Notes under the pieces: generated by a model
Told to the model about the DNA's origin: nothing
Databases searched by the model: none
What the model saw: only the letters and a program-made list of their open reading frames with translations
Shown here: piece after piece, positions 1 through 64,000 of the stretch
How positions within the stretch are numbered: the stretch's first letter is position 1
Layout: every line of letters starts with the position of its first letter
Assembly: GCA_030704615.1 (NCBI GenBank)
Contig: CM060731.1
Location: 33,542,001 to 33,606,000 of the forward strand
Direction of reading: 5' to 3'
Length of the DNA: 64,000 nt
Source: Takakia lepidozioides
Taxonomy: Eukaryota; Plantae; Bryophyta
Position numbers and translations under genes: made by a program

Positions 1-3000
1 ATACTCTTTCTTCAAGAGTGCCGCAGTGCGCTTGGCTCCGCCGTGGCCCGCAAGCAGGCTATCATGGCATTCTCTCAAGAGGCTATCTCTGATCCCTCCC
101 TTTGGCACATAGAGACGTTTTTGCCTATACCGGAGCAGTCCTTTTTGCAAGTGGAACTGCGATTTAACCCCCATTCTCAAGTCCTGCATCACGCGCTTTG
201 CCAGCTCATCCTTCCGGCAAGCCTTCCGGATCTTCCTTTGGAGCGCCGTCTCGCCCTTGTACACCAACAAGAGCTGCTGCTTTCTACTTAAAGCATCGGC
301 CACCACATTGTCCCGTCCCGGTTTGTACTGGATATCCACGTCGAACACTGCCAAAGTATCTTGCCACCTAAGTTGTTTTGGGGACAACTTGGGCTGCGTG
401 GCAAAATACTTCACCGTGACATTGTCCGTGAACACCTTCACTGGGTTGGAACCAACATAGTGGCGCCAGAGTTCAAGGCAATGCACCACCGCCTTCATCT
501 CTTTTTCGTGCGTCGGCCACCGTCGCTCCACTTCATTCAGTTTCTTACTTTCGTAAGCCACTGGACGTCCATCTTGCATAAGTACACCCCCAATCGCGAA
601 GTCCGATGCATCTGTATGAATCTCAAACGGACGATCGAACTCCGGGATTTTCAAGACTGGAGCTTCCGTCATCCGCTGCTTCAATTCAGCAAAAGCTTGG
701 CCACAAAATGTGTTCCATACCCAGACTTTGGATTTACACAGAAGGTCCGACAGCGGCCCCGCGATCTTGGCGAAATTTCTCACATACTTCCGGTAATAGG
801 AGGCGAGTCCTAGGAAGGATCGCACTCCCGGGACCGAAGTCGGAGGCTCCCAGTCCAAGATCGCCCTCACCTTTCTGTCATCCATTTTGATCCCATCCTG
901 TGTAATCACATGCCCCAGGAACTCCACTTTTGTGACCCCGAATTCGCACTTTGAAGCTTTGGCATACAGCTTCCCGTCCCGCAATTTTTGGAACACCCTT
1001 TTGAGGTGCTCCAGGTGCTCCTCCTTTGTTTTCGAGTACACCAAGATGTCGTCGATGTACACGATCACAAAGTCATCCAACCACTCCTGGAAAAGGCTGT
1101 TCATCAGCGTGCTAAATGTCGCTGGTGCATTGGTGAGCCCAAAAGGCATCACCAAGAACTCATATGAACCATACCTTGTCCTGCACGCGGTCTTCTCCTC
1201 ATCTCCTTCTGCCACCCGAATTTGGTGATAGCCGGAGCGCAAGTCGATCCGGCTGAAATACTTCGCTCCTGCCAACCGATCGAAGAGGTCGTCGATCCTT
1301 GGCAAAGGGTACCGGTTTTTGATAGTCACCTTATTCAAAGCCCTGTAATCGACACACATCCGCAGCGTCCCATCCTTCTTGTCTGCGAATAGCACCGGGG
1401 CTCCGTAAGGTGACTTACTCGGCCGGATGTACCCCTTTGACATTAGATCCTTGAGCTGAGTCTTCAGCTCGACCAACTCTCTGTGGCTCAACCGGTAGGG
1501 CGCCTTGGCAGGCGGTTCCGATCCCGGTATCACCTCAATCTTGTGGTCAACTCCTCTTCGCGGTGGCAAGCCGCTTGGTAAATCCTCCGGCATCACATCC
1601 TGGTATTTCTCCAAAATCCCTTTGATCCAATCTGGGCTCGGCTCCCCATCGCCTTCTCCTTTCACTTCTCTAATGTAAAGCAAAAACTGGGACTCGTGTG
1701 CCTCCTCCACGGCCCACTCCTTTGCTGACAGAAGGTTTATTCGCCCTCCCACGGATTTGGGCGTTTCCGACACTCGTAAAACTTCACCACCATTCCCACA
1801 TGGCAGCGTGACTACTCTCTTGCGGCCATCTATGACCGCTCCGGATTTGCTCAAAAAGGTCATCCCCAAAATGAGATCCACTCCATCGATCTCGCAGATA
1901 GTGAAGTTCTCACGTCCCTCCCAACTCCCCAGTTGAAGAGGAACATCAAACGCCAACCTTGTCGCCAACTGAGGTTCTCCTTTGGCAGAGCGCACCTCAA
2001 TAGAGGCCCCCACGTCACTTGTCGGGAGTCCCAACTTTCGCGCCGCCGCCGGCGTCATGAAGGAGTGCGACGCTCCTGTGTCCACCAACAACGACACGTT
2101 AGTTCCGGATATTATCCCATCCACGAACAATAACTGACTCCCTTTACGCAGGGCGCCAGTTTCCTGATACAACTCACAAGAATAGTTGCCTACCTTGCAA
2201 GTCCTGGCGACTACCGCTTCCACCAAACGACTGATGGTATCTTCCGACAGCTCCGTGGTCGCCCGAGTCATGTTCAATTGCCGGGGCTTCGTGCACTTCT
2301 TGGCCATGTGCCCGGGCTCCCCGCAATTGAAACACACTCCATCAAAGGTCGCCTTCTGTCCGCCATAAGCCGCTCCACCCGCTTTTCCTTTCGAAGCACC
2401 GGGTGCCGCCTTGACGTGTGAAGGCCCTCCCTTCGATTTCCACGTGCCATTTTCGCCGCGTGGCCTATCCCACTTCTTTTCCGGTCGGGAGGAGTCACCT
2501 TCCCGCCGGGTCTTCTTGTGGTTCAGCTCCGTACGGCCTTGTCTCTCACCCTTAGGGACATCCGAGAAACATTCAGCTCTCTCAATTGCCTCGTTCAAAG
2601 TCTTGGGTGGCTTCTCCTCCAACTTCCGCCTAGCCCATGGGGCCAGTCCCGCCACAAAGTTGAAGACCATTTCTGGTTCCGCCATGTCCGCGACTTCGAG
2701 CAACAGCACATTGAAAGCCTGGACATACCCCCGAATGTCATCTGTTTGCTTCAAATTCCTCATCTTGTCCCGGGCAAGCCAGGATGCGTTGAGGGGCACA
2801 AACTGTCTCTTCATCAATTCCTTGAACCCACTCCAGTTCAAGGTTTCCGGGCTTGGGCCTCGGTCGTGAAGGCGTTTCTGCCACCATTGTTGAGCATAGC
2901 CCCTCAAATAGGTGGGAGCCACTTCCACCCGATCCTCGTCACTCAACTTGGCCGCCCGGAAGTACTGCTCTAGCTCCAGGAGCCAGGTGTTGAGTGCCTT

Positions 3001-3249
3001 CCGGTTTCGAACGCCCTCAAAGGTGCCGGGTTCCTTAGGCTTCACCTTAAACTTTGCCTTAGTGGAAGTGGCATTAGCCGCCTTCAACACGTCTTTCAAC
3101 GCCCCGCCAAACTGCGCCAACAACCCTTCCCAAAAGGCTGCTGGCATGGGAGGCATCTCTTGGTTTGTCGGAGCTCTCGAGGATTCCTCGGGCTCCGACT
3201 CCTCGGATTCCTCCCGCTCTTGAGCGGCCTCGTTTTCGGAAACATTCAT
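1..3249 (-). CDS. Gag-Pol polyprotein (3' end outside window)
   Basis: ATG at 3249 (MNVSENEAA); [14 protein letters not shown] knuckle; [10 protein letters not shown] protease; YIDD RT motif in the same frame (1059); TDASDFAIG RNase H; [10 protein letters not shown] start of the integrase zinc finger near base 1. Confidence 0.9.
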
Positions 3250-3395
3250 CGCTTCCTCAAACGGCCGCCTCGGTGACACGTCGCCCCCATCGGGCTCACC
3301 GGGATCATCATCTTTTGGGCCGTTCCGCTTTCGCTTCGGCTTGCCCGACCCCATGATGAGGCCGATCCCAAGGACGATCGCGTACTGAACTCTAA

Positions 3396-3407
3396 GCTCT
3401 GATACCA
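3396..3407 (-). promoter_or_regulatory. Primer binding site, tRNA-iMet
   Basis: Minus-strand TGGTATCAGAGC, 2 nt inside the LTR end. Confidence 0.92.
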
Positions 3408-3409
3408 AA

Positions 3410-4134
3410 TGTCGCGCACCTCACTTCGGTAAACTCCCCTTCAAGTCATAGTTAACCGCTTTGATGCGCGCGCCTGACTCCCAACCTGGCCGCCGGGCCA
3501 ACTTGGAGTTTCGGCTACTCACCGGGACATAACGGTCCCCATTCGCTTCCTCTAAAACCCTCCACCTATTTGGGACTAGGAGAATTCCCTTTGGTAGATG
3601 GCAGTCCGGAACAGCTCCCCACTCTTTGGTCGCTTTCCGGCTCGCACGATTACTCACTAGTTTTTGGTCACCAACGGGCTTGCACCGTTCTCGGGGTTAC
3701 TACTCCCTTATATATACTTCTGTAGCTGTCCGCGGGGGTTTCATAACCAGCCATGCCATTTTATGGCGAACCACCACGAAAACCCTCGACTCCCGGTGGT
3801 GAGTCGCGGTGAGTCTTGGCCCACTCACCGCGGCCCCAATGGACCATGATGAGTCCCAAGACTCCCCACGACTCCCACCTCGAGGTCTCCACCCCATGGT
3901 GAGTCCTATGCCACCCCCACTAAGTCCCACTAAGCTACCACCACCCCTTGTGGAGCCACCTCCACCGCAACCCGGTGTGCGGGGCTCCACCTAGTGAGCG
4001 CCTCCGCCTCTTTGAGTGCCTTGGGCACTCAAGGGTGCTTCAGCCCCCCATACCTATCGTCGCCGCTGCCCCCACCACAGGGGCAGCCCCTCATGTGTCC
4101 CGACCCCCTGCCCTCAAGGCAAAGGGCCGCGACA
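3410..4134 (-). repeat. 5' LTR (725 bp)
   Basis: Termini TGTCGCG...CGCGACA are inverted repeats; abuts the PBS; partner LTR is outside the window. Confidence 0.85.
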
Positions 4135-7100
4135 ACATTCTACTAGAGTGGAGCTGCAGAGAAAATTGAAACTCATGATCAAAGCACAAGCAGAAGGGAG
4201 ACGGCATACCAGCTGACCAGGGAAACCCCTTTCACAAGGTAGAGGCTGTTCACACAATTCCATGTGCGCAAAACTTCAAACCCTGAAGACTTGAGGTATG
4301 ATGCCAATGCCCGACGACTATCATTGTCACATGACTGAAAAAGCAGAAGTGTCCCTGCATCAGAGAGGAAGTTGTTGCAGAACCCGAACACCCAACTCCA
4401 GTAGTTGTCCTCGAATTTGTTCCAGCCTGGCGTCTTGCCCTTTGGAAGAACTTCTGGCACAGCCTGGCCATCCGGGATGTCGAGAATGACAATATCGGCC
4501 GCATAAGTTTTCTGCACACCGCACACAAAGGTGGGACCTGTGCTCACCTGCAACAGACATGTTTTTTATAAGAGCGATGGCAAGATTGTTTTCAAAGAAC
4601 GAGACTGAAATACTTCCAACGAAACTTTCAGAGAAAAAGGAAAGAAACTGGAATTCTCACTAGATTGAGGAATGAGATTATATTGTCCCAGGTAGGGGAT
4701 GGCACCCCAGTGTATCCTCTCATCGAAAGCCAACCCTCATTAACAATTTTCATCTCTCCTGCGGAATCAGAACGGGAAGGGTGTGGCTTGGCATCGAACA
4801 CGCACTGAAGAGTGCGGGTATATCTTCCAGCAGTAAAGTCCTGCCCACTCTCCATCTCCTTTTCATTCTCCTTCCCCTTGTCCTTTTCCTTCTCTTTGGA
4901 CTTGTCTTTGTCCTTTGGCTTTGCTGGTGAGATGGCTATGACATCAACAGCCTTGTCTTTTGGTTTGCGGCCCGCCTTCTTTCCCTTCTGCGGCGTTCCC
5001 TGAGCATCAGGCTCCTTGGCAGCCAACGTTGCTATGTTTCGTTGATACTCTTCGTCAGTCAAAGGCGCCAGCGTCTCAGCGTTATTGTTCAAGTATTTCA
5101 TATGTTGTTCTTGAAAGGTCGTGTGCTCCGGTGGGCAGTCAAGGTACCAGCCACAGTCTCTGAAGTGAGAAGGACTCCAGTCCTTCAATATCCCTGCAGT
5201 ATACATGGTTGGATCGTTTGCAGGGTCCGACCACATGTCAAGATAGTCGGAAATTCCGCTCAGGTGATTTCCTTCCATAAGCACATATTTCGTGTACCTG
5301 AAAAAATGAGATAAATCCCAACCCACAAAAGCGCTCAGTGAGTAAGATGCAAGTAGAACAGAATGAAAAAAACATAGATTGAAATGGCTCTGAGAACTGC
5401 TCCAAGGACCTTTCAGGACCACACTATTGCTCCAGATATGAATGTCGTCAACGTCATTCAGAACATTCCATTCAATGATACTGTAAATACACCCCAATCC
5501 AGGTGAATGCAAATTATCGTTTAGGAATGACACAGACATAGAAGTCAATGTCGTCAACGACATTCACTAATGAAGCCAAATTATTACTTAAATGAAGCAA
5601 AATCACAGGATGAAAAGCAAAAAATCGAGTAAGGAACCCACCAGGAAAACTCAATGCACATTCATAACGAACATATCACTGAGGACCTCACAACATCACT
5701 GTATGTGAATGGCGTCAACGCCATTCACAAAAATACCAAAAAGAAACCAATTGCTTAGCTCCCAATCCATGTAAATTCAATTTGTCGCTGTTGAATAATA
5801 CAGACACAGTAGTGAATGTCGTCAACGACATTCACTTTGGATTTCTCATAACAGAGCTTATCAAGCCTCTAGATTCCTCGCAAGAGGCAAAAACAATGCA
5901 GAACAACTGAATGTCTGCATTGACATTCAGCAAAATGAAGTGAGGAACCCTCACTGTAACCTCTATGGACATTACAAAAATTTACATAACTCTGAGGACC
6001 TCTCAACAACTCCGTAGGTGAATGCGTCAACGCCATTCAAGGACATTATCAATTCTAATCAGGGACAATATAATTGCACCCTTAGATCCTAACCAGGTGA
6101 ATTCATATACTCGCTTAAGAATGACTCAGACAAAGAAGTGAATGTCGTCAACGACATACAATCTGGATCTAAGATTGCAATCCATATGAAGCCACATTTT
6201 TCCCAAAAAAACAGTAGAGTTTCAAGTATGACATTGCACCTGTACACAACTCGCATCATGGCCCACTCTCCTCCAACCTGACTGTCAAAGTCGTTGGACC
6301 GTAAAATGTTACCATCTTTGGAGAACTCCCGGAAAAAACAGTATCTCCAAGTGAGACCTCTCCACTTTCTTATGTATGCCTCCAATGACATTTGGGGAGG
6401 GGAAACAATCGAAATGTTCAGGTCCTTCAAAGTCTGATCCAGCACAATGACGGCGCGCTTTTCGAGCTGCAAATAGTATATTTGTCAGAATTGCAAAAGA
6501 GATAGTCATCACATACTTGAAGAGAAGAAAACAGCATGTTCGAATACACACCTGACTCCAAAATGTAGCCTTGTGGAGCCAGTTATCAAACACCAAATCA
6601 CTGATTCCTTCCACCTTTGTGCCAGGCTGTATGGTGCTCTTTGGGAACTGATTCAAGTCCTTTATTGTTTGATCTGAGTTCCATATCTCCAGCCACCTTA
6701 TTTTTGTTTGTGGGTCGACCATCGATATGGCCAGCCGGTGCAATTTCTCCTGCTGCATCTCCGGATGCACATGCTTGTCATAGTGTGTTTTGATCTGCTG
6801 AAGGAACTCAGGACCAAGTCCAGGATCTACTATTCTAAGCTGCTTTCCGAAGGCTGACATCAATTTGGTTCTTCGCATTTCAAACTCCTTCTTTATTGCA
6901 GCTTCCACACCCTTTGATGTCCTTAGTTCTTCTGGTGTAGTGCGGTAATATTCGGATTTTCCCTTCTCAGCTGCCTCTGCCAGTTCTTGCTGCATTCATT
7001 CAAGTAGTGATTAGCTCCGAAGGGACTACAAACATGTATTCGAAAAGTAAACAGAGTACAGACTCGGGCTTACCGCATACATGTACTCCAGAAACGCCTC

Positions 7101-8899
7101 TCGTGTCAAAGAATACCAAGTGCCTGCAGCTCTTCCTGTTTCGCACTTCTTGATGATATTGGGTGGTAGTACTGTCCGAAAATCATCCAGCTTCATCAGA
7201 CCAATCCTCTGAATTCGGAATAGTGTGTGAACCAAGCTTGTTGTCACATGCGATTTCTCTGTCGATCTGCAAAAACATTGGAAACATTGCATTCCTTAAC
7301 ACTGTTTTTTGAGAATTAATAAGACACTACAGAGGGAATGAAATCTCCTGGATGACTTACTTGTTCACGTCGTGCATAGCTGTAAGAAGCCTAGCGATGT
7401 CGTTTCCAGGATCCAAAACCATTGCCTCCACAGCAACATGCTTGTCTTTGTCTTTCGAATGGTGTTTCTGAATGTATCCCATCCATGCCAGCAATCGGTG
7501 GTTGCCGTCCCAGACGTAGAACATGTGGTTGCAGAATTGCTGGGTGTTCTTTCCCATCATGAGGCCCAACTCGAACTCCTCATTGGCATCTTTCCAGCAC
7601 TCATCCCAGTTATCACTGATCTCTGGAGACACTAATGTGCTTTTCCCATTTATATCCGTCAGTGACACATAAAAAACTTGTGCACCAAGTCTATATCCAT
7701 GCACAAAATCACTCTCCAATTTTGTTATGTCATGGGAAAGAGGTGGACGCACAACAGGCATTGATATCATCCGGCACAGAGGTATGTCCAGACGCCCTCC
7801 AGATACGAGCATGTCCCTTATAACCTCCTGAGAGTTTACCTTCTGGAATGACATGAGTTCTTTCACCTTGTCAAGGTAGTGCACTTCGGATTCATCTGCT
7901 TCATCTGTATTCTCTGAGCTTTTTGCGGACTCGTCCCCATCTCCAGATCCTTTCCCCTCTGATCCTGTAGGCTTCGACCTCACAGTTTTCTGCACGATGC
8001 CATTCAGTTCTGACTGAGTGATTTGCAAATAGTGAATGGCGGTAACGACCATCACTCTGTCTCAAAGAAACTCACCATGAATGGTGTGACAAAATTCAGC
8101 ACAATCTACACAAGCAAAGCTGAGACTGCCGTATTCAAAACAAAAGCGAGAGCGATAGCGAACGGCGTTAACGACAATCACAACAGATAACGACCTGCCG
8201 GATCGGTGTTGTGTAATGACATACATGTGCAACTGATTGGCGGCAACGACATTCAGTGTAGTTTAGGGCGGATAGTAAGTGCCGACTCTCTCTTCAAACA
8301 CATAGGTACATAAATCTCATGAGGAGAATCGAATGGCGTTAACGACGCTCGCAATTCAGTAGTTCCTGCTAAAGAAGGGAAGAGGAAGGACTCCTTGAAA
8401 GGCAATCAGACAGACTGTATGATCTGAACACCAGTGAATGACTGTACCGATAGTCACCAACTCATTGTGCTGAAAACCCTTTGCAGAGGAGTAGAAAGCA
8501 AATCACTTTGTGATTGTCGGTAGCGACAATCCCTGTCTGGGACATTCCACTCAATCTCTACGCATATCTTCAACAATGAAATGTAAGTTAGATAAAACTT
8601 ACTGGCACCTTCTTAGGTTTTGAAATTTGATCCCCTTCTGCAGCTTTCCTCTTCCCTCTCACATCTGCTGGAATTTCTGTCTGCGCTAGGGTTTCTTGAC
8701 CTTCTCCCGGTTCGGCGTTCCGCGTGCTTCCACCTTCTTCAGTGTCCCTGCGAATCATCTCTGCCTCCACAGGCTGGCGCACTCTTATCGCCAACTGTGT
8801 CACAGCCGCTGCCTCAGTCTCCGTCTGCTCTTGTGAATCAGTCTCCGCGTTCACCTGCTGCCTTGGCCCTGTGTTCTCCAACAAACGACGCCTCGTCAT
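4135..8899 (-). CDS. Multi-exon gene: ParB/Srx-like domain + N6/N4 DNA methyltransferase-like domain, interrupted by the gypsy at 4134
   Basis: Phase-consistent GT-AG exons 8899-8603, 7989-7361, 7266-7074, 6989-6552, 6466-6240, 5297-4661, 4547-~4210, ~4153-4135; FYVWDGNHRLLAW (GxxRxxA); ADIVILDIPDG...WVFGFCNNFLSDAGTLLLF resembles beta-class MTase motifs IV-VI. Confidence 0.7.
5438..6161. repeat. Array of seven ~24-bp palindromes (GTGAATGTCGT-CA-ACGACATTCAC) in intron 5298-6239, embedded in a diverged ~300-bp triplicated unit
   Basis: Copies start at 5438, 5544, 5705, 5812, 5907, 6018, 6138. Confidence 0.9.
8032..8533. repeat. Second array of six more-diverged copies of the same 24-bp palindrome in intron 7990-8602
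   Basis: Copies start at 8032, 8158, 8233, 8329, 8434, 8510; spacers look unrelated to each other. Confidence 0.8.
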
Positions 8900-9753
8900 T
8901 TTCTCTCTTGCTCTGCGTCTCTCTCTAAGGGAAGTAAAATAAAGAGACTTTCTTCTCTTTCGTATTCTAGAAGGAACCCTCTCCAGCTTGACTACCACTC
9001 TCCCTCTAAGCGCGAAAAGTAGAAAAACGCAGTGACTCCCGATTTCTTGCGGGATTGCCTGCGTTCTTGCGTGTCTCTAGAAGCATCGGATTCCCTCCCG
9101 CGTGACCGTTACACATAGTCGTTCCCTTATTAGTGCACATGCCAGCAATTGGTGTACAGCTGTTCGTATTCAGTTATGGATGTCTGACTTGTGTCGCCCA
9201 AAAAAAACGGCGTGTTCTTTATTAGAACGGTTTCAATATTTAAAAATAACAGCGAATCCAGAAATCTTGGCGCACAGTCTTAGACAAATATATGTAAATG
9301 AACGAGAGTTTGATGACAAATTTTGGGATATTATACACGGTCATCCTTGTTAGCCAACCCCACGTTCGTTTCACATTTTGAACTTTCCAGGTGCGCATGA
9401 TCATTGGTAGTAGTATAAAGATACATTTACTTAATCTGCAATCCCATTCTCAGATCCTGTGGCATGCTTCCAGGAAGTCGGCTTTGTTGTTGGGTTTATT
9501 GATGAGGTTCTGGTTAACGGTTTTACAGCTGCCGACACTGCACCTAGGGATACTCTGACCACTGGGCCCACAAGAAAAGTAATTAAAATGGACGGCTGCA
9601 TATCTGGAAAGAATAACATAATATGCACAGTCGTTATCTGAGCTTCCTCCGCCATATTCTCTGCTCATTCTTCAACTGTGTTCTGGAGACAGCAGTAAAC
9701 CGATTTACACTAGATCTGCGATAGCAAGGTACAAACGTACGCGAGGAAGGAAG

Positions 9754-12700
9754 ATGGCTTCCTCTGAAGCGGAGTTCTTCTCTAACGACAAACCAGTGCC
9801 GTTCTCCCAGGAAGTCCTTGACAATGGATTTGCAATTGTTCTGGAACATGTCTTGGCTACCCGTTTTCAGCTGCAGAATGGCTCCATCTTTTTGGAGAAA
9901 GAGGTGTACGATCTTAAAGGGAAGTTGGTGAAATATTCTTTCCAAAACCGTGATGAGACGGCTCATATCAGCCAGTGGAGAGTGCGTCTTGGTCGATACA
10001 GAGTACTTGAAGAGCCTCGGCGAAAGTCCCTTGGATCATATGTGACGCCCGGGACTGCTGCTTCGGTCGTTGAAGACAAGAGGGAGGTGGTGGTGAAAAA
10101 AGAACAGACGTCCTCCACTCCAATCGTTGAGCTTTCGGATTCTTCCGATGATGACATAAGTGAAATTCCAAATCCAGTCCTTCCTACTGTGGTTGGAGAA
10201 GCTGATGAAGAAGAGATTTGTAGTGTCATTCCAAAATTGCGGGCGATGGGAGGAATGGCTGGATTCAAAAGTGAGTTGCGGGGAATTGATTGGGAATCTT
10301 TGAAGCAGGTGCCTGTGAAGTTCTTGCCGGAGACTTTTGATGGCGATATCCTATTCGAGCTGCCTCCTCCTCCGCGAGTTGGAGGTGTAACAATCATGAT
10401 GCATGGAATGGACAAGAAACACGACGGGCACCCGTGGTGCAGAACAAAAACATCCAATATTCAGAATGATGACAAGCTTGTTTTCAGGAGGACAGTTTGC
10501 AATGGACACCTTAGGTGTGATAATTTGAATTGCAGACACTTTCTTCAGTCTGGGGTTCATAATCAAAGCGAATGGGAGGGTCTGGCGGAAAATCCATTTC
10601 AGCCTGGGACTGCCCCTCCACCGGCAAACACTTTCGTCTGCAAATTATGCAAACTTGTGCCATCCTGTTTGGCGCTCTGCGGAGCAAGAATGTACTATGT
10701 TGTCCACCGTTTGAATACAATGACGAGAGCTTGTGTGCATTTTGGATTCCATAACCATCCTGTCTCGAAGGGGGATTACAGGGAGAGTGTTGAGACAGTA
10801 TCGAGGTTGATCAAACAGGAGTTCGGGAGAAACCCATCCGCAACAACATCTGCAATTGCTCTTGGCGCAAGCAAGTCCTTATTGGAAAGCCATATTTTGA
10901 GTGAAGGAGATTCTGTGGGGACTAAACTTGACGGTGCAGCATTGGACCTGGTCATGGATTATTTCTCCACTTTAAGTTCACCTAACATTCGGCATCAGAT
11001 CAATGCATTGAGAATGGGCTCTGGGATCAGAGGCTACATAGACAATATTTTGGAATTGAAACGAGTGAGCAAGTACGATTACATCCAGGACAATGTATTC
11101 CCAGGTCAAGGTGCCATCAAAGTTTTTCTTTTCAAAATGTCGACTGTTGGGGAGGGCATTGGGGTTAGCCTCGTGAAGCGGATGCAGAAGACTGGGGACT
11201 TGCAGAACTGTTTTCTTATGTTTGATCATGTGAAACGAGTGAAGGATTGGACGACAATGACTTGTCATGTCTACGATCCAGTGTACCAACGAGTTATGAC
11301 AATTGCAGTTTGTGGCATGCAATCCGAGGATACGGAATCCCAGAAGCTCATGTGGAATTCCCTGATACGTGTCATGGGCTGCCATGGGCTGCCATCTCCA
11401 AATTTCGCAGGTTTCATGGCGGATAGTGCTCAAGCAAATTTCAATGCTGTTCGTATTGTCTTCGGATCGGGCGACCCAAAAGTGCCTATGCCAGGAAGAG
11501 AGCGTATATGTCTATTCCATTGGACACAATCTCTAGAAAAACATACAAAGTCGGACATCAAACCAGAGATGCAGACTCAGCACCGTAAATTGTGCAAAGA
11601 GTACAAAGATGCTAGAACAATGAAGGAGGCGGACACTTTGTTCCAGACAATTCGTGCATGGTGGTTCTCTTCTGGAGCTGCATCACTTGAGAGTATGAGA
11701 GCATTGGAAGATTGGCTGGCGTTTTGGCACTTCTGGTATAGACAGTGGGGAGCAGCCATGACAATGGTACGAGGCTTTTATTTCATGCTTTATTCATACA
11801 TTTGCTTTCCATATTTTTGACTCATTGCTTTCTTTATGTTGTTTTCTGTGCACTGTTCTGAAGTGTGGTTATCCTCTTTGCAGAACATGTCCATTGAGGA
11901 AATGGCGGACATGTCATCTTGCAATTTGGCAGAAACTGTGCACAACGCATGGTTGCAGCAGTCTGGGAAACGAGGTCGGGATTTGTATGTGGCAACAACA
12001 GATGATTTGATACGTGCCTTGCAACAACAAACCCGATACCGTGATTTCTTACGAGGTGGGGTTGGTGGCAAGGGTCCGGACAAATGGGAGTTGATGTTGC
12101 GTGCTGAAAACAGATCTGGATCCAATCAAGATAGCACGGGCGGTGAGCATGTATGCCCAGGGAACGCCACTTGTTTCTAGAGTTCCACATCTTGAAGGGG
12201 AGGAGAGATTCGGCTCCTGTAAGAGGAAATTGAACACTCCACCTGGTTCGGATTCAGATTCCCACAGGGCAGACCGTGATAACTTCTCGAAGCCTCGTGT
12301 TCCCCTGCATGACAGCTCCATGTCCGGAACCTCCATTGTGGAGGAACCTCCAACACAACGGCAAGCTCCAGCATCAAACAGTGCCACTGAAATGGTGCAG
12401 GAGAGAAACAACCCCCTTGATGTGCTTGAGTCCGCATGCCCCGACCACGTTTGGCACATAGAACGCACAAGTGTAGGGTCTCGTGTGAAATGTACAGCGA
12501 TCAGGGCAACTAATTTCGAGAAGTGCACTTCATCTATATCCAGAGGTGGTGCCCGAACTCCTGCTCCGACTTTCACGGGCTTGATGCGTCCATACGGTCA
12601 ACCAGAAGCCAAGAACCACAAGTTCTGGTTCTGCGCAGATGATTGTGCCAGATGTGTGCATGGAACTGTGCATCCTTCCGTAGTGATGAAGCCAACTCCT

Positions 12701-13267
12701 CCAACCGTTTGGCCCGTGAAGGTGGGAACACATCTCAGCTTTCAGGAGATTGAAATGCTGGAGGAGGCAGGTTTTTCCCTTGCGAGACAACCCCAACTCC
12801 ATGCATGTGCTACTACTTCTGCGTCCTCCCGGGTCCCCCCGGCAAATCCTGACTTGTGGCCAACCAAACGAGATGGAAAGCTCGTTCGGCGTTTCCCTCC
12901 AACCGCTGAACACTTTGACAAAGTGGAGTCCGCAAGAATGCTCCAAGCTCGTGTTGGAAGCACCACGGAAGTACCCGATCCAGGATATGGTCGAGTATTC
13001 ACAATCATCACTTCCACATCTGCTGTTCATGACAAGACCTACGACATCACGGTTTCCAATTTCCCCAATTGCACATGTCCTGATTTTGTGAATATGCTAT
13101 CAACCAGTTTGGGCAAGAGAGGTAAATTCATACCCTGCAAACATTTGTATTTCATATTTTTGAGGAGGATGGTTTGCGATCCCAAACGTGACAACTTCAT
13201 TCACCAGGCCACTATGAGTTTCAACGAGGTCAATACTCTTTTGCAGCGGGATACAACACATGGGTAG
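9754..13267 (+). CDS. Mutator-like (MULE) DDE transposase with GCM/WRKY-like zinc domain and C-terminal SWIM; one frameshift near 12105
   Basis: FLMFDHVKR...FMADSAQA...CLFHW...CNLAETVH (D-D-CxxH-E); SWIM CTCPDF...CKH; N-terminal WCRTKTSN...CNGHLRC..C...CKLC...HNHP; intron 11767-11883. Confidence 0.85.
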
Positions 13268-14272
13268 CATGAACTATGTAATGTGGTATGTGGATGACCA
13301 TGATTTGAAATGTGTAATTCACATCAATTCGTCGGCTGTGCAATGATATGGCCTCCAACTATACGGAGTCAGCTCTGAGTGACAACTTTTAGGTAGTGCA
13401 CATTTGTCATTGCACCGTTCGAAGTCTACATGTCTTGCTGTCGCTATGCACTACAATCATCTTTTGAAGATGATCCTAACTCTCATTGTTATTTGAGGAG
13501 GGAGGAAGGTATTCCCGTGGCAGCCTTTATGGCGCACACTTTGTGAGGATATTTTGTCGTCCTCGTAATTGTAAAAGTGAAACAAGCATTTGTAATTGCA
13601 CAATGTTGGATGCTGCAATTGTAGGCCTCAATGCTCGTCTTGATTCTATTTAGGCAAGATTCCCTGCATTAATTCCACGGTCATAGGACCATCCACGGTT
13701 ATAGGCGGCGCATGTTAATGGTGACGTGGCAGATGACGGACAGTGCCATGTCATCATTTACCGCCACATCAGCATGCTGACATGACGCTCACGCCACGTC
13801 AGCTGGCGTGAGCGTACGCTCGCGCGCTCATGCGCAACGCTCACGCCATTGCGTCGTTGCTCTGTGATAGTCTCGTAAATGAATCGAAATTTATATGGAA
13901 GTCTAATCACCCGCATTTTCTGTAGATCCATGAGTCCAATATGGAGGAAGTGACACATACTAGAACAAACGACACACAACAGCGTACAGTGAAGAAACAA
14001 TACGACTTGAGAGTGAGGATATCATCGCCCAAGGTGGCATCTCCAGAAACCGCGGGCAATCGCGCGAGGTTACTTATACGAGGGGTCGACAAAAGCATAC
14101 CGGACGGCGAAAGACCCGTCGCCCGGAGGAATTGGCGGCGAAACCTCATCCGGCTCTGAGCAAGTGCCGCCAAAGCTGGTACTTCATTCTCCGCCTTCTG
14201 TTTTTTTTTTCTGCATTCCATTGCGAAAAACGTCCAATGAATTAATAATTATTTCCTAATGGGCAGGATGAT

Positions 14273-15094
14273 ATGATCTATCCACCGCACGATTATTCCC
14301 AAGCTGTCAATCCCGCGGATTTCTTTGCTCTTCCAATGGGTCCAAATGGATGTCAGCCCGGATATTATGTCCTGGTTCTGGATGTCGGGTTCCTATGTGA
14401 GGTCTACCTCCAGAATGGGCCAAAAACCCCTCCCGCAACGCAGCCTTATATCTCCGCTGGAAGATTTAAGTTAGCAATGCAACATGAGGTGGGAGACTTC
14501 CTCAAATGGGTCGTCAAGAAGTTTTGGGTCATCTTATGGAACACTGGCAGAGAAGAGACTGTCGTGGATTTCAAATCAGCCTTGTTCAGGAGGAACGCCC
14601 ACAAGGTCATGCATTACAGTTCCGACCAATGTGTGGAACATAGACTTACTTTCAACACATATTGGCATACGCTACCTAAGGCCCCAATCTACTTCAAACG
14701 ACTTTACGATTTGTTCGTAGACCCCGACTCTAAAGCCTACAGGTCTAACACCCTGCTTATCGACGTCATTGGGAACATGTACAAGTCTTTCATCAATTCT
14801 CTGAGCTTGGTCATCTTCCTACCTAAATACAAAGCACTTGTAGATCCATACAAGGATGATTTTCTGATGGGTCATCTAAAGCCCCCCCTGGAGAAGTTGA
14901 GGCATTCAAAAATGGACATTTGGGCCTTCAATGAGTAGAACCTTTTTGGAATACCTAAGGATATTTACTTTCAGGATGCTAGAGTGAAATTCATTAATCA
15001 CTGGGACTTTCCATGGCCTAAGAACAAGGAGAAATGGGATGTACATCTAAAGTACCTAAAGGCCCTGGAAGTGGAACATGGGATATTAAAGTGA
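14273..15094 (+). pseudogene. FCP1/NIF-like HAD phosphatase domain 1 (degenerate; in-frame TAG at 14936)
   Basis: VLVLDVGFLC, FLKWVVKKFWVILWNTG, FKRLYDLF, SNTLLID; frame continues past TAG to TGA at 15092. Confidence 0.65.
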
Positions 15095-15200
15095 CTAATT
15101 TTGAGAATGTATTGGGATTCTGAGGTCATTGTTTTCCTTATCTGTTCATGTCATTCTTCTTTTCTTGATTTACTTAAGTGTCTTTATCACTCGTTCACAG

Positions 15201-15920
15201 ATCCGACAGCCTGGATCTCCACCTTTGAGGGGACCTCGCTTGATAATTTTTGACGTTAATGGAGTGCTATGCAAAATAACGAAGTGCCAGAGCCCAGGAC
15301 CTGCTCCACGCTTTTCGGAATCTGACTACAACATTCCTACTATTGTTGGATATCAGCAAATCTTTAGAAGGAAGATGTACCGGGAAGTTTGGCAAGAGTT
15401 ACACAAGCACTTCATTTTAGGTATCTGGAGCTGCATGGTGCTTAAAAACTTAAATGCCGTTCTGGATTTGCTCCTACGTGGTCTTCCACGGCCAGCGTTC
15501 ATCATATCGCAGGAGGATTGTATCATTTGCCCAAGCAATCTGCATCCAAATTACCGAACGGGACAAGATCAACCTCCTGTGTTCTTGAAACCACTCCTTA
15601 AAGTATGGCAAAGTTCTGAAGGTTTTTACAATCAGAGTAACACCCTGCTGATTGATGATACGGCTTTGAAGTGTTTGATGAACCCTCCTGAATCTTGTCT
15701 TCTTCTCAAGACTTTTGAGATAATCGACGTCAACGATTTCTTCCTTCTCAAACTTAGAGATTTCTTGCTTAGCTTCTTGAAATTTGAGAACGTCTCAAGC
15801 TTCTTGAAAGCAAGGAGAATAAGATTTCCACCTTTAAAAGTTAACGATCCACAGTTCAAGCCTCTTCTTGATTATATTGATAATTCACAATATGGTGATT
15901 ACCGAGTAAATGATACGTAA
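15201..15920 (+). CDS. FCP1/NIF-like HAD phosphatase domain 2 (exon after AG acceptor at 15200)
   Basis: LIIFDVNGVLC, LGIWSCM, SQEDC, FLKPLLKVW, SNTLLIDDTALKCLMNP. Confidence 0.75.
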   Translation: MRQPGSPPLRGPRLIIFDVNGVLCKITKCQSPGPAPRFSESDYNIPTIVGYQQIFRRKMYREVWQELHKHFILGIWSCMVLKNLNAVLDLLLRGLPRPAFIISQEDCIICPSNLHPNYRTGQDQPPVFLKPLLKVWQSSEGFYNQSNTLLIDDTALKCLMNPPESCLLLKTFEIIDVNDFFLLKLRDFLLSFLKFENVSSFLKARRIRFPPLKVNDPQFKPLLDYIDNSQYGDYRVNDT

Positions 15921-16693
15921 ATATTCGCGTCCTACTGTGGACACAGTTTACTATTTAAAATTGATTGTGAAGACCATGGATTCCTTCCCTGACGAACTAA
16001 TGGCACCATTGTGGTTGATTGAAATCTGGATGCACTCAGCTCTTTGAGGTTCTCAATGGTGGTAGTGACAGAGATCTGTCGCGCGATTACTCGTGGTTCG
16101 AAAAGCGGAATTCAACATCGTCCTGGTTCTCCAGCTGACTGCCAAAGTGTTATATTACCTCAACAGTGCCACATGTGATTGGTCAGAGTGATGTTTTTTC
16201 TATGCTCACGCATTCAACAACGAAAAATGCTGTCATTTGAAGATGTGATGATTCTGCAGGCATAGTGAGTTACTTCAGGTCAGTTACAGCGAGGGAACTC
16301 AAGGTATTCGGATATTCTATCCCAGAATATTTCACACCATCATCCTGGATGAATCATTGATGTGTTTCAGAACACGCACTCAAATTATCCAGGCTGATGG
16401 TGTCACTTGTTCCTTGGCGGATTGTCCAAGTATCTTATAATCTTAGTCTTTAAGTTGTTTGAAGTCATTCTCCCTGCTTGCATAATCCGATCTTCAACAA
16501 TTGACAACATCCTCGTGGTGTTTTATTTGGATCCTATATCCTTCGTTTGAAGATCCATTATTCTTTTGAGGAACACCAACGATTAACATCGCGCGATCAC
16601 GCGTGCTTTTCTAAGATCTGACCTGTTCTGATGTCCATCATTGCACACCAAAATGGTGTTACGAGGAGGCAGAATGTCAGCAATTGAACGTCA

Positions 16694-17206
16694 ATGTCCA
16701 ACGACATTCTCGTCATTTTCATGTGGATTGGACGCCAAAGGAGGAACACCGTCGCTAACAATCTCAACAATCATATGTACTTCAAGGTGCTTGATACTAC
16801 GTATGTTAATGTAGCTGATTTCTATATGAGTCTTTTTGCTATTGCCATTCCAACAACATCAGGTCCACTGAGACTGCCATATTCCGAAATCGGAATCAGG
16901 CACCACCTACATGAAACCATGAGCTAAGAATGAAATCTCCAGTTCATTCAATCACAGCCCGGAGAAATATCTCAAACTGTTGGCCAACTACTTGTGGGCT
17001 AGGATGTTTCTATGGAGTCGCATACAATGAATCGAAGATCTAGTTCTCAGCTGACATGCAGCTGATGGTTTTATATTGGTCAATGATGGTAGGCCGTGGC
17101 TGATACGGGAGTCTGAATATGAGAGTCTCTGGGGACCTGATACTGTTCGCATGGGAATAACAAAACAACTACTATACAATTCAGCAACAACAATAGCATC
17201 AAACAC
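16694..17206. repeat. Diverged inverted duplication encoding two convergent homologous short peptides
   Basis: + VADFYMSLFAIAIPTTSGPLRLPYSEIGIRHHL vs - VAELYSSCFVIPMRTVSGPQRLSYSDSRISHGL. Confidence 0.65.
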
Positions 17207-19413
17207 CTAGCAGTAAATAGGATTTTTGACATTGCTTGTGATAGCTCCAATCAGTTAGTTGGTGGTTAGTCAATTGGAGATTATTTAGTTGGTGATCAGT
17301 TTACGAGTGCTTTACAGTAAATCGTTAGAAGCACCACAGCCCGTCACAGATGAACCTCGATTGGTCACCTAACACTATTTCATTGAAGATTTCGCAGAAA
17401 ATGTCACTCTCTCCGTCAATGTACTCGTCACCGAGCCACTCTCCAGAAGCATACGAGCAGCATACCTATTCCCCAATTGGATACTTTCAACATCTTACTC
17501 CAGGGTCAGTTACTTGCACATTATGTTTTGAAGGGCATACGAGTAATTCATCATCTTCGTAATTCCCTGAAAGTCTGCAAGACCACCAATTCTTCGAGAA
17601 GTACAGCTGAACTTCGGTCGCACAAGACATTGTTGGTTGGCGTAATATTGGAGGATATTTTTTGTGAGATCATCACCATATCAACGATTCTCGAGACAAC
17701 ATTTCAGGGACTTCTTCCATCTTCTGCTGACGAAAACCTTCGGAACAACGGAAGAATACAGATTTGAAAATGGTCCCTCCAACCTTGTCAAAATATCGTG
17801 ATTTTGAGAAATGACTTTCCTCAAAATATTTTCATGATAAGTATGTCGGGCGACATCGTCTTGTGCTAACGAAGTTCAGCCCTCCTTCTAGAAGTTGATA
17901 CTCTCATTGACATGGTTTACGTTACTTGTATTGGTCCATGCCGCATGGGGCGAGACTTACTCAAATTGACATGGTTCTGAAATAAAACCTGGTTGTTTAT
18001 CATCAGCGTCTCCCCATTGTCTTTCGTTTCATTTCATGGTATTGTGTCATTGTGCTATGTTTTGCTCACATATTTGATTGATTTGTCTTGTATGTTACAT
18101 AGTAACGGCATTCGTAAGCTCAGTCGCGGTTACGAATATGACTGGTGCTCCAATCATCCATCACCCGACACCCGTTTTTTTAATATATATTTTTAAGTAA
18201 TGGAAACACCTGGGAGCGACAACTCACAAATCAGGTCCTCTTAATAGTTTTCACAGTAACCCCGCCATGTGGCGTTGGAATGGGACACCACCCAGGAACA
18301 TACCACACTCGTCAGTAGCAAGATTTGACCCCATAATCATCTGGGTGGCACTCAGTGCACTTCACCAACTAAGCTACTGATTGTTGGTATCTCATTCAAC
18401 TCTTACTAAACGTCGAGTGAACAATGGAACTTGCTTTATGAGCCAAATAGAAACTGCTTTTTCTCCTGAAGTTTATACATAATGTTTCTTTATTGCTCAT
18501 ATTATATATTAATAGATAAAAAATTATTTATATCTTTATATTTATATTTAAAATGATCCATTTAAATTCATTTAAATGATTTAAAAAATATATATTTAGA
18601 TATTTCTCCTTATTTCTGGACCAAACTTTAGTCCAGATGTTTAGAGCTCCGTTTGGCCTGGTGTTGCCCAAGTTTGGAATATCAAGGACTAATGATCAGC
18701 TGCATTTTAGTGCTGTAGATTAGTTTCCTGCAGTTCTCTCCCCCCGGTTCTGTTGTATTCTACTCCTGACTCTGATCCACTTTAGTATTCTACTTTAGTG
18801 ATCTAGAGTTCTTTGTTGGGCTCGGTGTCGCCTAGGCAAGCTTATTTCCCTCGTCCCTTACCCTATTTGTTTGTTCCAAGGTTGTTCCCCATATGTTCAT
18901 GCCTTCACACCCCCGGAGGTTATTTTTTCCTCTTGTATCTTTATTCCATTAATAAATGCGCCAAGGCCTCTGTCCCCTGTTCTCTTCAAAACATTTATAA
19001 AAATAAAAAATATTTCCACCTGTCTCAGCTTCTGATGGGAGCTAGAGAAAATTTGTACTAGAGAGCGGACCGTGTTGGGCTGACTCTGCCTTATGCGCGG
19101 CCATAGGGCTCGCCCGCCACCTGCCGCAATGTGATTGGGGTTCAATTATCCCATATCGATTGCCCAGATTCAGAGCCCCAGAGAGGATATAAACGGGCGA
19201 GCCTCAAAGGAAGGCAGGTGGGCGGGTCGATGGCAGATGACACTGGCCTGGGTGGTTGCTCTGCTGTCATCGGTGCATAATCGGCCATCCCTGCCGAATT
19301 GGCAGTACACCCTTGGTGGCCGATTCGGCCTGAGAATTAGCCTCAAAAGTGGCAGAGTACGCCACACCTGTTTTTAACAAAATTTGTGTGCCGTAGACAA
19401 GACATTGGAGAAA

Positions 19414-19727
19414 GATGGACACAAGAATATTCTGTATCTATGGACGGAAATGCTGAATCCGCTGAGAATTCCCAAAACACGTCTCCTTTCTTCGTGATGG
19501 ACACAAGATATTCTGTATCTATGGACGGAAATGCTGAATCCGCTGAGAATTCCGAAACGCTTTTCTTCGCGATGGACACAAGAATATTCTGTATCTATGG
19601 ACAGAAATGCTGAATCCGCTGAGAATTCCGAAACGCCTTTCTTCGTGATGGACACAAGAATATTCTGTATCTATTGACGGAAATGCTGAATCCGCTGAGA
19701 ATTCCGAAACACGTCTCCTTTCTTCGT
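19414..19727. repeat. Tandem repeat, 4 x 75-82 bp
   Basis: Units start 19414, 19496, 19571, 19647 (GATGGACACAAGAATATTCTGTATCTATGGACGGAAATGCTGAATCCGCTGAGAATTCC...). Confidence 0.95.
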
Positions 19728-20768
19728 TTCTTTCTCCCCTCGCGCACACACTCGTGCACTCGTTAGAGACACAGACATAAACGACAATTTCCAAGGTTGC
19801 GGAGGTGTAGCAACTAGGAACCTGCAAGTTGCATTGCATTGCACCTTCATGCAGCTGCGTCACAATTCCTGTCTATTTTCTCTTTGCTTTATGATCTCCG
19901 CTCTCTGACATCATAGGCCTACGTTCAAAGGGACTTTCTCATTCTTGCAGATGTAAGACACAGATGTAGTATATTAGGCCGTCCCAGTTTCTCTGTGGAA
20001 TAAACCATGTGTATTTCGTTCTAAAGAGCTGGTAAATAAAGGCAGGAGGGCTACTGTTGCGGACTTGATTCTGGGATTCGTGAGGTTTCAGCGAACTTGT
20101 GAATTGTTGTACTGTCTCTCTTGCTCTCTCTCCCTCTCTCTCTCTCTCTCTCTCCTCCTGCCCTCCAATCACTCACACACAACAATCGAAAATCGCTTTC
20201 TGCGTTTGTGTGACATAAAATGCTGTAAGTAGTAGTGCTGCTCTCTCTGTCTCTCTGCGTGCGCTTGTGTATTCGCTGTTCCCGCCACCTTGCCCATTTT
20301 CCTGGTCGTTCATCTGCTTGTGATCTGAGGACTTGACGCTTTGTATCTCTGTTACATCCTGTCTCAACCCCCACGTGTACATTTTAATACAGAGGCAGGT
20401 CTCTGTCACGCCTCCTTGACAGCTCAATGGCACATACTTTTCCAGCATTCTTCCTCTGTAGTCCCAGTTGCCTTTACCTTTCTTAATCTTCACTATTTCT
20501 TGAAAACTAGCCAAATTGTAATGTCTTCGATTTACAGCACGCATTCATTTTCTCGCTTCTTATCGCAAAATTACGCAGGACAAGGATATCAAGTGCAGAA
20601 GGAAACTGTTGCCATTCGGAGTGAATGAAGGGATGGAGCTGGAGGAGACTCGTTTAGGTCTTCATCTCTCTTGGCCAGAATGCTGCAATGCTGATACAGG
20701 ACAACCACAAGGAATAAGAGTGGATTTCGTAGACGATTTGATCATTCGGAGCGTGACATGTTGCATAT

Positions 20769-23700
20769 ATGAAAGGGGGCTCAATGACAAGGAAAATGCA
20801 TAAACCCCTTCCCCAGCCTTCCATCACCATAGTTTTACTTTTGAGTGTTTCTATTGTATACGAGGCGGTGGTTGCAACTCCCTTGACTGACGAAGGGCGG
20901 GCCCTTCTGGCCTTCAAAGAGGAAGTGAACGATCCTCTGGGTGTTTTGAGAACATGGAATGACACGACAGATCCAAATCCTTGCAATTGGTATGGAGTAT
21001 ATTGTAATGGAAGATTTAATGTCTCCAAGGTTTATCTTCAGGATACTGAGCTGTCAGGACCGCTCTCCCGTGAGCTCCGCCACCTCACGAGCCTGCGCAT
21101 TCTAGTGCTATGCAGGAATAATCTGTCAGGGGCTATCCCTCCAGAGCTTGGAAACATTGGTAAGTTACTTTCACTTCTCGTACATCTTCTTTCTAATGGG
21201 TTGCAGCTTCATATTCTGCATAAGTTTTCAGAAAACCTGCTCCAGCTGGTGTCAAGTATTGGTAGATATATCTACTGAAAGGTTCTATATGTCAGTGCAG
21301 TCTTCTCCCGAATTTTCAAGAATGGCCAAAGTGGTCAATGTTCAAGTTGAGAGTACACACCACGCATTTTTGTTGGAGTATGATGGGCTATAACTGGCAA
21401 ACTTTCATGTCAGAACTACAGATCAATACAATGTAGCAGAAGTCTTTTCTGATATTACTTCAACAGGTACCCTTTGGAGGCTGAATTTGAGCCACAATAC
21501 TCTCTCAGGAAATCTTCCTGCTACACTTGGCAACTTGTTCAGGTTGCGGGTGCTTGATCTGTCTTCAAATTCTCTCTCTGGACCAATTCCTTCATCGCTT
21601 TTTGACGAGTGTGATCAAATGCGATTCATATCCCTGGCATCCAACCAATTTTCAGGCTCCATTCCAACCACACTCAGGAAGTGTTTGAAACTTACAGGCT
21701 TGGATTTCTCTTCTAATGTTCTGCAAGGTTCCATTCCACAAGATCTCGGAAGCCTTGTACTGCTTAAGTATGTTGCACTCCAGAGGAATCATCTATCGGG
21801 CCTCATTCCAGGCTCATTTGGGAGTTTAAACTTTTTGAACTATCTGGATCTTAGTAGCAACCAGCTCTTTGGGAGTCTACCTCTTCAGTTCAGCCAGCTC
21901 AGCAGTCTGAACACACTGGTGCTGAACAATAACCTCCTCTCAGGAGATGTACCTGCAGATGTTGTCTATTTACCCAGCATGCAATACCTGGATCTCTCTT
22001 TTAATTCATTCACGGGACAACTGCCTTCGTCTGGAGGCGATTGCACATTGCTCCAGACATTGAATGTCGCCTTCAACAAGTTCGGAAGGGCAATCCCTGC
22101 ACTACTCAGTGCATGCTCTCACCTCATTTATCTCAATCTCTCGGGCAACCACCTCTCCTCATTCATACCTCCCCAGCTGGCTCTTCTTAGGGATGTGAAG
22201 TTACTGGATGTAAGCAGCAACAATTTAATTGGTCGCATTCCTCCCGAAATTGGTAATATGACTGCGCTTACTGTGTTGCGGTTGGAACATAATCTGATCA
22301 GTGGGTCCATCCCTCCACAGATTGGACAACTGGAGGTACTGAAGTTTCTTGATTTTTCAAACATGCGTCTCCAGGGGAGTATCCCTTCGGCTCTTGTCAA
22401 CTGCACTTCTTTGCTAAGCTTGTGAGTCCTGCTTTAACCCTCACAATCTGCTGACTCAGTGAATTTTACGTGACAATCAAACCAATTCCAGTCAAAATCA
22501 TTTTGTGAACTTGGGTGCTCTTCATGTACCTGTCTGTATCAAATGGAAGCTCCACCCATACACTAGGAGATTGTTTTGTATGGTTGCATTACTGGAGGGT
22601 ACAAGTCTAATGTTGTAAGGTCCTCTGCTGGAGCATTGCTAGGGGACTTGGGGCTTACATTCTGGGCTTATTCCACCCTGCTAATTGCATCGTGTGTATT
22701 CTGACGTAAGGGGATTAGCAGTTTCCCCAACAGTAGAGATTATTGTTCAGGATTAATTGGATATGTGGATCAGCATCAATTCGATGAATTCTGTATCTGC
22801 TGTTTTCTGTTGTAGAACCCTGCACTGAAGGTTTCTACTTCATTATGCTTGTTTACACTGTCACCTTAGTAGTCACTTTGTGTGATTCAGATTTGTGTTA
22901 TTTACGTTGCATGTCTGTCAACAGAGCAAATTAGTCATTCACAGAACATCTCAAACAGCCAGAAAATGAAGTTGGTTTGACTCTGAATGACAGAGACACC
23001 GAATCTCTGTATCAGTACACATACTAATCAAGACCACAGTGAATTGATGGTGCAGGGACCTTTCCAGTAACAACCTAAGTGGCCACATACCTGCAGCACT
23101 AAGCGAAATTGTGGGTCTCAGAGAACTTGACCTGCAATACAACAAGTTGAATGGCAGCATTCCTGCAACTTTGGGGAATCTGCAGAGCTTAGCCTCTTTC
23201 AATGTTTCGTACAATGATCTGTCTGGAAGAATCCCAAGGTCACATACTTTAGGCATGTTTAATGCCACCTCCTACTTTGGAAATCCAGGTTTGTGCGGCT
23301 CACCTTTAAGTACGCCTTGCGTGGTGGTTTTGCTACCAACCGTATCACCAGAGGTGACCCCGACCAGGTCACTAACCATGCCATCCACTGCTATGCACCC
23401 AGTCCAGTCCCGTCTGCTGAGTATGTCGGCAATTGCAGCCATATCAGTTGCGGGAGCAGTTACCATTGCTGTCATTGTGGTTGCTCTATTGAGTATTGTT
23501 GTCTATAGAAGACAGAAAAAGAAGAAGACAGAACTACTACTGTATGAAAGCAGGCCTTCCTCGCCTGACATGAGCCCCATGGTGGGGAAACTAGTTCTGT
23601 TTAACAAGGGTCTTCCCACACGATGTGAGGATTGGGATACAGGAATCAAAGCTCTTCTGGACAGTGACTTTGTCATTGGCCACGGCTCCATTGGCACAGT

Positions 23701-25524
23701 CTACAGGGCAGAACTGGATGGGGGGCTGTCAGTTGCAGTAAAGAAGCTGGCTACTTTGGGACGTATCAAAGGTCCCGATGAATTTGATGAAGAGATGAAC
23801 AACCTGGGGGATGTGAAACACCCGAATCTGGTTACCCTGCAAGGGTACTACTGGTCATCCACTATACAGCTTATGCTGTATGATTACATTCCTAATGGGA
23901 CCCTGTCTTCTCACTTACATCCAGCAAACAGTGCACAAACAACCCTCTCCTGGTCCCGACGCTATCGGATTGCTCTAGGGATTGCACGAGGCCTTGCCTA
24001 TCTCCATCATGACTTCAGGTCAGTCAATCACATGATTGTTGCTGAGCAGAATTCAGTGTCTGGGTTCTTATTTTAGATTCCCAGCTGTCAAAGGTGGAAA
24101 ATAGGATACTTTGCTTGCATCTGCGGTATGTGATGGCACATGCTTTTATGGTCCCATAACGTGCTGTAAAATGAATTGCACCTAGAGACCAGTGGGGGCC
24201 TTCAGTATGGATGAGGAAGGGGTGGGGTGCCCATCCCGAAGTGAGGCCATTGCTCCCTCCTTGTGAGGAATTGGTGGAGGAGGCTCAAAGGTCTACCCTA
24301 ACAGTCAAGTTCCAAACTTTAGACCTGCCTAAACAGCATAAGCCTCCTAGCAATTTGTCAGGGTCAGATTGCAGCTGCAATCGTCATGCTGACAAAGTTC
24401 TGCATCAGGAGGAGAGCTTAAAAGGTGGAGAGTTCCTGAGCACTGCATACTATATACTCTGGGAGTACGTTGGAATTTTTGGGGTACAAAGCTGAGTGAT
24501 CACAACTTCTGAAAATAGACTGACTTTTTCTGGCCTGCAAAGCTTTCCATAAATTTTAATTGGCCACAACTACCGAATATATTACCTGCCCGTGCCTAAC
24601 CAGGACTTAGCACACTCAACAACTAACATCCACTCACTAGATTCTTTTTGTTTTTTCAATTTGGGCAGCAGAGCACAGGTTGTACACTTCAACCTAACGT
24701 CCACCAACATTCTTCTAGATGAAGACTTTGAGCCCAAGATAAGCGACTATGGACTGGGAAAATTCTTGCCCATGCTACATACCGACATTTCAAGCTGGAA
24801 ATGCCACGCCACACTTGGATATGTTGCCCCTGAACTTGCATGCCGGAGCCTTTGTATTTCTGAAAAGTGTGATGTCTACAGCTTTGGGGTAGTGCTCCTA
24901 GAGCTTGTGACTGGTCGGCCACCTGTTGAGAACAACAGTGGGACCACAATTGTGTTGGGGGAATTTGTAAGGTCGATGCTGGAACAGGGAAGAGGACTGG
25001 ATTGCTTTGATCCCAAGCTCAGCTCCCCTCCAGAGATTGAGGTCATGCAAGTGCTAAAGTTGGCTCTTGTTTGCACTGTGGAGGTCAGTGCCAGTTTCTG
25101 CCTCCTGTTTATTTTATTTTCTCCAATTCTGTCATAGATGAGGACGCAAGCCCTAACAAAACTGCCCCATCTATGAATGGATCCTAAGAGTGCTACATTT
25201 TGACTGCATTACACACAGGGACCCATTGGTGGCAATGTAGGTTTTCCATGTAAGTGTTCTCCTCCTACAGAATTTTCAATAAATACTGGAAGACCTCTTT
25301 AGGATGTGGGTTTGCCAGGCTTTGGTTTTCACATGAGGGCTTTTTGATTCTCAAGAATGGATGCCTTTGCAACCTCATAATCCTAATTGAGAAGTTACTG
25401 ATCTGGGCCACAGGTGCCTGCAAAGCGGCCAAGCATGATGGAGGCCGTGCAGGTCCTGGAATCAATCGAGCCTTCTGGTTTGTGGATTTCTCAAAGCCCG
25501 ATTCCTCTCTTCTTGTGCCCCTGA
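20769..25524 (+). CDS. LRR receptor-like kinase, LRR-VII / At1g12460-like
   Basis: Exons 20769-21159, 21467-22421, 23056-24018, 24669(or 24672)-25083, 25414-25524; signal peptide, LRRNT (PCNWYGVYC), plant LRRs, GNPGLCG, TM, GKLVLF..LP...[44 protein letters not shown]. Confidence 0.93.
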
Positions 25525-27943
25525 TGGGATGAGATTGATGGTTAGTCAGGACAAAACAGCAACAACTTACAGAACTCAAGTCTAAACCTTATTCCCCTCT
25601 TCACTACGCGTTTCAATACAAACCTGTCAGCTTACTATATGTAGCTGGTCAGAAGTGATCTATGGAGTTAAATACAAGGAACAATGTAGCTGGATGACAG
25701 ATCTTGAAGGTAGCAAGGAATCACCAACAATTACATCCAGCTGCAGAATCGTCAATGGTCCAAGTCACGTGCTCCAAGAACCATGGAACCATTTTTGTGT
25801 TAACTAGAGAAGAGGTACAGACCGAGTAGGAGAAAATAGTTGAGATCTTCCACATCAACAGGTGGAATTTTACTTGATGGTTATAGAGTTCTTGTAGCCA
25901 AAATCTAAACCTCCTTACAACAATAGTTGGGAAACCTACGGTTTTTTTCAACCATTTCACTCTTTGAAGTCTTTGTTGAGGGTCATCAGCAAGTAAATCC
26001 TCTTGTTTCCAGTTTGATGCCTCCAAGACCACTTCCTGATTGGGATATGTTTCTGGGCGTAGAACCATGAGCCTAAATTGACCATTGACAATTTCCACTC
26101 CATTTCATGCAGATGCAGAGGTGCAGACTAGACATGTGATGGTGACCCCGCCCAGGACTCTTGTTCGTCTCAACCGGTCTCTTGCTTGGCATGGCAGATG
26201 ATTGCCATGACAAAGACTTTCCTGATGCCATATGCAGCAATATCATTTGGTACCTATGTTTTCAATTTGTCAGAACTACAGATGATGTCGACTACATGTT
26301 TCCATGACCCACCACACAATTTTCTTTAATCTAGATTAATGATCCCGGGCACATTTCAGATGTATGGTGGACTCCCTGGGAGATCATTGTTACTACAGGG
26401 TCGTTGTCTCCCACTTGCAACAGGAAAAGAAAGAAGAGAAGAACGAAGACCATGAAGAGTAGTTTTCCATTCGGCTGCCAAAAAGCTTGTTTGGCATGCC
26501 TAGAGGTATTGTGGTGACTTTGTTTGTAGGTAAGAAGCTTCTTGTAAGTACCAGTTCCTTGTGGCTGGTTTGTTGGCATCATGTGCCAGTATTATGGAGT
26601 CTTACCATACCCTGGCATGATATTGCTCTGGGATGGTGAATATCTTGTTGGGCAAGTGTCATCATGTTGAGCAAAGTGATTGGATAAAACAGTTGCATTT
26701 ACCTTTTGTTCAAGTCATATGCTTTCCCTACAAGATTGCAAGCCTAGACAGGGCTTATTCTTTGTTTAGAGGGGGGAATTGCGAAGAGAAGCTTGGTTTC
26801 TTGGCATGATAGGGAAGCAAGGTGAACAGGCTGCACCAGTGTGGAAGTAACCTAAAGTGTTGCACTGCAATGGAAATATTCTTACTTTGCTTTAGCCGAC
26901 ATATTTGAGGCTACTTTACTTAAACTTGGAAGTAAAGTAGGGTGGCGCATAATGTGAAAATCAATGTGAGCTAACATTTCATTCTTAGGGCCCATTCACA
27001 CATGCAGGTAGTGGAACAGAGCTAGGTCAACATAGCCGTCAGTTAACTTGTCCGCAGCCCTACATCCCTATGAATCCCTGTGAAATTGAATTTTACAATT
27101 ATTTTGTGTGCATGAACGGCTTTGCAACCGCTGCAGGCTAGGAAACAAATTCACAAATCTGTTCATATTTCCAAAATGGCTAAGCCAATTCAGTCCAAAA
27201 TCCATGTGAACATGCCTCACAACCTTGGCCACCTTCTCCTAAATTTTCAGAGTCTTTGGACAAGATTTTGATATATATCATTTGTAGTGATGGGGTCTAT
27301 AAGTTCAACTTTCCTGCATTTTCTGCACTTCACCCTTTTCGTTTTAGGAGAAAATTGGGTGTATTGTTTGGAAAACTGACCATAACGTTCTAGAACTAAC
27401 ATGGGAGACTCTCACATTGGTATGTGCGTTAGTGCAGTATAGTAAGGGTTAGTAGCATGTTGTTGTAGGCTTGGGCTTGGGCTTTGTTGCTCTCTTGTAG
27501 AGAGAGACTTCGCAACATGTTGAAGTCAACGGAGAAAATGTGGACAAAGGACCTTACACCGTGTCAAGGCTCCAATTGGTGTGTTGTGTTCAGTCATGCC
27601 CCTTACTCTCACCTTCCTCTTATGTTTTGCCAAAGCAAGAGAGCCCATCGCCGTTTTAGGCTTGTTTAATTGGTCTTTGATGCATTAAATAGGTTTTGGA
27701 CATATTAAACATGATGATTGATGCTTAAGGATGATGGCTTTTAAGCTGGATAGAAACAACCATTTATCAGTACCAACCACCATTGGACATGGATGACGCA
27801 AGATGAAACACTAAACGTAAAGTAACACACGTACAGTACCGTCCCCGACCGTTTAGGCATTTTTGTGCCTAATAATTATTAAAAACCAAACAGGCTGCTT
27901 AGGCACGATTCTCAAACCATTTCTCGCATTAGGCATCTTCATG

Positions 27944-28072
27944 TTTTTTGTTTTTTTGTTTTTGTTTTTGTTGATGAACAGGAACTGGCCAAGTTTATTG
28001 AAAAGAGGGGGAAAACAAGAGAGCGGAGGAAAAAATAACCTCCAGGGAGGCCATAAAGGCGTATCACATGGG
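27944..28072 (-). mobile_element. 3' tail of the L1-type LINE, separated from its body by the gypsy insertion
   Basis: Minus-strand AATAAA (27994-27999) followed by an A-rich (CAAAAA)n tail; joins 40921 across the TGGG duplication. Confidence 0.65.
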
Positions 28073-28419
28073 TGTCAAGTTAAATAAGCACAGTGTGAAA
28101 CTAACTAGAATAAAGCTAGTTATTTGTATTTAACACTTGGATTTAGGTCAAGTGTTAAGTCAGGTGTCAAGTTTAGTTTGACACCTGAACTGTCTTATCT
28201 TCACGAGAGCGTCAGTCGCGCAGCTCATCTCTCTCGAGTTGAGCCTACGCGACCGAGCTCCTGTATGCGTTTAGAACTGAGTGTGTTTATGATGGGAGGA
28301 TAGGTTGTTGTGGGGTGGAGTCCCCATAGCTTGGGGTGCCCCTGGCTCGACTTCTATTTTAAAGAGTGATGGTGTTGGTTTGTGTTTCTCTTGTTATTGG
28401 AGTTTAGTTCTTTCTTATC
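28073..28419 (+). repeat. Repeat A1 (347 bp)
   Basis: Matches 40482-40828 with about 7 substitutions by manual count. Confidence 0.95.
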
Positions 28420-28435
28420 ACTCGAGAGAGATGAG
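28420..28435 (+). promoter_or_regulatory. Putative self-priming primer binding site
   Basis: ACTCGAGAGAGATGAG is the exact reverse complement of 28224-28239 inside A1; no TGG-type tRNA PBS at this position. Confidence 0.75.
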
Positions 28436-29524
28436 GCTTGCATCTGTGAGTGCCAGAGGTGAGTTTAGTTTTAGCACTTGTGGTTTTTGTTTTAAAAGTG
28501 AGAGAAACGATTTGTTGAAAGAAGGTGAGCAATGCTTGGAAGGGTGTGCAAGTGCAGGTGGGGCGAGACGATGCCATTTGTTTGTTTTTTGATGATTTGA
28601 GCCTATGAGGAGAGGCGGAGCTGCCGCTCTACTTGTGATCACCACTTAGCAACTTATGAACTCACGGGGGAAAACAACTTGCTGGGGTGCGGCTATAGAC
28701 ACTGTGCCGTCATTGGCATTCATGATTACGATTGTACAAGGCAGGGCCTACGGGAGAAGTAGTTTGTTGCCAGATGATGGGCAGGAATTACGTTGATGAC
28801 TTCGTAGTGTGATATCCTACGCAACTAACGGACTGAGGGCCGAGCAAAGCAATCTGTTTATGACGATCAGAGATCCGGCTATCGTGAGCACGTAGCAGAA
28901 CCTGACCTGGCCTTCTCGACATCGGCTACGAGTAGGAGCTAGGGAAAAGACAAGCATATAAGATCATGGCGGCAAAGAAAGCGGATGCCTCCCAACTATG
29001 AATCCTCCAATGCTGGCTCAACTCCCCAGCCGATGGTGAACTATGCGAAAATGCGTGGCGAAGGAGAGAATGCTGGTGTCTGTGACTACATTGTGATTAC
29101 ATTGCAGTAGGCACAGCTGGAGGAGGGTGTTGATTCTCCTTTTTACATGTCAAAAGTCTACTTCATATCAGACGAAGCTGAGGCTGTCCTCGCGTTTCAG
29201 GGCAGGGTTGGTCTCACCTTGAGGGAGGTGTTGGAAGCAGTCTTTGACACGAAATCTGAACTGTGTACGGGCCATACATTGGCACCGATATTCCACCGAC
29301 ACTTCAACATTCAAAAAGGATTTCAACACCAAAGGGAGCACAAAAGTGCCTTATGTGAAATTCTGCAAGTGCTGGAAGAAGAGGAAGAAGAGGTACACAG
29401 ATTCGAAGAATGAAGCAAGGCATCCGCACCATACAGTGGGTTTCGAAAAGGAAATCAAGATTCGGTGGGCTGTCTTTGCATCAAGCTTTGTGGGTCGACT
29501 TCCACAGGGGCTGTCAATGAAACA

Positions 29525-29790
29525 GCTTGCACATCTGAAGAAGGGCCCTGCACATCAGTCTGCAGTCCAAGATTCTCAAAGAGGGGATGGTGCACTGCAT
29601 TCTCAGGAGCTGGAGGAGCTTTTCTCAATAGCCGCCTCCAATCATGCAGTTCTGGTGGTTCTGACAATGAAAGAGAGACACATGGATTGTTGCAATTTTG
29701 TGGTAGCCCATGGGAGGATCCAATTTATAAAAGCGCTGCGGAGACAAATGCAGTGGGAAGGATCACTTTGAATGGTTTTCTTTCTAAGGG
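29525..29790 (+). pseudogene. Captured fragment of mitochondrial Rho GTPase (MIRO) EF-hand region
   Basis: LKKGPAHQS, GDGALHSQELEELFSIA, SPWEDPIYKSAAETNAVGRITLNGFLSK resemble plant MIRO (recognised from memory). Confidence 0.7.
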
Positions 29791-31561
29791 CAGGTTGAGA
29801 GAGAGAGTGTTGTGGTGTACTAGACTTCCAGGCATTCACTGCGTAGTGGAGCGCGCCAACCCCGCTCTCCACCACAGGTGCTAGCAGTAGCTGCTGCATA
29901 CCCTGAGGTCGCTCCCACCAGATGAGCCACTTCTCGGCGGCGCACAGTTGGTGCAACAGAGGAGGTTGCTCTATGCGAGATCGCCCCTTACTGTGAGCTG
30001 CATCTGAGGGCACCCACGCCATGCCGCTGATGCCAAGGACGTTGTGATGCCATGTGCTGTTGTTGTAAGTCCCGCCATAGCTCTCTCTCTCTCTCTCTCT
30101 CTCACGGAAGACTGCTGCTGTGGAGTGCGCTCGGAAATGCGGTGATGGTGGTCCTCCGTAGTGTAGAACAGGTCGGGGGCGTGTGTGCGTCCAGGCATCA
30201 CAGTCCACGCCTCACTAGAAGCATTCGTGTCATTTACCACTGGGGTAATGACTCATTTTGAGTCGTAAAAGTCAAAAAACAGGGATCGACTGGAAGTTAC
30301 AACAGACCAGTTACAACAGACGTGGTAGTTGGGTTGGACATCCAATGATTGGAGTGGTAAAGGACGTAGACGCGCAAACAACTGCTCAGCGATTAATGCG
30401 ATTAATGCTGAAGAACCACGTGGCGTAACCAGGCGGGCCGCCCGTGTGTCTGATGTTTTGAGCTGACTTTGACTTTTCCCTCCGGATGAGTGGACTGACT
30501 CACCTGGGGCGCGGTGACACATGGACGCGGACGTGGATGCGGACGTGGATGCCGATATGGCGGCGCCGTGACGAGCGGTAATGCCGCCGCGTGGCCACGG
30601 GCTCAAGACGCCACATCGCAGTCGGCCACATAACTTGGAGTGCTGCATGTCACGTGGCAACAGCCACTGGCGAAGTCGACTGCACAACTGCCGGCAGACG
30701 AATCCACGGGGACCACGTGGAGAGTGTGTGGGTCGACGCGTGGCGTCGTCCCCACGCAATGGCAGTGAGGGGTACGACTGCTAGTGGAAAGACGCAGAGT
30801 GCTTGTGCCATCTCGGAACTGCTTTGGCCAACTCCGCTGCCACTATGCTAGTTGGTTGCACTACAGTAGGAAAGCACTGCAAATGAGCACTTGTAGTGGT
30901 TTGTGTGAGTTGTCCAACTGACTTGCATTCTAAGCTGAAAATATGGTTCTGATGCATTCTACTGGTTTTAGTGGTTCACCCATATGCAGGGGGAATTGAG
31001 AAGCAATGATACTGGGCATCCAGTAGTCCCGTTTACTACCAAGTGGTTCCCGGAGTGGTCGCGGACATGCAGTCGATTCGAAAAAGACACGAATGCTTCT
31101 AGTGCCTCCAAGTAAAGCCAACAGCATTCTATGCTCAAACTGCACCGGAAATGGGGCAGTAGTGTACTCACAGTGCGAGGGGAACGGCCTCGGGAACCCG
31201 TAGATAAACAGGGAACCAAGACAAGTATTAAAAAAAAAATATGAGGAGTTTTCTTTGTATTTGTTCTGTCTTATTAAAAAAAAAAGGGGGGGGGGGGGGG
31301 GGGGAGAAAAGAAAAAGGTGTTATGTTTAAAGAGCCTGGTTGGTCATATCTTTGTCAAATGAGCTCCGTTTGACTCAGTCTTTGAGGGGATAGCTGCAGA
31401 AAGGGGATATCTACCTATCTAGATCTAGTTTTTGTTTTTGGGACTCTGCTAAAAATCTATGGAATTTTTAGAGAGTGAGTGTGCCATGAAAGATCCACAA
31501 TCCTGTTTCTAGAACCTGTTCTGGTCTACATGAGAGATAAATCTGGGGATGTACTCCTTGT

Positions 31562-32215
31562 ATGGCTGGGGGAAATGAGGACGTAATTGAAGGGCAGGTC
31601 TCTTCTCTTAGCCTGTGCACACAAGGGGACGGGATTTATGTTTCCCAAGGAACTCAGACTGATTTGAGTGGAGAACAGTTGGACGAGTTGATTGCATACT
31701 GGGAGTCAGGCATTAACAGTAGACAACAAACTGCTGTAGTTGGCGTTGAGGGCCTCAATGTTGCTTTGGACAGTCAGAACTCTGTTGGAGCCAGCAGTTC
31801 TGCAGCTGTAAGTGAAATACCAAAGTGGGTGAAAGCTAGGCTTGGAACACAGCCAAAGACAGCCCCGGGTACCAAGGTGTTCAGCCACAAGGCCGTGGTG
31901 TACTGGAGCAGAGGAGCAGGAGCTACACAAGTTTGTGCAATCAGACATGGTTGCAGCCGGACACGCTCTGCACAAGGCAATCACGAGCGGGGGTTCATTA
32001 GCAATGACAAATTTGTTTTGCTTGAAGGGGATGCAGTCATCCGCAATGAGGACACCCGCAATCGTCTCAAAGCTTTCGAGTTGAGAGACTATCAGACCCT
32101 ACCTTTGTTTTCTTTAGTGTTCAGTGAGCGGGAGATAGGGGAGTATTGTCTCTACCTGGCAGAAAGAGGAGGAGGGTTGGTTAGAGCGAGCTACTGTAGC
32201 TTGGGACAAGGTTAG
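31562..32215 (+). CDS. Accessory ORF upstream of gag, unknown function (may be internally frameshifted)
   Basis: 217-aa ATG-initiated ORF in element sense orientation; no recognised motif. Confidence 0.4.
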   Translation: MAGGNEDVIEGQVSSLSLCTQGDGIYVSQGTQTDLSGEQLDELIAYWESGINSRQQTAVVGVEGLNVALDSQNSVGASSSAAVSEIPKWVKARLGTQPKTAPGTKVFSHKAVVYWSRGAGATQVCAIRHGCSRTRSAQGNHERGFISNDKFVLLEGDAVIRNEDTRNRLKAFELRDYQTLPLFSLVFSEREIGEYCLYLAERGGGLVRASYCSLGQG

Positions 32216-33029
32216 TGGCAGGTTTCTGGACATAGATATACCTCCTACACCTTACTATCATGCAGAGCGAGGCACTTTGAGAGAAGTCTGGCAGTTGATA
32301 GCATAGATCAGGATTAGATCTTGTTGGGTCGGGCTTCTATTCTTCCCCTCCATCTCTGTACTATTTTCATTACCTTGTACTTGTAGTTGTCAAAGCCTCT
32401 CTTAGTGGAGGCCAGTCAGTCCGGGGTTTTGGGTTGGGATATTCTGCAGGATCCGCATTGCACATGGATTTTGGTGTGGGGGTGTTGATGTTTTGATTTC
32501 TTGTGTTTGGATCCCCCCCCAACACCTGCATGCTTGACTGTGCGCCATGTTGGTTTTGTGTGGGCGCTTGCTTTCATAGGGATTAGGCCGGATTTGATCA
32601 CCGGTCAATCCTAGAGTATGCTGTCGGTGGTGAGGCTGATGACCAGCAAGACCACCAGTGTTTCTTCTATGGTGAGACTGGGTTGATGACCAGCCAACCA
32701 TAGGAGTTCTTGCGGTGGATGCAGGTGCAGGTGCCCTGAGCCATTGGGATATGACCCTTAAACTGCAACAGGTGCCCACCCGTGTCACTATTAGAATTAG
32801 TACTAGAGCCTTATAGTGTCACGTGGGGGAGGTGCACATTGGAGTGTCATCACGGAGTTACCCAAGGGTTTGAGGGGAGTACGGCTACAGGCAGTAGCAG
32901 TGAGAGTGGGTTCACCAGACGAGGTTCGTTTCAGACCACCTTCACCTCCACCCTCAACTAGGCAGAGAGTCAGACACAGACTCGGAGGCTTCATCAACAG
33001 GTGTGCAGTTTCATTCGCCATTGTTGTGG

Positions 33030-35420
33030 GACGACATGGAGGAGATGTATGGAGCTACCAAGGGGCCTCGTAGGTACTCTGGAGCTGTGGGCACAATCGA
33101 GTTGGATGACTTTATCCAGGAGTTCGACAGCTGGTGTGATTTGCAGCAGATGCGCAATCCACAGTTATTCACCCCATTCGGGCGTGGAAGGGACTGTTCC
33201 AGCATTTGGAAGGCCCGCCTATGGACGATTACCACGAGTTCAGGCGAGGACATGAAGCAGAGATTGAGGAGTGAGGATGTATTGGTCACCTGACTACGTC
33301 TCCATTACTCGAGGCACGACGCGACCAGTAGCTGCATCAGTACCAATATCTCCCACTGCCAGCACTAGTAGTGGAACAAGTAGTGCTGGTACTTCTGCAG
33401 GTGGTACCAGTTCAAAAGGTGCTACTACTCCTCCTGCCACGACTACAACACATGTGCCTAGATTCAACCGGTGGTGGAGTTCTTCCAGGAGTTGCGGAGG
33501 AACTACCAGGGTGTACGGACAGAGAAGCTGCGAAGTTTGCAAGACTTCCAGCGCAAACCAGTGAGAGCCTGCGAGAGGCGCATACACTCGTATGAGGCGC
33601 TTGATAAGTGTGACCCAAGGGGTTACTGAAGCTCAGGCAATCCAGTTTTGGTATGGAATTCTGGACAAGGAGCTCAAGAGAAGGGTGCGAGATGCAACCC
33701 TGTTACAAGCAGCCCAACCCACATTAGCAGATGTGTTTCTGCTGGCTGAGCGGATTGAGCTCAACATGGTGGAGGAGCGAGTTGTTACCATTGGATTTGG
33801 CAAGGACATGCCTGCACAAGGCGCAGCTGCCAGCCCACAGGCACAAGGGACTGCCCAACAGCGTGGTCAGGGGGGCAAGGTTCCCAACCCAAGTTCCATG
33901 GAGCTTACAGGGGACCTCAGGTGCAGAGGCCCGTGGCATCTTTTGCAGGCCAACGCAACCAGGGGTGATATGTTGGACATGTGGAGGACCCCATGTCAAG
34001 AGAGATTGCCCAGAGAGTGGCAAAAGGCCGGCACAAGCACAGCCTGCACAGTTGCAGTGTGGGCATTGTGGCAAGTATGGGCATGGAGATGCCCAGTGTT
34101 ATGACTTGCATCCTGAGTTGCGCCCAGGCCAGTTCCAAGGGAACAATGGTGGCCGGGGGCGAGGTGGACCAGCCCAGAGAGGACGAGGTGGTCGGGCACG
34201 AGGTGCAGGCCAAGGGCAAGCTCAACATGGCCAAGGACGCGGAGGTCAGGGTGTTGACCAAGGCATGGCCAACCGGCTTCAGCAGCTAGAGCAGAGGCTC
34301 GCTGCCATGGCTACAGCTCAGGCGGTACCGGCTCCCAGGCGGGATGGTCCACCTCCTGCTCCTGAGGGAGGAGATATGGGAGGCATGGGATTCATGTGCG
34401 GAGCAGCACTACCACTAGTGCAGGTGGAGTCTGCTGCAGCCGTGACTCGAGGAGCAGCACGAGTTCCTGAGCCACGAGGTGCAGAGGTGGAATTGGATCC
34501 ACAGCGTGGGGAGGCAAACCGTCAGGCGAGGCTTCCTCAGTCATTCACATTGGCGGAGACTGTGTCGACGCCATCCATGGCACCTAGTTCTCGCCCGACT
34601 GTTACCGAGGCGGAGGTTACTATGCCATTGGGGAGAGCTACACGTGCAGCACTGACACCTGCTACCAAGGCTAGTGCAGCCGGTGTGTTGTTGGGGGCAG
34701 CCACCTCTGTGTGTCAAGCCCCACTGTTCTCGGCAACCATGATTGCGACGCCGGGGGTAAGACCAGCTGCAGTGTTCAGACTAGCAGCAACACTCTGTGA
34801 GAGTGGGGAGGTCACTTCATCTTCTGCGGAGTTACTGGAAGGTGTAGTGGCAGAGGGATCCCCGGATTTGAGGGTCAAGACTGCCACGGCTGCGCCATGG
34901 CAAACTGCAGCTGCCAGGTTGACGGAGCTGCCAGCTAGGCCAGCCTTTGAGCGCGCCATGGTGACACCTGGAGTTGTCTTGTTAGACAACCAGGGAGGCA
35001 TTTTCACTTTGAGTGGACCGGCAGGCAAGAAGTACCGGCCACTGCGGGTCTTGTTGGACTCAGGAGCTCAGCCACTGATGTTGGGCAGAGCTGCTATTGC
35101 AGGTTTGGGCCTCATGGAGGCGGATATGGAGCCTTGTCCTTTCCAGATACAGACATCTCTGGGAGGATCAGAGCAGGCTCGGGGCATGACACGGCGTGAG
35201 TTGGCCATTAGACATAACCGGATCATCCTATAGATGGCTCAGTGATGCGAGCCAAGGCCATTGTGACAGACGCGGTCTCTTACGATGTCCTTGTTGGTGG
35301 GGCAGTGTTATATCCCATGGGCTTCACCCTGGACTTTTGGGAGGAGTCAGCATCCTACAGGCCTGGATGGCAGTCAGGGGATGGTCGTCGTGCACAGCTC
35401 CCTGTGACATTCATTGGGGG
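33030..35420 (+). pseudogene. gag + aspartic protease (frameshifted)
   Basis: LDDFIQEFDSWC; CWTCGGPHVKRDC and CGHCGKYGHGDAQC knuckles; VLLDSGAQP; YDVLVG. Confidence 0.85.
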
Positions 35421-35739
35421 TATTTGCGGCTGCCCAGCGGGGCAAGATGCCAACACTAGCCGCAGTTAGTTGGCCTGGAGAGTTGCTGGAAGGCAATGCC
35501 CATGCCAAGGATGTGCCACCTCCAGCAGAGCAGGATGACATGCATGGTACTGCGGAGTTGCCTGCCATGGTTGCTCACACTCCATTGTGGGGTACGAGCA
35601 AGGATTTGCAGCAGGCTGCTGATGGACGGGTGCAACAAGCTTGGTAGAAGCTTTCGTACCGTCAGGAGAGGAGGAGAGTGCGGTGATTGCACCAAGACCA
35701 CCCCAGTTGTCGCCATTGGACACCACACCTCTTGTGTGG

Positions 35740-36720
35740 CAGTGCCCGGATGAAGGCATATGCCTTCTGGACTTGTTTGTCGGGATCAGCACTGGATTGG
35801 CTGCAGTGCTGCAGGCAGGTGTACGAGTTCGACGTTACCTGTATGTGGAGAGGGATGAGACTGCACGACGCGTCTCACTGCGCCATGTTGCTCAGTTGGT
35901 ACAGCAGTACCCTGAGCTGTTGCCAGTGTCTGCAGTTCGTGGATACCAACAAGCCTTGCCAGCAGACATTTCGTTGCTGGGGCGCAGGATTTGGAGCAGG
36001 TTGGCTCCATTGATCTGGTAGTGGCAGGTTGGCCCTGCCAAGGGCATTCATCAGCCGGGCATGGCAATGGATTGCGAGACTCGAGGACGGGTCTGTTTTG
36101 GGAGATGGTGCGGATTTTGCGCCACTTGCAGCTTCATCAAGCTGTATCGCCAGCATACATCTTGGAGAATGTGCCACTGATGGGCGATTCTCGGGCCAGG
36201 GTGATGGCCAGTGTGCATCAAGTCCGATCGTGGCTTGGGTCAGCAGTGTTGCTGGATGCAGCTGCAGTGGGATCACAGGCTCATCGTCCACGGCTATGGT
36301 GGACTAACTTGATGCCACCCGCACTGCTCAAGCGTGCATTTGATGGGGTGCAGCGGCCACACACCTCATAGTGGACATTTTGGACACAGGGAGGCAGTCT
36401 CAACGTGTGAGACACGATGACCGTTCGCCTTTGGCAGTGGTCAACAGAGTGGGTCAACCACGAGCAGCATTACCTACACTGCTCAGCTTCCCAGGATTCC
36501 ATGCTTTTTGGGATGGTGGACCTGGCCTCCTGTGGGATGCTCAGTTGCAGCAGTTAGTGGAGCCTAATGCCGACGAGCGAGAGCGGGCTATGGGGTTTTC
36601 CACTGGGACCACGGCGGTGCCTTCTCTTTCTGAGGCATCACGTCATCAGGTGTTGGGGCAAGCAATGGATCTCAATTGCTTGACCTGGATTATCAGCTTG
36701 GCTATGGCTGAGCAACGTAG
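35740..36720 (+). pseudogene. DNMT3-like C5 cytosine methyltransferase domain within pol (frameshifted)
   Basis: LDLFVGISTG (I), YVERD (II), DLVVAGWPCQG (IV), ILENV (VI), AHRPRLWWTN (VIII), ERERAMGF (IX), LGQAMD (X). Confidence 0.9.
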
Positions 36721-37129
36721 AGTGCGGAGTGCACTTCCCTTGACGGTCTCTCTGCCTACCGAGACGGTACAGGCAGCGAGTGGGGGCGAGCCGGTGAGGA
36801 CCATGGGGTGTAGACATCCATGGCACACGTGGGAGGTGCTCGAGGTTCAGAGAGAGTTGGCAGCCAAGGCAGCTGTGATGGATGAGGTTGGGGATTCTTC
36901 TCGGGTTGAGGAGGTCCTCAAGGATGAGATGATGGGGCAAGATGAGGCCTTGTCATTGACTGAGCAGGCAGGGAGTACTGCTCAAGAGGTTGCAGCATAG
37001 CAACCACGGGACGCGTCTTCTACCTCTAAGCCTGCTGGACTCAAGGTTGCAGTCACGGAGGACAACTGGGAGCCTGATGTTGGACCTATAGTCACCGGAG
37101 GAGAGAGACGACGTATACGGCGGTTCTTG

Positions 37130-38508
37130 AGGGCTTACAGGAACTGCTTTGCCTTCAGTTTGAAGGACTTAGGAGCACTGAAGGGTCAAGAGATTCGCAT
37201 TGAATTGGCTACTGACACGCCAATCTTTCGGAGACCCTATAGATACAGTGACATGGAGAGGTCTTGATTCAGATGAGAACTCAGGACCTTTGGGAGGCTG
37301 GTTTGGTGGAGCTATCTGGGGGAGAGTATGCTTCAGCCACAGTGATGCCAGCCAAGAAGGATGTCTTGGCAATTGGACGGAGAGACGTATGTGCGGTGAT
37401 TACCGGCCTGTAAATCGTCAGACCAAGTCCGATAGGTATGCCATACCAACACCAGAGGAGATCTTTGATGCCATTGGGCATGCCAAGGTCTTTAGCACAT
37501 TGGATTTACGATCCGGATATCACCAAGTTGCCGATCAAGGAGGCGGATAAGCAAAAGACGGCATTCTGGGGGATCAATGAGCACGGGAAGGATTGCCTAT
37601 ACCAGTGGCGGTTCTTACCATTTGGGCTTAAGAAACGCTCCGGCAGAGTTTCAGAGAGTCATGGACAGGATTCTAGCAGGGGTGGAGTTTGCTCGGTGCT
37701 ACATAGATGACATCATCATTTTAGTGCTACGGTGGAAGAGCATAAGAGACACCTTCAGGGGGTATTTGAGCGCTTGAGGGCGCACGGATTGAACTTACAT
37801 CCGGGAAAGTGCAGGTTTTTCCACAACCAGATTGAGTATCTGGGTCACATGATATATCCTGGAGGATTGGGGGTACAGCAGACTAAGGTAGAGTCCATTG
37901 CACAGGTTCCACGCCCCACGGATGTGAGCCGAGTTCGAGCTTTCATGGGGTTAGCAAACTATTATAGACGGTTTGTTAAGGGATTTAGTGCCATTGCAAA
38001 GGCTCTAACCAAGCTGACCAAGGTGGACCAGGAGTGGCAGTGGGAAGATGAGCAAGAACAAGCTTTTCAAGAGCTCAAGGCGAGGTTGACCTCGGCGCCA
38101 TCTTGAGACGACCTATCAGGGGGCGTCCTTTTCAGCTGCATACAGATTGGAGCATGCTGGGGCTTGGAGCGGTGCTCATACAAGTGGATGATGAGGGAAG
38201 AGAGTTCGTAGTGGCTTATGCTAGCCGCTCAAACAACGTTGCAGAGTCTAAGTATAGCTCATATGAGGGAGAATGCTTAGCTGCAGTGTGGGCCGTGGCA
38301 CACTTCAGGTGCTATCTATACGGCAATCTCTTCACCCTTGTCACGGATCACCAGCCACTCAAGTGGTTGATGGAGTCAGACAAGCTTACGGGGAAGCTTG
38401 CACGGTGGGCACTCATCCTTCAAGAGTATGACTTTCAGGTGGTGCATCGACCGGGTTTGGTCAATCGCAATGCAGATGGGTTGAGTCGCAATCCATGCAC
38501 GAGCCAAC
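37130..38508 (+). pseudogene. Reverse transcriptase + RNase H (frameshifted)
   Basis: [60 protein letters not shown]. Confidence 0.92.
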
Positions 38509-40134
38509 ATGGATGACACTGGAGCTCGGTGGCATGGTGAGACGGACGAGGAGATGGTGCCCGGATGGCATGCATCTGCATTTCTGTGTATCTTGGCAGC
38601 GGAAGGCCAGGTTGGACCTGCAACATGGATGACTATAGATCAAGTGTCTGAGGACCCTGAGGCCAGCAATGAGCAAGGTGGCGCCAAAGATATACATGAG
38701 GATTCAGTTGTGTTGGACTACCTCCGCACTGGAGATACTGCAGCCACTGTGACTGCCAAAGAGAGGGATCGGATCCTACAACGAGCCAAGAGGTTCAAGT
38801 GGGAGGGGACACACCTGCTCCGAGTGTGGGAGGATGGTCGAGTGAGGATTGTGCCTCACCCAACACAGCGGGCACGGTTAGTGCGGCATGCCCATGAGGA
38901 GTTGGGGCATTTTGGGGTGCGACGCACTAATAGTCTACTGCTGGGGCAGTATTGGTGGCGTGGTATGCACACAGAGGTGCAACAATTTGTGGCTAGGTGC
39001 ATGGTGTGTGACAGGGTGCGTGCTTCATTCAACGCCCCTACTCCACAATTGCACCCTCTTCCGATCATGGGATTGGGCTACAGGTGGAGTCTTGACTTCG
39101 CAGGGCCATTGCCACTGACCATGCGCCACAACAAGTACGTGTTAGTGATGGTGGAGCACTTCTCCAAGTGGATTGAGTTGGTTCCATTACCTGATAAGGC
39201 TAGTGAGGGAGCTGCGTATGCATTCTTGGATTATGTGCTTAGCCGATTCGGTGCTCCAGCTGAGGTACTCACGGACCAAGGGAGAGAGTTCTTGGGGGAG
39301 TTTCAGGCTTTGTGTGACAAGACCTTGATAGACCACCGCACCACTTCTCGGGATCATCCTGAGGCCGATGGCTTGGCAGAGAGAGTTGTTCAGACAGTAA
39401 AGAGGGGTTTGCGCAAGTATGGCTTGCAGAAGGGACACCTAGGAGATTGGGACCTTCAGTTACCCTGGTTAGCCATGGGCTACAGGTTCAGCAAGCAAGC
39501 ATCACTTGCCTCCTTCTCACCATACTTTATTCTCTTCGGCCGAGAGCCGGATTTGCCTACATCCATTCGCAGAGAAGCTGCTACAATTCTTGACCTTGAC
39601 GATCCGGACGTGTGGGCACGTGCATGTGAGCAGCGTGCAGAGTTGTTCAAGAAAGTCATGCCCATGGCTTTCGAGAACCTTGCCATTGCACAACACCGTG
39701 ATACGTTGAGGTATGCTACCATACGTGGTGGGGGCTATTGTCCTGGGGTTCGGAGATTCAACCCTGGTGACTATGTCTATCTGCAGCAGACTGCTCCTAC
39801 GACCTTGGATGTGACTGCAGGACGTGTTATTTTGAGGGTTCGAGAGGTCTTGCCCTCAGGCGTCTTGGTCTTGGAGGGCCGGGATGGCATAACTTGGAAG
39901 GACCATGTGCGTAATTGTGCACCATGTCACCTTTCGAATGTCGATGGTAGGATTGACCCAAACCTGGCAGTGGTATCTGCAGGTTTGAGGTACATGTTGT
40001 GTGGGTCTGCTAGAGGGGCAGCCACCATGCTGGTGTGTGATCGATGCTCTAGAGGTTGGCATATGGGATGCTTGACTCCACCTCTTGAGATGGTTCCGGA
40101 TGGGAATTGGTTATGTCCACAATGCATTGGATAG
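38509..40134 (+). CDS. DDE integrase with C-terminal PHD finger
   Basis: HEELGH...CMVC, WSLDFAGP, LTDQG, GLAERVVQT; YMLC...CDRCSRGWHMGCLTPPL...NWLCPQC (first Cys is Tyr). Confidence 0.92.
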   Translation: MDDTGARWHGETDEEMVPGWHASAFLCILAAEGQVGPATWMTIDQVSEDPEASNEQGGAKDIHEDSVVLDYLRTGDTAATVTAKERDRILQRAKRFKWEGTHLLRVWEDGRVRIVPHPTQRARLVRHAHEELGHFGVRRTNSLLLGQYWWRGMHTEVQQFVARCMVCDRVRASFNAPTPQLHPLPIMGLGYRWSLDFAGPLPLTMRHNKYVLVMVEHFSKWIELVPLPDKASEGAAYAFLDYVLSRFGAPAEVLTDQGREFLGEFQALCDKTLIDHRTTSRDHPEADGLAERVVQTVKRGLRKYGLQKGHLGDWDLQLPWLAMGYRFSKQASLASFSPYFILFGREPDLPTSIRREAATILDLDDPDVWARACEQRAELFKKVMPMAFENLAIAQHRDTLRYATIRGGGYCPGVRRFNPGDYVYLQQTAPTTLDVTAGRVILRVREVLPSGVLVLEGRDGITWKDHVRNCAPCHLSNVDGRIDPNLAVVSAGLRYMLCGSARGAATMLVCDRCSRGWHMGCLTPPLEMVPDGNWLCPQCIG

Positions 40135-40384
40135 TGGGAGTGGATACAACCATGGAAGGCTAACAAGAAACACAAGGCCCAGCTACTAGGAGACCTTGAA
40201 CACACGAGATCTTGGCTCAAGTTCACAGATTGCAAGACGGCGACTAACGATGGGGCTACTCTTGTACCCGGCCTCTTGGTCGATAGAATTTGAGTACAAT
40301 AGGGACAGTGATAGAGGACTTAGTACGGCTGTGGCTATTACATCTTGTAGCTATCTAGAATTAGAGGGACCTATCCACCAGCTC

Positions 40385-40393
40385 GGGGGGCGA
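40385..40393 (+). promoter_or_regulatory. Polypurine tract
   Basis: GGGGGGCGA directly before the TGTGGC start of repeat B1. Confidence 0.6.
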
Positions 40394-40916
40394 TTGTGGC
40401 AGACTACTTTATTGTGCATATATGTGTGGTGTGGTTTGGACAGCGATGTAGTTGTGTAGCGATACATATGCGCACGACAGCTGTCAAGTTAAATAAGCAC
40501 AGTGTGAAACTAACTAGAATAAAACTAGTTATTTGTATTTAACACTTGGATTTAGGTCAAGTGTTAAATCAGGTGTCAAGTTTAGTTTGACACCTGAACT
40601 GTCTTATCTTCACGAGAGCGTCAGTCGCGCAGCTCATCTCTCTTGAGTTGAGCCTGCGCGACCGAGCTCCTGCATGCGTTTAGAACTGAGTGTGTTTATG
40701 ATGGGAGGATAGGTTGTTGTGGGGTGGAGTCCCCATAGCTTGGGGTGCCCGTGGCTCGACTTCTATTTTAAAGAGTGATGGTGTTGGTTTGTGTTTCTCT
40801 TATTATTGGAGTTTAGTTCTTTCTTATCTATTGTGGCAGACTACTTTATTGTGCATATATGTGTGGTGTGGTTTGGACAGCGATGTAGTTGTGTAGCGGT
40901 ACATATGCGCACGACA
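40393..40916 (+). repeat. Terminal B1 (40393-40479) - gc - A2 (40482-40828) - B2 (40830-40916)
   Basis: B1 and B2 are 87 bp with one difference; the B1/A2 junction is the palindrome GACAGCTGTC. Confidence 0.95.
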
Positions 40917-40920
40917 TGGG

Positions 40921-43900
40921 GAACACCCAGCACTGATAGGAACGGGGGGGGGGGGGGACAGCAGGAACAAGCCAGATCGTGGCTAAACTATGGTGCCTGA
41001 GTGATGATGATGAAAGAGCCCAAAGTGTTAAGATGAGCCAAAGAAGGAGCCCCAAGTCTTGAAAGGAACCAAAAGAAGGGGCATCCTAGGGGAAGGGTAA
41101 CAGTATAACATGTCCTGAAAACAAAGAGACTATCAACGACCGAACTCTAGATGCACTTTAGATTTAGAACTGTGGGTCTTGTTGTGCTTCCAATTGATGT
41201 CTGGTGCATCCAATTCAACCGGTGACTTGCCAAGAGACGGGGAGGAGGTCGTGCCATGTAATTCGAGAGTCATCGATTCTGGAGCAGAGGATGTTGTCTT
41301 TGGCCCAGGTGGTGTCGAAATCCGCAAGCAGCTGCCGACTCATGCCTTCACTACACCTGCTGATGGTTGTTTGCAAGGACACCCAAGCCTTACGCCCCTC
41401 AGTCATTAGATCTGAATACAATTTGCAGAGGATCAGTCTGATACTGGGGTGTTTTCCCTCAAAGGTCAAAACACATCTGGCCTTCCATATTGCCCATAGC
41501 GTGTGTGCTCTAAGACAGGCCCAGATCGGGCATCCGTTCCAAGCAGCGCTTCTATGTAAATTAAGCAACAGGAGAGGAGCTGATAGGGGTGGGAGGGCCT
41601 GCCAATGGGAATAGAAGCCTGCCACTATAGTCCAAATCCTAGCAGGAAGCTGGCAGGTGAGCAAAACATGCTCCATAGTTTCATTGCAACCACAGTTGCA
41701 CATCAGACAAGCAGGGTTCTGGCCTTGAAGGTTGGCTGCCACAGGGAGGATTTTATTGGCTATCTTCCATAAGAAAGCGCTGATTTTGGTAGAACGGTGC
41801 TTTGCCCAAATATCCTTCCAGATTTGCTTCCATCTTTTTTCCGGCAAGCTGAGGTTCCATTTTCCATTCCACTTAGCCGTAAAATTAGCGTTGCCCAGCA
41901 ACAGCTTATAGCCAATCTTGACTTTGTACCCGAGGAGAGGTGTTTTCTTGACATCCATCCAGGTCCATTCTCCCGGGTCAAGTTGAAGTCTGCTAAGGGG
42001 ATAACGCAAGAACCATGTCAAGGGTGTCCTTTCGGCCCAGCAAAACTCTCCTCTAGGGGGTGGCTTGGGATCTGGTATCCCAAGCAGAGTTTCTAAAACT
42101 CTAATTCTAAAGGCGGAGTCCTGGCACATGTGCCCTTGCCCGATATGCAGTAGGGTCCCTTCAGAATCGGCAATAAATCTTAGGCCTTCCCAGTGCAATG
42201 TAGAGCTGGAGCTAGTAAGGCAAAGAATCTGTCACCTTCATAGTTGCCGAACCAGCAGGGGAGGGTGTTCTGCGAGTTGTCTCCTCATTGATCTGTATCT
42301 CCTCTCCTTGTATGTTTCTGTTGTGTGGTGCTTCCATTTCAGTAAAGGCAGAACATATGACACACCTTGCTTAATGTGCTCCCATCCGTGTCTGATAGAA
42401 TTCGCGAAAATGAGCGTGGACATGATGTTGGGATGCAGAAAGTCTCCATTTTCCCGGATATCGGCTATGTGTGAGAGTCCTTTGGATTCCCAAGTAGCCC
42501 ATTTTTTGTGAAGAGAGATGAGGAGGGCATAGTCCGGATTGTTGTTTCCAAACAACGGCTGGCAAATTGCCTCCTCAAAGCAAAGTGCCCTTCTTTGAAA
42601 CAAGTGCGGTCTGATCGACAGCCAGACAGCCCAGATAGACCTCCATGCGGCACTCCCCATGCATCTAGATTTTTCTGATCCATGGGTCAACCACCTCAGA
42701 GAAGGAGCCCAAAAGGGGGAGGTAAGAGGAGTAGAATCCACTAAGTGGGCTCTCACCAAGTTGCACCAGGGACTGTCACCATGCACAAGAGCTCTTGGTA
42801 TCCATTTGACAAGGAGGGTTTTAATCTGTAGGGAGGGATCAATGATGCCTAACCCTCCTTCTTTTTTGGGCCTACAAAGTTGCGCCCAGGGGACCAGAGC
42901 CCTCTTAGTGGGCGCTTGAGAGGAGGCACCCCAGAGAAAGTTACGCATCAGAGTTTTAATTTTCCTGACCAGCTTACAGCCCGGGGACCAAACAGAGGTA
43001 GAAAACCAGATGGAAGTCAACAAGATTTGATTGAGAAGTAAAGCTCTGCCAGCCAGGGAGAGCATGGCGGAACTCCAAAAGGCCAACTTTTTACGCAGCT
43101 TTTGTAGAATTGGCTCATACCTTTGATCCTCGGAGAGCCCGATTCCAACTTGGAAACCCAGGAGAGTATGCCCCATGCCTGGCTGGAGCCACCTGAGACC
43201 TAGCTCTTGTCCCCAAGGCGCTCCATGGTGTCTTGTGGCACTGGGGGGAAGCTCCGTAAGGAGACCCACCAATTTATTCCAATTCACCTTCAGACTAGAA
43301 GCGGAGCATAATACCTGCAGAGCTTCAACTGCTCTGATACTATTGGAGGCATCCTCGTTACTCAGCAAGAGGGTAGTGTCGTCTGCATACATAGACAGCT
43401 TAACAGGCGGGCCCTGTAGTAGATTCGTGCCTACAATATCTTGTCTAGCAGTAAGGTAGTGTCCGAGAGCATCTGCTGCTATCAAAAAGAGGTATGGGGC
43501 CAATGGGCAACCCTGCCTGACGGATTTGTGAAGATGGAAGGATTTAGATATGGTACCATTAATTGTCACTTTGCTAGAGGCAGACGTAAGGAGCAACTTC
43601 ACCCATCTCGAAAAGAAGGCTGGCAGGCCCATCTTTTCCATGACTCTATGCAGGAAGGTCCAATCGATCTTATCTAACACTTTCTCAAAGTCTAGCATGA
43701 GGATAGCCAGGGGCTGCTCAGACCTCTTGGCTTCATGCAAACCTCGTTTATAAGAAGCAGGTTGTCGAGAATCATTCTACCTCTAAGAAAACCTGTCTGT
43801 TCCGGTCTGATGACCCGGGATAGGATAGGCTGAAGTCTCGATGCCAATGCTTTGGCAATAATTTTGTAGGTGGTGTTAAGAAGAGTGATAGGACGGTAAT

Positions 43901-44650
43901 TGGATATCAGGCTCCTGTCTCCTTTCTTAAAGATTAGCGTAATGAGACCTTCAGAGAGCTGAGAGGGCATGATGCCCTTGGAGAGGATGTCCTTAGTTAA
44001 TGCCACAAAATCATCCACTATCGCAAACCATATGGCTTTGAATAATTCTACTGGCATACCGTCCAATCCTGGCATTTTGTCTGCCTTGAGAGATTGCAGG
44101 GCCTCTGCTAATTCAGTGTCCTTGAGGGGAGCATCTAGGTCATCTTTTTCTTTTGCAGAGAGGAGAGACGGGACATGCATGAGAATGATCTCAGAGGCTC
44201 GATCTGCCTCGGCAAGGGGAGTCTCTTGGAGAAGAGAGCGGCATAATGCTTTTCAGCAATGGTAGCCATTTCTTTTGGAGAGGAGCAAGAAATCCCTTTT
44301 GGGTTTTTTAGAGTGGCAATTGCCGAGGCCATTCTTCTCTGTTTGGCCTTAATAAAAAAGTATTTAGACATCTTTTCCCCTTTAAGGGACCAGTTAATCC
44401 CTGCTTTGAGCTTCAAGGCCTTCTCTTTTTCCTGCCTAAAGCTCCAGACGTTGGTTTTTGCTCTATTGTAGTTCAACATGGTGCAAGGGCCTTCATCATT
44501 GTGCTCCAAAAGTTGTTGGCAGAGGTGAAGGCATTTGAGTAGGGATTTTTCTCTCTGGGATCTAGCAAGGGGATAGGCCTGAGATAGCTCCTGAGACTTA
44601 GCCCGGACAGCTTCTAGCTTAGAAAGGAATCTGAGAGTTGGGGAATCATA
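40921..44650 (-). mobile_element. 5'-truncated L1/Tx1-type LINE (RT + zf-RVT), frameshifted
   Basis: PGLDG, NYRPITLLNTTYKI, EQTGF, LDFEK, VRQGCPLAPYLF, YADD, CLMC...ETMEHVLLTC. Confidence 0.92.
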
Positions 44651-44669
44651 ATCATTACCAGAGGAAGCG

Positions 44670-45205
44670 TACCAACTATCATCCTGAACAATATCCTGGT
44701 GGACATGTATGCAAAATGTTTTGATGTATCTGTACCAAATGCCATTCTGCACACTGCCCCGGCAGATCTGGATAAGGGCAACGAGGTCCATGGCGACATC
44801 TACAGAGCTGGAATTGTACCAGCTGTCACTTTGAACAATACCCTGGTGGACATGTATGCAAAATATGGGCGCATCGAGGATGCAAAGGAAGTGTTTGACA
44901 CTATGGTTGAACAAGACTTGGTGTTGTGGAATGCGCTGCCTGCAGGCATTGCTGTAGTTGTACCAAATGTCACTGTAAACAGTGCATTGGCAGATCTGGA
45001 AAAGGGCAAAGAGGTCCATGGCGACATCTTCAAAGCTGGAATTGTACCAACTGTCATTCTGAACAATGCCCTGGTGGGCATGTCTGCAAAATGTGAGTGC
45101 ATCGAGGATGCAAAGGGCGTGTTTGACACCATGGCTGAACGAGATGGGGGGTCGTGGAATGCGATGCTTGTAGGTTTTGCATGGCAGGGACGTGGTGTGG
45201 AGGCT
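44670..45205 (+). pseudogene. PLS-class PPR gene fragment with internal duplication
   Basis: GNEVHGDIYRAGIVP..LNNTLVDMYAKYGRIEDAKEVFDTM...WNA occurs twice plus a partial third copy. Confidence 0.8.
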
Positions 45206-48200
45206 TTGCCCGGCGCCGCTCCTACCTACCCCACCCCCTTGGCGTCCTCCCATAAACAACAAATGAATTTCCCGCTACCCCAACGTCCACTGACTTACAA
45301 GGAACCCTCTCACCTCATATCATCTCTGTGGTCGCTCCCTTCTTTCTTTCTGGTCAACTGTCCTCTGAATCCATATCCGATGAGTTCCCTCCATGATTTG
45401 CAGTTGTTGTGCTATGGACTACTCACTAATCACATGTGGCGTTCCAACCTCCTGCAGGCACAATTGCATAGAATGAGCATTCCTGAGAATTTAACTCGAG
45501 GAAAGTACAACTCTCAAGCAGGCTATTTTCCAAGCGTGGACCACTCAGCACTCTTGGTCTCCTCTCCCCAAGCTACTTGGGTACACTGGCTCTCTCGATT
45601 CCAAACAATTTTACACACTTGTTACTCTCCCCACACAATTGTACACAATGATTTTTACTCCATGCTCCTACTCAATTCTCATAAATGTTACTTCTCGAAT
45701 GACTGCCACTCGATACACTACCACTCTCTTTTTGATATTCGGAGCTACTGGCTACCTCAGGAAAATGCTACCTTTGGAAAATGCTACCTTGGGAAAATGC
45801 TACCTCGGGAAAATGCTACCTCACTCTATTGCTATCCATACTATTTCCAAACAATTCTACACCATGATCTTTTCCCTCTGTTCTCACTCAAAACAATTCT
45901 ACACCGTGATCTTCACTCTCTGTTCTCATTCAAAACAATTCTACACCGTGATCTCCACTCTCTATTCTCGTACAATGACATTTACAGAATCCATTACCGT
46001 CACTATGGTACTTGTCTCCTTTCGGAGGCATATCATCCATCTTCTATCAATTACATCCTATCACAAATCCCACCGCACCAGAGACTCTATGTGCGTGAAA
46101 CAATTGGCTCTTACAAAAATCTTCAATACTACTTTCATCCTTGTACCCCCAAACATACCACCCGCCTTCAGATCACCTTTACCCATAATCGCCACCTCAC
46201 CCAATTACAAGACTTTTCATCCGCGCCACTGTCCGAACTATCCATGGATGTCGTCCACTTATCCTCTTTCCCCCACTCTAGTTAATTATATACTCTCTAC
46301 CCACCATACACCCATATTCAATTTATACCCCCATCATGAGAGCTCATGTACAACAAACCTCCTTCATGATCCCCCAGACAAACCCACACACTAATCCACA
46401 CACACACATGCAACTAGCTCCACTAGTACCCACTATGCTAATACCAACTCTACCCCCCTCATACACTTTCTCCACAACTACCCCCCACGCACCCCCACCC
46501 CTCACCCCCTCAAAAATCCAACTTATAACCCACTGCCCACATGGACGATATCACCAGAGACCCCTTGCATCCAAACACTCCTCTCACCATCCACCATCCC
46601 ACTTTAAGTCCTATCTACTTGCCTATGAAACGCTTACACTACTTCGCTGCGGCGACATTCACCCAAACCAGGCCCCTATTCACTAGCATCATCAACAAGC
46701 TTCCAAAGGATCATAAAGACAGATATAAATTATATTTCCAAACAGACACTGTCACACTCGTGCCTATATATCATCACCTTAGTGATCACTTCTCTCTCTT
46801 TCTCCCTAACCCTCCTACCAATAACCGTAAACCCACGCACCCAATTGCCACCTTTGGGATCCTTACCTGCGAACACCCATCCCTAGTCACTGCCACCCAT
46901 AAACTTAGCACATACCTCCCACAACACCTACTACTCTCACTAATCGTTGTCATCTCTCCAATCCCCTCAATATGCAATGACTACTTTAGAACCCAACCAG
47001 ACATACACATACGTTTGCTACTACAACAACTGCATGAGCTACCCACACTACCTCACAGATACCTAGCACCCCCACACTACCTACACAATCTCCACGAATT
47101 CCTTGACCTGCTACAAGCCAAGCCCGAAGTAGTTCACAAGATTCTTGGTGAACACCTAGCGCACCCAGCTGCTACCATACTCGAGCTAGAGACTCTCACC
47201 AACAAATTCCCATTCATTTCCAAAAATATTCTCATTGCAACCCTCCACGCCAAGACATGCATCCCTGGATATCAACTCCCTCCCATGATACCGCCACCAG
47301 TCATCACACCTTGCTTGCCCAACCACACCAATGACCCACCTCCAACACCCCCTAGACCCAACAGTCCCCCACTCGCCCCCTCCTCCCCGCAAGCACACGC
47401 ACTCAACATACTCACCTGGAATGTAGGGTCACTTGCTACCAGCATTCAAAGCCTTATCCATCTAACGGACTCTACACCTCCGCATATTATTCTATTACAA
47501 GAAACTAAACTCAACACACATGGCCCTAACAGCTCTTACATCAACAATCTCCTTCCAGCCTACTATTTGCTATATGGCAGTTCCTTCACAGCCGCACAAT
47601 GCCTACTTAGACGCTCCGTGCCATATCATCCCACTCGAGGCAGAGTGGCTTTTGGTATCATTCGCACACATCACTCCCCTAGCACCACGGTCAAAATACC
47701 TGTTGCTCTCTCCCTCCGATCACACCTTCAAATCATCAAGCTACACCTCCCCGCTATCCCTCCCATTATCCTTATCCACTTGTACATGCCCTCACATGCC
47801 GATGATCTCTCCTTGATCCCTGATATTCTACTCACCATCTCTAATACACTCACACAACCCTCCAACCAATCCCAACACTACATCCTAGCAGGCGATTTCA
47901 ACATGGACATTGCCCTCATAGGCCACACATACAATGGTGTTCACAAACCTCCATCCCCCGTTGACCATGAATGGGCAAAATTCACTCACTCACACCACCT
48001 CCGTTATATACCGGCTAATCACCATTACTCCAGAAAGAATGGACTTAACTACTCATCCCTCAGTCTTCTTGATGGTTTCTACTTCAAGACACAAAATGAC
48101 ATCCCCTCATACCTCAACAGCCATGTACACATTAATAGTTTATGCAACTCAGACCATTATCCCGTCTCAGTCACCATCCCAGCATCCATCATCCCCTTTC

Positions 48201-51200
48201 GACTTATCCCACCCATACATGTTCCATCACCGCAATCTAGAATCTTATCCCCACTTCCCCACAATAACATAATCGCCTTTCTAAAACACTTCCAGCCAAC
48301 ATCCTTACACCTCATGCTAGGACTCTCTGATATACTCTCCGAAGCAAACCTCGCGCAGTCCCTTGACAAAGCATGGAATGACGCCGAGACCATACTCACG
48401 ACTTCAATGCAAGAAATGACCAAAAGTGTGATTTCCACATGCTCTGCCCCCCCTGAAATCCCACAAACTGCACGCTCAAAACAAAATGGTGGCTACCTTA
48501 TCCGTACTCAAAAACGTATATGGACATCACATCTTAACACGTACCACACGATCAAGTGTGCTCTCGCTATTATACCAACCACTACCCACATTCACCAGGG
48601 GAACAACGGGACATCGGATCCACGTATCACTTGCCTAAATACCTTAACAACGTGTCAAGCACTAATGTCACCACCCGTCAATCCCAAAGTATTCCAAAAT
48701 GGACAACTGCTCTCTCCAAAGTTGGCAGATATGCCAAAAAAACCGCTTACAATATTACCAAACAAAAAGCCGTCAATAATCACAAAAAATTCGTCTCCTC
48801 TTTTAACCAATTGTTACGCGACCACCCCAAAAAAGCTCACAAAGCCATCTTTAACCCTGCCCTCAACCCATCTATTGACTGTCTCAAACACAGACACGGC
48901 CACTTGCTAACCAATCCGGCGGACATCAACCAAGAAATATGGTCACAAACATCCTCAACATACACACCCACAGTTCCAAACTGCTTACATCCCCGTCTCC
49001 ACTCTGCCAATTGCATGTGTAAAGCTAAACACTATCTATGGCATGATATAGATAGCTTCTCGATTGACAATAGAGGATCCCCAACAGATCGTATCATAGT
49101 CTATTTACAATTGATCTTTACGAATCATGTCTCAAAAAACTATCAAAATCTAAAGCCTCGGGCCCCGATCTTATACCCAATGCTATACTTCAAGCATTAA
49201 ATCCTCACTACCTCCTTCACTACCTACTTCACTACCTCCTTTTTAATTCTTTCAACTCTGTTACAAACTAAAACGAATCCCACACTCCTGGAAACACAGC
49301 CGGACCATTCTACTTCTCAAAAAAGGCGATCCTACAAATCTCAGTAATTACAGACCCATAGCACTGGCCAACACCATATACAAGTTATTCACCAGTATGC
49401 TCACCACAATGCTATCAAGATATGGCGAGCAACACCAAATTCTCAGTGACCCCCAAGAAGGATTCCGAGCTACACGTAGTACAACATGACAAATACAATA
49501 TGTTCTCTCCGCACTTGAAGATGCTAAACTTACAAAGCAAGACATCTATCTTCTATACATCGATTTTAAAAATGCCTTCGGCTCCCTAGACCATGCCAGA
49601 TTACTTGCTATCATGCTTGATCTTGGGTACCCCACCGATGCCGTCCAACTAATAGGAAACATCTATACAAACAACACTACTGAATATTTTGGCACATACT
49701 ATGGCTCCACCCCGCCTATCCCCATCCTTCGTGGAACTATCCAGGGTGACACCTTAAGCCCCTACCTATTCATTATCTTCCTAGAACCCATACTTCGATG
49801 GCTAGCTCGAGGCAAGCTTGGCTATCACTACAAAACCTTTTCTAGTGACATCTCAGCTGCAACATATGCAGACGACCTAGCCATCCTGGCACATAAACCA
49901 CAACACCTCAACCGACAAGTTAATAAACTACTCAGATTCAACCTGTGGTCAGGCATGGAACTCAGCTTACACAAGTGCGCCATCACAGCCGCCACACATC
50001 ATAGTCGGCTCACCAAAACTGCCATAGCCTCACATTGTAAATTCTATGTACACTACCAAAACACACCCTTCCCCTTCCTAGGACCAGACGAGCCATACAC
50101 TTACTTAGGCATACAACTCGTTCCCTCCCTTATTTGGCATATCCAAAAAGAATCTACATCATCCAAACTCACTACCAAAAGTATTGCCCTGCTTAAATCC
50201 CCAATTGTCATTCGACCAAAACTATCAATCATTCAATCAGTACTACAAACACAAATTCAATATTCGTTCCACGCCGCACTCTTCTCCTTATCAGACATCA
50301 AAAAACTTGATAAAAGTATTATCCAGCTAACAAAACGTGTATGTGGTCTACCAACTAGCACCCCCAATGCCCTCACACAACTACCTACGGACCACTACGG
50401 CATTGGTTCAAGCCCATTAATCATCTTATATGCTCGCGATTATTTGCACCCAATTAAAAGAAGCACTCAATGATCCTGGGCGTCTAGGTATCATTTATCA
50501 GGGACTTCTCAAATACCTTGCATCTAAATACAATGGCATATACTCATTATCATCCCTGCACCCACAAGCCTGCCTACACTCCCCCACTGCACGCACACTA
50601 CTCATCCTGCGCCAAATGAAAATTAGCATACAAACTGATCTGCCTAACTATCCTAACACCTCATCACCCTTAGAACGCGCATGGCTGACAAGCCCTTCTC
50701 TACCACAGTTTGACATTTTTTATCCCAAACAAAAGGTTCCCATCCTCACATATTTCAAAGAACGACACATCACCACCCTCACCCAACTTACTACCGTCAC
50801 TGGCCATAGACTTTTAAAACCTAGCGAATTCACTCTTAAATTCTCCCGAGCCACGACCAAAACCAATCGCTACCTACATCATCTTCGTACCCTCTTCTGT
50901 CATCCCTCGACCGCCTGCACTCTACAATGTGACCTCCCATGCCTCTACTATCCGCATACGGCTCAAGACCTGCTCCCCCAGTACCGTTCTACCCCTACTA
51001 GCTCCATCTACCAAACACTCCAAACGGCATATGCCACCAATACCCAAACAGACATAGAATCTGATTTCCCCTCTCAAGTAACTAACATACAACACCCTGA
51101 ACCTATCCGCCACTTGCATACGTCATCCAATCCCTCACGTGCTAGGCAAGGATCCCACACCCCCCTAACCACCTCACCATCCCCCCCACCCTCACCACAA

Positions 51201-53481
51201 TACGACAACAATAACAATGCTTATATCATTGAAGCTATACTAGGAGTTAAAACCCAAACGTCCATTGATGCCTTTGGAGCCACCTGCATTGATACATAGT
51301 ATCACTATCAATGGGCTGGGTACTCTTCCGTAGACAACACTTGGCAGATAGAAGACGATCTCTTCGGCCGACATGACGATTGCGACCTCGAACACAATCT
51401 TGCCCTCATCACCACCCTCCATAAACAAACCAACACCAACTATCTAACACACATGCACCAACAACACACCACTCCCGCCCAACCTACAGATAACAGATAT
51501 ATACACCAGCCACTCTATGCCCCCAACGTACACATCTGCATAACTGAATGTAATTCTGACAAAGATGTCAAGCATGATCAACCTCTAATCTACATGGGCC
51601 CCTGCCTTTCCAACATTTACGCTCAACATGGCCATTTCATTGGCTTCATCCCCAATACAAGACTAACGTGGCTTTGGGAGAAATACTCTACTACTACCTC
51701 ATCCCCATAATCGCTACAACCCCCGAAACAAGACTTTGCTACTGAATTATATTGGTTGGTTGATCGCTACCTCAAAGACACTCCCCCCAAGAAACCGCGG
51801 TCCCTCACTAAATTGGAAATAACATGTGCGCATCATACTATACCCCAAGATATTCTCTCCTTACTTATCAACACATTCCAGCTTACTCACTCATATTACT
51901 CCAACCCACTGACATGCCCTATGGCATTACCCACATTCTCTAGCCCACACCACAAAGACTGTATCTTTGGAGCCACTGGTACTGCCACCCAGCACACCTG
52001 GGAAGGCCGGGGCCTTGCCCACCCTCCACCTGGTTCTCCTTCTCACGAAGCTCTTAAATGGGCAAAACTTGTTGCGCACTCCTCCCCTACTGCATCCACA
52101 ATCCTCATCCTCACACAACAAAACACTCCTAATATCTCTCACCCTCTTCTACAACTCCCAAAAGGGGTCAATCTACTCGCCACAATTGACCCAAACCAGC
52201 TTAAGTGTATTCACACCCCTCCTCTTCCCAAATATCTCAAACAGAAGGAACCCACCCTAACCCTGATTCTACACATCCAAAACCCCCGGCATACAACCAT
52301 ACCGCCATCTTTCTTTTCTCAGCAATTGCTCACCATCACTCATAAAATAAAGGCCACCATCCATTATCCAACCATCCTCTCCCACACCCATATACCCACC
52401 ACATTGTCCCGGATCAAAACCAACAAAGCTTGGAACATTGCGACACCACGCCCTTCCCAGGTCGCGCCAACAACACCTCTACCCCCAATCCCTGCAATAT
52501 TTCAACAAAACACTATTCCCGAATACCCACTGGCCAATTCACATTACACTGACGGATCCCTCACCAAACCTAACGCAGGGTATGGAATCTATCACGCCGA
52601 CACTAGTGAAGGCATTGCCCTCAGGCTCCCTGGCCCTGCCACCATCCTCCGGGCTGAACTCATGGCCATTTATGACGCCCTCTCTCTACTCGACATCTTC
52701 CCCCCCCCACACTACATCTTCACCGACAGCCTTACCTCACTATTCCTCATTCGCAACCACATCTCCAACCCCTCTGCCCATCATCATACCCTGACCGCAA
52801 CCTCATTGCCGCTATTGTCCAGAGGGCCATCTCCCTAGGCCACCTAGTCCATATACTCAAAGTCCGTTCGCATACTGGCATCCATGGTAATGAAGAAGCA
52901 GACCTACTCGCCCAACTCGGCGCCTCCCAACCCATAGTTGAACCCTCGAACGACCCTATTCACATCGCCCACACCCATCCCTTTTGGTTCATATACCCCG
53001 TTCCAGACCCACCTGCACCCAGACCAGTCCGAAACCTCCTGACCACTCTGACCAGAGAAGCAAATAAACAAGCGGCAGCCTCCATCAGCCATACCAAAGT
53101 ACACATCAAAAAATGGACTAAATCTAATGTACTGCACCATAAACTCTCTAATCATTTCTGGCTAACCAAAGCCACCACCGACGCACAAATCCGACAAACA
53201 CTCAAACACTCAAACACCAGCGCAAACACATCTTCTGGCCACATCTGTTCCCATCCCCATACTGCCCGTTATGTGCAACCACCCACCAAGCTCGTGACAC
53301 TTGGCCACATCTCCTCAGCCAATGTACACACCTAGTTATACATGGCTTACATATCACGCGTCATAACCAGGCAGTCTGGCACCTCCACCAGCTCTTTCTA
53401 AAACGTGCTGAAACCCGTTGGTTCTCGCTCATGAATGCAGGCACCTACCAAGGACGGCCACCCGACCACACAGTACCACCG
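45206..53481 (+). mobile_element. RTEX-like LINE: APE endonuclease, RT, chromo-like, MTase-like, RNase H, CCHC finger; degenerate, 3' end cut by gypsy LTR
   Basis: TWNVGSL/LQETK/GDFN/SDHYP; NYRPIALAN, QGDTLSP, YADD; YTDGS/RAEL/TDS/HTGIHGNEEAD; CPLC...HLLSQC...RHN; strong C/A strand skew; 5' boundary approximate. Confidence 0.88.
45760..45970 (+). repeat. Short tandem repeats in the LINE 5' region (4 x 16 bp; 3 x 42 bp)
   Basis: GGAAAATGCTACCT x4; CAAAACAATTCTACACCGTGATCTTCACTCTCTGTTCTC x3. Confidence 0.85.
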
Positions 53482-54401
53482 TGTCGCGCGGCTTTTACTC
53501 ACCCATCCCTTCGCTATCCGAGGCGGAAACTCCAAGATAGAAGAGTTGGAAATCTCTAAGTACTCAGCCCGCGCAGAACAATCAGTCATGACCTACAGCT
53601 AGCGTATCATGGGGGTGTTTCCTATTTGTTTCCCTTTCCGCATTCATCTTAGCTACCTTACCATTGATAATTAAGTATCAGTTTGCTTCATCAATCTATC
53701 GGTTTCCATCACTCATCCATTCAATCCACAGCTTCACTCAGATCTCTCTACACAGTGTGATTGTATCGTATAAGTATCAGATTATGATTTATCAGGTATC
53801 AGGCCGAAGCCATTGTGTCTCTAATCTGCTCTACAATATCACTACAGCTTTGCATATAACAAAGCATCTACTAATCCTCTTCCTCCTTCACCGTGCTCTC
53901 CATCTTTTTCTTCCAATCTCCGCTCCCGCCTCACTAAGAAGTCCCCCTCCGAATGATGATCATCCTCTCCCCCAGAAGTCCCCCTTTATCTTCCTATCCG
54001 CGGTTCTAACCGTTTCCCTCACTAACCGTCGTCTGTGAACTAACATGTTCCCTTCGCGAGGTGTTGTTCCCACAGTCGTTCCCTGTCCTACTCTTCGTTC
54101 CCTATGATCGTGACAGCTGTGTCAAGCTGTGACTGGCTGTGTGAAACTGTGACGGGCTGTGACTGGTGGCTGTGTCGGGCTGTGACTGCTGTGTGTGGCT
54201 GTGTCGGGCTGTGACTGGCTGTGTGGCTGTGTACTGACTGTGACGACTGTGACGGCTGTGACGGCTGTGTTGGCTGTGTAACCCCCCTCTACAGTGCGCT
54301 GCTGTCACCCCTAAGGCTCCTGTTGGTCTCAGTCTGTGCAAAAATTAAGGGTACCCTACAGATCCCGTATAAGTGTCTAAGTCCCCGACAGTCCTCTAAC
54401 A
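53482..54401 (-). repeat. 3' LTR (~920 bp)
   Basis: Starts TGTTAG just after PPT GAGGGGGGAAGGGG (54405-54418); ends CGCGACA where the LINE reading frame breaks (PDHTVPP|). Confidence 0.75.
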
Positions 54402-54432
54402 TTACCCCTTCCCCCCTCAAAAAGCCGTGTCC

Positions 54433-57400
54433 TCACGGTTTACTGATTTCGACTAGCAAACCTTTGTGAGTGAGCACCTTCTTGACGTTGAGAGTTTCGT
54501 GGCGGACTGTGTGTACGAGCCCGAGGTCTGTCTCTGGTTGACGGAGATGGTTGATCACTACCTGGATAAGTGAGGCCCTCTGGAGGCTGATATCGAGGTA
54601 ACCTTTCCGGCATAGGAGACCCCCGTCGCTTCTTCTCTGCCATCTGAATTGCATAGTCTTCTCCCATGTCAAAAGAATTCGTGAAGAAACAGTTGTATCA
54701 GAATCCTCATCGCCTCTCAGGTGTTTTAATTTTCGAACTTTTTGTGGAATCATCTGGGGCATACAATGCTGTCCTACCATGTCTGGAAGTTTGTATTTTA
54801 CAACTTGGTGTAACCGCTGAACAGCAAAATTGGTGTAGACACTGAGCTCCTTGTCTGTCCAGGTGAGTGGGTACCAATTACTGGTGCAGCGTGCAAGTAC
54901 TTTCCATGCCACATGTCCCTTATAGAAAATGTCATCAATGCCGAATTTCTGTGTTGACAAATGGTTGCAGGCTGCTTGAAACCATGAACGAATTTGAGAA
55001 TCCTTTTGCATCATAACTTTTGGGTCATATAGGTACATATGAGGTGGCACCGAAGGTAATACCCAATGATCTCCACTGGAATAACTTTGAAAGCGTGTTT
55101 GCATCTTTTGTTGCTCAATGTGGTAACGTACCAGAAAACAAGCAGCGTAGTATAGCCCGCACCCCATGACAATACTTGCTATCTCCTTGGTCTTGGTATA
55201 AATGAGTCCATGTACAACCTGGAAAGCAATCAATTCCCTCAACATGGTACCTGCCTCGCCAGTATTGTGCAAAGTGATGATCTTCAATATGTCGATTGTT
55301 CGGAAGAACTTTAGTCCTAGTTGCCACTGGCAGCCAAATACGCATGATTTGGTAGTAATGTGCGAATGACTGCGGAGGACTAAATTCTTTCCAAGCCAAA
55401 TCCAACATGATGGGAATTTGGTTGAAGGGCATAATCATAGCCCTACTGTACTCCCTTGCAGCTGGAGTTTTAGGTGGGTTTAAAAGCGCATTGCCCCATA
55501 CCTCCGGCTGTGGTGGCTGTGGTGTGGTTGTAGTAACCACAGGTTCAGCTACTGGTACAGTGACTGTTGTGGTGGTGGTGGTACTGGCTCTGTATCATTG
55601 GCATCTCCTGCACCTCCTGTGAAGACTGAAAAGCCAAAGTTCTGGCTTGTAAATAAGAAGCCATTAGCTGTTCCTGAGGGATATAGACTCTTTGGTCGAT
55701 GTTTGAAGTGAGGTCTTCCACTTGAGTCTGGAGTCCGTCTACATCCTCTTGTAACTCTGCTATCCTACTATAGACATTGTCTATAGTAGTTGTGGCAATG
55801 TTCTGCACCTGCAGCCTGAGCTCATTCATCTCGCTTTGGGTGAGCTTCCGTGGTGCTTTGCCCTCTACTGGCCCTTGTGCTAACCAGACCTGCATAAGGC
55901 TGTTATCCACCAAGTTGCTTGTGGTTCCCCTGAGAGTTTGCTCCTCTCTTAGCTTGTACAATTCCAACTGCTGTTGTAAAGCCTCCATGCGCTTCGCCTG
56001 AGGTTCAACCAATTGCGCATAAGCAGCAAGTAGATTATTGGCTTCCTTCCAAGCCTTGTTATTGACCGCGATTTCATTTCTATTGGCCATGATGGTTTGT
56101 TGCAACTCCACGATGTGCTTCTCTTGATCAGCTTCAATCTGCCTGTATTGCTTGAAAGTATCTTCATTGCGACAGATTGTATTCTTCATATCGACAATGA
56201 GCTTCATTTGCTCAACATTCTCTTCTTCTGCCTTCGTACATTTTTCCGCTTGACTGTTTATTTCTTTTGTAGATTGGTCAAGCATAGTTGTAAATGTAGC
56301 ACATTGTATCGCCATCCTGTTATGCACTGTCTGCAACTCCGTATGTAGTGCATTCAGTTCTTGCAACTTGCTTTCATGCTGCACCTGCATTTGGTATAGC
56401 TGTTGCTTATGTGCTTCGTGCAACTGGTCTTGCGCGAGGCCTGCCTCAATCAATTGTTGCTTGGCCAATTGCAAAGCCATTTCTGTATTTCCCAAGTCCT
56501 GCTTCATCTTGAGAGTGACCTCTTCATCGACCTTGTTTGCACACTCAGTGGCAAGTCGAGCCTCAAACTCCTTCCTGAGTTCCTCTTTCAAGGCTGTCAA
56601 TTGGGTAATTGGAACATGGGATTTGACATAAGTCCCCAACAAATTAAGTGTCCTGCCTATGGAACTCATCAGCATTGCCTGTTGAGGGTCATCATGGTGA
56701 GGTTGCTGCTGTTCCTCCTGATTCAACAGTGTGATGTCTCACTAACCATTCAGGCCATTGTCCCACCGGATTTTCTTCCTGAACTACTTCATCTATCACC
56801 GGTGCTACAGTGTCATGACCTTCCGCCTGTGGTACCTCCGACACAGGTGTGTGTATTATATGCACCTCAGGATTTCCCTTGGGCAACTGTTGCACCTCTG
56901 GGATTTCTGTCTCCTTGACCAGACCAGAATATTCATAGAGAAGGTCCCCCTTCTCTATTTCTGCCACTATCTGTTCTGTAGTTGGAATATCTATCCCTTC
57001 ACTTTCCAAATCAATTATTTCGGGTTGAGCTGCATGGATAACTTGTGACCTTGTGACAAGTCGTTCAGGTGGCTGTGATGGTTGTGATGCAGAAGTAACT
57101 TCCTCCTCCCTCTCTGAAGGTCCTGCTTCCAGTAATAGCATTTCTCTGTGCTGCTGTGCCCCTTCCTGGCCATGAGCTTGGGAAACATTATCATGCGGAA
57201 TCCGTGAAGCCAGTGGATCCGCCACTACAGTCTTTCCCCTTCTCTGCCTCTTAGTCTCGGGTTGTGCTGCTAGTCCACCCTCACTGTGTGAAGAGCCTTG
57301 CTCTTCCATTGCAGTTGTTTCTGGCTCAAACTCCCATTTCCTTTCTTTCTTGTGCATTAAGTATGCCAGAATCAAGGATTATTTGAGCAATGATTGGGCC

Positions 57401-57981
57401 AGACACTATGATAGGAGACTTTGCGGTAGTACCTTGTAATCTTTTCATCTCCTCTACCAGTGCGTTGTACATTATGTCCGCCCATTGTACCTCTTGTCCC
57501 TTCAGGCCTTTGAGTATTTCCTCTGTGAAGGATCTGCTCAAATACTGTTGGTTCTGTTTCAGGGCAATCAGAACGTTCAATACCTGGCCTACTCTTTTAA
57601 CCCTGGGTACACAGCTTTGGTACAAGCATAACCCTGAGTTTTAAAGAAACTCCCTTCTTGGAATAAGTCCCCTATTTGCAGTCTTGCCCTGTGTTCCTCC
57701 ACATGCACCTGACCTGCTGGCAATCGAAACAATTGCTGGAGGTATAGGGGAGTAATCATTAATTCAACTCCCTTCACCGTTGTTGTTCCTGTCCTTGGCT
57801 CAAAGTTCTGCAAAAATTGTAACATGTACTGTCTATGGTGTAGTGTCCAATCTAGGCTTTGCAATCCTTCCAATCTCAGCTCCTCCAGTATCTTTATCGC
57901 CTGTGGGGTAGCCATCGTTTGTTTCTGCAGAATTGTGGTGCTCTTCACCCTGATTTCCTCCATTCCTCTCACTCTCTTCAT
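54433..57981 (-). pseudogene. Long accessory ORF between pol and 3' LTR (frameshifted): PMD/Transposase_32-like N-terminus, acidic linker, coiled coil, unknown C-terminal domain
   Basis: Overlapping same-strand ORFs 57981-57589, 57625-57326, 57375-56692, 56726-55545, 55540-55115, 55287-54433. Confidence 0.65.
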
Positions 57982-58654
57982 TTTAGACTCACAGAACTGT
58001 TTGGCTGTAACAACTGCAGGAATGCCTGTAGTGCAAAAGCATAAACGTATGGTTGCCGCAGAAAGCTATGGGTAATTTTCTTGTAAGCCTGCGGGGCTTG
58101 CAAGCATCGCTCAAGAGAAAAGCTCTGCTCTGTCCTTTCGTGTCTATGCCACTGCGTAAGTAATATTGCGAGCGTATAGTCTGTTAGTTCCTCCATAGTT
58201 TCCAAGTATAGCATTGATGGTCTGTCCTGTCGAGCCCGTTACTAGAACGACGCCGCCTCTTGCGCTCAATTTCCCTCCATTTTCTTGATCGGTTTTCTAT
58301 TGGCTGTATCCGCTGTGACTGGATTTTAGATTTTATCTTCTTTAGTGGACTTTCCCTGTTGGATAGTCCACTAGGATCACACATGTGACAAGAATTCGCT
58401 TTTCTGTACTTGCCGTTCGTTCCGTTTCCCTTTTTCCGTATCATTAATGGGCCCGCCTTTCATCCCTTTTGACGGCCGTTCTTGTCCTCTTTCTTTTTGA
58501 CACCTGTCCTTGCACTTCATTCTCGGCTGTGTGTCGCGCCCTGACCTCCACGTGTCTATTTTTAAAGTAATTTCCGTTTCTTCTTCCTTCAGCCATTTTC
58601 CTGAAGTTATTATGTGTCCACTTGTCACTGATTCTATGGATCGTGTAACTTTAG

Positions 58655-58840
58655 TAGGCTGTGTTGAGCTGTGACAGGCTGTGTCATACTGTTACGCTGT
58701 GATAATGCACTGTGGTAAGCTGTGATAGGCTGTGACACGCTGTGGTAGGTTGTGATAGGCTGTGTATAGCTTGCTGGGCTGTGATAGACGTCGTGATGGC
58801 TGCTGTGATACGTCGTGATGGGCTGTGATAGGCTGTGCAC
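58655..58840. repeat. GCTGTGA-type degenerate minisatellite (related tract at 54110-54280 in the LTR)
   Basis: Repeated GGCTGTGA/GCTGTGT units at both sites. Confidence 0.8.
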
Positions 58841-58979
58841 ACGTTTGTTTTGCCCACCCTGGTCATATATGCTGGGCCTAGCGACAAGTGTTCCATACTC
58901 CGTTCGTAACACTGGTGCAGCCCGTGACTGCTCTTTGCGGTTCAACATGCAAATCATGCTGCAGGGTTTGTCATGGATA

Positions 58980-61900
58980 CCACTGTACCCCTTCAACTTA
59001 TTTGCATTGACTCTTCCCAGCATTTCTTTGTTAATGGTTTGTAACATGGCGTGTTGTTATCATACATCTTTTGTATGACATAAGGTCCTTTCCATGGTGA
59101 TTTAAGCTTAGAAGCTTGAATCTTTCCTTTCTTCTGCAACCATAGAACCAAATCCCCCGTTAAAAGTCTTTAACTTGCCTTCATCAAACTGTTCCTTTCG
59201 CTTCATCTGAATTCTGGTCATATTATCAGCTGCATCAGCACGTACTTCTTCCACATGGTATAATTCATGTTTCCTGAGATGGGAGTCTTGCAATTCCATT
59301 CTTTTTCCCCACTCCGTTCTCATGGTAGGTAACAGGAATTCCACTGGAAGTAAGGCTTCCATACCATAAACTAATTGGAATGGTGTATACTTAGTGGTGA
59401 CTTTATATGAAGTCCTGTATGACCACAAAGCTGTCAGCAGCTTTGTATCCCAATCCGTTCTGTTTGCATTGACTATCTTAGCCAAGATAGTACATAGTAT
59501 TTTGTTGGTAGCCTCTGCCTGCCCATTACCCTGTGGGTAATATGTTGTACTCTTTCTATGCACAATCATAAACTCTTTAGTCAACAACTCAATGGTCTCA
59601 TTCATGAAGTGACTTCCTTGATCACTGATAAATTCTAAGGGACAGCCAAATCGTGTAAGTATGTTCTCGTACAGGAACCTTGCTGTGGACTTGGCTGTGT
59701 TGTCCCTCAAAGCTTTAGCTTCCACCCACTTTGTAGTATAATCAGTGGCTGTAATTATGTACCTGTTTCGTGTATTCTTGGATGGTGGGTTAATTGGTCC
59801 AACAAAGTCTAGTCCCCATTTCTGAAATGGTTCCGTAGGCATTGTAGGATGCAAGGCCATCCTTCCAGATCTCTGCAAAGGTCCTAGCCTCTGACATTCA
59901 TCACACTTCTGACAATACTCGTGTACATCTTTGAACAAAGTAGGCCACCAGTATCCTGCGAGTAGTATCTTTCTACTGGTAGTCTCTTCTCCAAAATGAC
60001 CTCCAGCCACTCCTTTATGAACTTCCGCCAAACTTTATTTACTTCATGGTGGTACAAGCATCGTTTTAGTACTCCATCAGGTCCTAACTTATACATTCTG
60101 CTTCCTACCATAGTATAAGGTAAAGCTTTGATAGCGATTCTCTTCCTCTGCTCCTTACCATAACTAGGTGGGCACTGACCATGAGCAAGGTAGTATCTGA
60201 TTGGCCACTGCCAATCTAACCATTCATCTGCACTTCCTTGCACCTCCATTACAAATAAACTCGCATCAGGTAACTGATCGTCCACTCCTGTGGCGGCCTC
60301 TCCTGTTGTTAGTCGTGACAAATGATCTGCCACAAGATGCAAACGGCCAGGCTTGTAAATAACCTCGAACTCAAACTCATGCAAGATTATTAACCACCTC
60401 GCTATCCTTCCACTTATCAAAGGTTTGTTCACCAGATATATCAGAGCCTGGTGATCCACATAAACATAAACTTTCTTCCCAATAGGTAATGCCTGAATTT
60501 CTTCTGCATAATCATTGCCAATGCTTCTCTTTCCGTTGTGCTATAGTTCCTCTCAGCACTGTTCATCAACCGGCTAGCATAGTACACAGGTGAATCTATA
60601 TTCCCTGTAACATTCTGGGCTAACACCTCCCAACGCTTCTCCTGATGCATCGCAGTGAACATGAAATACTACATGCCAGTGAGGGTTAATCAGCACAGGT
60701 GTAGTTGTTACTGACAGTGTAAGTTCCTCAAACGCCTGTTGACATTCAGCTGTCCAGGCAAACACTGCATCTTTCTTCAGAAGCTGCTCAATGGTGCTGC
60801 TATTTGTGCATACCTTTTGACAAATCTTCTGTAATAACTGGTTTGCCCAAGGAATCTCCTAAACTCTTAACATTCACTGGTGGTGGAGAGGCTTTAATGG
60901 ACTCTGTCTTCTGGGATCCACAAGGAGTCCCTTCTTACACACAATGTGTCCCAGAAGCACCCCTGAGTTCACACAGAAAGTACACTTCTCTGGATTCAGG
61001 CCCAGACCTCTCATCCTGCATCTGGCCAAACATAACTCCAATTTATGCAAGTGCTCATTCTTAGAGCTGTACACACTGAAATCATCCAAGAATACCTGCA
61101 TGAAATCATCCAGATACTCATGAAAGATTCACTTATCACTCTCTGAAAGGTCGCTGGTGCATTACAAAGTCCAAAGGGCATGACTTTGTATGCATAAGCC
61201 CCCCCAGTCTGTGATGAAAGCTGTTTTCCCTTGGTCTTCTTCTGCCACTTGCACTTGATTATAACCACTGAAGCCATCCATGAATGAGTACATCTCATGG
61301 CCTGCCACAGTGTCTAATACTGCTTCTGTGAATGGCAAAGGGAAAGGATCTTTCTTCGTACAAGCATTCAGCTTCTTATAGTTCACACATACTCTTAGTT
61401 TGCCATTCTTCTTGGGAACTATAACAATGGGTGACAACCAAGTTGTATACTCTATTGGGTATATAAACTTAGCCTCAGCCAACTTCTTTATCTCTTCTCC
61501 AACCTTCTGTGCGTAGTTGGGATTCATTCTATACCTCGCCTGCTTGATTGGTACTGACCCTGGTTCCAGTTCAATCTTATGCTGACAGACTTCAGGTGGT
61601 ATCCCTTTTAGATCCTCATAGCTCCAAGCAAATACATCTCTGTATTTGATGAACAAGCTTTTAGCTTCTTCGAAGAATTCCGGCTCCAAATCAGCTCCTA
61701 CTTTCACCATCCTCGGTTCCTCTTTAGTTCCCACATTTACTTCTCTCACCTGCTCATCAGCTGTGATTGTCCAACCAGTCACCACTTCATCCTGTAAGCT
61801 CACAGTGGCTGGTTCTTCTAGGATTTCTATTTCTCCTTCTCTTTCTTCATAGAAATGTGATGGGTAAATGCTGGTTTCCTCTTCAGTTGGTGTTGCTGTC

Positions 61901-62450
61901 ACTACACCACAGCAGATACCTCTCAAACAACTTAGGCTTTCCAGCCGCATCTCTGCAACCTGCTCCCACTCTGGTGTGCAGCAAATAGGGTAGCTTCCTG
62001 CTCCTCATCCAGTCCTCCTCTCCAGTCATACTCTCTGACTCCTCGAGGTCTTCTTGTAGCAGGTAATCTACTAGATTTCTTTGTGGTAATTTGTATCTCG
62101 TGTATCCCATTATGCACGGTTAGTAACTGAGAATTCCAGTCATGGAATACCCTGGCCTGTTTCAGCCACGGACGTCCCAATAATAAGGAGTAAGCCTGAC
62201 TTCAGGAACGTATCATAATGAACTCCTCTTATTAATCCCAATGGCTGTACACTTCTTTGATCTGCCATTGTTACTGTAAATGGGGCTGGTTTCATGTTAC
62301 TTAGACCAAGCTTCTCCTTAATTGGTCTGTCATGATATTTACTCCAGAACCACCATCTATCAGTACATCAGTTAGTTCTGTGCTTCCAATTCTCAATTGG
62401 ATTACTGGCATAGAATCATCAAAGTCCATGACTGTTTCTCGCCCTTCCGG
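58980..62450 (-). pseudogene. pol: protease, RT, RNase H, integrase (frameshifted)
   Basis: LIDGGSGVNI, FMDGFSGYNQ, FLDD, HCDAS, EREALAM, HKGVAGGH...CDEC, WGLDFVGP, SDQG, GQAE, WKGPY. Confidence 0.92.
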
Positions 62451-62599
62451 CTTCACATTATAACTGGTCACCTTGCTGTTCAGGTCTGTGTTTCCTGTCT
62501 CTTGGGCAATTCGATTGATTGCTTGATACAGCCTGTGCCTACAATAAGGTGCCACAGCTAATAGCTGTCCAATGGTAATTTCTGCTTTGGTCTGACATA

Positions 62600-64000
62600 T
62601 TACTGCAGCCAAAGTCTCTTCATTACTTTGCATGTCTGCATCTTCTTTTTTTTTTCTTCTTCACTCCCTTCTTTTTCTCCATCCGAATCAGAGGAATCTG
62701 CCACAGGAATATCAGTACTCTTTTGCATTTCCCTTATAGTATCTGCCACTTCCTTGTGCAGTTCCTTCTCATCTTTCCAAGTCTCTTCATCTTCAGGCAT
62801 ATCATTGCCACTTCCAGTCTCATCTTCTTCCTCTTACTGGAGGTATTAGTTTGGCTTTACTTCTTGTTACTATCATTGTACTTACTTCTGTACAACACAT
62901 GGCCTAACCATGTGAGCTGCCACCACTGGGCCCTCATTCACAGGAGCTCTCATCTCATTCTGGTGTCTTATCCAGAATGAACAGGCTGCCTTGCGATGTC
63001 CTGGCTGATTACAATAGTAACATAGCTCTTCACCATTGGGTCCTCGCCCTTGGTCTGTTCTTGGATTATTTCTATAATCCTGATTCCCGGGCTGGTAATT
63101 CCCCCTTGGATTACCCTGATAGTTGCCTCTGGAATTTCCTTGGTAATTCCCTCTTGAATTACCTCTCCCTTCCATGCCATTGTTATAACCACCAGACCTA
63201 CCATAGTGGTCCTGATCATTGTTTCTTCTTGGCTGGGGCTGCACCTGATGCACCCTTACTTGCCTAGGTTCTCTTGCAGCTGTCCTTCTGTTGTAGTAAC
63301 AATTCTCAGTAGAATGGTTATCCATTTTACAGATAGTACAGTGTTTCTCCTTCATGTGGCATTCTGTGGTGGTATGGCCTTCATTCTGGCACTTTGCACA
63401 CCATACACCCTTCCTCCAATGTGTTGCAGCCTCTGTGGCATACTTCTTCAAGATTTCTTCCAATTTTTTTCATAGTTATCCCTCTTCAACTTCTCCTTTC
63501 TCTTACTCTTTCTTTTTAGTTCTTGCTCTTCTTCTTCATCTGACTCATCCTCAGAGTCCTCATCTTCCTTTTTCTCTCTCCTGAGCATTCCCAATTGCTC
63601 AATTCTGTTTGCAGTTTCAAATGCCTCCTCCACTGTATTATGGGGTAACATATCCACTTTCTTTTGCAACTCTGGTCTTAGTCCACTCACAAACCAAGTC
63701 TTCTGTAAACCGGGCGCTGGTACTGCAGCCAGCTTTTTCATCATCAATTCCATCTTCTCCATATACTCTTCAACAGTTTCATGCTTCTTCTGCTTCAGCT
63801 GTTGTAAACTTCCATACACTTCATCCTCAGTTTTACTTGTCCTGAACCTATTTCGAAATGCTGTATTCAAGCCATTCCAGGTTAGGAAATGATTATCAGG
63901 GAATCTTGCATACCATTCACTTGCTTTCTTGATAAGTGAACAAGGAAACAGTCTCATCTTGGCATCATCGCCATTCTCATTGTTCACTATACACATGCTC
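62600..64000 (-). pseudogene. gag with three CCHC knuckles (frameshifted)
   Basis: LFPCSL..KASEWY, QKKHETVEEY; CAKCQNEGHTTTEC, CTICKMDNHSTENC, CYYCNQPGHRKAAC. Confidence 0.88.

Follow-up and report, generated by a model that had tools for sequence, protein, structure and literature searches.

TET/JBP is carried together with KDZ transposons. DNMTs are borne by retrotransposons of dinoflagellates and charophytes (PMC5890265), and DIRS1 contains an inactive methyltransferase (PMC4738411). The MULEs MuDR (mudrA/mudrB), VANDAL/Hiun (vanA/vanB/vanC) and Mutyl (mutB) have a second, element-specific accessory ORF (PMC6446971). In prokaryotes, the fusion of ParB with an N6/N4 DNA methylase is exemplified by Bacillus cereus Bce_0392, and there is a bacterial ParB-adenine-methylase fusion with nicking activity (both as cited in PMC5512222).

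We analysed a stretch of 64,000 nucleotides from Takakia lepidozioides (hereafter the window), in which a transposase gene on the plus strand stands head-to-head with a partner gene on the minus strand. The region is very probably the transposase-proximal portion of a large DNA transposon from a land plant, a decayed Mutator-superfamily element with two genes, one of which would encode an accessory protein that acts on DNA. Like the multi-gene MULEs, this type of element encodes a DDE transposase that shows MULE-type spacing and has a zinc-binding N-terminus as well as a SWIM finger; it also has terminal inverted repeats (TIRs) of tens of bp, a 9-bp target site duplication (TSD) and an element-specific accessory ORF. 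Unlike in MuDR, VANDAL and Mutyl, the accessory gene is a fusion of ParB/Srx-like and amino-methyltransferase-like parts, the two genes point away from each other, the element reaches a very large size (13-24 kb) and the transposase has diverged too far to be recognized by the Pfam MULE models. It resembles the DNMT retrotransposons, DIRS1 and the TET/JBP-KDZ association in that a domain of the DNA-modification type has become a stable part of a eukaryotic transposable element, but here this domain is amino-methyltransferase-like and accompanied by ParB/Srx, the carrier is a MULE-like DNA transposon and the hosts are land plants. We found no paper that mentions a partner of this kind for a MULE.

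Results

The plus-strand gene probably encodes a Mutator-type transposase

The transposase gene (9754-13267, plus strand) is divergent from the partner gene and has 72 homologs, with E-values down to 1e-242. Its features are as follows.

9754-11766, plus strand: exon 1, a 688-aa ORF supported by homologs, with the Cys/His-rich N-terminus and most of the DDE core
11224-11226, 11422-11424 and from 11509, plus strand: D1, D2 and CxxH, respectively, within exon 1 (motif alignment)
11767-11883, plus strand: intron 1, GT..AG, phase 0 (from the sequence; skipped in the contiguous homolog P0108)
11884-12120, plus strand: exon 2, whose NLAE motif holds the catalytic E (11932-11934); frame lost at 12119/12120
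12119-13267, plus strand: C-terminal part in a shifted frame (alignment to P0108, L002 and L003)
13070-13144, plus strand: SWIM finger CTC…CKH (Pfam SWIM; window E = 0.006, relatives 7e-5)

The window protein displays D491, D557, H589, W665 and an E at spliced position 688 (D-66-D). Contiguous members follow the pattern D-66-D-29/31-H, W-18-E, with 125 to 127 residues from D2 to E, and the C/H columns of the N-terminal region are nearly invariant. The corresponding residues of the Muta1 transposase are D214, D283, H307, W401 and E419 (PMC5225508). The D-66-D, CxxH, W and E spacing and the C-terminal SWIM finger bear out an earlier note on this DNA, which had described the gene as a Mutator-like transposase; we consider that it encodes, by all appearances, a transposase of the Mutator type.

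We considered whether the transposase might instead be assigned to one of the other superfamilies with a CxxH motif (hAT, P, Kolobok) or to a superfamily not yet described. None of the 80 transposase members had a significant Pfam match to MULE (PF10551), FAR1 or DBD_Tnp_Mut, the transposase profile search returned no annotated MULE and no formal match to eukaryotic MULE families, and the CxxH and W motifs are shared with hAT (PMC5225508), all of which would fit such an assignment. Against it, the sole transposase family touched in Pfam was Transposase_mut (PF00872), though weakly (2 of the 80 members, best E = 0.034), and the D2-E distance of ~125-131 residues matches that of Muta1 (136). In hAT transposases, D2 and E are separated by a large insertion domain. 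With the C-terminal SWIM finger, the 9-bp TSD and the 64-75-bp TIRs also arguing in the same direction, we regard a superfamily other than Mutator as quite improbable.

A split partner gene on the opposite strand

The earlier note had proposed an intron-containing gene on the minus strand. Such a multi-exon gene extends from about 8055 to 4180, and homologs align to it by tblastn in five blocks (8016-7336, 7268-7041, 6995-6471, 5347-4937 and 4604-4212) with changing frames. The features of this part of the window are listed below.

8588-8998, minus strand: putative 5' exon, an NLS-like ORF with many charged residues, closed by a GTAAGT donor (ORF and sequence only)
8033-8537, no strand: second cluster of the GAATGTCGTCAACGACATTC-type palindrome, with five degenerate copies lying between the genes at the partner's 5' end (from the sequence)
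7360-8055 (ORF 7357-8055), minus strand: first conserved exon, ParB/Srx-like domain (ORF, homologs, AF2, Foldseek)
7495-7509, minus strand: invariant DGNHR motif of exon 1 (sequence, homolog alignment)
7041-7268, minus strand: second exon, after an intron of ~91 nt (tblastn of longer homologs; joined to exon 1 in L001)
6471-6995, minus strand: middle region, no known domain (homology to P0145 from Ceratodon, L002, L003 and L006)
5434-6160, no strand: palindromes of 20-22 bp (GAATGTCGTCAACGACATTC), clustered within a partner-gene intron (0 expected by chance)
4937-5347, minus strand: second middle-region exon (tblastn of P0138, P0139, P0140 and P0142)
4212-4547 (ORF 4179-4553), minus strand: first half of the methyltransferase-like domain, motifs IV to VIII (HMM of alignment A4, E = 5e-34; aligns to L001, L002, L003 and P0138)
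4470-4481, minus strand: motif IV, reading DIPD, in the methyltransferase-like exon (from the sequence)
4179-4181, minus strand: in-frame TGA within the methyltransferase-like domain (Arg in P0138 and L003; alignment by eye)
1 to ~4135, minus strand: LTR retroelement cutting off the rest of the partner gene (tblastx of pol)

The motifs DGNHRLLA and DIVILDIPDG…FLSDAGTLLLF reported previously lie, as described, in the minus-strand ORFs 7357-8055 and 4179-4553. The first exon boundary (…AMHDINK) coincides with the exact end of many database homologs of the partner. Sequence searches gave 52 homologs for exon 1 (E down to 1e-67) and 385 for the methylase-like part; homolog support for both, as for the transposase, is far beyond chance. 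No support for ORF 8588-8998 was obtained in the homology search. The distance of ~850 bp to the transposase gene, as given in the earlier note, applies only if this ORF is the 5' exon, since the conserved ORF starts (8055 and 9754) are 1.7 kb apart. From the lengths of the exons, the accessory protein is estimated to comprise ~900-1000 aa.

Both genes of the window copy are non-functional: the transposase is frameshifted and the partner gene contains a stop codon and is cut by the LTR retroelement. At the frameshift, residues 804 and 805 of L003 fall in different frames of the window (1 and 2) that overlap by 2 nt, and L002 continues there in one frame. The pol region of the retroelement (283-1563) is homologous by tblastx to the RT/RNaseH part of a Ty3/gypsy element at 37.4-38.5 kb. 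The partner gene is under constraint, its dN/dS (0.29-0.49) being similar to that of the transposase (0.46), as compared between two copies.

The partner is predicted to start with a ParB/Srx-like domain

The AF2 model of partner exon 1 has a core with pLDDT >90. In a Foldseek search with this model, ParB/Srx-type proteins accounted for 27 of the 30 top PDB matches, with weak E-values (0.007-0.1). The best ones were Noc (probability 0.97), Srx, ParB, KorB, PadC and SbnI, and the TM score with Srx was ~0.5. The best viral (BFVD) matches were mostly phage ParB-like or DndB-like proteins, with probabilities up to 1.00. In an alignment of 34 sequences, D183, G184, N185, H186 and W191 of the pocket VWDGNHRLLAW were invariant and R187 and A190 were conserved in at least 90%; further invariant columns were IPLCR and GY. 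The conserved Arg of the GxxRxxA/DGxHR pocket is thus present in exon 1 (DGNHR). Profile searches with Pfam, NCBIfam and PDB did not recognize the domain: the window exon had no Pfam or NCBIfam match, the A2 profile had no relevant match in PDB, none of the 34 family members matched ParBc, and TIGR03187 matched a single ParB-like member (E = 0.16). The structural matches, weak as their E-values are, are consistent with the ParB/Srx identity proposed earlier, and the N-terminal exon is predicted to fold as a ParB/Srx domain.

A methyltransferase-like domain with a family-wide atypical motif IV

The C-terminal domain of the partner has the predicted fold of a beta-class N6/N4 amino-methyltransferase, as modelled on the homolog P0138, the window sequence keeping only the first half of the domain. 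The model of P0138 (residues 295-585; pLDDT 89) had CcrM as its best PDB match in Foldseek (E = 3e-12), with 189 PDB matches at E ≤ 0.001; M.BceJIV, M1.HpyAVI, MboIIA, RsrI, PvuII and bdelloid N4CMT followed, all of these and CcrM having a probability of 1.00. Pfam N6_N4_Mtase matched 17 of 149 members (best E = 1.2e-7) but not the window exon; P0235 reached 31.7 bits for a cut-off of 26.7, and most others scored 15-26 bits.

The order of the motifs is permuted, with IV first and I near the C-terminus: P0255 covers positions 2-212 of the 221 of the N6_N4_Mtase profile, and the motif I parts of homologs match positions ~163-218. This arrangement, which the earlier note had anticipated, was observed in family members with a contiguous sequence as well as at homologous loci. 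The X/I/II half is absent from the window, where the A4 HMM has a single match. The search for motif I beyond the insertion, which the earlier note had named as a test, therefore falls outside the window, but this half was found in the homologs L001, L002, L003, L006, L009, L012 and L015. Fold and motif order (IV…VIII, variable region, X, I, II) are thus those of N6_N4_Mtase enzymes such as CcrM, M.BceJIV, M1.HpyAVI, M.RsrI, M.PvuII and bdelloid N4CMT; the plant family differs from these enzymes in that not all of its members score above the Pfam cut-off, but only some, in that it lacks the catalytic aromatic residue and in that the glycines of motif I are partly replaced.

Motif IV of the family does not match the catalytic (D/N/S)PP(Y/F/W/H). 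Among 108 members, the first position is D in 84 (78%), the second is hydrophobic or Q rather than P, and the third is P in 95 (88%). The aromatic residue of the fourth position is missing in 106, being replaced by E (53) or D (28), together 81, or by S (9), K (7) or H (5); Y and F occur once each. The reading DIPD in the window is therefore indeed non-canonical, as previously remarked, but it is not an alteration of this copy: D-x-P-E/D is a conserved trait of the family rather than a defect. Motif I, in the half that is absent from the window, has the consensus D-[LIV]-[ST]-A-[SG]-T-G-[AT]-S, as compared with D-P-F-x-G-S-G-T-T; 42 of 49 sequences have the D and 31 of 49 have the last G; S mostly stands in place of the first G.

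The partner could be a truly active DNA methyltransferase (6mA, 4mC or another amino target) that marks DNA of the element, for example the palindromic repeats, for self-identification or to counter silencing by 5mC/RdDM. The Rossmann fold is intact in a confident model, motif I (D..A.TG) is largely conserved together with the E that comes after it, motif IV mostly retains its D and P, the gene is under constraint, and acquired methyltransferases are used by other eukaryotic mobile elements or their hosts (PMC5890265, PMC8885841). SAM binding is plausible, since motif I and the acidic residue after it are for the most part preserved. However, the first Gly of the G-x-G of motif I is usually Ser, and the family-wide replacement of the catalytic (D/N/S)PP(Y/F/W) loop by D-x-P-(E/D) makes canonical N6-adenine or N4-cytosine methylation unlikely. 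We therefore consider an active methyltransferase to be somewhat unlikely.

Pairing of the two genes in other loci

The two genes are found head-to-head in six lineages: the window, L001/L002, L003, L009, L010 and L015 from the moss Ceratodon purpureus. At two loci, both lie within TIRs. Those of L003 are 64 bp long and ~90% identical, with no recognizable target duplication; L002 (23,855 bp) has imperfect TIRs of ~75 bp, flanked on both sides by the 9-bp duplication GAGAAAGGT, a shared 9-mer being present in 140 of 20,000 shuffles. In the window, one end of the element lies outside; the other end may correspond to the following feature.

13780-13880, no strand: putative transposase-side terminal repeat region, GCTCAC/GCTCATG repeats (by comparison with the L002 and L003 TIRs; placement approximate)

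These repeats share their motif and their distance from the transposase stop with L002 and L003. NIF-like genes recur beside the element, outside its TIRs. The linkage inside shared termini in other copies and species, which the earlier note had made a touchstone of its proposal, was thus found, and the pairing occurs in mosses and other plant-derived contigs.

Some observations might suggest that the partner is a host gene captured by the transposon, or merely adjacent to it (a Pack-MULE-like passenger or a target-site neighbour), with no role for the element. MULEs often acquire host genes (PMC6446971), the transposase loci L007 and L008 have no partner within 10 kb, and NIF-like genes also recur nearby, though outside the TIRs. 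In the conifer proteins P0235 and P0272, the methyltransferase-like domain follows a low-complexity N-terminal region, with no ParB-like sequence noticed by eye. Yet order and orientation are the same in the six lineages, with proteins only 27-59% identical, both genes are inside the TIRs of L002 and L003, and the dN/dS of the partner is like that of the transposase. Moreover, among loci with enough flank, no stand-alone partner was found outside the element context, save a ParB-only gene of Riccia, whose 20-kb locus has neither methyltransferase part nor transposase, the methyltransferase-like protein being separate. A passenger gene is accordingly very improbable, and we retain a partner that belongs to the element.

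Discussion

The architecture of the partner recalls the ParB-N6/N4 methylase fusions of prokaryotes and phages, with an N-terminal ParB/Srx part and a C-terminal beta-class amino-methyltransferase part on a mobile element. The plant protein differs from them by its long middle region and introns, by a motif IV that reads D-x-P-E/D and not DPPY, and by having no detectable close prokaryotic relative. The sole 'bacterial' match of the homolog search was rejected as such, being a mis-binned contig that carries the same introns. The label 'prokaryote-derived' of the earlier note was not borne out by the search: as no close prokaryotic relative was found, it is only the domain architecture that speaks for a bacterial origin.

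Our best guess is that the partner is an element-encoded DNA-binding or DNA-modifying accessory factor, which would act on DNA on behalf of the element. Its ParB/Srx module might bind or nick DNA in an NTP-dependent manner, by analogy with bacterial ParB-methylase fusions, and its methylase-like module might bind DNA by base flipping and, plausibly, SAM. We expect that the latter module would either act on a different substrate or by a different chemistry, or bind DNA without catalysis and so aid transposition or shield the element from silencing. The accessory protein would then be comparable in role, though not in sequence, to MURB of MuDR or VANC of VANDAL elements. That the element marks, protects or organizes its own DNA, as put forward in the earlier note, is pure conjecture.

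A more specific version, which we think distinctly unlikely, is that the partner is an active DNA-modifying or NTP-gated DNA-clamping factor that recognizes the palindrome arrays of the element in a parS-like manner and thereby marks or compacts the transposon. If true, a lineage of land-plant MULEs would possess a system of bacterial or phage type for self-recognition or against silencing, and the conserved D-x-P-E loop might serve a new catalytic chemistry.

A single multi-exon gene lies head to head with the transposase gene

The minus strand of the window carries, at 8055-4180, a chain of ORFs with changing frames (ORF listing). Both protein strings quoted in the earlier note were recovered where it had placed them: DGNHRLLAW at 7495-7509 on the minus strand, and DIVILDIPDG…FLSDAGTLLLF in ORF 4179-4553, with DIPD at 4470-4481. 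A database search with the 232-aa ORF of the first exon returned 52 homologs (E down to 1e-67), none with a Pfam domain and only one, from the liverwort Riccia sorocarpa, with a name. The exon ends in …AMHDINK, where many homologs stop as well; the longer ones carry on at 7268-7041 and then at 6995-6471. A profile of the last exon and its counterparts in related loci matched 385 proteins (E ≤ 0.001) in a representative library of 1.84 billion proteins, and in the longer matches, e.g. P0138 and P0145 (from the moss Ceratodon purpureus), the middle region is joined to the C-terminal domain. Overlapping homologs thus link five segments into one gene, to which we refer as the partner gene.

Aligned segments of the partner gene (from overlapping homologs) and ORFs of the transposase gene (from the ORF listing), in window positions
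8016-7336, minus strand, partner gene segment
7268-7041, minus strand, partner gene segment
6995-6471, minus strand, partner gene segment
5347-4937, minus strand, partner gene segment
4604-4212, minus strand, partner gene segment
9754-11820, plus strand, transposase ORF
11836-12180, plus strand, transposase ORF
12101-13267, plus strand, transposase ORF

When Pfam was run on all window ORFs, no domain was found in either gene, except that the plus-strand gene ends with a weak SWIM match. ORF 8588-8998 was considered as a 5' exon of the partner gene and set aside, being without homology support. In Ceratodon, the annotated protein KAG0624017.1 begins downstream of the ParB/Srx exon (exon 8196-9236 of the locus; gene model from 10001), so that this gene model is without that domain.

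The N-terminal domain adopts a predicted ParB/Srx fold

An AlphaFold2 model, based on 34 homologs, was confident over residues 80-232. Its best structural matches in the PDB were almost all ParB/Srx proteins (Noc, sulfiredoxin, ParB, KorB, PadC and SbnI/serine kinase), with probabilities up to 0.97, though with E-values of only 0.02-0.3. Among predicted viral structures, it matched mostly phage ParB-like nuclease/partition proteins and DndB-like proteins (E from 0.007). The family's invariant block, F-x-V-W-D-G-N-H-R-L-x-A-W, is consistent with the superfamily's GxxRxxA/DGxHR pocket. The sequence-profile methods tried (Pfam; a profile search of the ParB alignment against PDB sequences, which returned nothing; NCBIfam on the same alignment, with no significant match) did not back the assignment. 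The ParB/Srx fold is therefore well supported as a structural prediction, whereas membership of the superfamily at the sequence level is unproven.

The C-terminal domain has a beta-class amino-methyltransferase fold with a non-canonical motif IV

The window holds only the first half of the methyltransferase (MTase)-like domain, and a profile search of this half against PDB sequences found nothing. The second half is present in homologous loci. At locus L002 it reads …IVVDITASTGASAQAC…FFGFEAE, and at L003 a single 487-aa ORF runs contiguously from motif IV to motif I (DLVIFDVPEN…DIVLDLTAGTG). The second-half pieces match the C-terminal end of the Pfam profile N6_N4_Mtase, with E from 1e-3 to 4e-5. 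Among PDB sequences, the DpnA-type enzyme 5hfj was matched by the L002 motif I piece (E=0.007). Contiguous members of the family gave better matches: P0235 (Cryptomeria) scored 31.7 bits against the N6_N4_Mtase cut-off of 26.7, and P0255 (Riccia), which UniRef names 'DNA methylase N-4/N-6 domain-containing protein', aligns to positions 2-212 of the 221 in the profile. Matches at E ≤ 0.01 were obtained for 17 of 149 members, many of which are exon fragments. A model of P0138:295-585 (pLDDT 89) had CcrM as its best structural match (E=3e-12) and also matched M.BceJIV, M1.HpyAVI, M.MboIIA, M.RsrI, M.PvuII and the bdelloid N4-cytosine methylase, with a probability of 1.00 each. These Pfam and structure matches of contiguous members establish, at the level of modelled structure, a beta-class amino-methyltransferase fold for the family. 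The motif order that had been claimed, in which motif IV leads and motif I closes the domain, was borne out on contiguous members and homologous loci.

Motif IV was compared in 108 aligned members. It begins with D in 84, followed by a hydrophobic residue or Q and by P in 95. The fourth position is E (53), D (28), S, K or H, and is aromatic in 2 members. Its context is conserved (consensus [IVL][IL]A-D-x-P-E-G-L-P-V-P), as is motif I, with the consensus D-[LIV]-[ST]-A-[SG]-T-G-[AT]-S and, after it, an acidic residue that is likewise conserved. This conservation argues that the MTase fold, and probably its cofactor pocket, are under selection and that, judging from the alignment, a canonical catalytic loop is not. 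The earlier suggestion that the window copy may be catalytically altered thus holds as to its motif IV, but the trait is family-wide rather than peculiar to this copy.

The conifer proteins P0235 (Cryptomeria japonica) and P0272 (Taxus chinensis), of 400-456 aa, have the MTase-like domain with NVPS as motif IV and a good motif I. Their N-terminal region is low-complexity, and visual inspection showed nothing ParB-like in it; truncated gene models or domesticated derivatives are two possible explanations for these proteins.

The plus-strand gene is a Mutator-like transposase

A search with the transposase returned 72 homologs (E to 1e-242), in which a first Pfam search found no domain. The homologous protein P0108 (1050 aa) covers all three window ORFs. 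The conserved blocks MFDHVKRV…, …GFMADSAQANW…, ERTCLFHW, …WLAFWHFRYRQWG and …CNLAETVHN are followed by a C-terminal SWIM finger, CxC…CxH. Motif spacing in contiguous members (D-66-D, D2-29/31-H, W-18-E and D2-E 125-127) is close to that of the experimentally defined residues of Muta1 (D214, D283, H307, W401, E419; PMC5225508). Of 80 members, 2 matched the bacterial Pfam family Transposase_mut weakly, the one transposase family to be matched at all. A formal profile link to eukaryotic MULEs was not obtained with a homology search by the transposase profile, which gave closer relatives only but added fern names, or with a profile search of PDB sequences. Together, the motif spacing, the weak Transposase_mut matches and the element termini support the designation Mutator-like.

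The two genes are linked within one element

Linkage to the transposase in other copies and species, on which the earlier proposal depended, was found: the head-to-head pair occurs in six lineages (the window, L001/L002, L003, L009, L010 and L015), whose proteins are 27-59% identical. L001 and L002 are two copies of one family (92% identical), and L015 lies on Ceratodon purpureus chromosome CM026436.1. At L003, both genes sit within a 13-kb element bounded by 64-bp terminal inverted repeats (TIRs), which are about 90% identical and located at ~3458 and 16513. For the L001/L002 family, the right end was defined by comparing loci L013 and L014. The L002 copy measures 23,855 bp; its imperfect TIRs, of ~75 bp, contain many TGAGC repeats, and it is flanked on either side by a perfect 9-bp duplication, GAGAAAGGT. 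In the window, GCTCAC/GCTCATG repeats like those at the relatives' termini lie 520-610 bp past the transposase stop, and we take 13.78-13.88 kb as the approximate transposase-side end by analogy; the other end lies outside the window. No partner was detectable within 10 kb of the transposase at L007 and L008, the Riccia locus L004 has the ParB-like gene only, and the other ORFs inside or beside the elements at L007, L008, L009, L013 and L014 yielded no informative domain.

Between L001 and L002, dN/dS was 0.38 for the ParB exon, 0.29-0.49 for the MTase halves and 0.46 for the transposase. Constraint on the partner thus equals that on the transposase.

NIF/CTD-phosphatase-like genes lie just beyond the transposase-side element end in the window (14273-14938 and 15129-15920, plus strand, tandem paralogs) and at the unrelated locus L003 (2131-3003). 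In all of them the catalytic DxDx reads D-x-N-G (FDVNGVL, LDLNGVL). As a third element gene, this candidate was ruled out at L003, where it lies ~450 bp outside the TIR, and by analogy probably in the window. Such neighbours may be due to a target preference, to coincidence or to some association not yet recognised.

A 20-22-bp palindrome (consensus GAATGKCGTYAACGACATTC) occurs eleven times, in two clusters at 5434-6160 and 8033-8537. Both clusters fall within the partner gene or at its 5' end, and the rest of the 64 kb has no copy. Its half-site, YAACGAC, is enriched in the element, which accounts for 13 of the 17 occurrences in the window; one copy lies at the putative terminus (13852). The palindromes may be protein-binding sites. 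Tandem arrays with other palindromes occur in a partner-gene intron at L003:11410-13105 (117-bp unit ×9, perfect palindrome GTGTCTCGGATCCGAGACAC) and upstream of the transposase at L007:6381-8208 (182-bp unit ×10). The arrays were rejected as conserved sites, since sequences differ among loci and no common motif could be defined.

The window copy is a relic

The transposase gene has one 117-nt intron (11767-11883), and its reading frame breaks at 12119/12120, where L003 and L002 are both contiguous. In the partner gene, a TGA at 4179-4181 replaces an Arg of the homologs, and an LTR retroelement cuts the gene at ~4135 and runs leftwards out of the window. The window copy is a relic.

The window is plant DNA; it also contains Ty3/gypsy and LINE-like elements and, at 20.7-25.1 kb, an LRR receptor kinase gene with a plant LRRNT_2 domain; such a gene lies ~4 kb downstream at the Ceratodon locus as well. 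At its end, the Ty3/gypsy integrase ORF (38509-40131) has a PHD finger in the place of the chromodomain that is usual in chromoviruses. GC skew is strongly negative (-0.4 to -0.57) at 46000-54000, a stretch that coincides with a LINE-like ORF (Exo_endo_phos) and the plus-strand ORFs that follow.

Origin and distribution of the partner

ParB-adenine-methylase fusions are reported from bacteria and phages (PMC5512222), with a domain order identical to that of the plant partner. A search for viral relatives with the ParB alignment and one of a prokaryotic genome collection found no close relative. The sole match in that collection was a 4.7-kb contig of an 'uncultured Synechococcales cyanobacterium' MAG (CADCWO010000058.1). 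It was dismissed as a cyanobacterial relative, as it carries an intron-containing plant ParB-MTase-like gene; because its exons and introns are the same as the plant's, it is almost certainly a mis-binned plant contig. The 'prokaryote-derived' partner of the earlier note thus keeps its argument from domain order but gains no close prokaryotic or viral relative, and by analogy a bacterial or phage origin is plausible.

In the moss Ceratodon, a middle plus MTase-like protein was found, with ParB exon and transposase in the same locus; in the liverwort Riccia, the ParB-like and MTase-like parts are separate proteins. Ferns (Adiantum) have the transposase, and conifers (Cryptomeria, Taxus) the MTase-like domain only.

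According to a survey of eukaryotic adenine methylases, amino-methyltransferases are few in land plants; the survey lists nothing resembling the partner (PMC4738411). Neither a methylase nor ParB is among the accessory ORFs listed in a review of MULE diversity (PMC6446971), and our literature searches turned up no account of a ParB or MTase partner in any MULE. We regard the element as Mutator-like, with an accessory gene of a new type, and as an addition to the short list of eukaryotic transposons with DNA-modification-type domains.

Possible function of the partner

Few plant DNA transposons have accessory genes, and most of these genes have no assigned function; VANC is the anti-silencing example. 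Going beyond the folds, motifs, linkage, termini and selective constraint that the data document, we infer that the partner would act on DNA on behalf of the element. Since the DGNHR pocket is conserved, motif I retained and the non-canonical D-x-P-E loop itself conserved, we weighed three readings. Most likely, the partner would be a DNA-binding, base-flipping accessory factor in which methyl transfer is altered or absent. The main rival, a true methylase with unusual chemistry, we consider distinctly less probable, and a passive passenger gene improbable. As an accessory factor, the partner would aid transposition or shield the element from silencing.

The finding accounts for a set of proteins named 'hypothetical' or 'DNA methylase N-4/N-6 domain' in plant annotations, and shows that the ParB exon is missing from one gene model (Ceratodon) or more. 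An accessory gene of the type known from phages or plasmids is here deeply conserved in a Mutator-like lineage, and its conserved non-canonical catalytic loop makes it a concrete candidate for a new mechanism of transposon-host interaction or for the amino-MTase fold being put to a new use.

Follow-up and report, generated by a model that had tools for sequence, protein, structure and literature searches.

A DDE-integrase Ty3/gypsy lineage with split direct repeats and chromosomal ends at an LTR-internal palindrome

Textbook LTR retrotransposons and retroviruses integrate both ends of a linear cDNA, and circular forms are seen as dead ends. The element at 28073-40916 of the window (the whole 64-kb stretch of DNA analysed here) has A alone at its 5' end and B-NN-A-B at its 3' end and so lacks identical complete LTRs at its two ends. 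How could a gypsy element have been inserted in this form? A preliminary description had read the layout as A1-internal-B1-gc-A2-B2, and this held to the base, with one extra T between A2 and B2. The repeats and priming sites are:

28069-28072, + strand: left copy of the target-site duplication (TSD), TGGG, identical to the 4 bases at 40917-40920
28073-28419, + strand: A1, the 3' part of the reverse-transcription LTR (distal U3, R and U5); its initial TGTC is the left integration end
28224-28239, + strand: site in A complementary to the primer-binding site (PBS); predicted 5' end of the transcript (start of R) and self-primer
28420-28435, + strand: putative self-priming (Tf1-type) PBS, directly after A1
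40385-40392, + strand: polypurine-type G-run (PPT) GGGGGGCG, plus-strand primer site, abutting B1
40393-40479, + strand: B1, the 5' part of the reverse-transcription LTR (start of U3), with GACA at its end
40476-40485, no strand: palindrome GACA-GC-TGTC (GACAGCTGTC), proposed integrase recognition and cleavage site within the LTR
40482-40828, + strand: A2, repeat of A1
40829, + strand: single extra T at the A2/B2 junction (U5 end/U3 start)
40830-40916, + strand: B2, the terminal B copy; its final GACA is the right integration end
40917-40920, + strand: right copy of the TSD, TGGG

Repeat layout and the reverse-transcription unit

A1 and A2 differ at 7 of 347 positions (340/347 identical; ~2% divergence), B1 and B2 show one mismatch in 87 positions, and no further copy of either repeat was found in the rest of the 64-kb window. 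Between the GACA that ends B1 and the TGTC that starts A2 lies the GC dinucleotide at 40480-81. The element borders read ...CACATGGG/TGTC on the left and GACA/TGGGGAAC on the right, which gives the 4-bp TGGG duplication, typical of a DDE integrase. The chromosomal ends, TGTC at the start of A and GACA at the end of B, are the two halves of the LTR-internal CA-NN-TG, and the earlier claim that the central gc was lost and TGGG duplicated was confirmed at the base level. The extra 3' A-B is joined exactly where the U5 end and the U3 start meet. The extra T at 40829 is missing from the Calypogeia copies and from one variant contig, in which the end of A is joined straight to the start of B.

The reverse complement of 28224-28239 recurs exactly in the 16 nt downstream of A1 (28420-28435). 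Equivalent PBS/A pairings, with other sequences, occur in loci L001, L010, L032, L039 and L064. Among families, the PBS pairing spans 12-17 nt and falls at about position 152-185 of A, and the four different PBS sequences each have their matching site in A, a covariation that supports the pairing. As in Tf1/sushi elements, the PBS is complementary to an LTR site and not to a tRNA (here judged by sequence complementarity and covariation); unlike the window family, Tf1 has ordinary LTRs, and the likeness is one of PBS type alone.

The G-run PPT adjoins B1 in every family examined. With the first base of B directly following the PPT and the end of A adjoining the PBS, the LTR made by reverse transcription is B-NN-A, in agreement with the B+A unit of the preliminary description; a PBS after U5 and a PPT before U3 are found for this unit and are not found for the integrated termini. 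One other assignment was considered and rejected. A canonical A-B LTR with a damaged 5' LTR is contradicted by the lack of any copy with B after A1; it would also leave the position of B1 after the PPT in every family unexplained, and the PBS follows A, not B.

Coding content and the integration enzyme

The internal region of the window copy contains the following features:

28436-32615, + strand: long 5' leader, 4.2 kb compared to about 1.5-1.7 kb in the Calypogeia relative
32616-35640, + strand: degenerate gag/protease-like region, patchily collinear with ORF1 of L001
35641-37000, + strand: C5 cytosine DNA methyltransferase (DNMT) module inside pol, split across several frames
37200-38106, + strand: reverse transcriptase (RT), broken by frame changes, with RVT_1 on two ORF pieces
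38103-38516, + strand: RNase H (PF17917, E 8e-37)
38509-40134, + strand: intact 541-aa DDE integrase with H2C2 (38860-39024), rve (39079-39360) and a C-terminal PHD finger (39997-40125)

The order RT, RNase H, DDE integrase (rve) is that of Ty3/gypsy pol, and the TG...CA termini with a TSD in the 4-6-bp range also agree with Ty3/gypsy. The copy is degenerate, its RT and DNMT being broken and its integrase intact, and the catalytic triad D196, D256 and E291 shows no variation across the family integrase alignment. A PF00145 (C5-DNMT) match at 35991-36371 (E 7e-14) lies upstream of RT, and the whole module (35641-37000) is collinear with the DNMT part of L001, whose ORF1 also contains PF00145. 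The leader (28436-32615) includes a 23-nt inverted-repeat pair at 30213-31104 and returned neither a Pfam match nor a tyrosine recombinase. The window integrase has no exact match on record, and its closest relatives are liverwort proteins (75-82% identity); identity to Klebsormidium nitens proteins is 50-55%, and the palindrome and layout are the same in both. The lineage is an ancient green-plant/green-algal Ty3/gypsy group whose integrase carries a PHD finger and which often has a DNMT3-like module.

KnitGypsy-Dnmt3 of K. nitens was described as having Gypsy domains together with the repeats of a DIRS element (de Mendoza et al. 2018, PMC5890265, Fig. 4c legend). The window copy likewise has a Gypsy pol with a DNMT domain upstream of RT and DIRS-type repeats, and it differs in residing in a land-plant-type genome and in its far longer leader. 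The layout on a DDE gypsy was already known, and the preliminary description was right that A...B-A-B is a hallmark of tyrosine-recombinase (DIRS) elements but not that it is absent from DDE gypsies. That study (PMC5890265) did not analyse the TSD, PBS, PPT or palindrome and proposed no mechanism.

The A1-internal-B1-A2-B2 arrangement characterises DIRS elements with split direct repeats (PMC8969392; PMC5890265), and in the PAT-like, Ngaro and TOC1 elements of the DIRS order, as here, the internal B/A joint is the joint of the two termini and the extra A-B is always 3'. This resemblance would be explained if a tyrosine recombinase, encoded by a hidden ORF in cis or supplied in trans by a DIRS/PAT element, inserted a circular copy, as in PAT, Ngaro or TOC1. 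We regard this explanation as highly improbable. DIRS elements use a tyrosine recombinase and leave no TSD, whereas the window family has a DDE integrase, TG...CA ends and 4-bp TSDs (15/21; see below), which are DDE signatures, and its DDE triad has been kept across roughly a billion years of divergence. A profile search for a hidden recombinase ORF, suggested as a check by the preliminary description, found no match to PF00589 or another recombinase among all ORFs of the window element and of L001, a near-intact Calypogeia copy. L001 encodes only gag-PR-DNMT-RT-RH-IN-PHD, and no ORF >95 aa was found in its leader.

The same architecture in other genomes

PPT-B-NN-A-B with the CA-GC-TG palindrome is present in Calypogeia fissa (L001, L089-L091), Riccia (L002), Klebsormidium (L003, L006), Volvox africanus (L004), V. 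reticuliferus (L088) and Haematococcus (L087). The layout also occurs in about 25 metagenome contigs (about 22 non-duplicate loci), where at least four duplicate pairs (L038/L039, L079/L081, L009/L017 and L074/L077) were counted once. The chlorophyte loci L004, L087 and L088 are known by their 3' architecture and do not enter the TSD counts; A1 lies beyond the fetched 10 kb in L004 and L087, and 5.4 kb upstream was fetched for L088. Another Haematococcus locus, L005, was left out of the layout set on account of simple repeats. CA-NN-TG with its 2-nt spacer was found in all 30 listed B-A-B 3' ends, as well as in L087 and L088, and several old copies have point changes in the half-sites on either side of it. 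B is shorter than A in 10/10 families.

Perfect 4-bp TSDs directly outside TGTC...GACA were present in 15 of the 21 copies that could be judged (chance 1/256 per copy; P ~4e-32). Ordinary BA...BA copies, A-B-A...B copies and copies with B upstream of A1 were all absent among those examined. The preliminary description had named ordinary LTRs in other copies as the outcome that would mark the window copy as a one-off; instead, none of the copies collected from other genomes and metagenomes had ordinary LTRs, and since ends at the internal palindrome are family-wide and extend across green algae and bryophytes, that objection fails.

We give next to no credence to a one-off rearrangement or assembly artefact of an ordinary gypsy copy. 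The window structure was read from an assembly, but the same structure and landmarks recur in the assemblies of six other species and in dozens of metagenome contigs, with no ordinary copy. The recurrence in independent assemblies makes misassembly of the window copy very unlikely. Contig depth drops from ~1e6 to ~5e2 near 40914, a bin edge no more than 3 bp from where B2 stops (40916), and the summed contig depth of the family is ~2000 times that of the flank (an approximate figure, from the contig sets of runs holding this stretch). Read-level evidence consists of short Logan contigs (~100-300 nt), in which the joints are ambiguous except for the one A-end/B-start variant.

A lead to a possible active relative comes from Chlamydomonas reinhardtii, where the PHD-carrying Gypsy-7a_cRei made 86 new insertions in a laboratory strain (Craig et al., PMC9940879); the last 8 bp of its right LTR are missing from the left one (PMC9940879, Fig. 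6 legend). This LTR difference, compared by published description only, is as expected of A...B-A-B with an 8-bp B. A search with the Volvox integrase returned no Chlamydomonas relative by name.

Forms of the copies and the route of insertion

Complete copies numbered 14 for the form A...B-A-B and 0 for the form A-B-A...B (P 6e-5 against a 50% expectation); likewise, young 3' ends were B-A-B in 11/11 cases and A-B-A...B in 0/11 (P 5e-4). A shorter form, A...B, made up about half of the old metagenome copies and none of the 11 young ones (Fisher P 8e-4, young vs old). Inside the old metagenome set, age did not separate A...B from A...B-A-B (median integrase disruptions 6.5 and 5, respectively, a slight difference), whereas the contrast with the young copies does. 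The uniform B-A-B ends of the young copies fit A...B as decay and not as a frequent primary product, and the A...B copies are probably later B1xB2 deletions.

In all three groups the two A repeats of one copy were more alike than A repeats of different copies, and the same was true of B in groups 1 and 2; for B in the young Calypogeia copies the two did not differ. This homogenisation implies that the A pair and the B pair are remade from one template at insertion. The A2/B2 joint is mostly precise, and one family group has the first 3 nt of the PBS at the joint.

The best reading, which we favour by a modest degree of confidence, is that a joined U5/U3 intermediate of the 2-LTR-circle type is cut by the DDE integrase at the palindrome. 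In a normal linear cDNA, BA-internal-BA, the U5 end would be joined to the U3 start, as in a 2-LTR circle, and integrase would nick after CA on both strands at the palindrome that lies the length of B away from the joint. Each nick would leave a recessed CA-3'OH end and a 2-nt 5' overhang, so that the pair would form the normal substrate for strand transfer; this would also account for the loss of the two central bases. The predicted integration product is A-PBS-internal-PPT-B-NN-A-B, and A...B-A-B would be the sole form with a downstream R and hence the ability to replicate again. Retroviral integrases cleave palindromic 2-LTR junctions (foamy virus, PMC1180852; HIV-1 in vitro, PMC1905944), and the likeness extends to a DDE integrase, a CA...TG palindrome in continuous DNA and, as proposed here, the regeneration of integration-competent ends. 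In retroviruses, however, the palindrome is the ligation joint and its use a side path at most, whereas in the window family it lies inside U3 and the A2/B2 joint stays intact.

In a symmetric 2-LTR circle the palindrome is present twice, in identical form; if the two were used at random, 50% of copies would be A-B-A...B, compared to the 0 seen. This absence implies that the intermediate is asymmetric or that the choice of site is biased; with B shorter than A, a candidate bias would be use of the site nearest the joint. Of the earlier proposal that a 2-LTR circle was opened at an internal att site, insertion through an LTR-internal site stands, a symmetric circle cut at random is contradicted by the 0/14 count, and a covalent circle is inferred. 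Two further points weigh against the circle model: the A2/B2 joint is cleaner than typical end-joining, and the A...B copies may be deletions or direct integrations of linear cDNA.

A closed circle would not be needed if the reverse transcriptase switched template from the U5 end to the U3 start, on the same or a co-packaged cDNA, and thereby made a right-extended linear BA-internal-BA-B..., of which integrase would use the half-sites lying farthest out, that of A on the left and that of B on the right. Such a switch would explain the strict asymmetry (no A-B-A...B among 14 complete copies, and B-A-B at every young 3' end), the mostly precise joint and the 3 PBS nt found there, as if the plus strand had reached the end of the minus strand and then continued. 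Un-extended cDNA would yield the A...B form, but that form is missing from the young copies; moreover, a jump by the plus strand alone is an assumption of this route, and such molecules are deduced from genomic copies. We consider this route possible but rather doubtful.

These elements may be natural, obligate users of joined-end (circle-type) cDNA, with a DDE integrase that would cut a dedicated LTR palindrome instead of processing cDNA ends. They may also be the chassis that gave rise to the tyrosine-recombinase DIRS/PAT/Ngaro elements, or the reverse, through a swap of the integration enzyme in a genome whose repeats were already permuted and split; we put both ideas forward tentatively. 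The Panganiban-Temin scheme, an old idea of a circular precursor in retroviral integration, was reportedly later rejected; here, that route would have been made compulsory. From Volvox, Haematococcus and Klebsormidium to liverworts and moss-type metagenomes, the integration site is inside the LTR in every copy examined, and the U5/U3 joint is kept in every B-A-B copy. Programs that search for LTRs as identical terminal repeats will annotate this abundant group wrongly, and an age estimate from LTR divergence has to use the A1/A2 pair. Experimental access is offered by Klebsormidium, by the young copies in Calypogeia and, possibly, by Gypsy-7a of Chlamydomonas, which is active in the laboratory. 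If confirmed, the route would give DDE integrases a second mode of retro-DNA insertion and, given the layout in common, would bear on the origin of DIRS-like elements.

Repeat borders and priming sites of the window element

Repeat finding and direct reading bore out, base for base, the layout A1-internal-B1-GC-A2-B2 claimed in the preliminary description for the gypsy copy at 28073-40916 of the window:

28073-28419, A1, 7 mismatches in 347 nt compared to A2
40393-40479, B1, 1 mismatch in 87 nt compared to B2
40480-40481, spacer GC, in the middle of GACAGCTGTC (40476-40485)
40482-40828, A2
40829, extra T at the A2/B2 joint
40830-40916, B2

A repeat search of the 64-kb window revealed no further copies of A or B. 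The element starts with TGTC, ends with GACA, and has TGGG on either flank. In the host flank, a run of about 15 G occurs at 40943-40957, 27 bp past the element end, and tandem repeats elsewhere in the window comprise two 228-bp units (44721-45176) and four 76-bp units (19427-19735).

The G-run GGGGGGCG directly precedes the first base of B1, and the PBS follows A1, as expected from the earlier claim that the reverse-transcription LTR is B+A. Since B starts after a PPT-type G-run and A ends at the PBS, U3 begins at the B start and U5 stops at the A end; the reverse-transcription LTR is B-NN-A, where NN is the 2-nt spacer. The remaining borders, the A start and the B end, match the landmarks of integration (TG...CA and a target duplication). 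The 16 nt that begin at the A1 end match the reverse complement of a stretch within A, 28224-28239, without a mismatch, and equivalent pairings of 12-17 nt with different sequences occur in related loci L001 (Calypogeia fissa), L010, L032, L039, and L064, with the partner site in A always at about position 152-185. Such covariation of the PBS/A pairing between families argues for putative self-priming of a Tf1-like kind. The true cDNA ends also look integrase-like, in that all families have TG at a distance of 1-5 nt from the B start and most, though not all, have CA near the A end, which hints that integrase may bind the outer cDNA ends as well, for example to draw them together.

Relatives in the green lineage and their target sites

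Relatives of the integrase were found in liverworts, Sphagnum, Klebsormidium, Volvox, and Haematococcus. We took assembly loci from Calypogeia fissa (four: L001, L089-L091), Riccia (one: L002), Klebsormidium (two families: L003, L006), Volvox africanus (L004), V. reticuliferus (L088), and Haematococcus (L087), and in every one of these the order G-run, B, CA-GC-TG, A, B lies directly 3' of the integrase gene. The Haematococcus locus also contains long arrays of ~18-bp tandem repeats (3248-5283 and 8444-9990), upstream of the RT gene, between that gene and the 5' end. Among 80 metagenome loci annotated with an A/B library, about 22 non-duplicate loci showed the same B-NN-A-B, 9 of them with A1 upstream as well. 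The spacer has a constant length of 2 nt; GC is its ancestral form, and AC, AT, GT, and AA look like transition products. No annotated metagenome locus had B upstream of A1, and hence none was an ordinary BA...BA copy. The layout is thus a property of a lineage and no accident, and the shared layout of related copies, with no ordinary form found, supports the programmed mechanism proposed earlier.

A perfect 4-bp duplication lies outside TGTC...GACA in 15 of 21 judgeable copies (TGGG, GTCA, ATTG, GATT, CTAA, AAGG, CATA, ATGT, ATAA, TTTA, TACA, TACA, GTAT, TTTT, and AACT), compared to a chance rate of 1/256 per copy (P ~4e-32), and in three more copies the flanks differ at a single one of the 4 positions. 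Integration is thus chemically of the DDE type, and the TGGG duplication with loss of the central GC stood as first described.

In two of the DNA runs that contain the stretch, summed contig depth is ~1e6 inside the element (39000-40916) and ~5e2 in the flank (40917-41600). As a rough guide, this difference shows that the family, together with relatives at ≥90% identity, is extremely abundant in that organism.

Integration products and proposed mechanism

The integrated ends are the two halves of a palindrome inside the reverse-transcription LTR, with its two central bases lost; the palindrome is conserved across relatives, in agreement with the earlier reading of these ends. Each copy holds an internal U5/U3 joint, in which the U5 end abuts the first base after the PPT. 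Of the four Calypogeia copies, L001, L090, and L091 have an exact A2/B2 joint, and L089 is exact at the joint itself. Variants are few (+1 in the window; -2, +1, and -8 elsewhere), and the joint of one family group includes the PBS's first 3 nt. A 25-nt deletion in the young copy L089 is confined to the terminal B2 (13606-13678) and leaves B1 intact, which shows that B2 is dispensable after insertion.

Every insertion remakes both repeat pairs. In one family group, identity within copies exceeds that between copies for A (0.875 vs 0.797) and B (0.847 vs 0.798). Young Calypogeia copies show a slight within-copy excess for A (0.990 vs 0.986) and none for B (0.931 vs 0.931). Several young copies have a B1 with 100% identity to B2.

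We infer that the substrate would be cDNA with its two true ends joined, which integrase would nick 3' of CA on both strands at one palindrome. Given the 2-nt spacer, both CA-3'OH ends would be recessed and leave 5' overhangs of 2 nt, exactly as after normal 3' processing, and this would explain both the loss of GC and the ordinary 4-bp duplication. Such chemistry has precedent, because retroviral integrases can cleave a palindromic 2-LTR junction (PMC1180852, PMC1905944). The preliminary description proposed that a 2-LTR circle was opened in this way. The geometry of that proposal is supported; the covalent circle itself we infer, and it leaves the strict polarity of the products unexplained. 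Two identical palindromes are present in a closed 2-LTR circle, and cutting at the other one would yield A-B-A...B. This form was found in none of 14 complete copies (P = 6e-5) and in none of the 20 metagenome loci whose 5' end is visible, and each of 11 young 3' ends was B-A-B (P = 5e-4). A simple closed circle does not fit this absence. Either integrase prefers the palindrome nearest the joint, with which the shorter length of B (39-200 bp) than A (280-680 bp) in 10 of 10 families is compatible, or, in a rival model, reverse transcriptase switches template and so generates the joined form as a linear, asymmetric molecule.

A further form, A...B, lacks A2-B2, ends precisely at GACA, and mostly still has its 4-bp duplication intact (L008, L042, L048, L055, L059, L066, L067, L069, L071, and about 16 more 3' ends). 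It makes up about half of old metagenome copies compared to 0 of 11 young copies (Fisher P = 8e-4). These copies are best read as B1xB2 deletions, and direct integration of un-joined cDNA is a possible alternative.

Coding content and previously described elements

The window element encodes a gypsy-type pol by Pfam, with a fragmented RT, RNase H, and a 541-aa integrase that is intact and carries H2C2, rve, and, at its C terminus, a PHD finger; RT is preceded by a C5 DNA methyltransferase (DNMT) domain. In keeping with the age of the copy, RT and DNMT are no longer continuous. The DDE triad (D196, D256, E291) does not vary among twelve aligned relatives. The 5' leader is 4.2 kb, compared to 1.5 kb in the most closely related complete copy, and includes a 23-nt inverted-repeat pair (30213-30235 and 31082-31104; 96% complementary, 846 nt between arms). 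This pair may mark a small MITE-like element nested in the leader, which would be the source of part of the extra length. The window leader ORFs gave no match. One Calypogeia copy that is nearly intact (A1 and A2 differ at 2 of 340 positions) codes only for gag-PR-DNMT, RT-RH-IN, and a PHD tail, and its leader has no ORF >95 aa. The hidden tyrosine recombinase considered earlier was found in neither the window leader ORFs nor this copy; so far as sequence goes, one is excluded, and the target-site duplications speak against it as well.

The legend of Fig. 4c in de Mendoza et al. (2018; PMC5890265) describes KnitGypsy-Dnmt3 as having Gypsy domains and the repeat structure of DIRS elements; that paper contains no analysis of target-site duplications, priming sites, or a palindrome. 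Full-text literature searches for gypsy elements whose LTRs are split or permuted gave no other account. Gypsy-7a_cRei, a laboratory-active, PHD-carrying element whose left LTR stops 8 bp short of the end of the right LTR (Craig et al., PMC9940879), may, from that description, have the same design as the window element with a very short B. Thus, the observation on the window element is confirmed. The layout alone is already in print for one alga; the evidence for use of an LTR-internal palindrome by a DDE integrase, the putative self-priming, the product spectrum, and the spread through the green lineage are apparently new.
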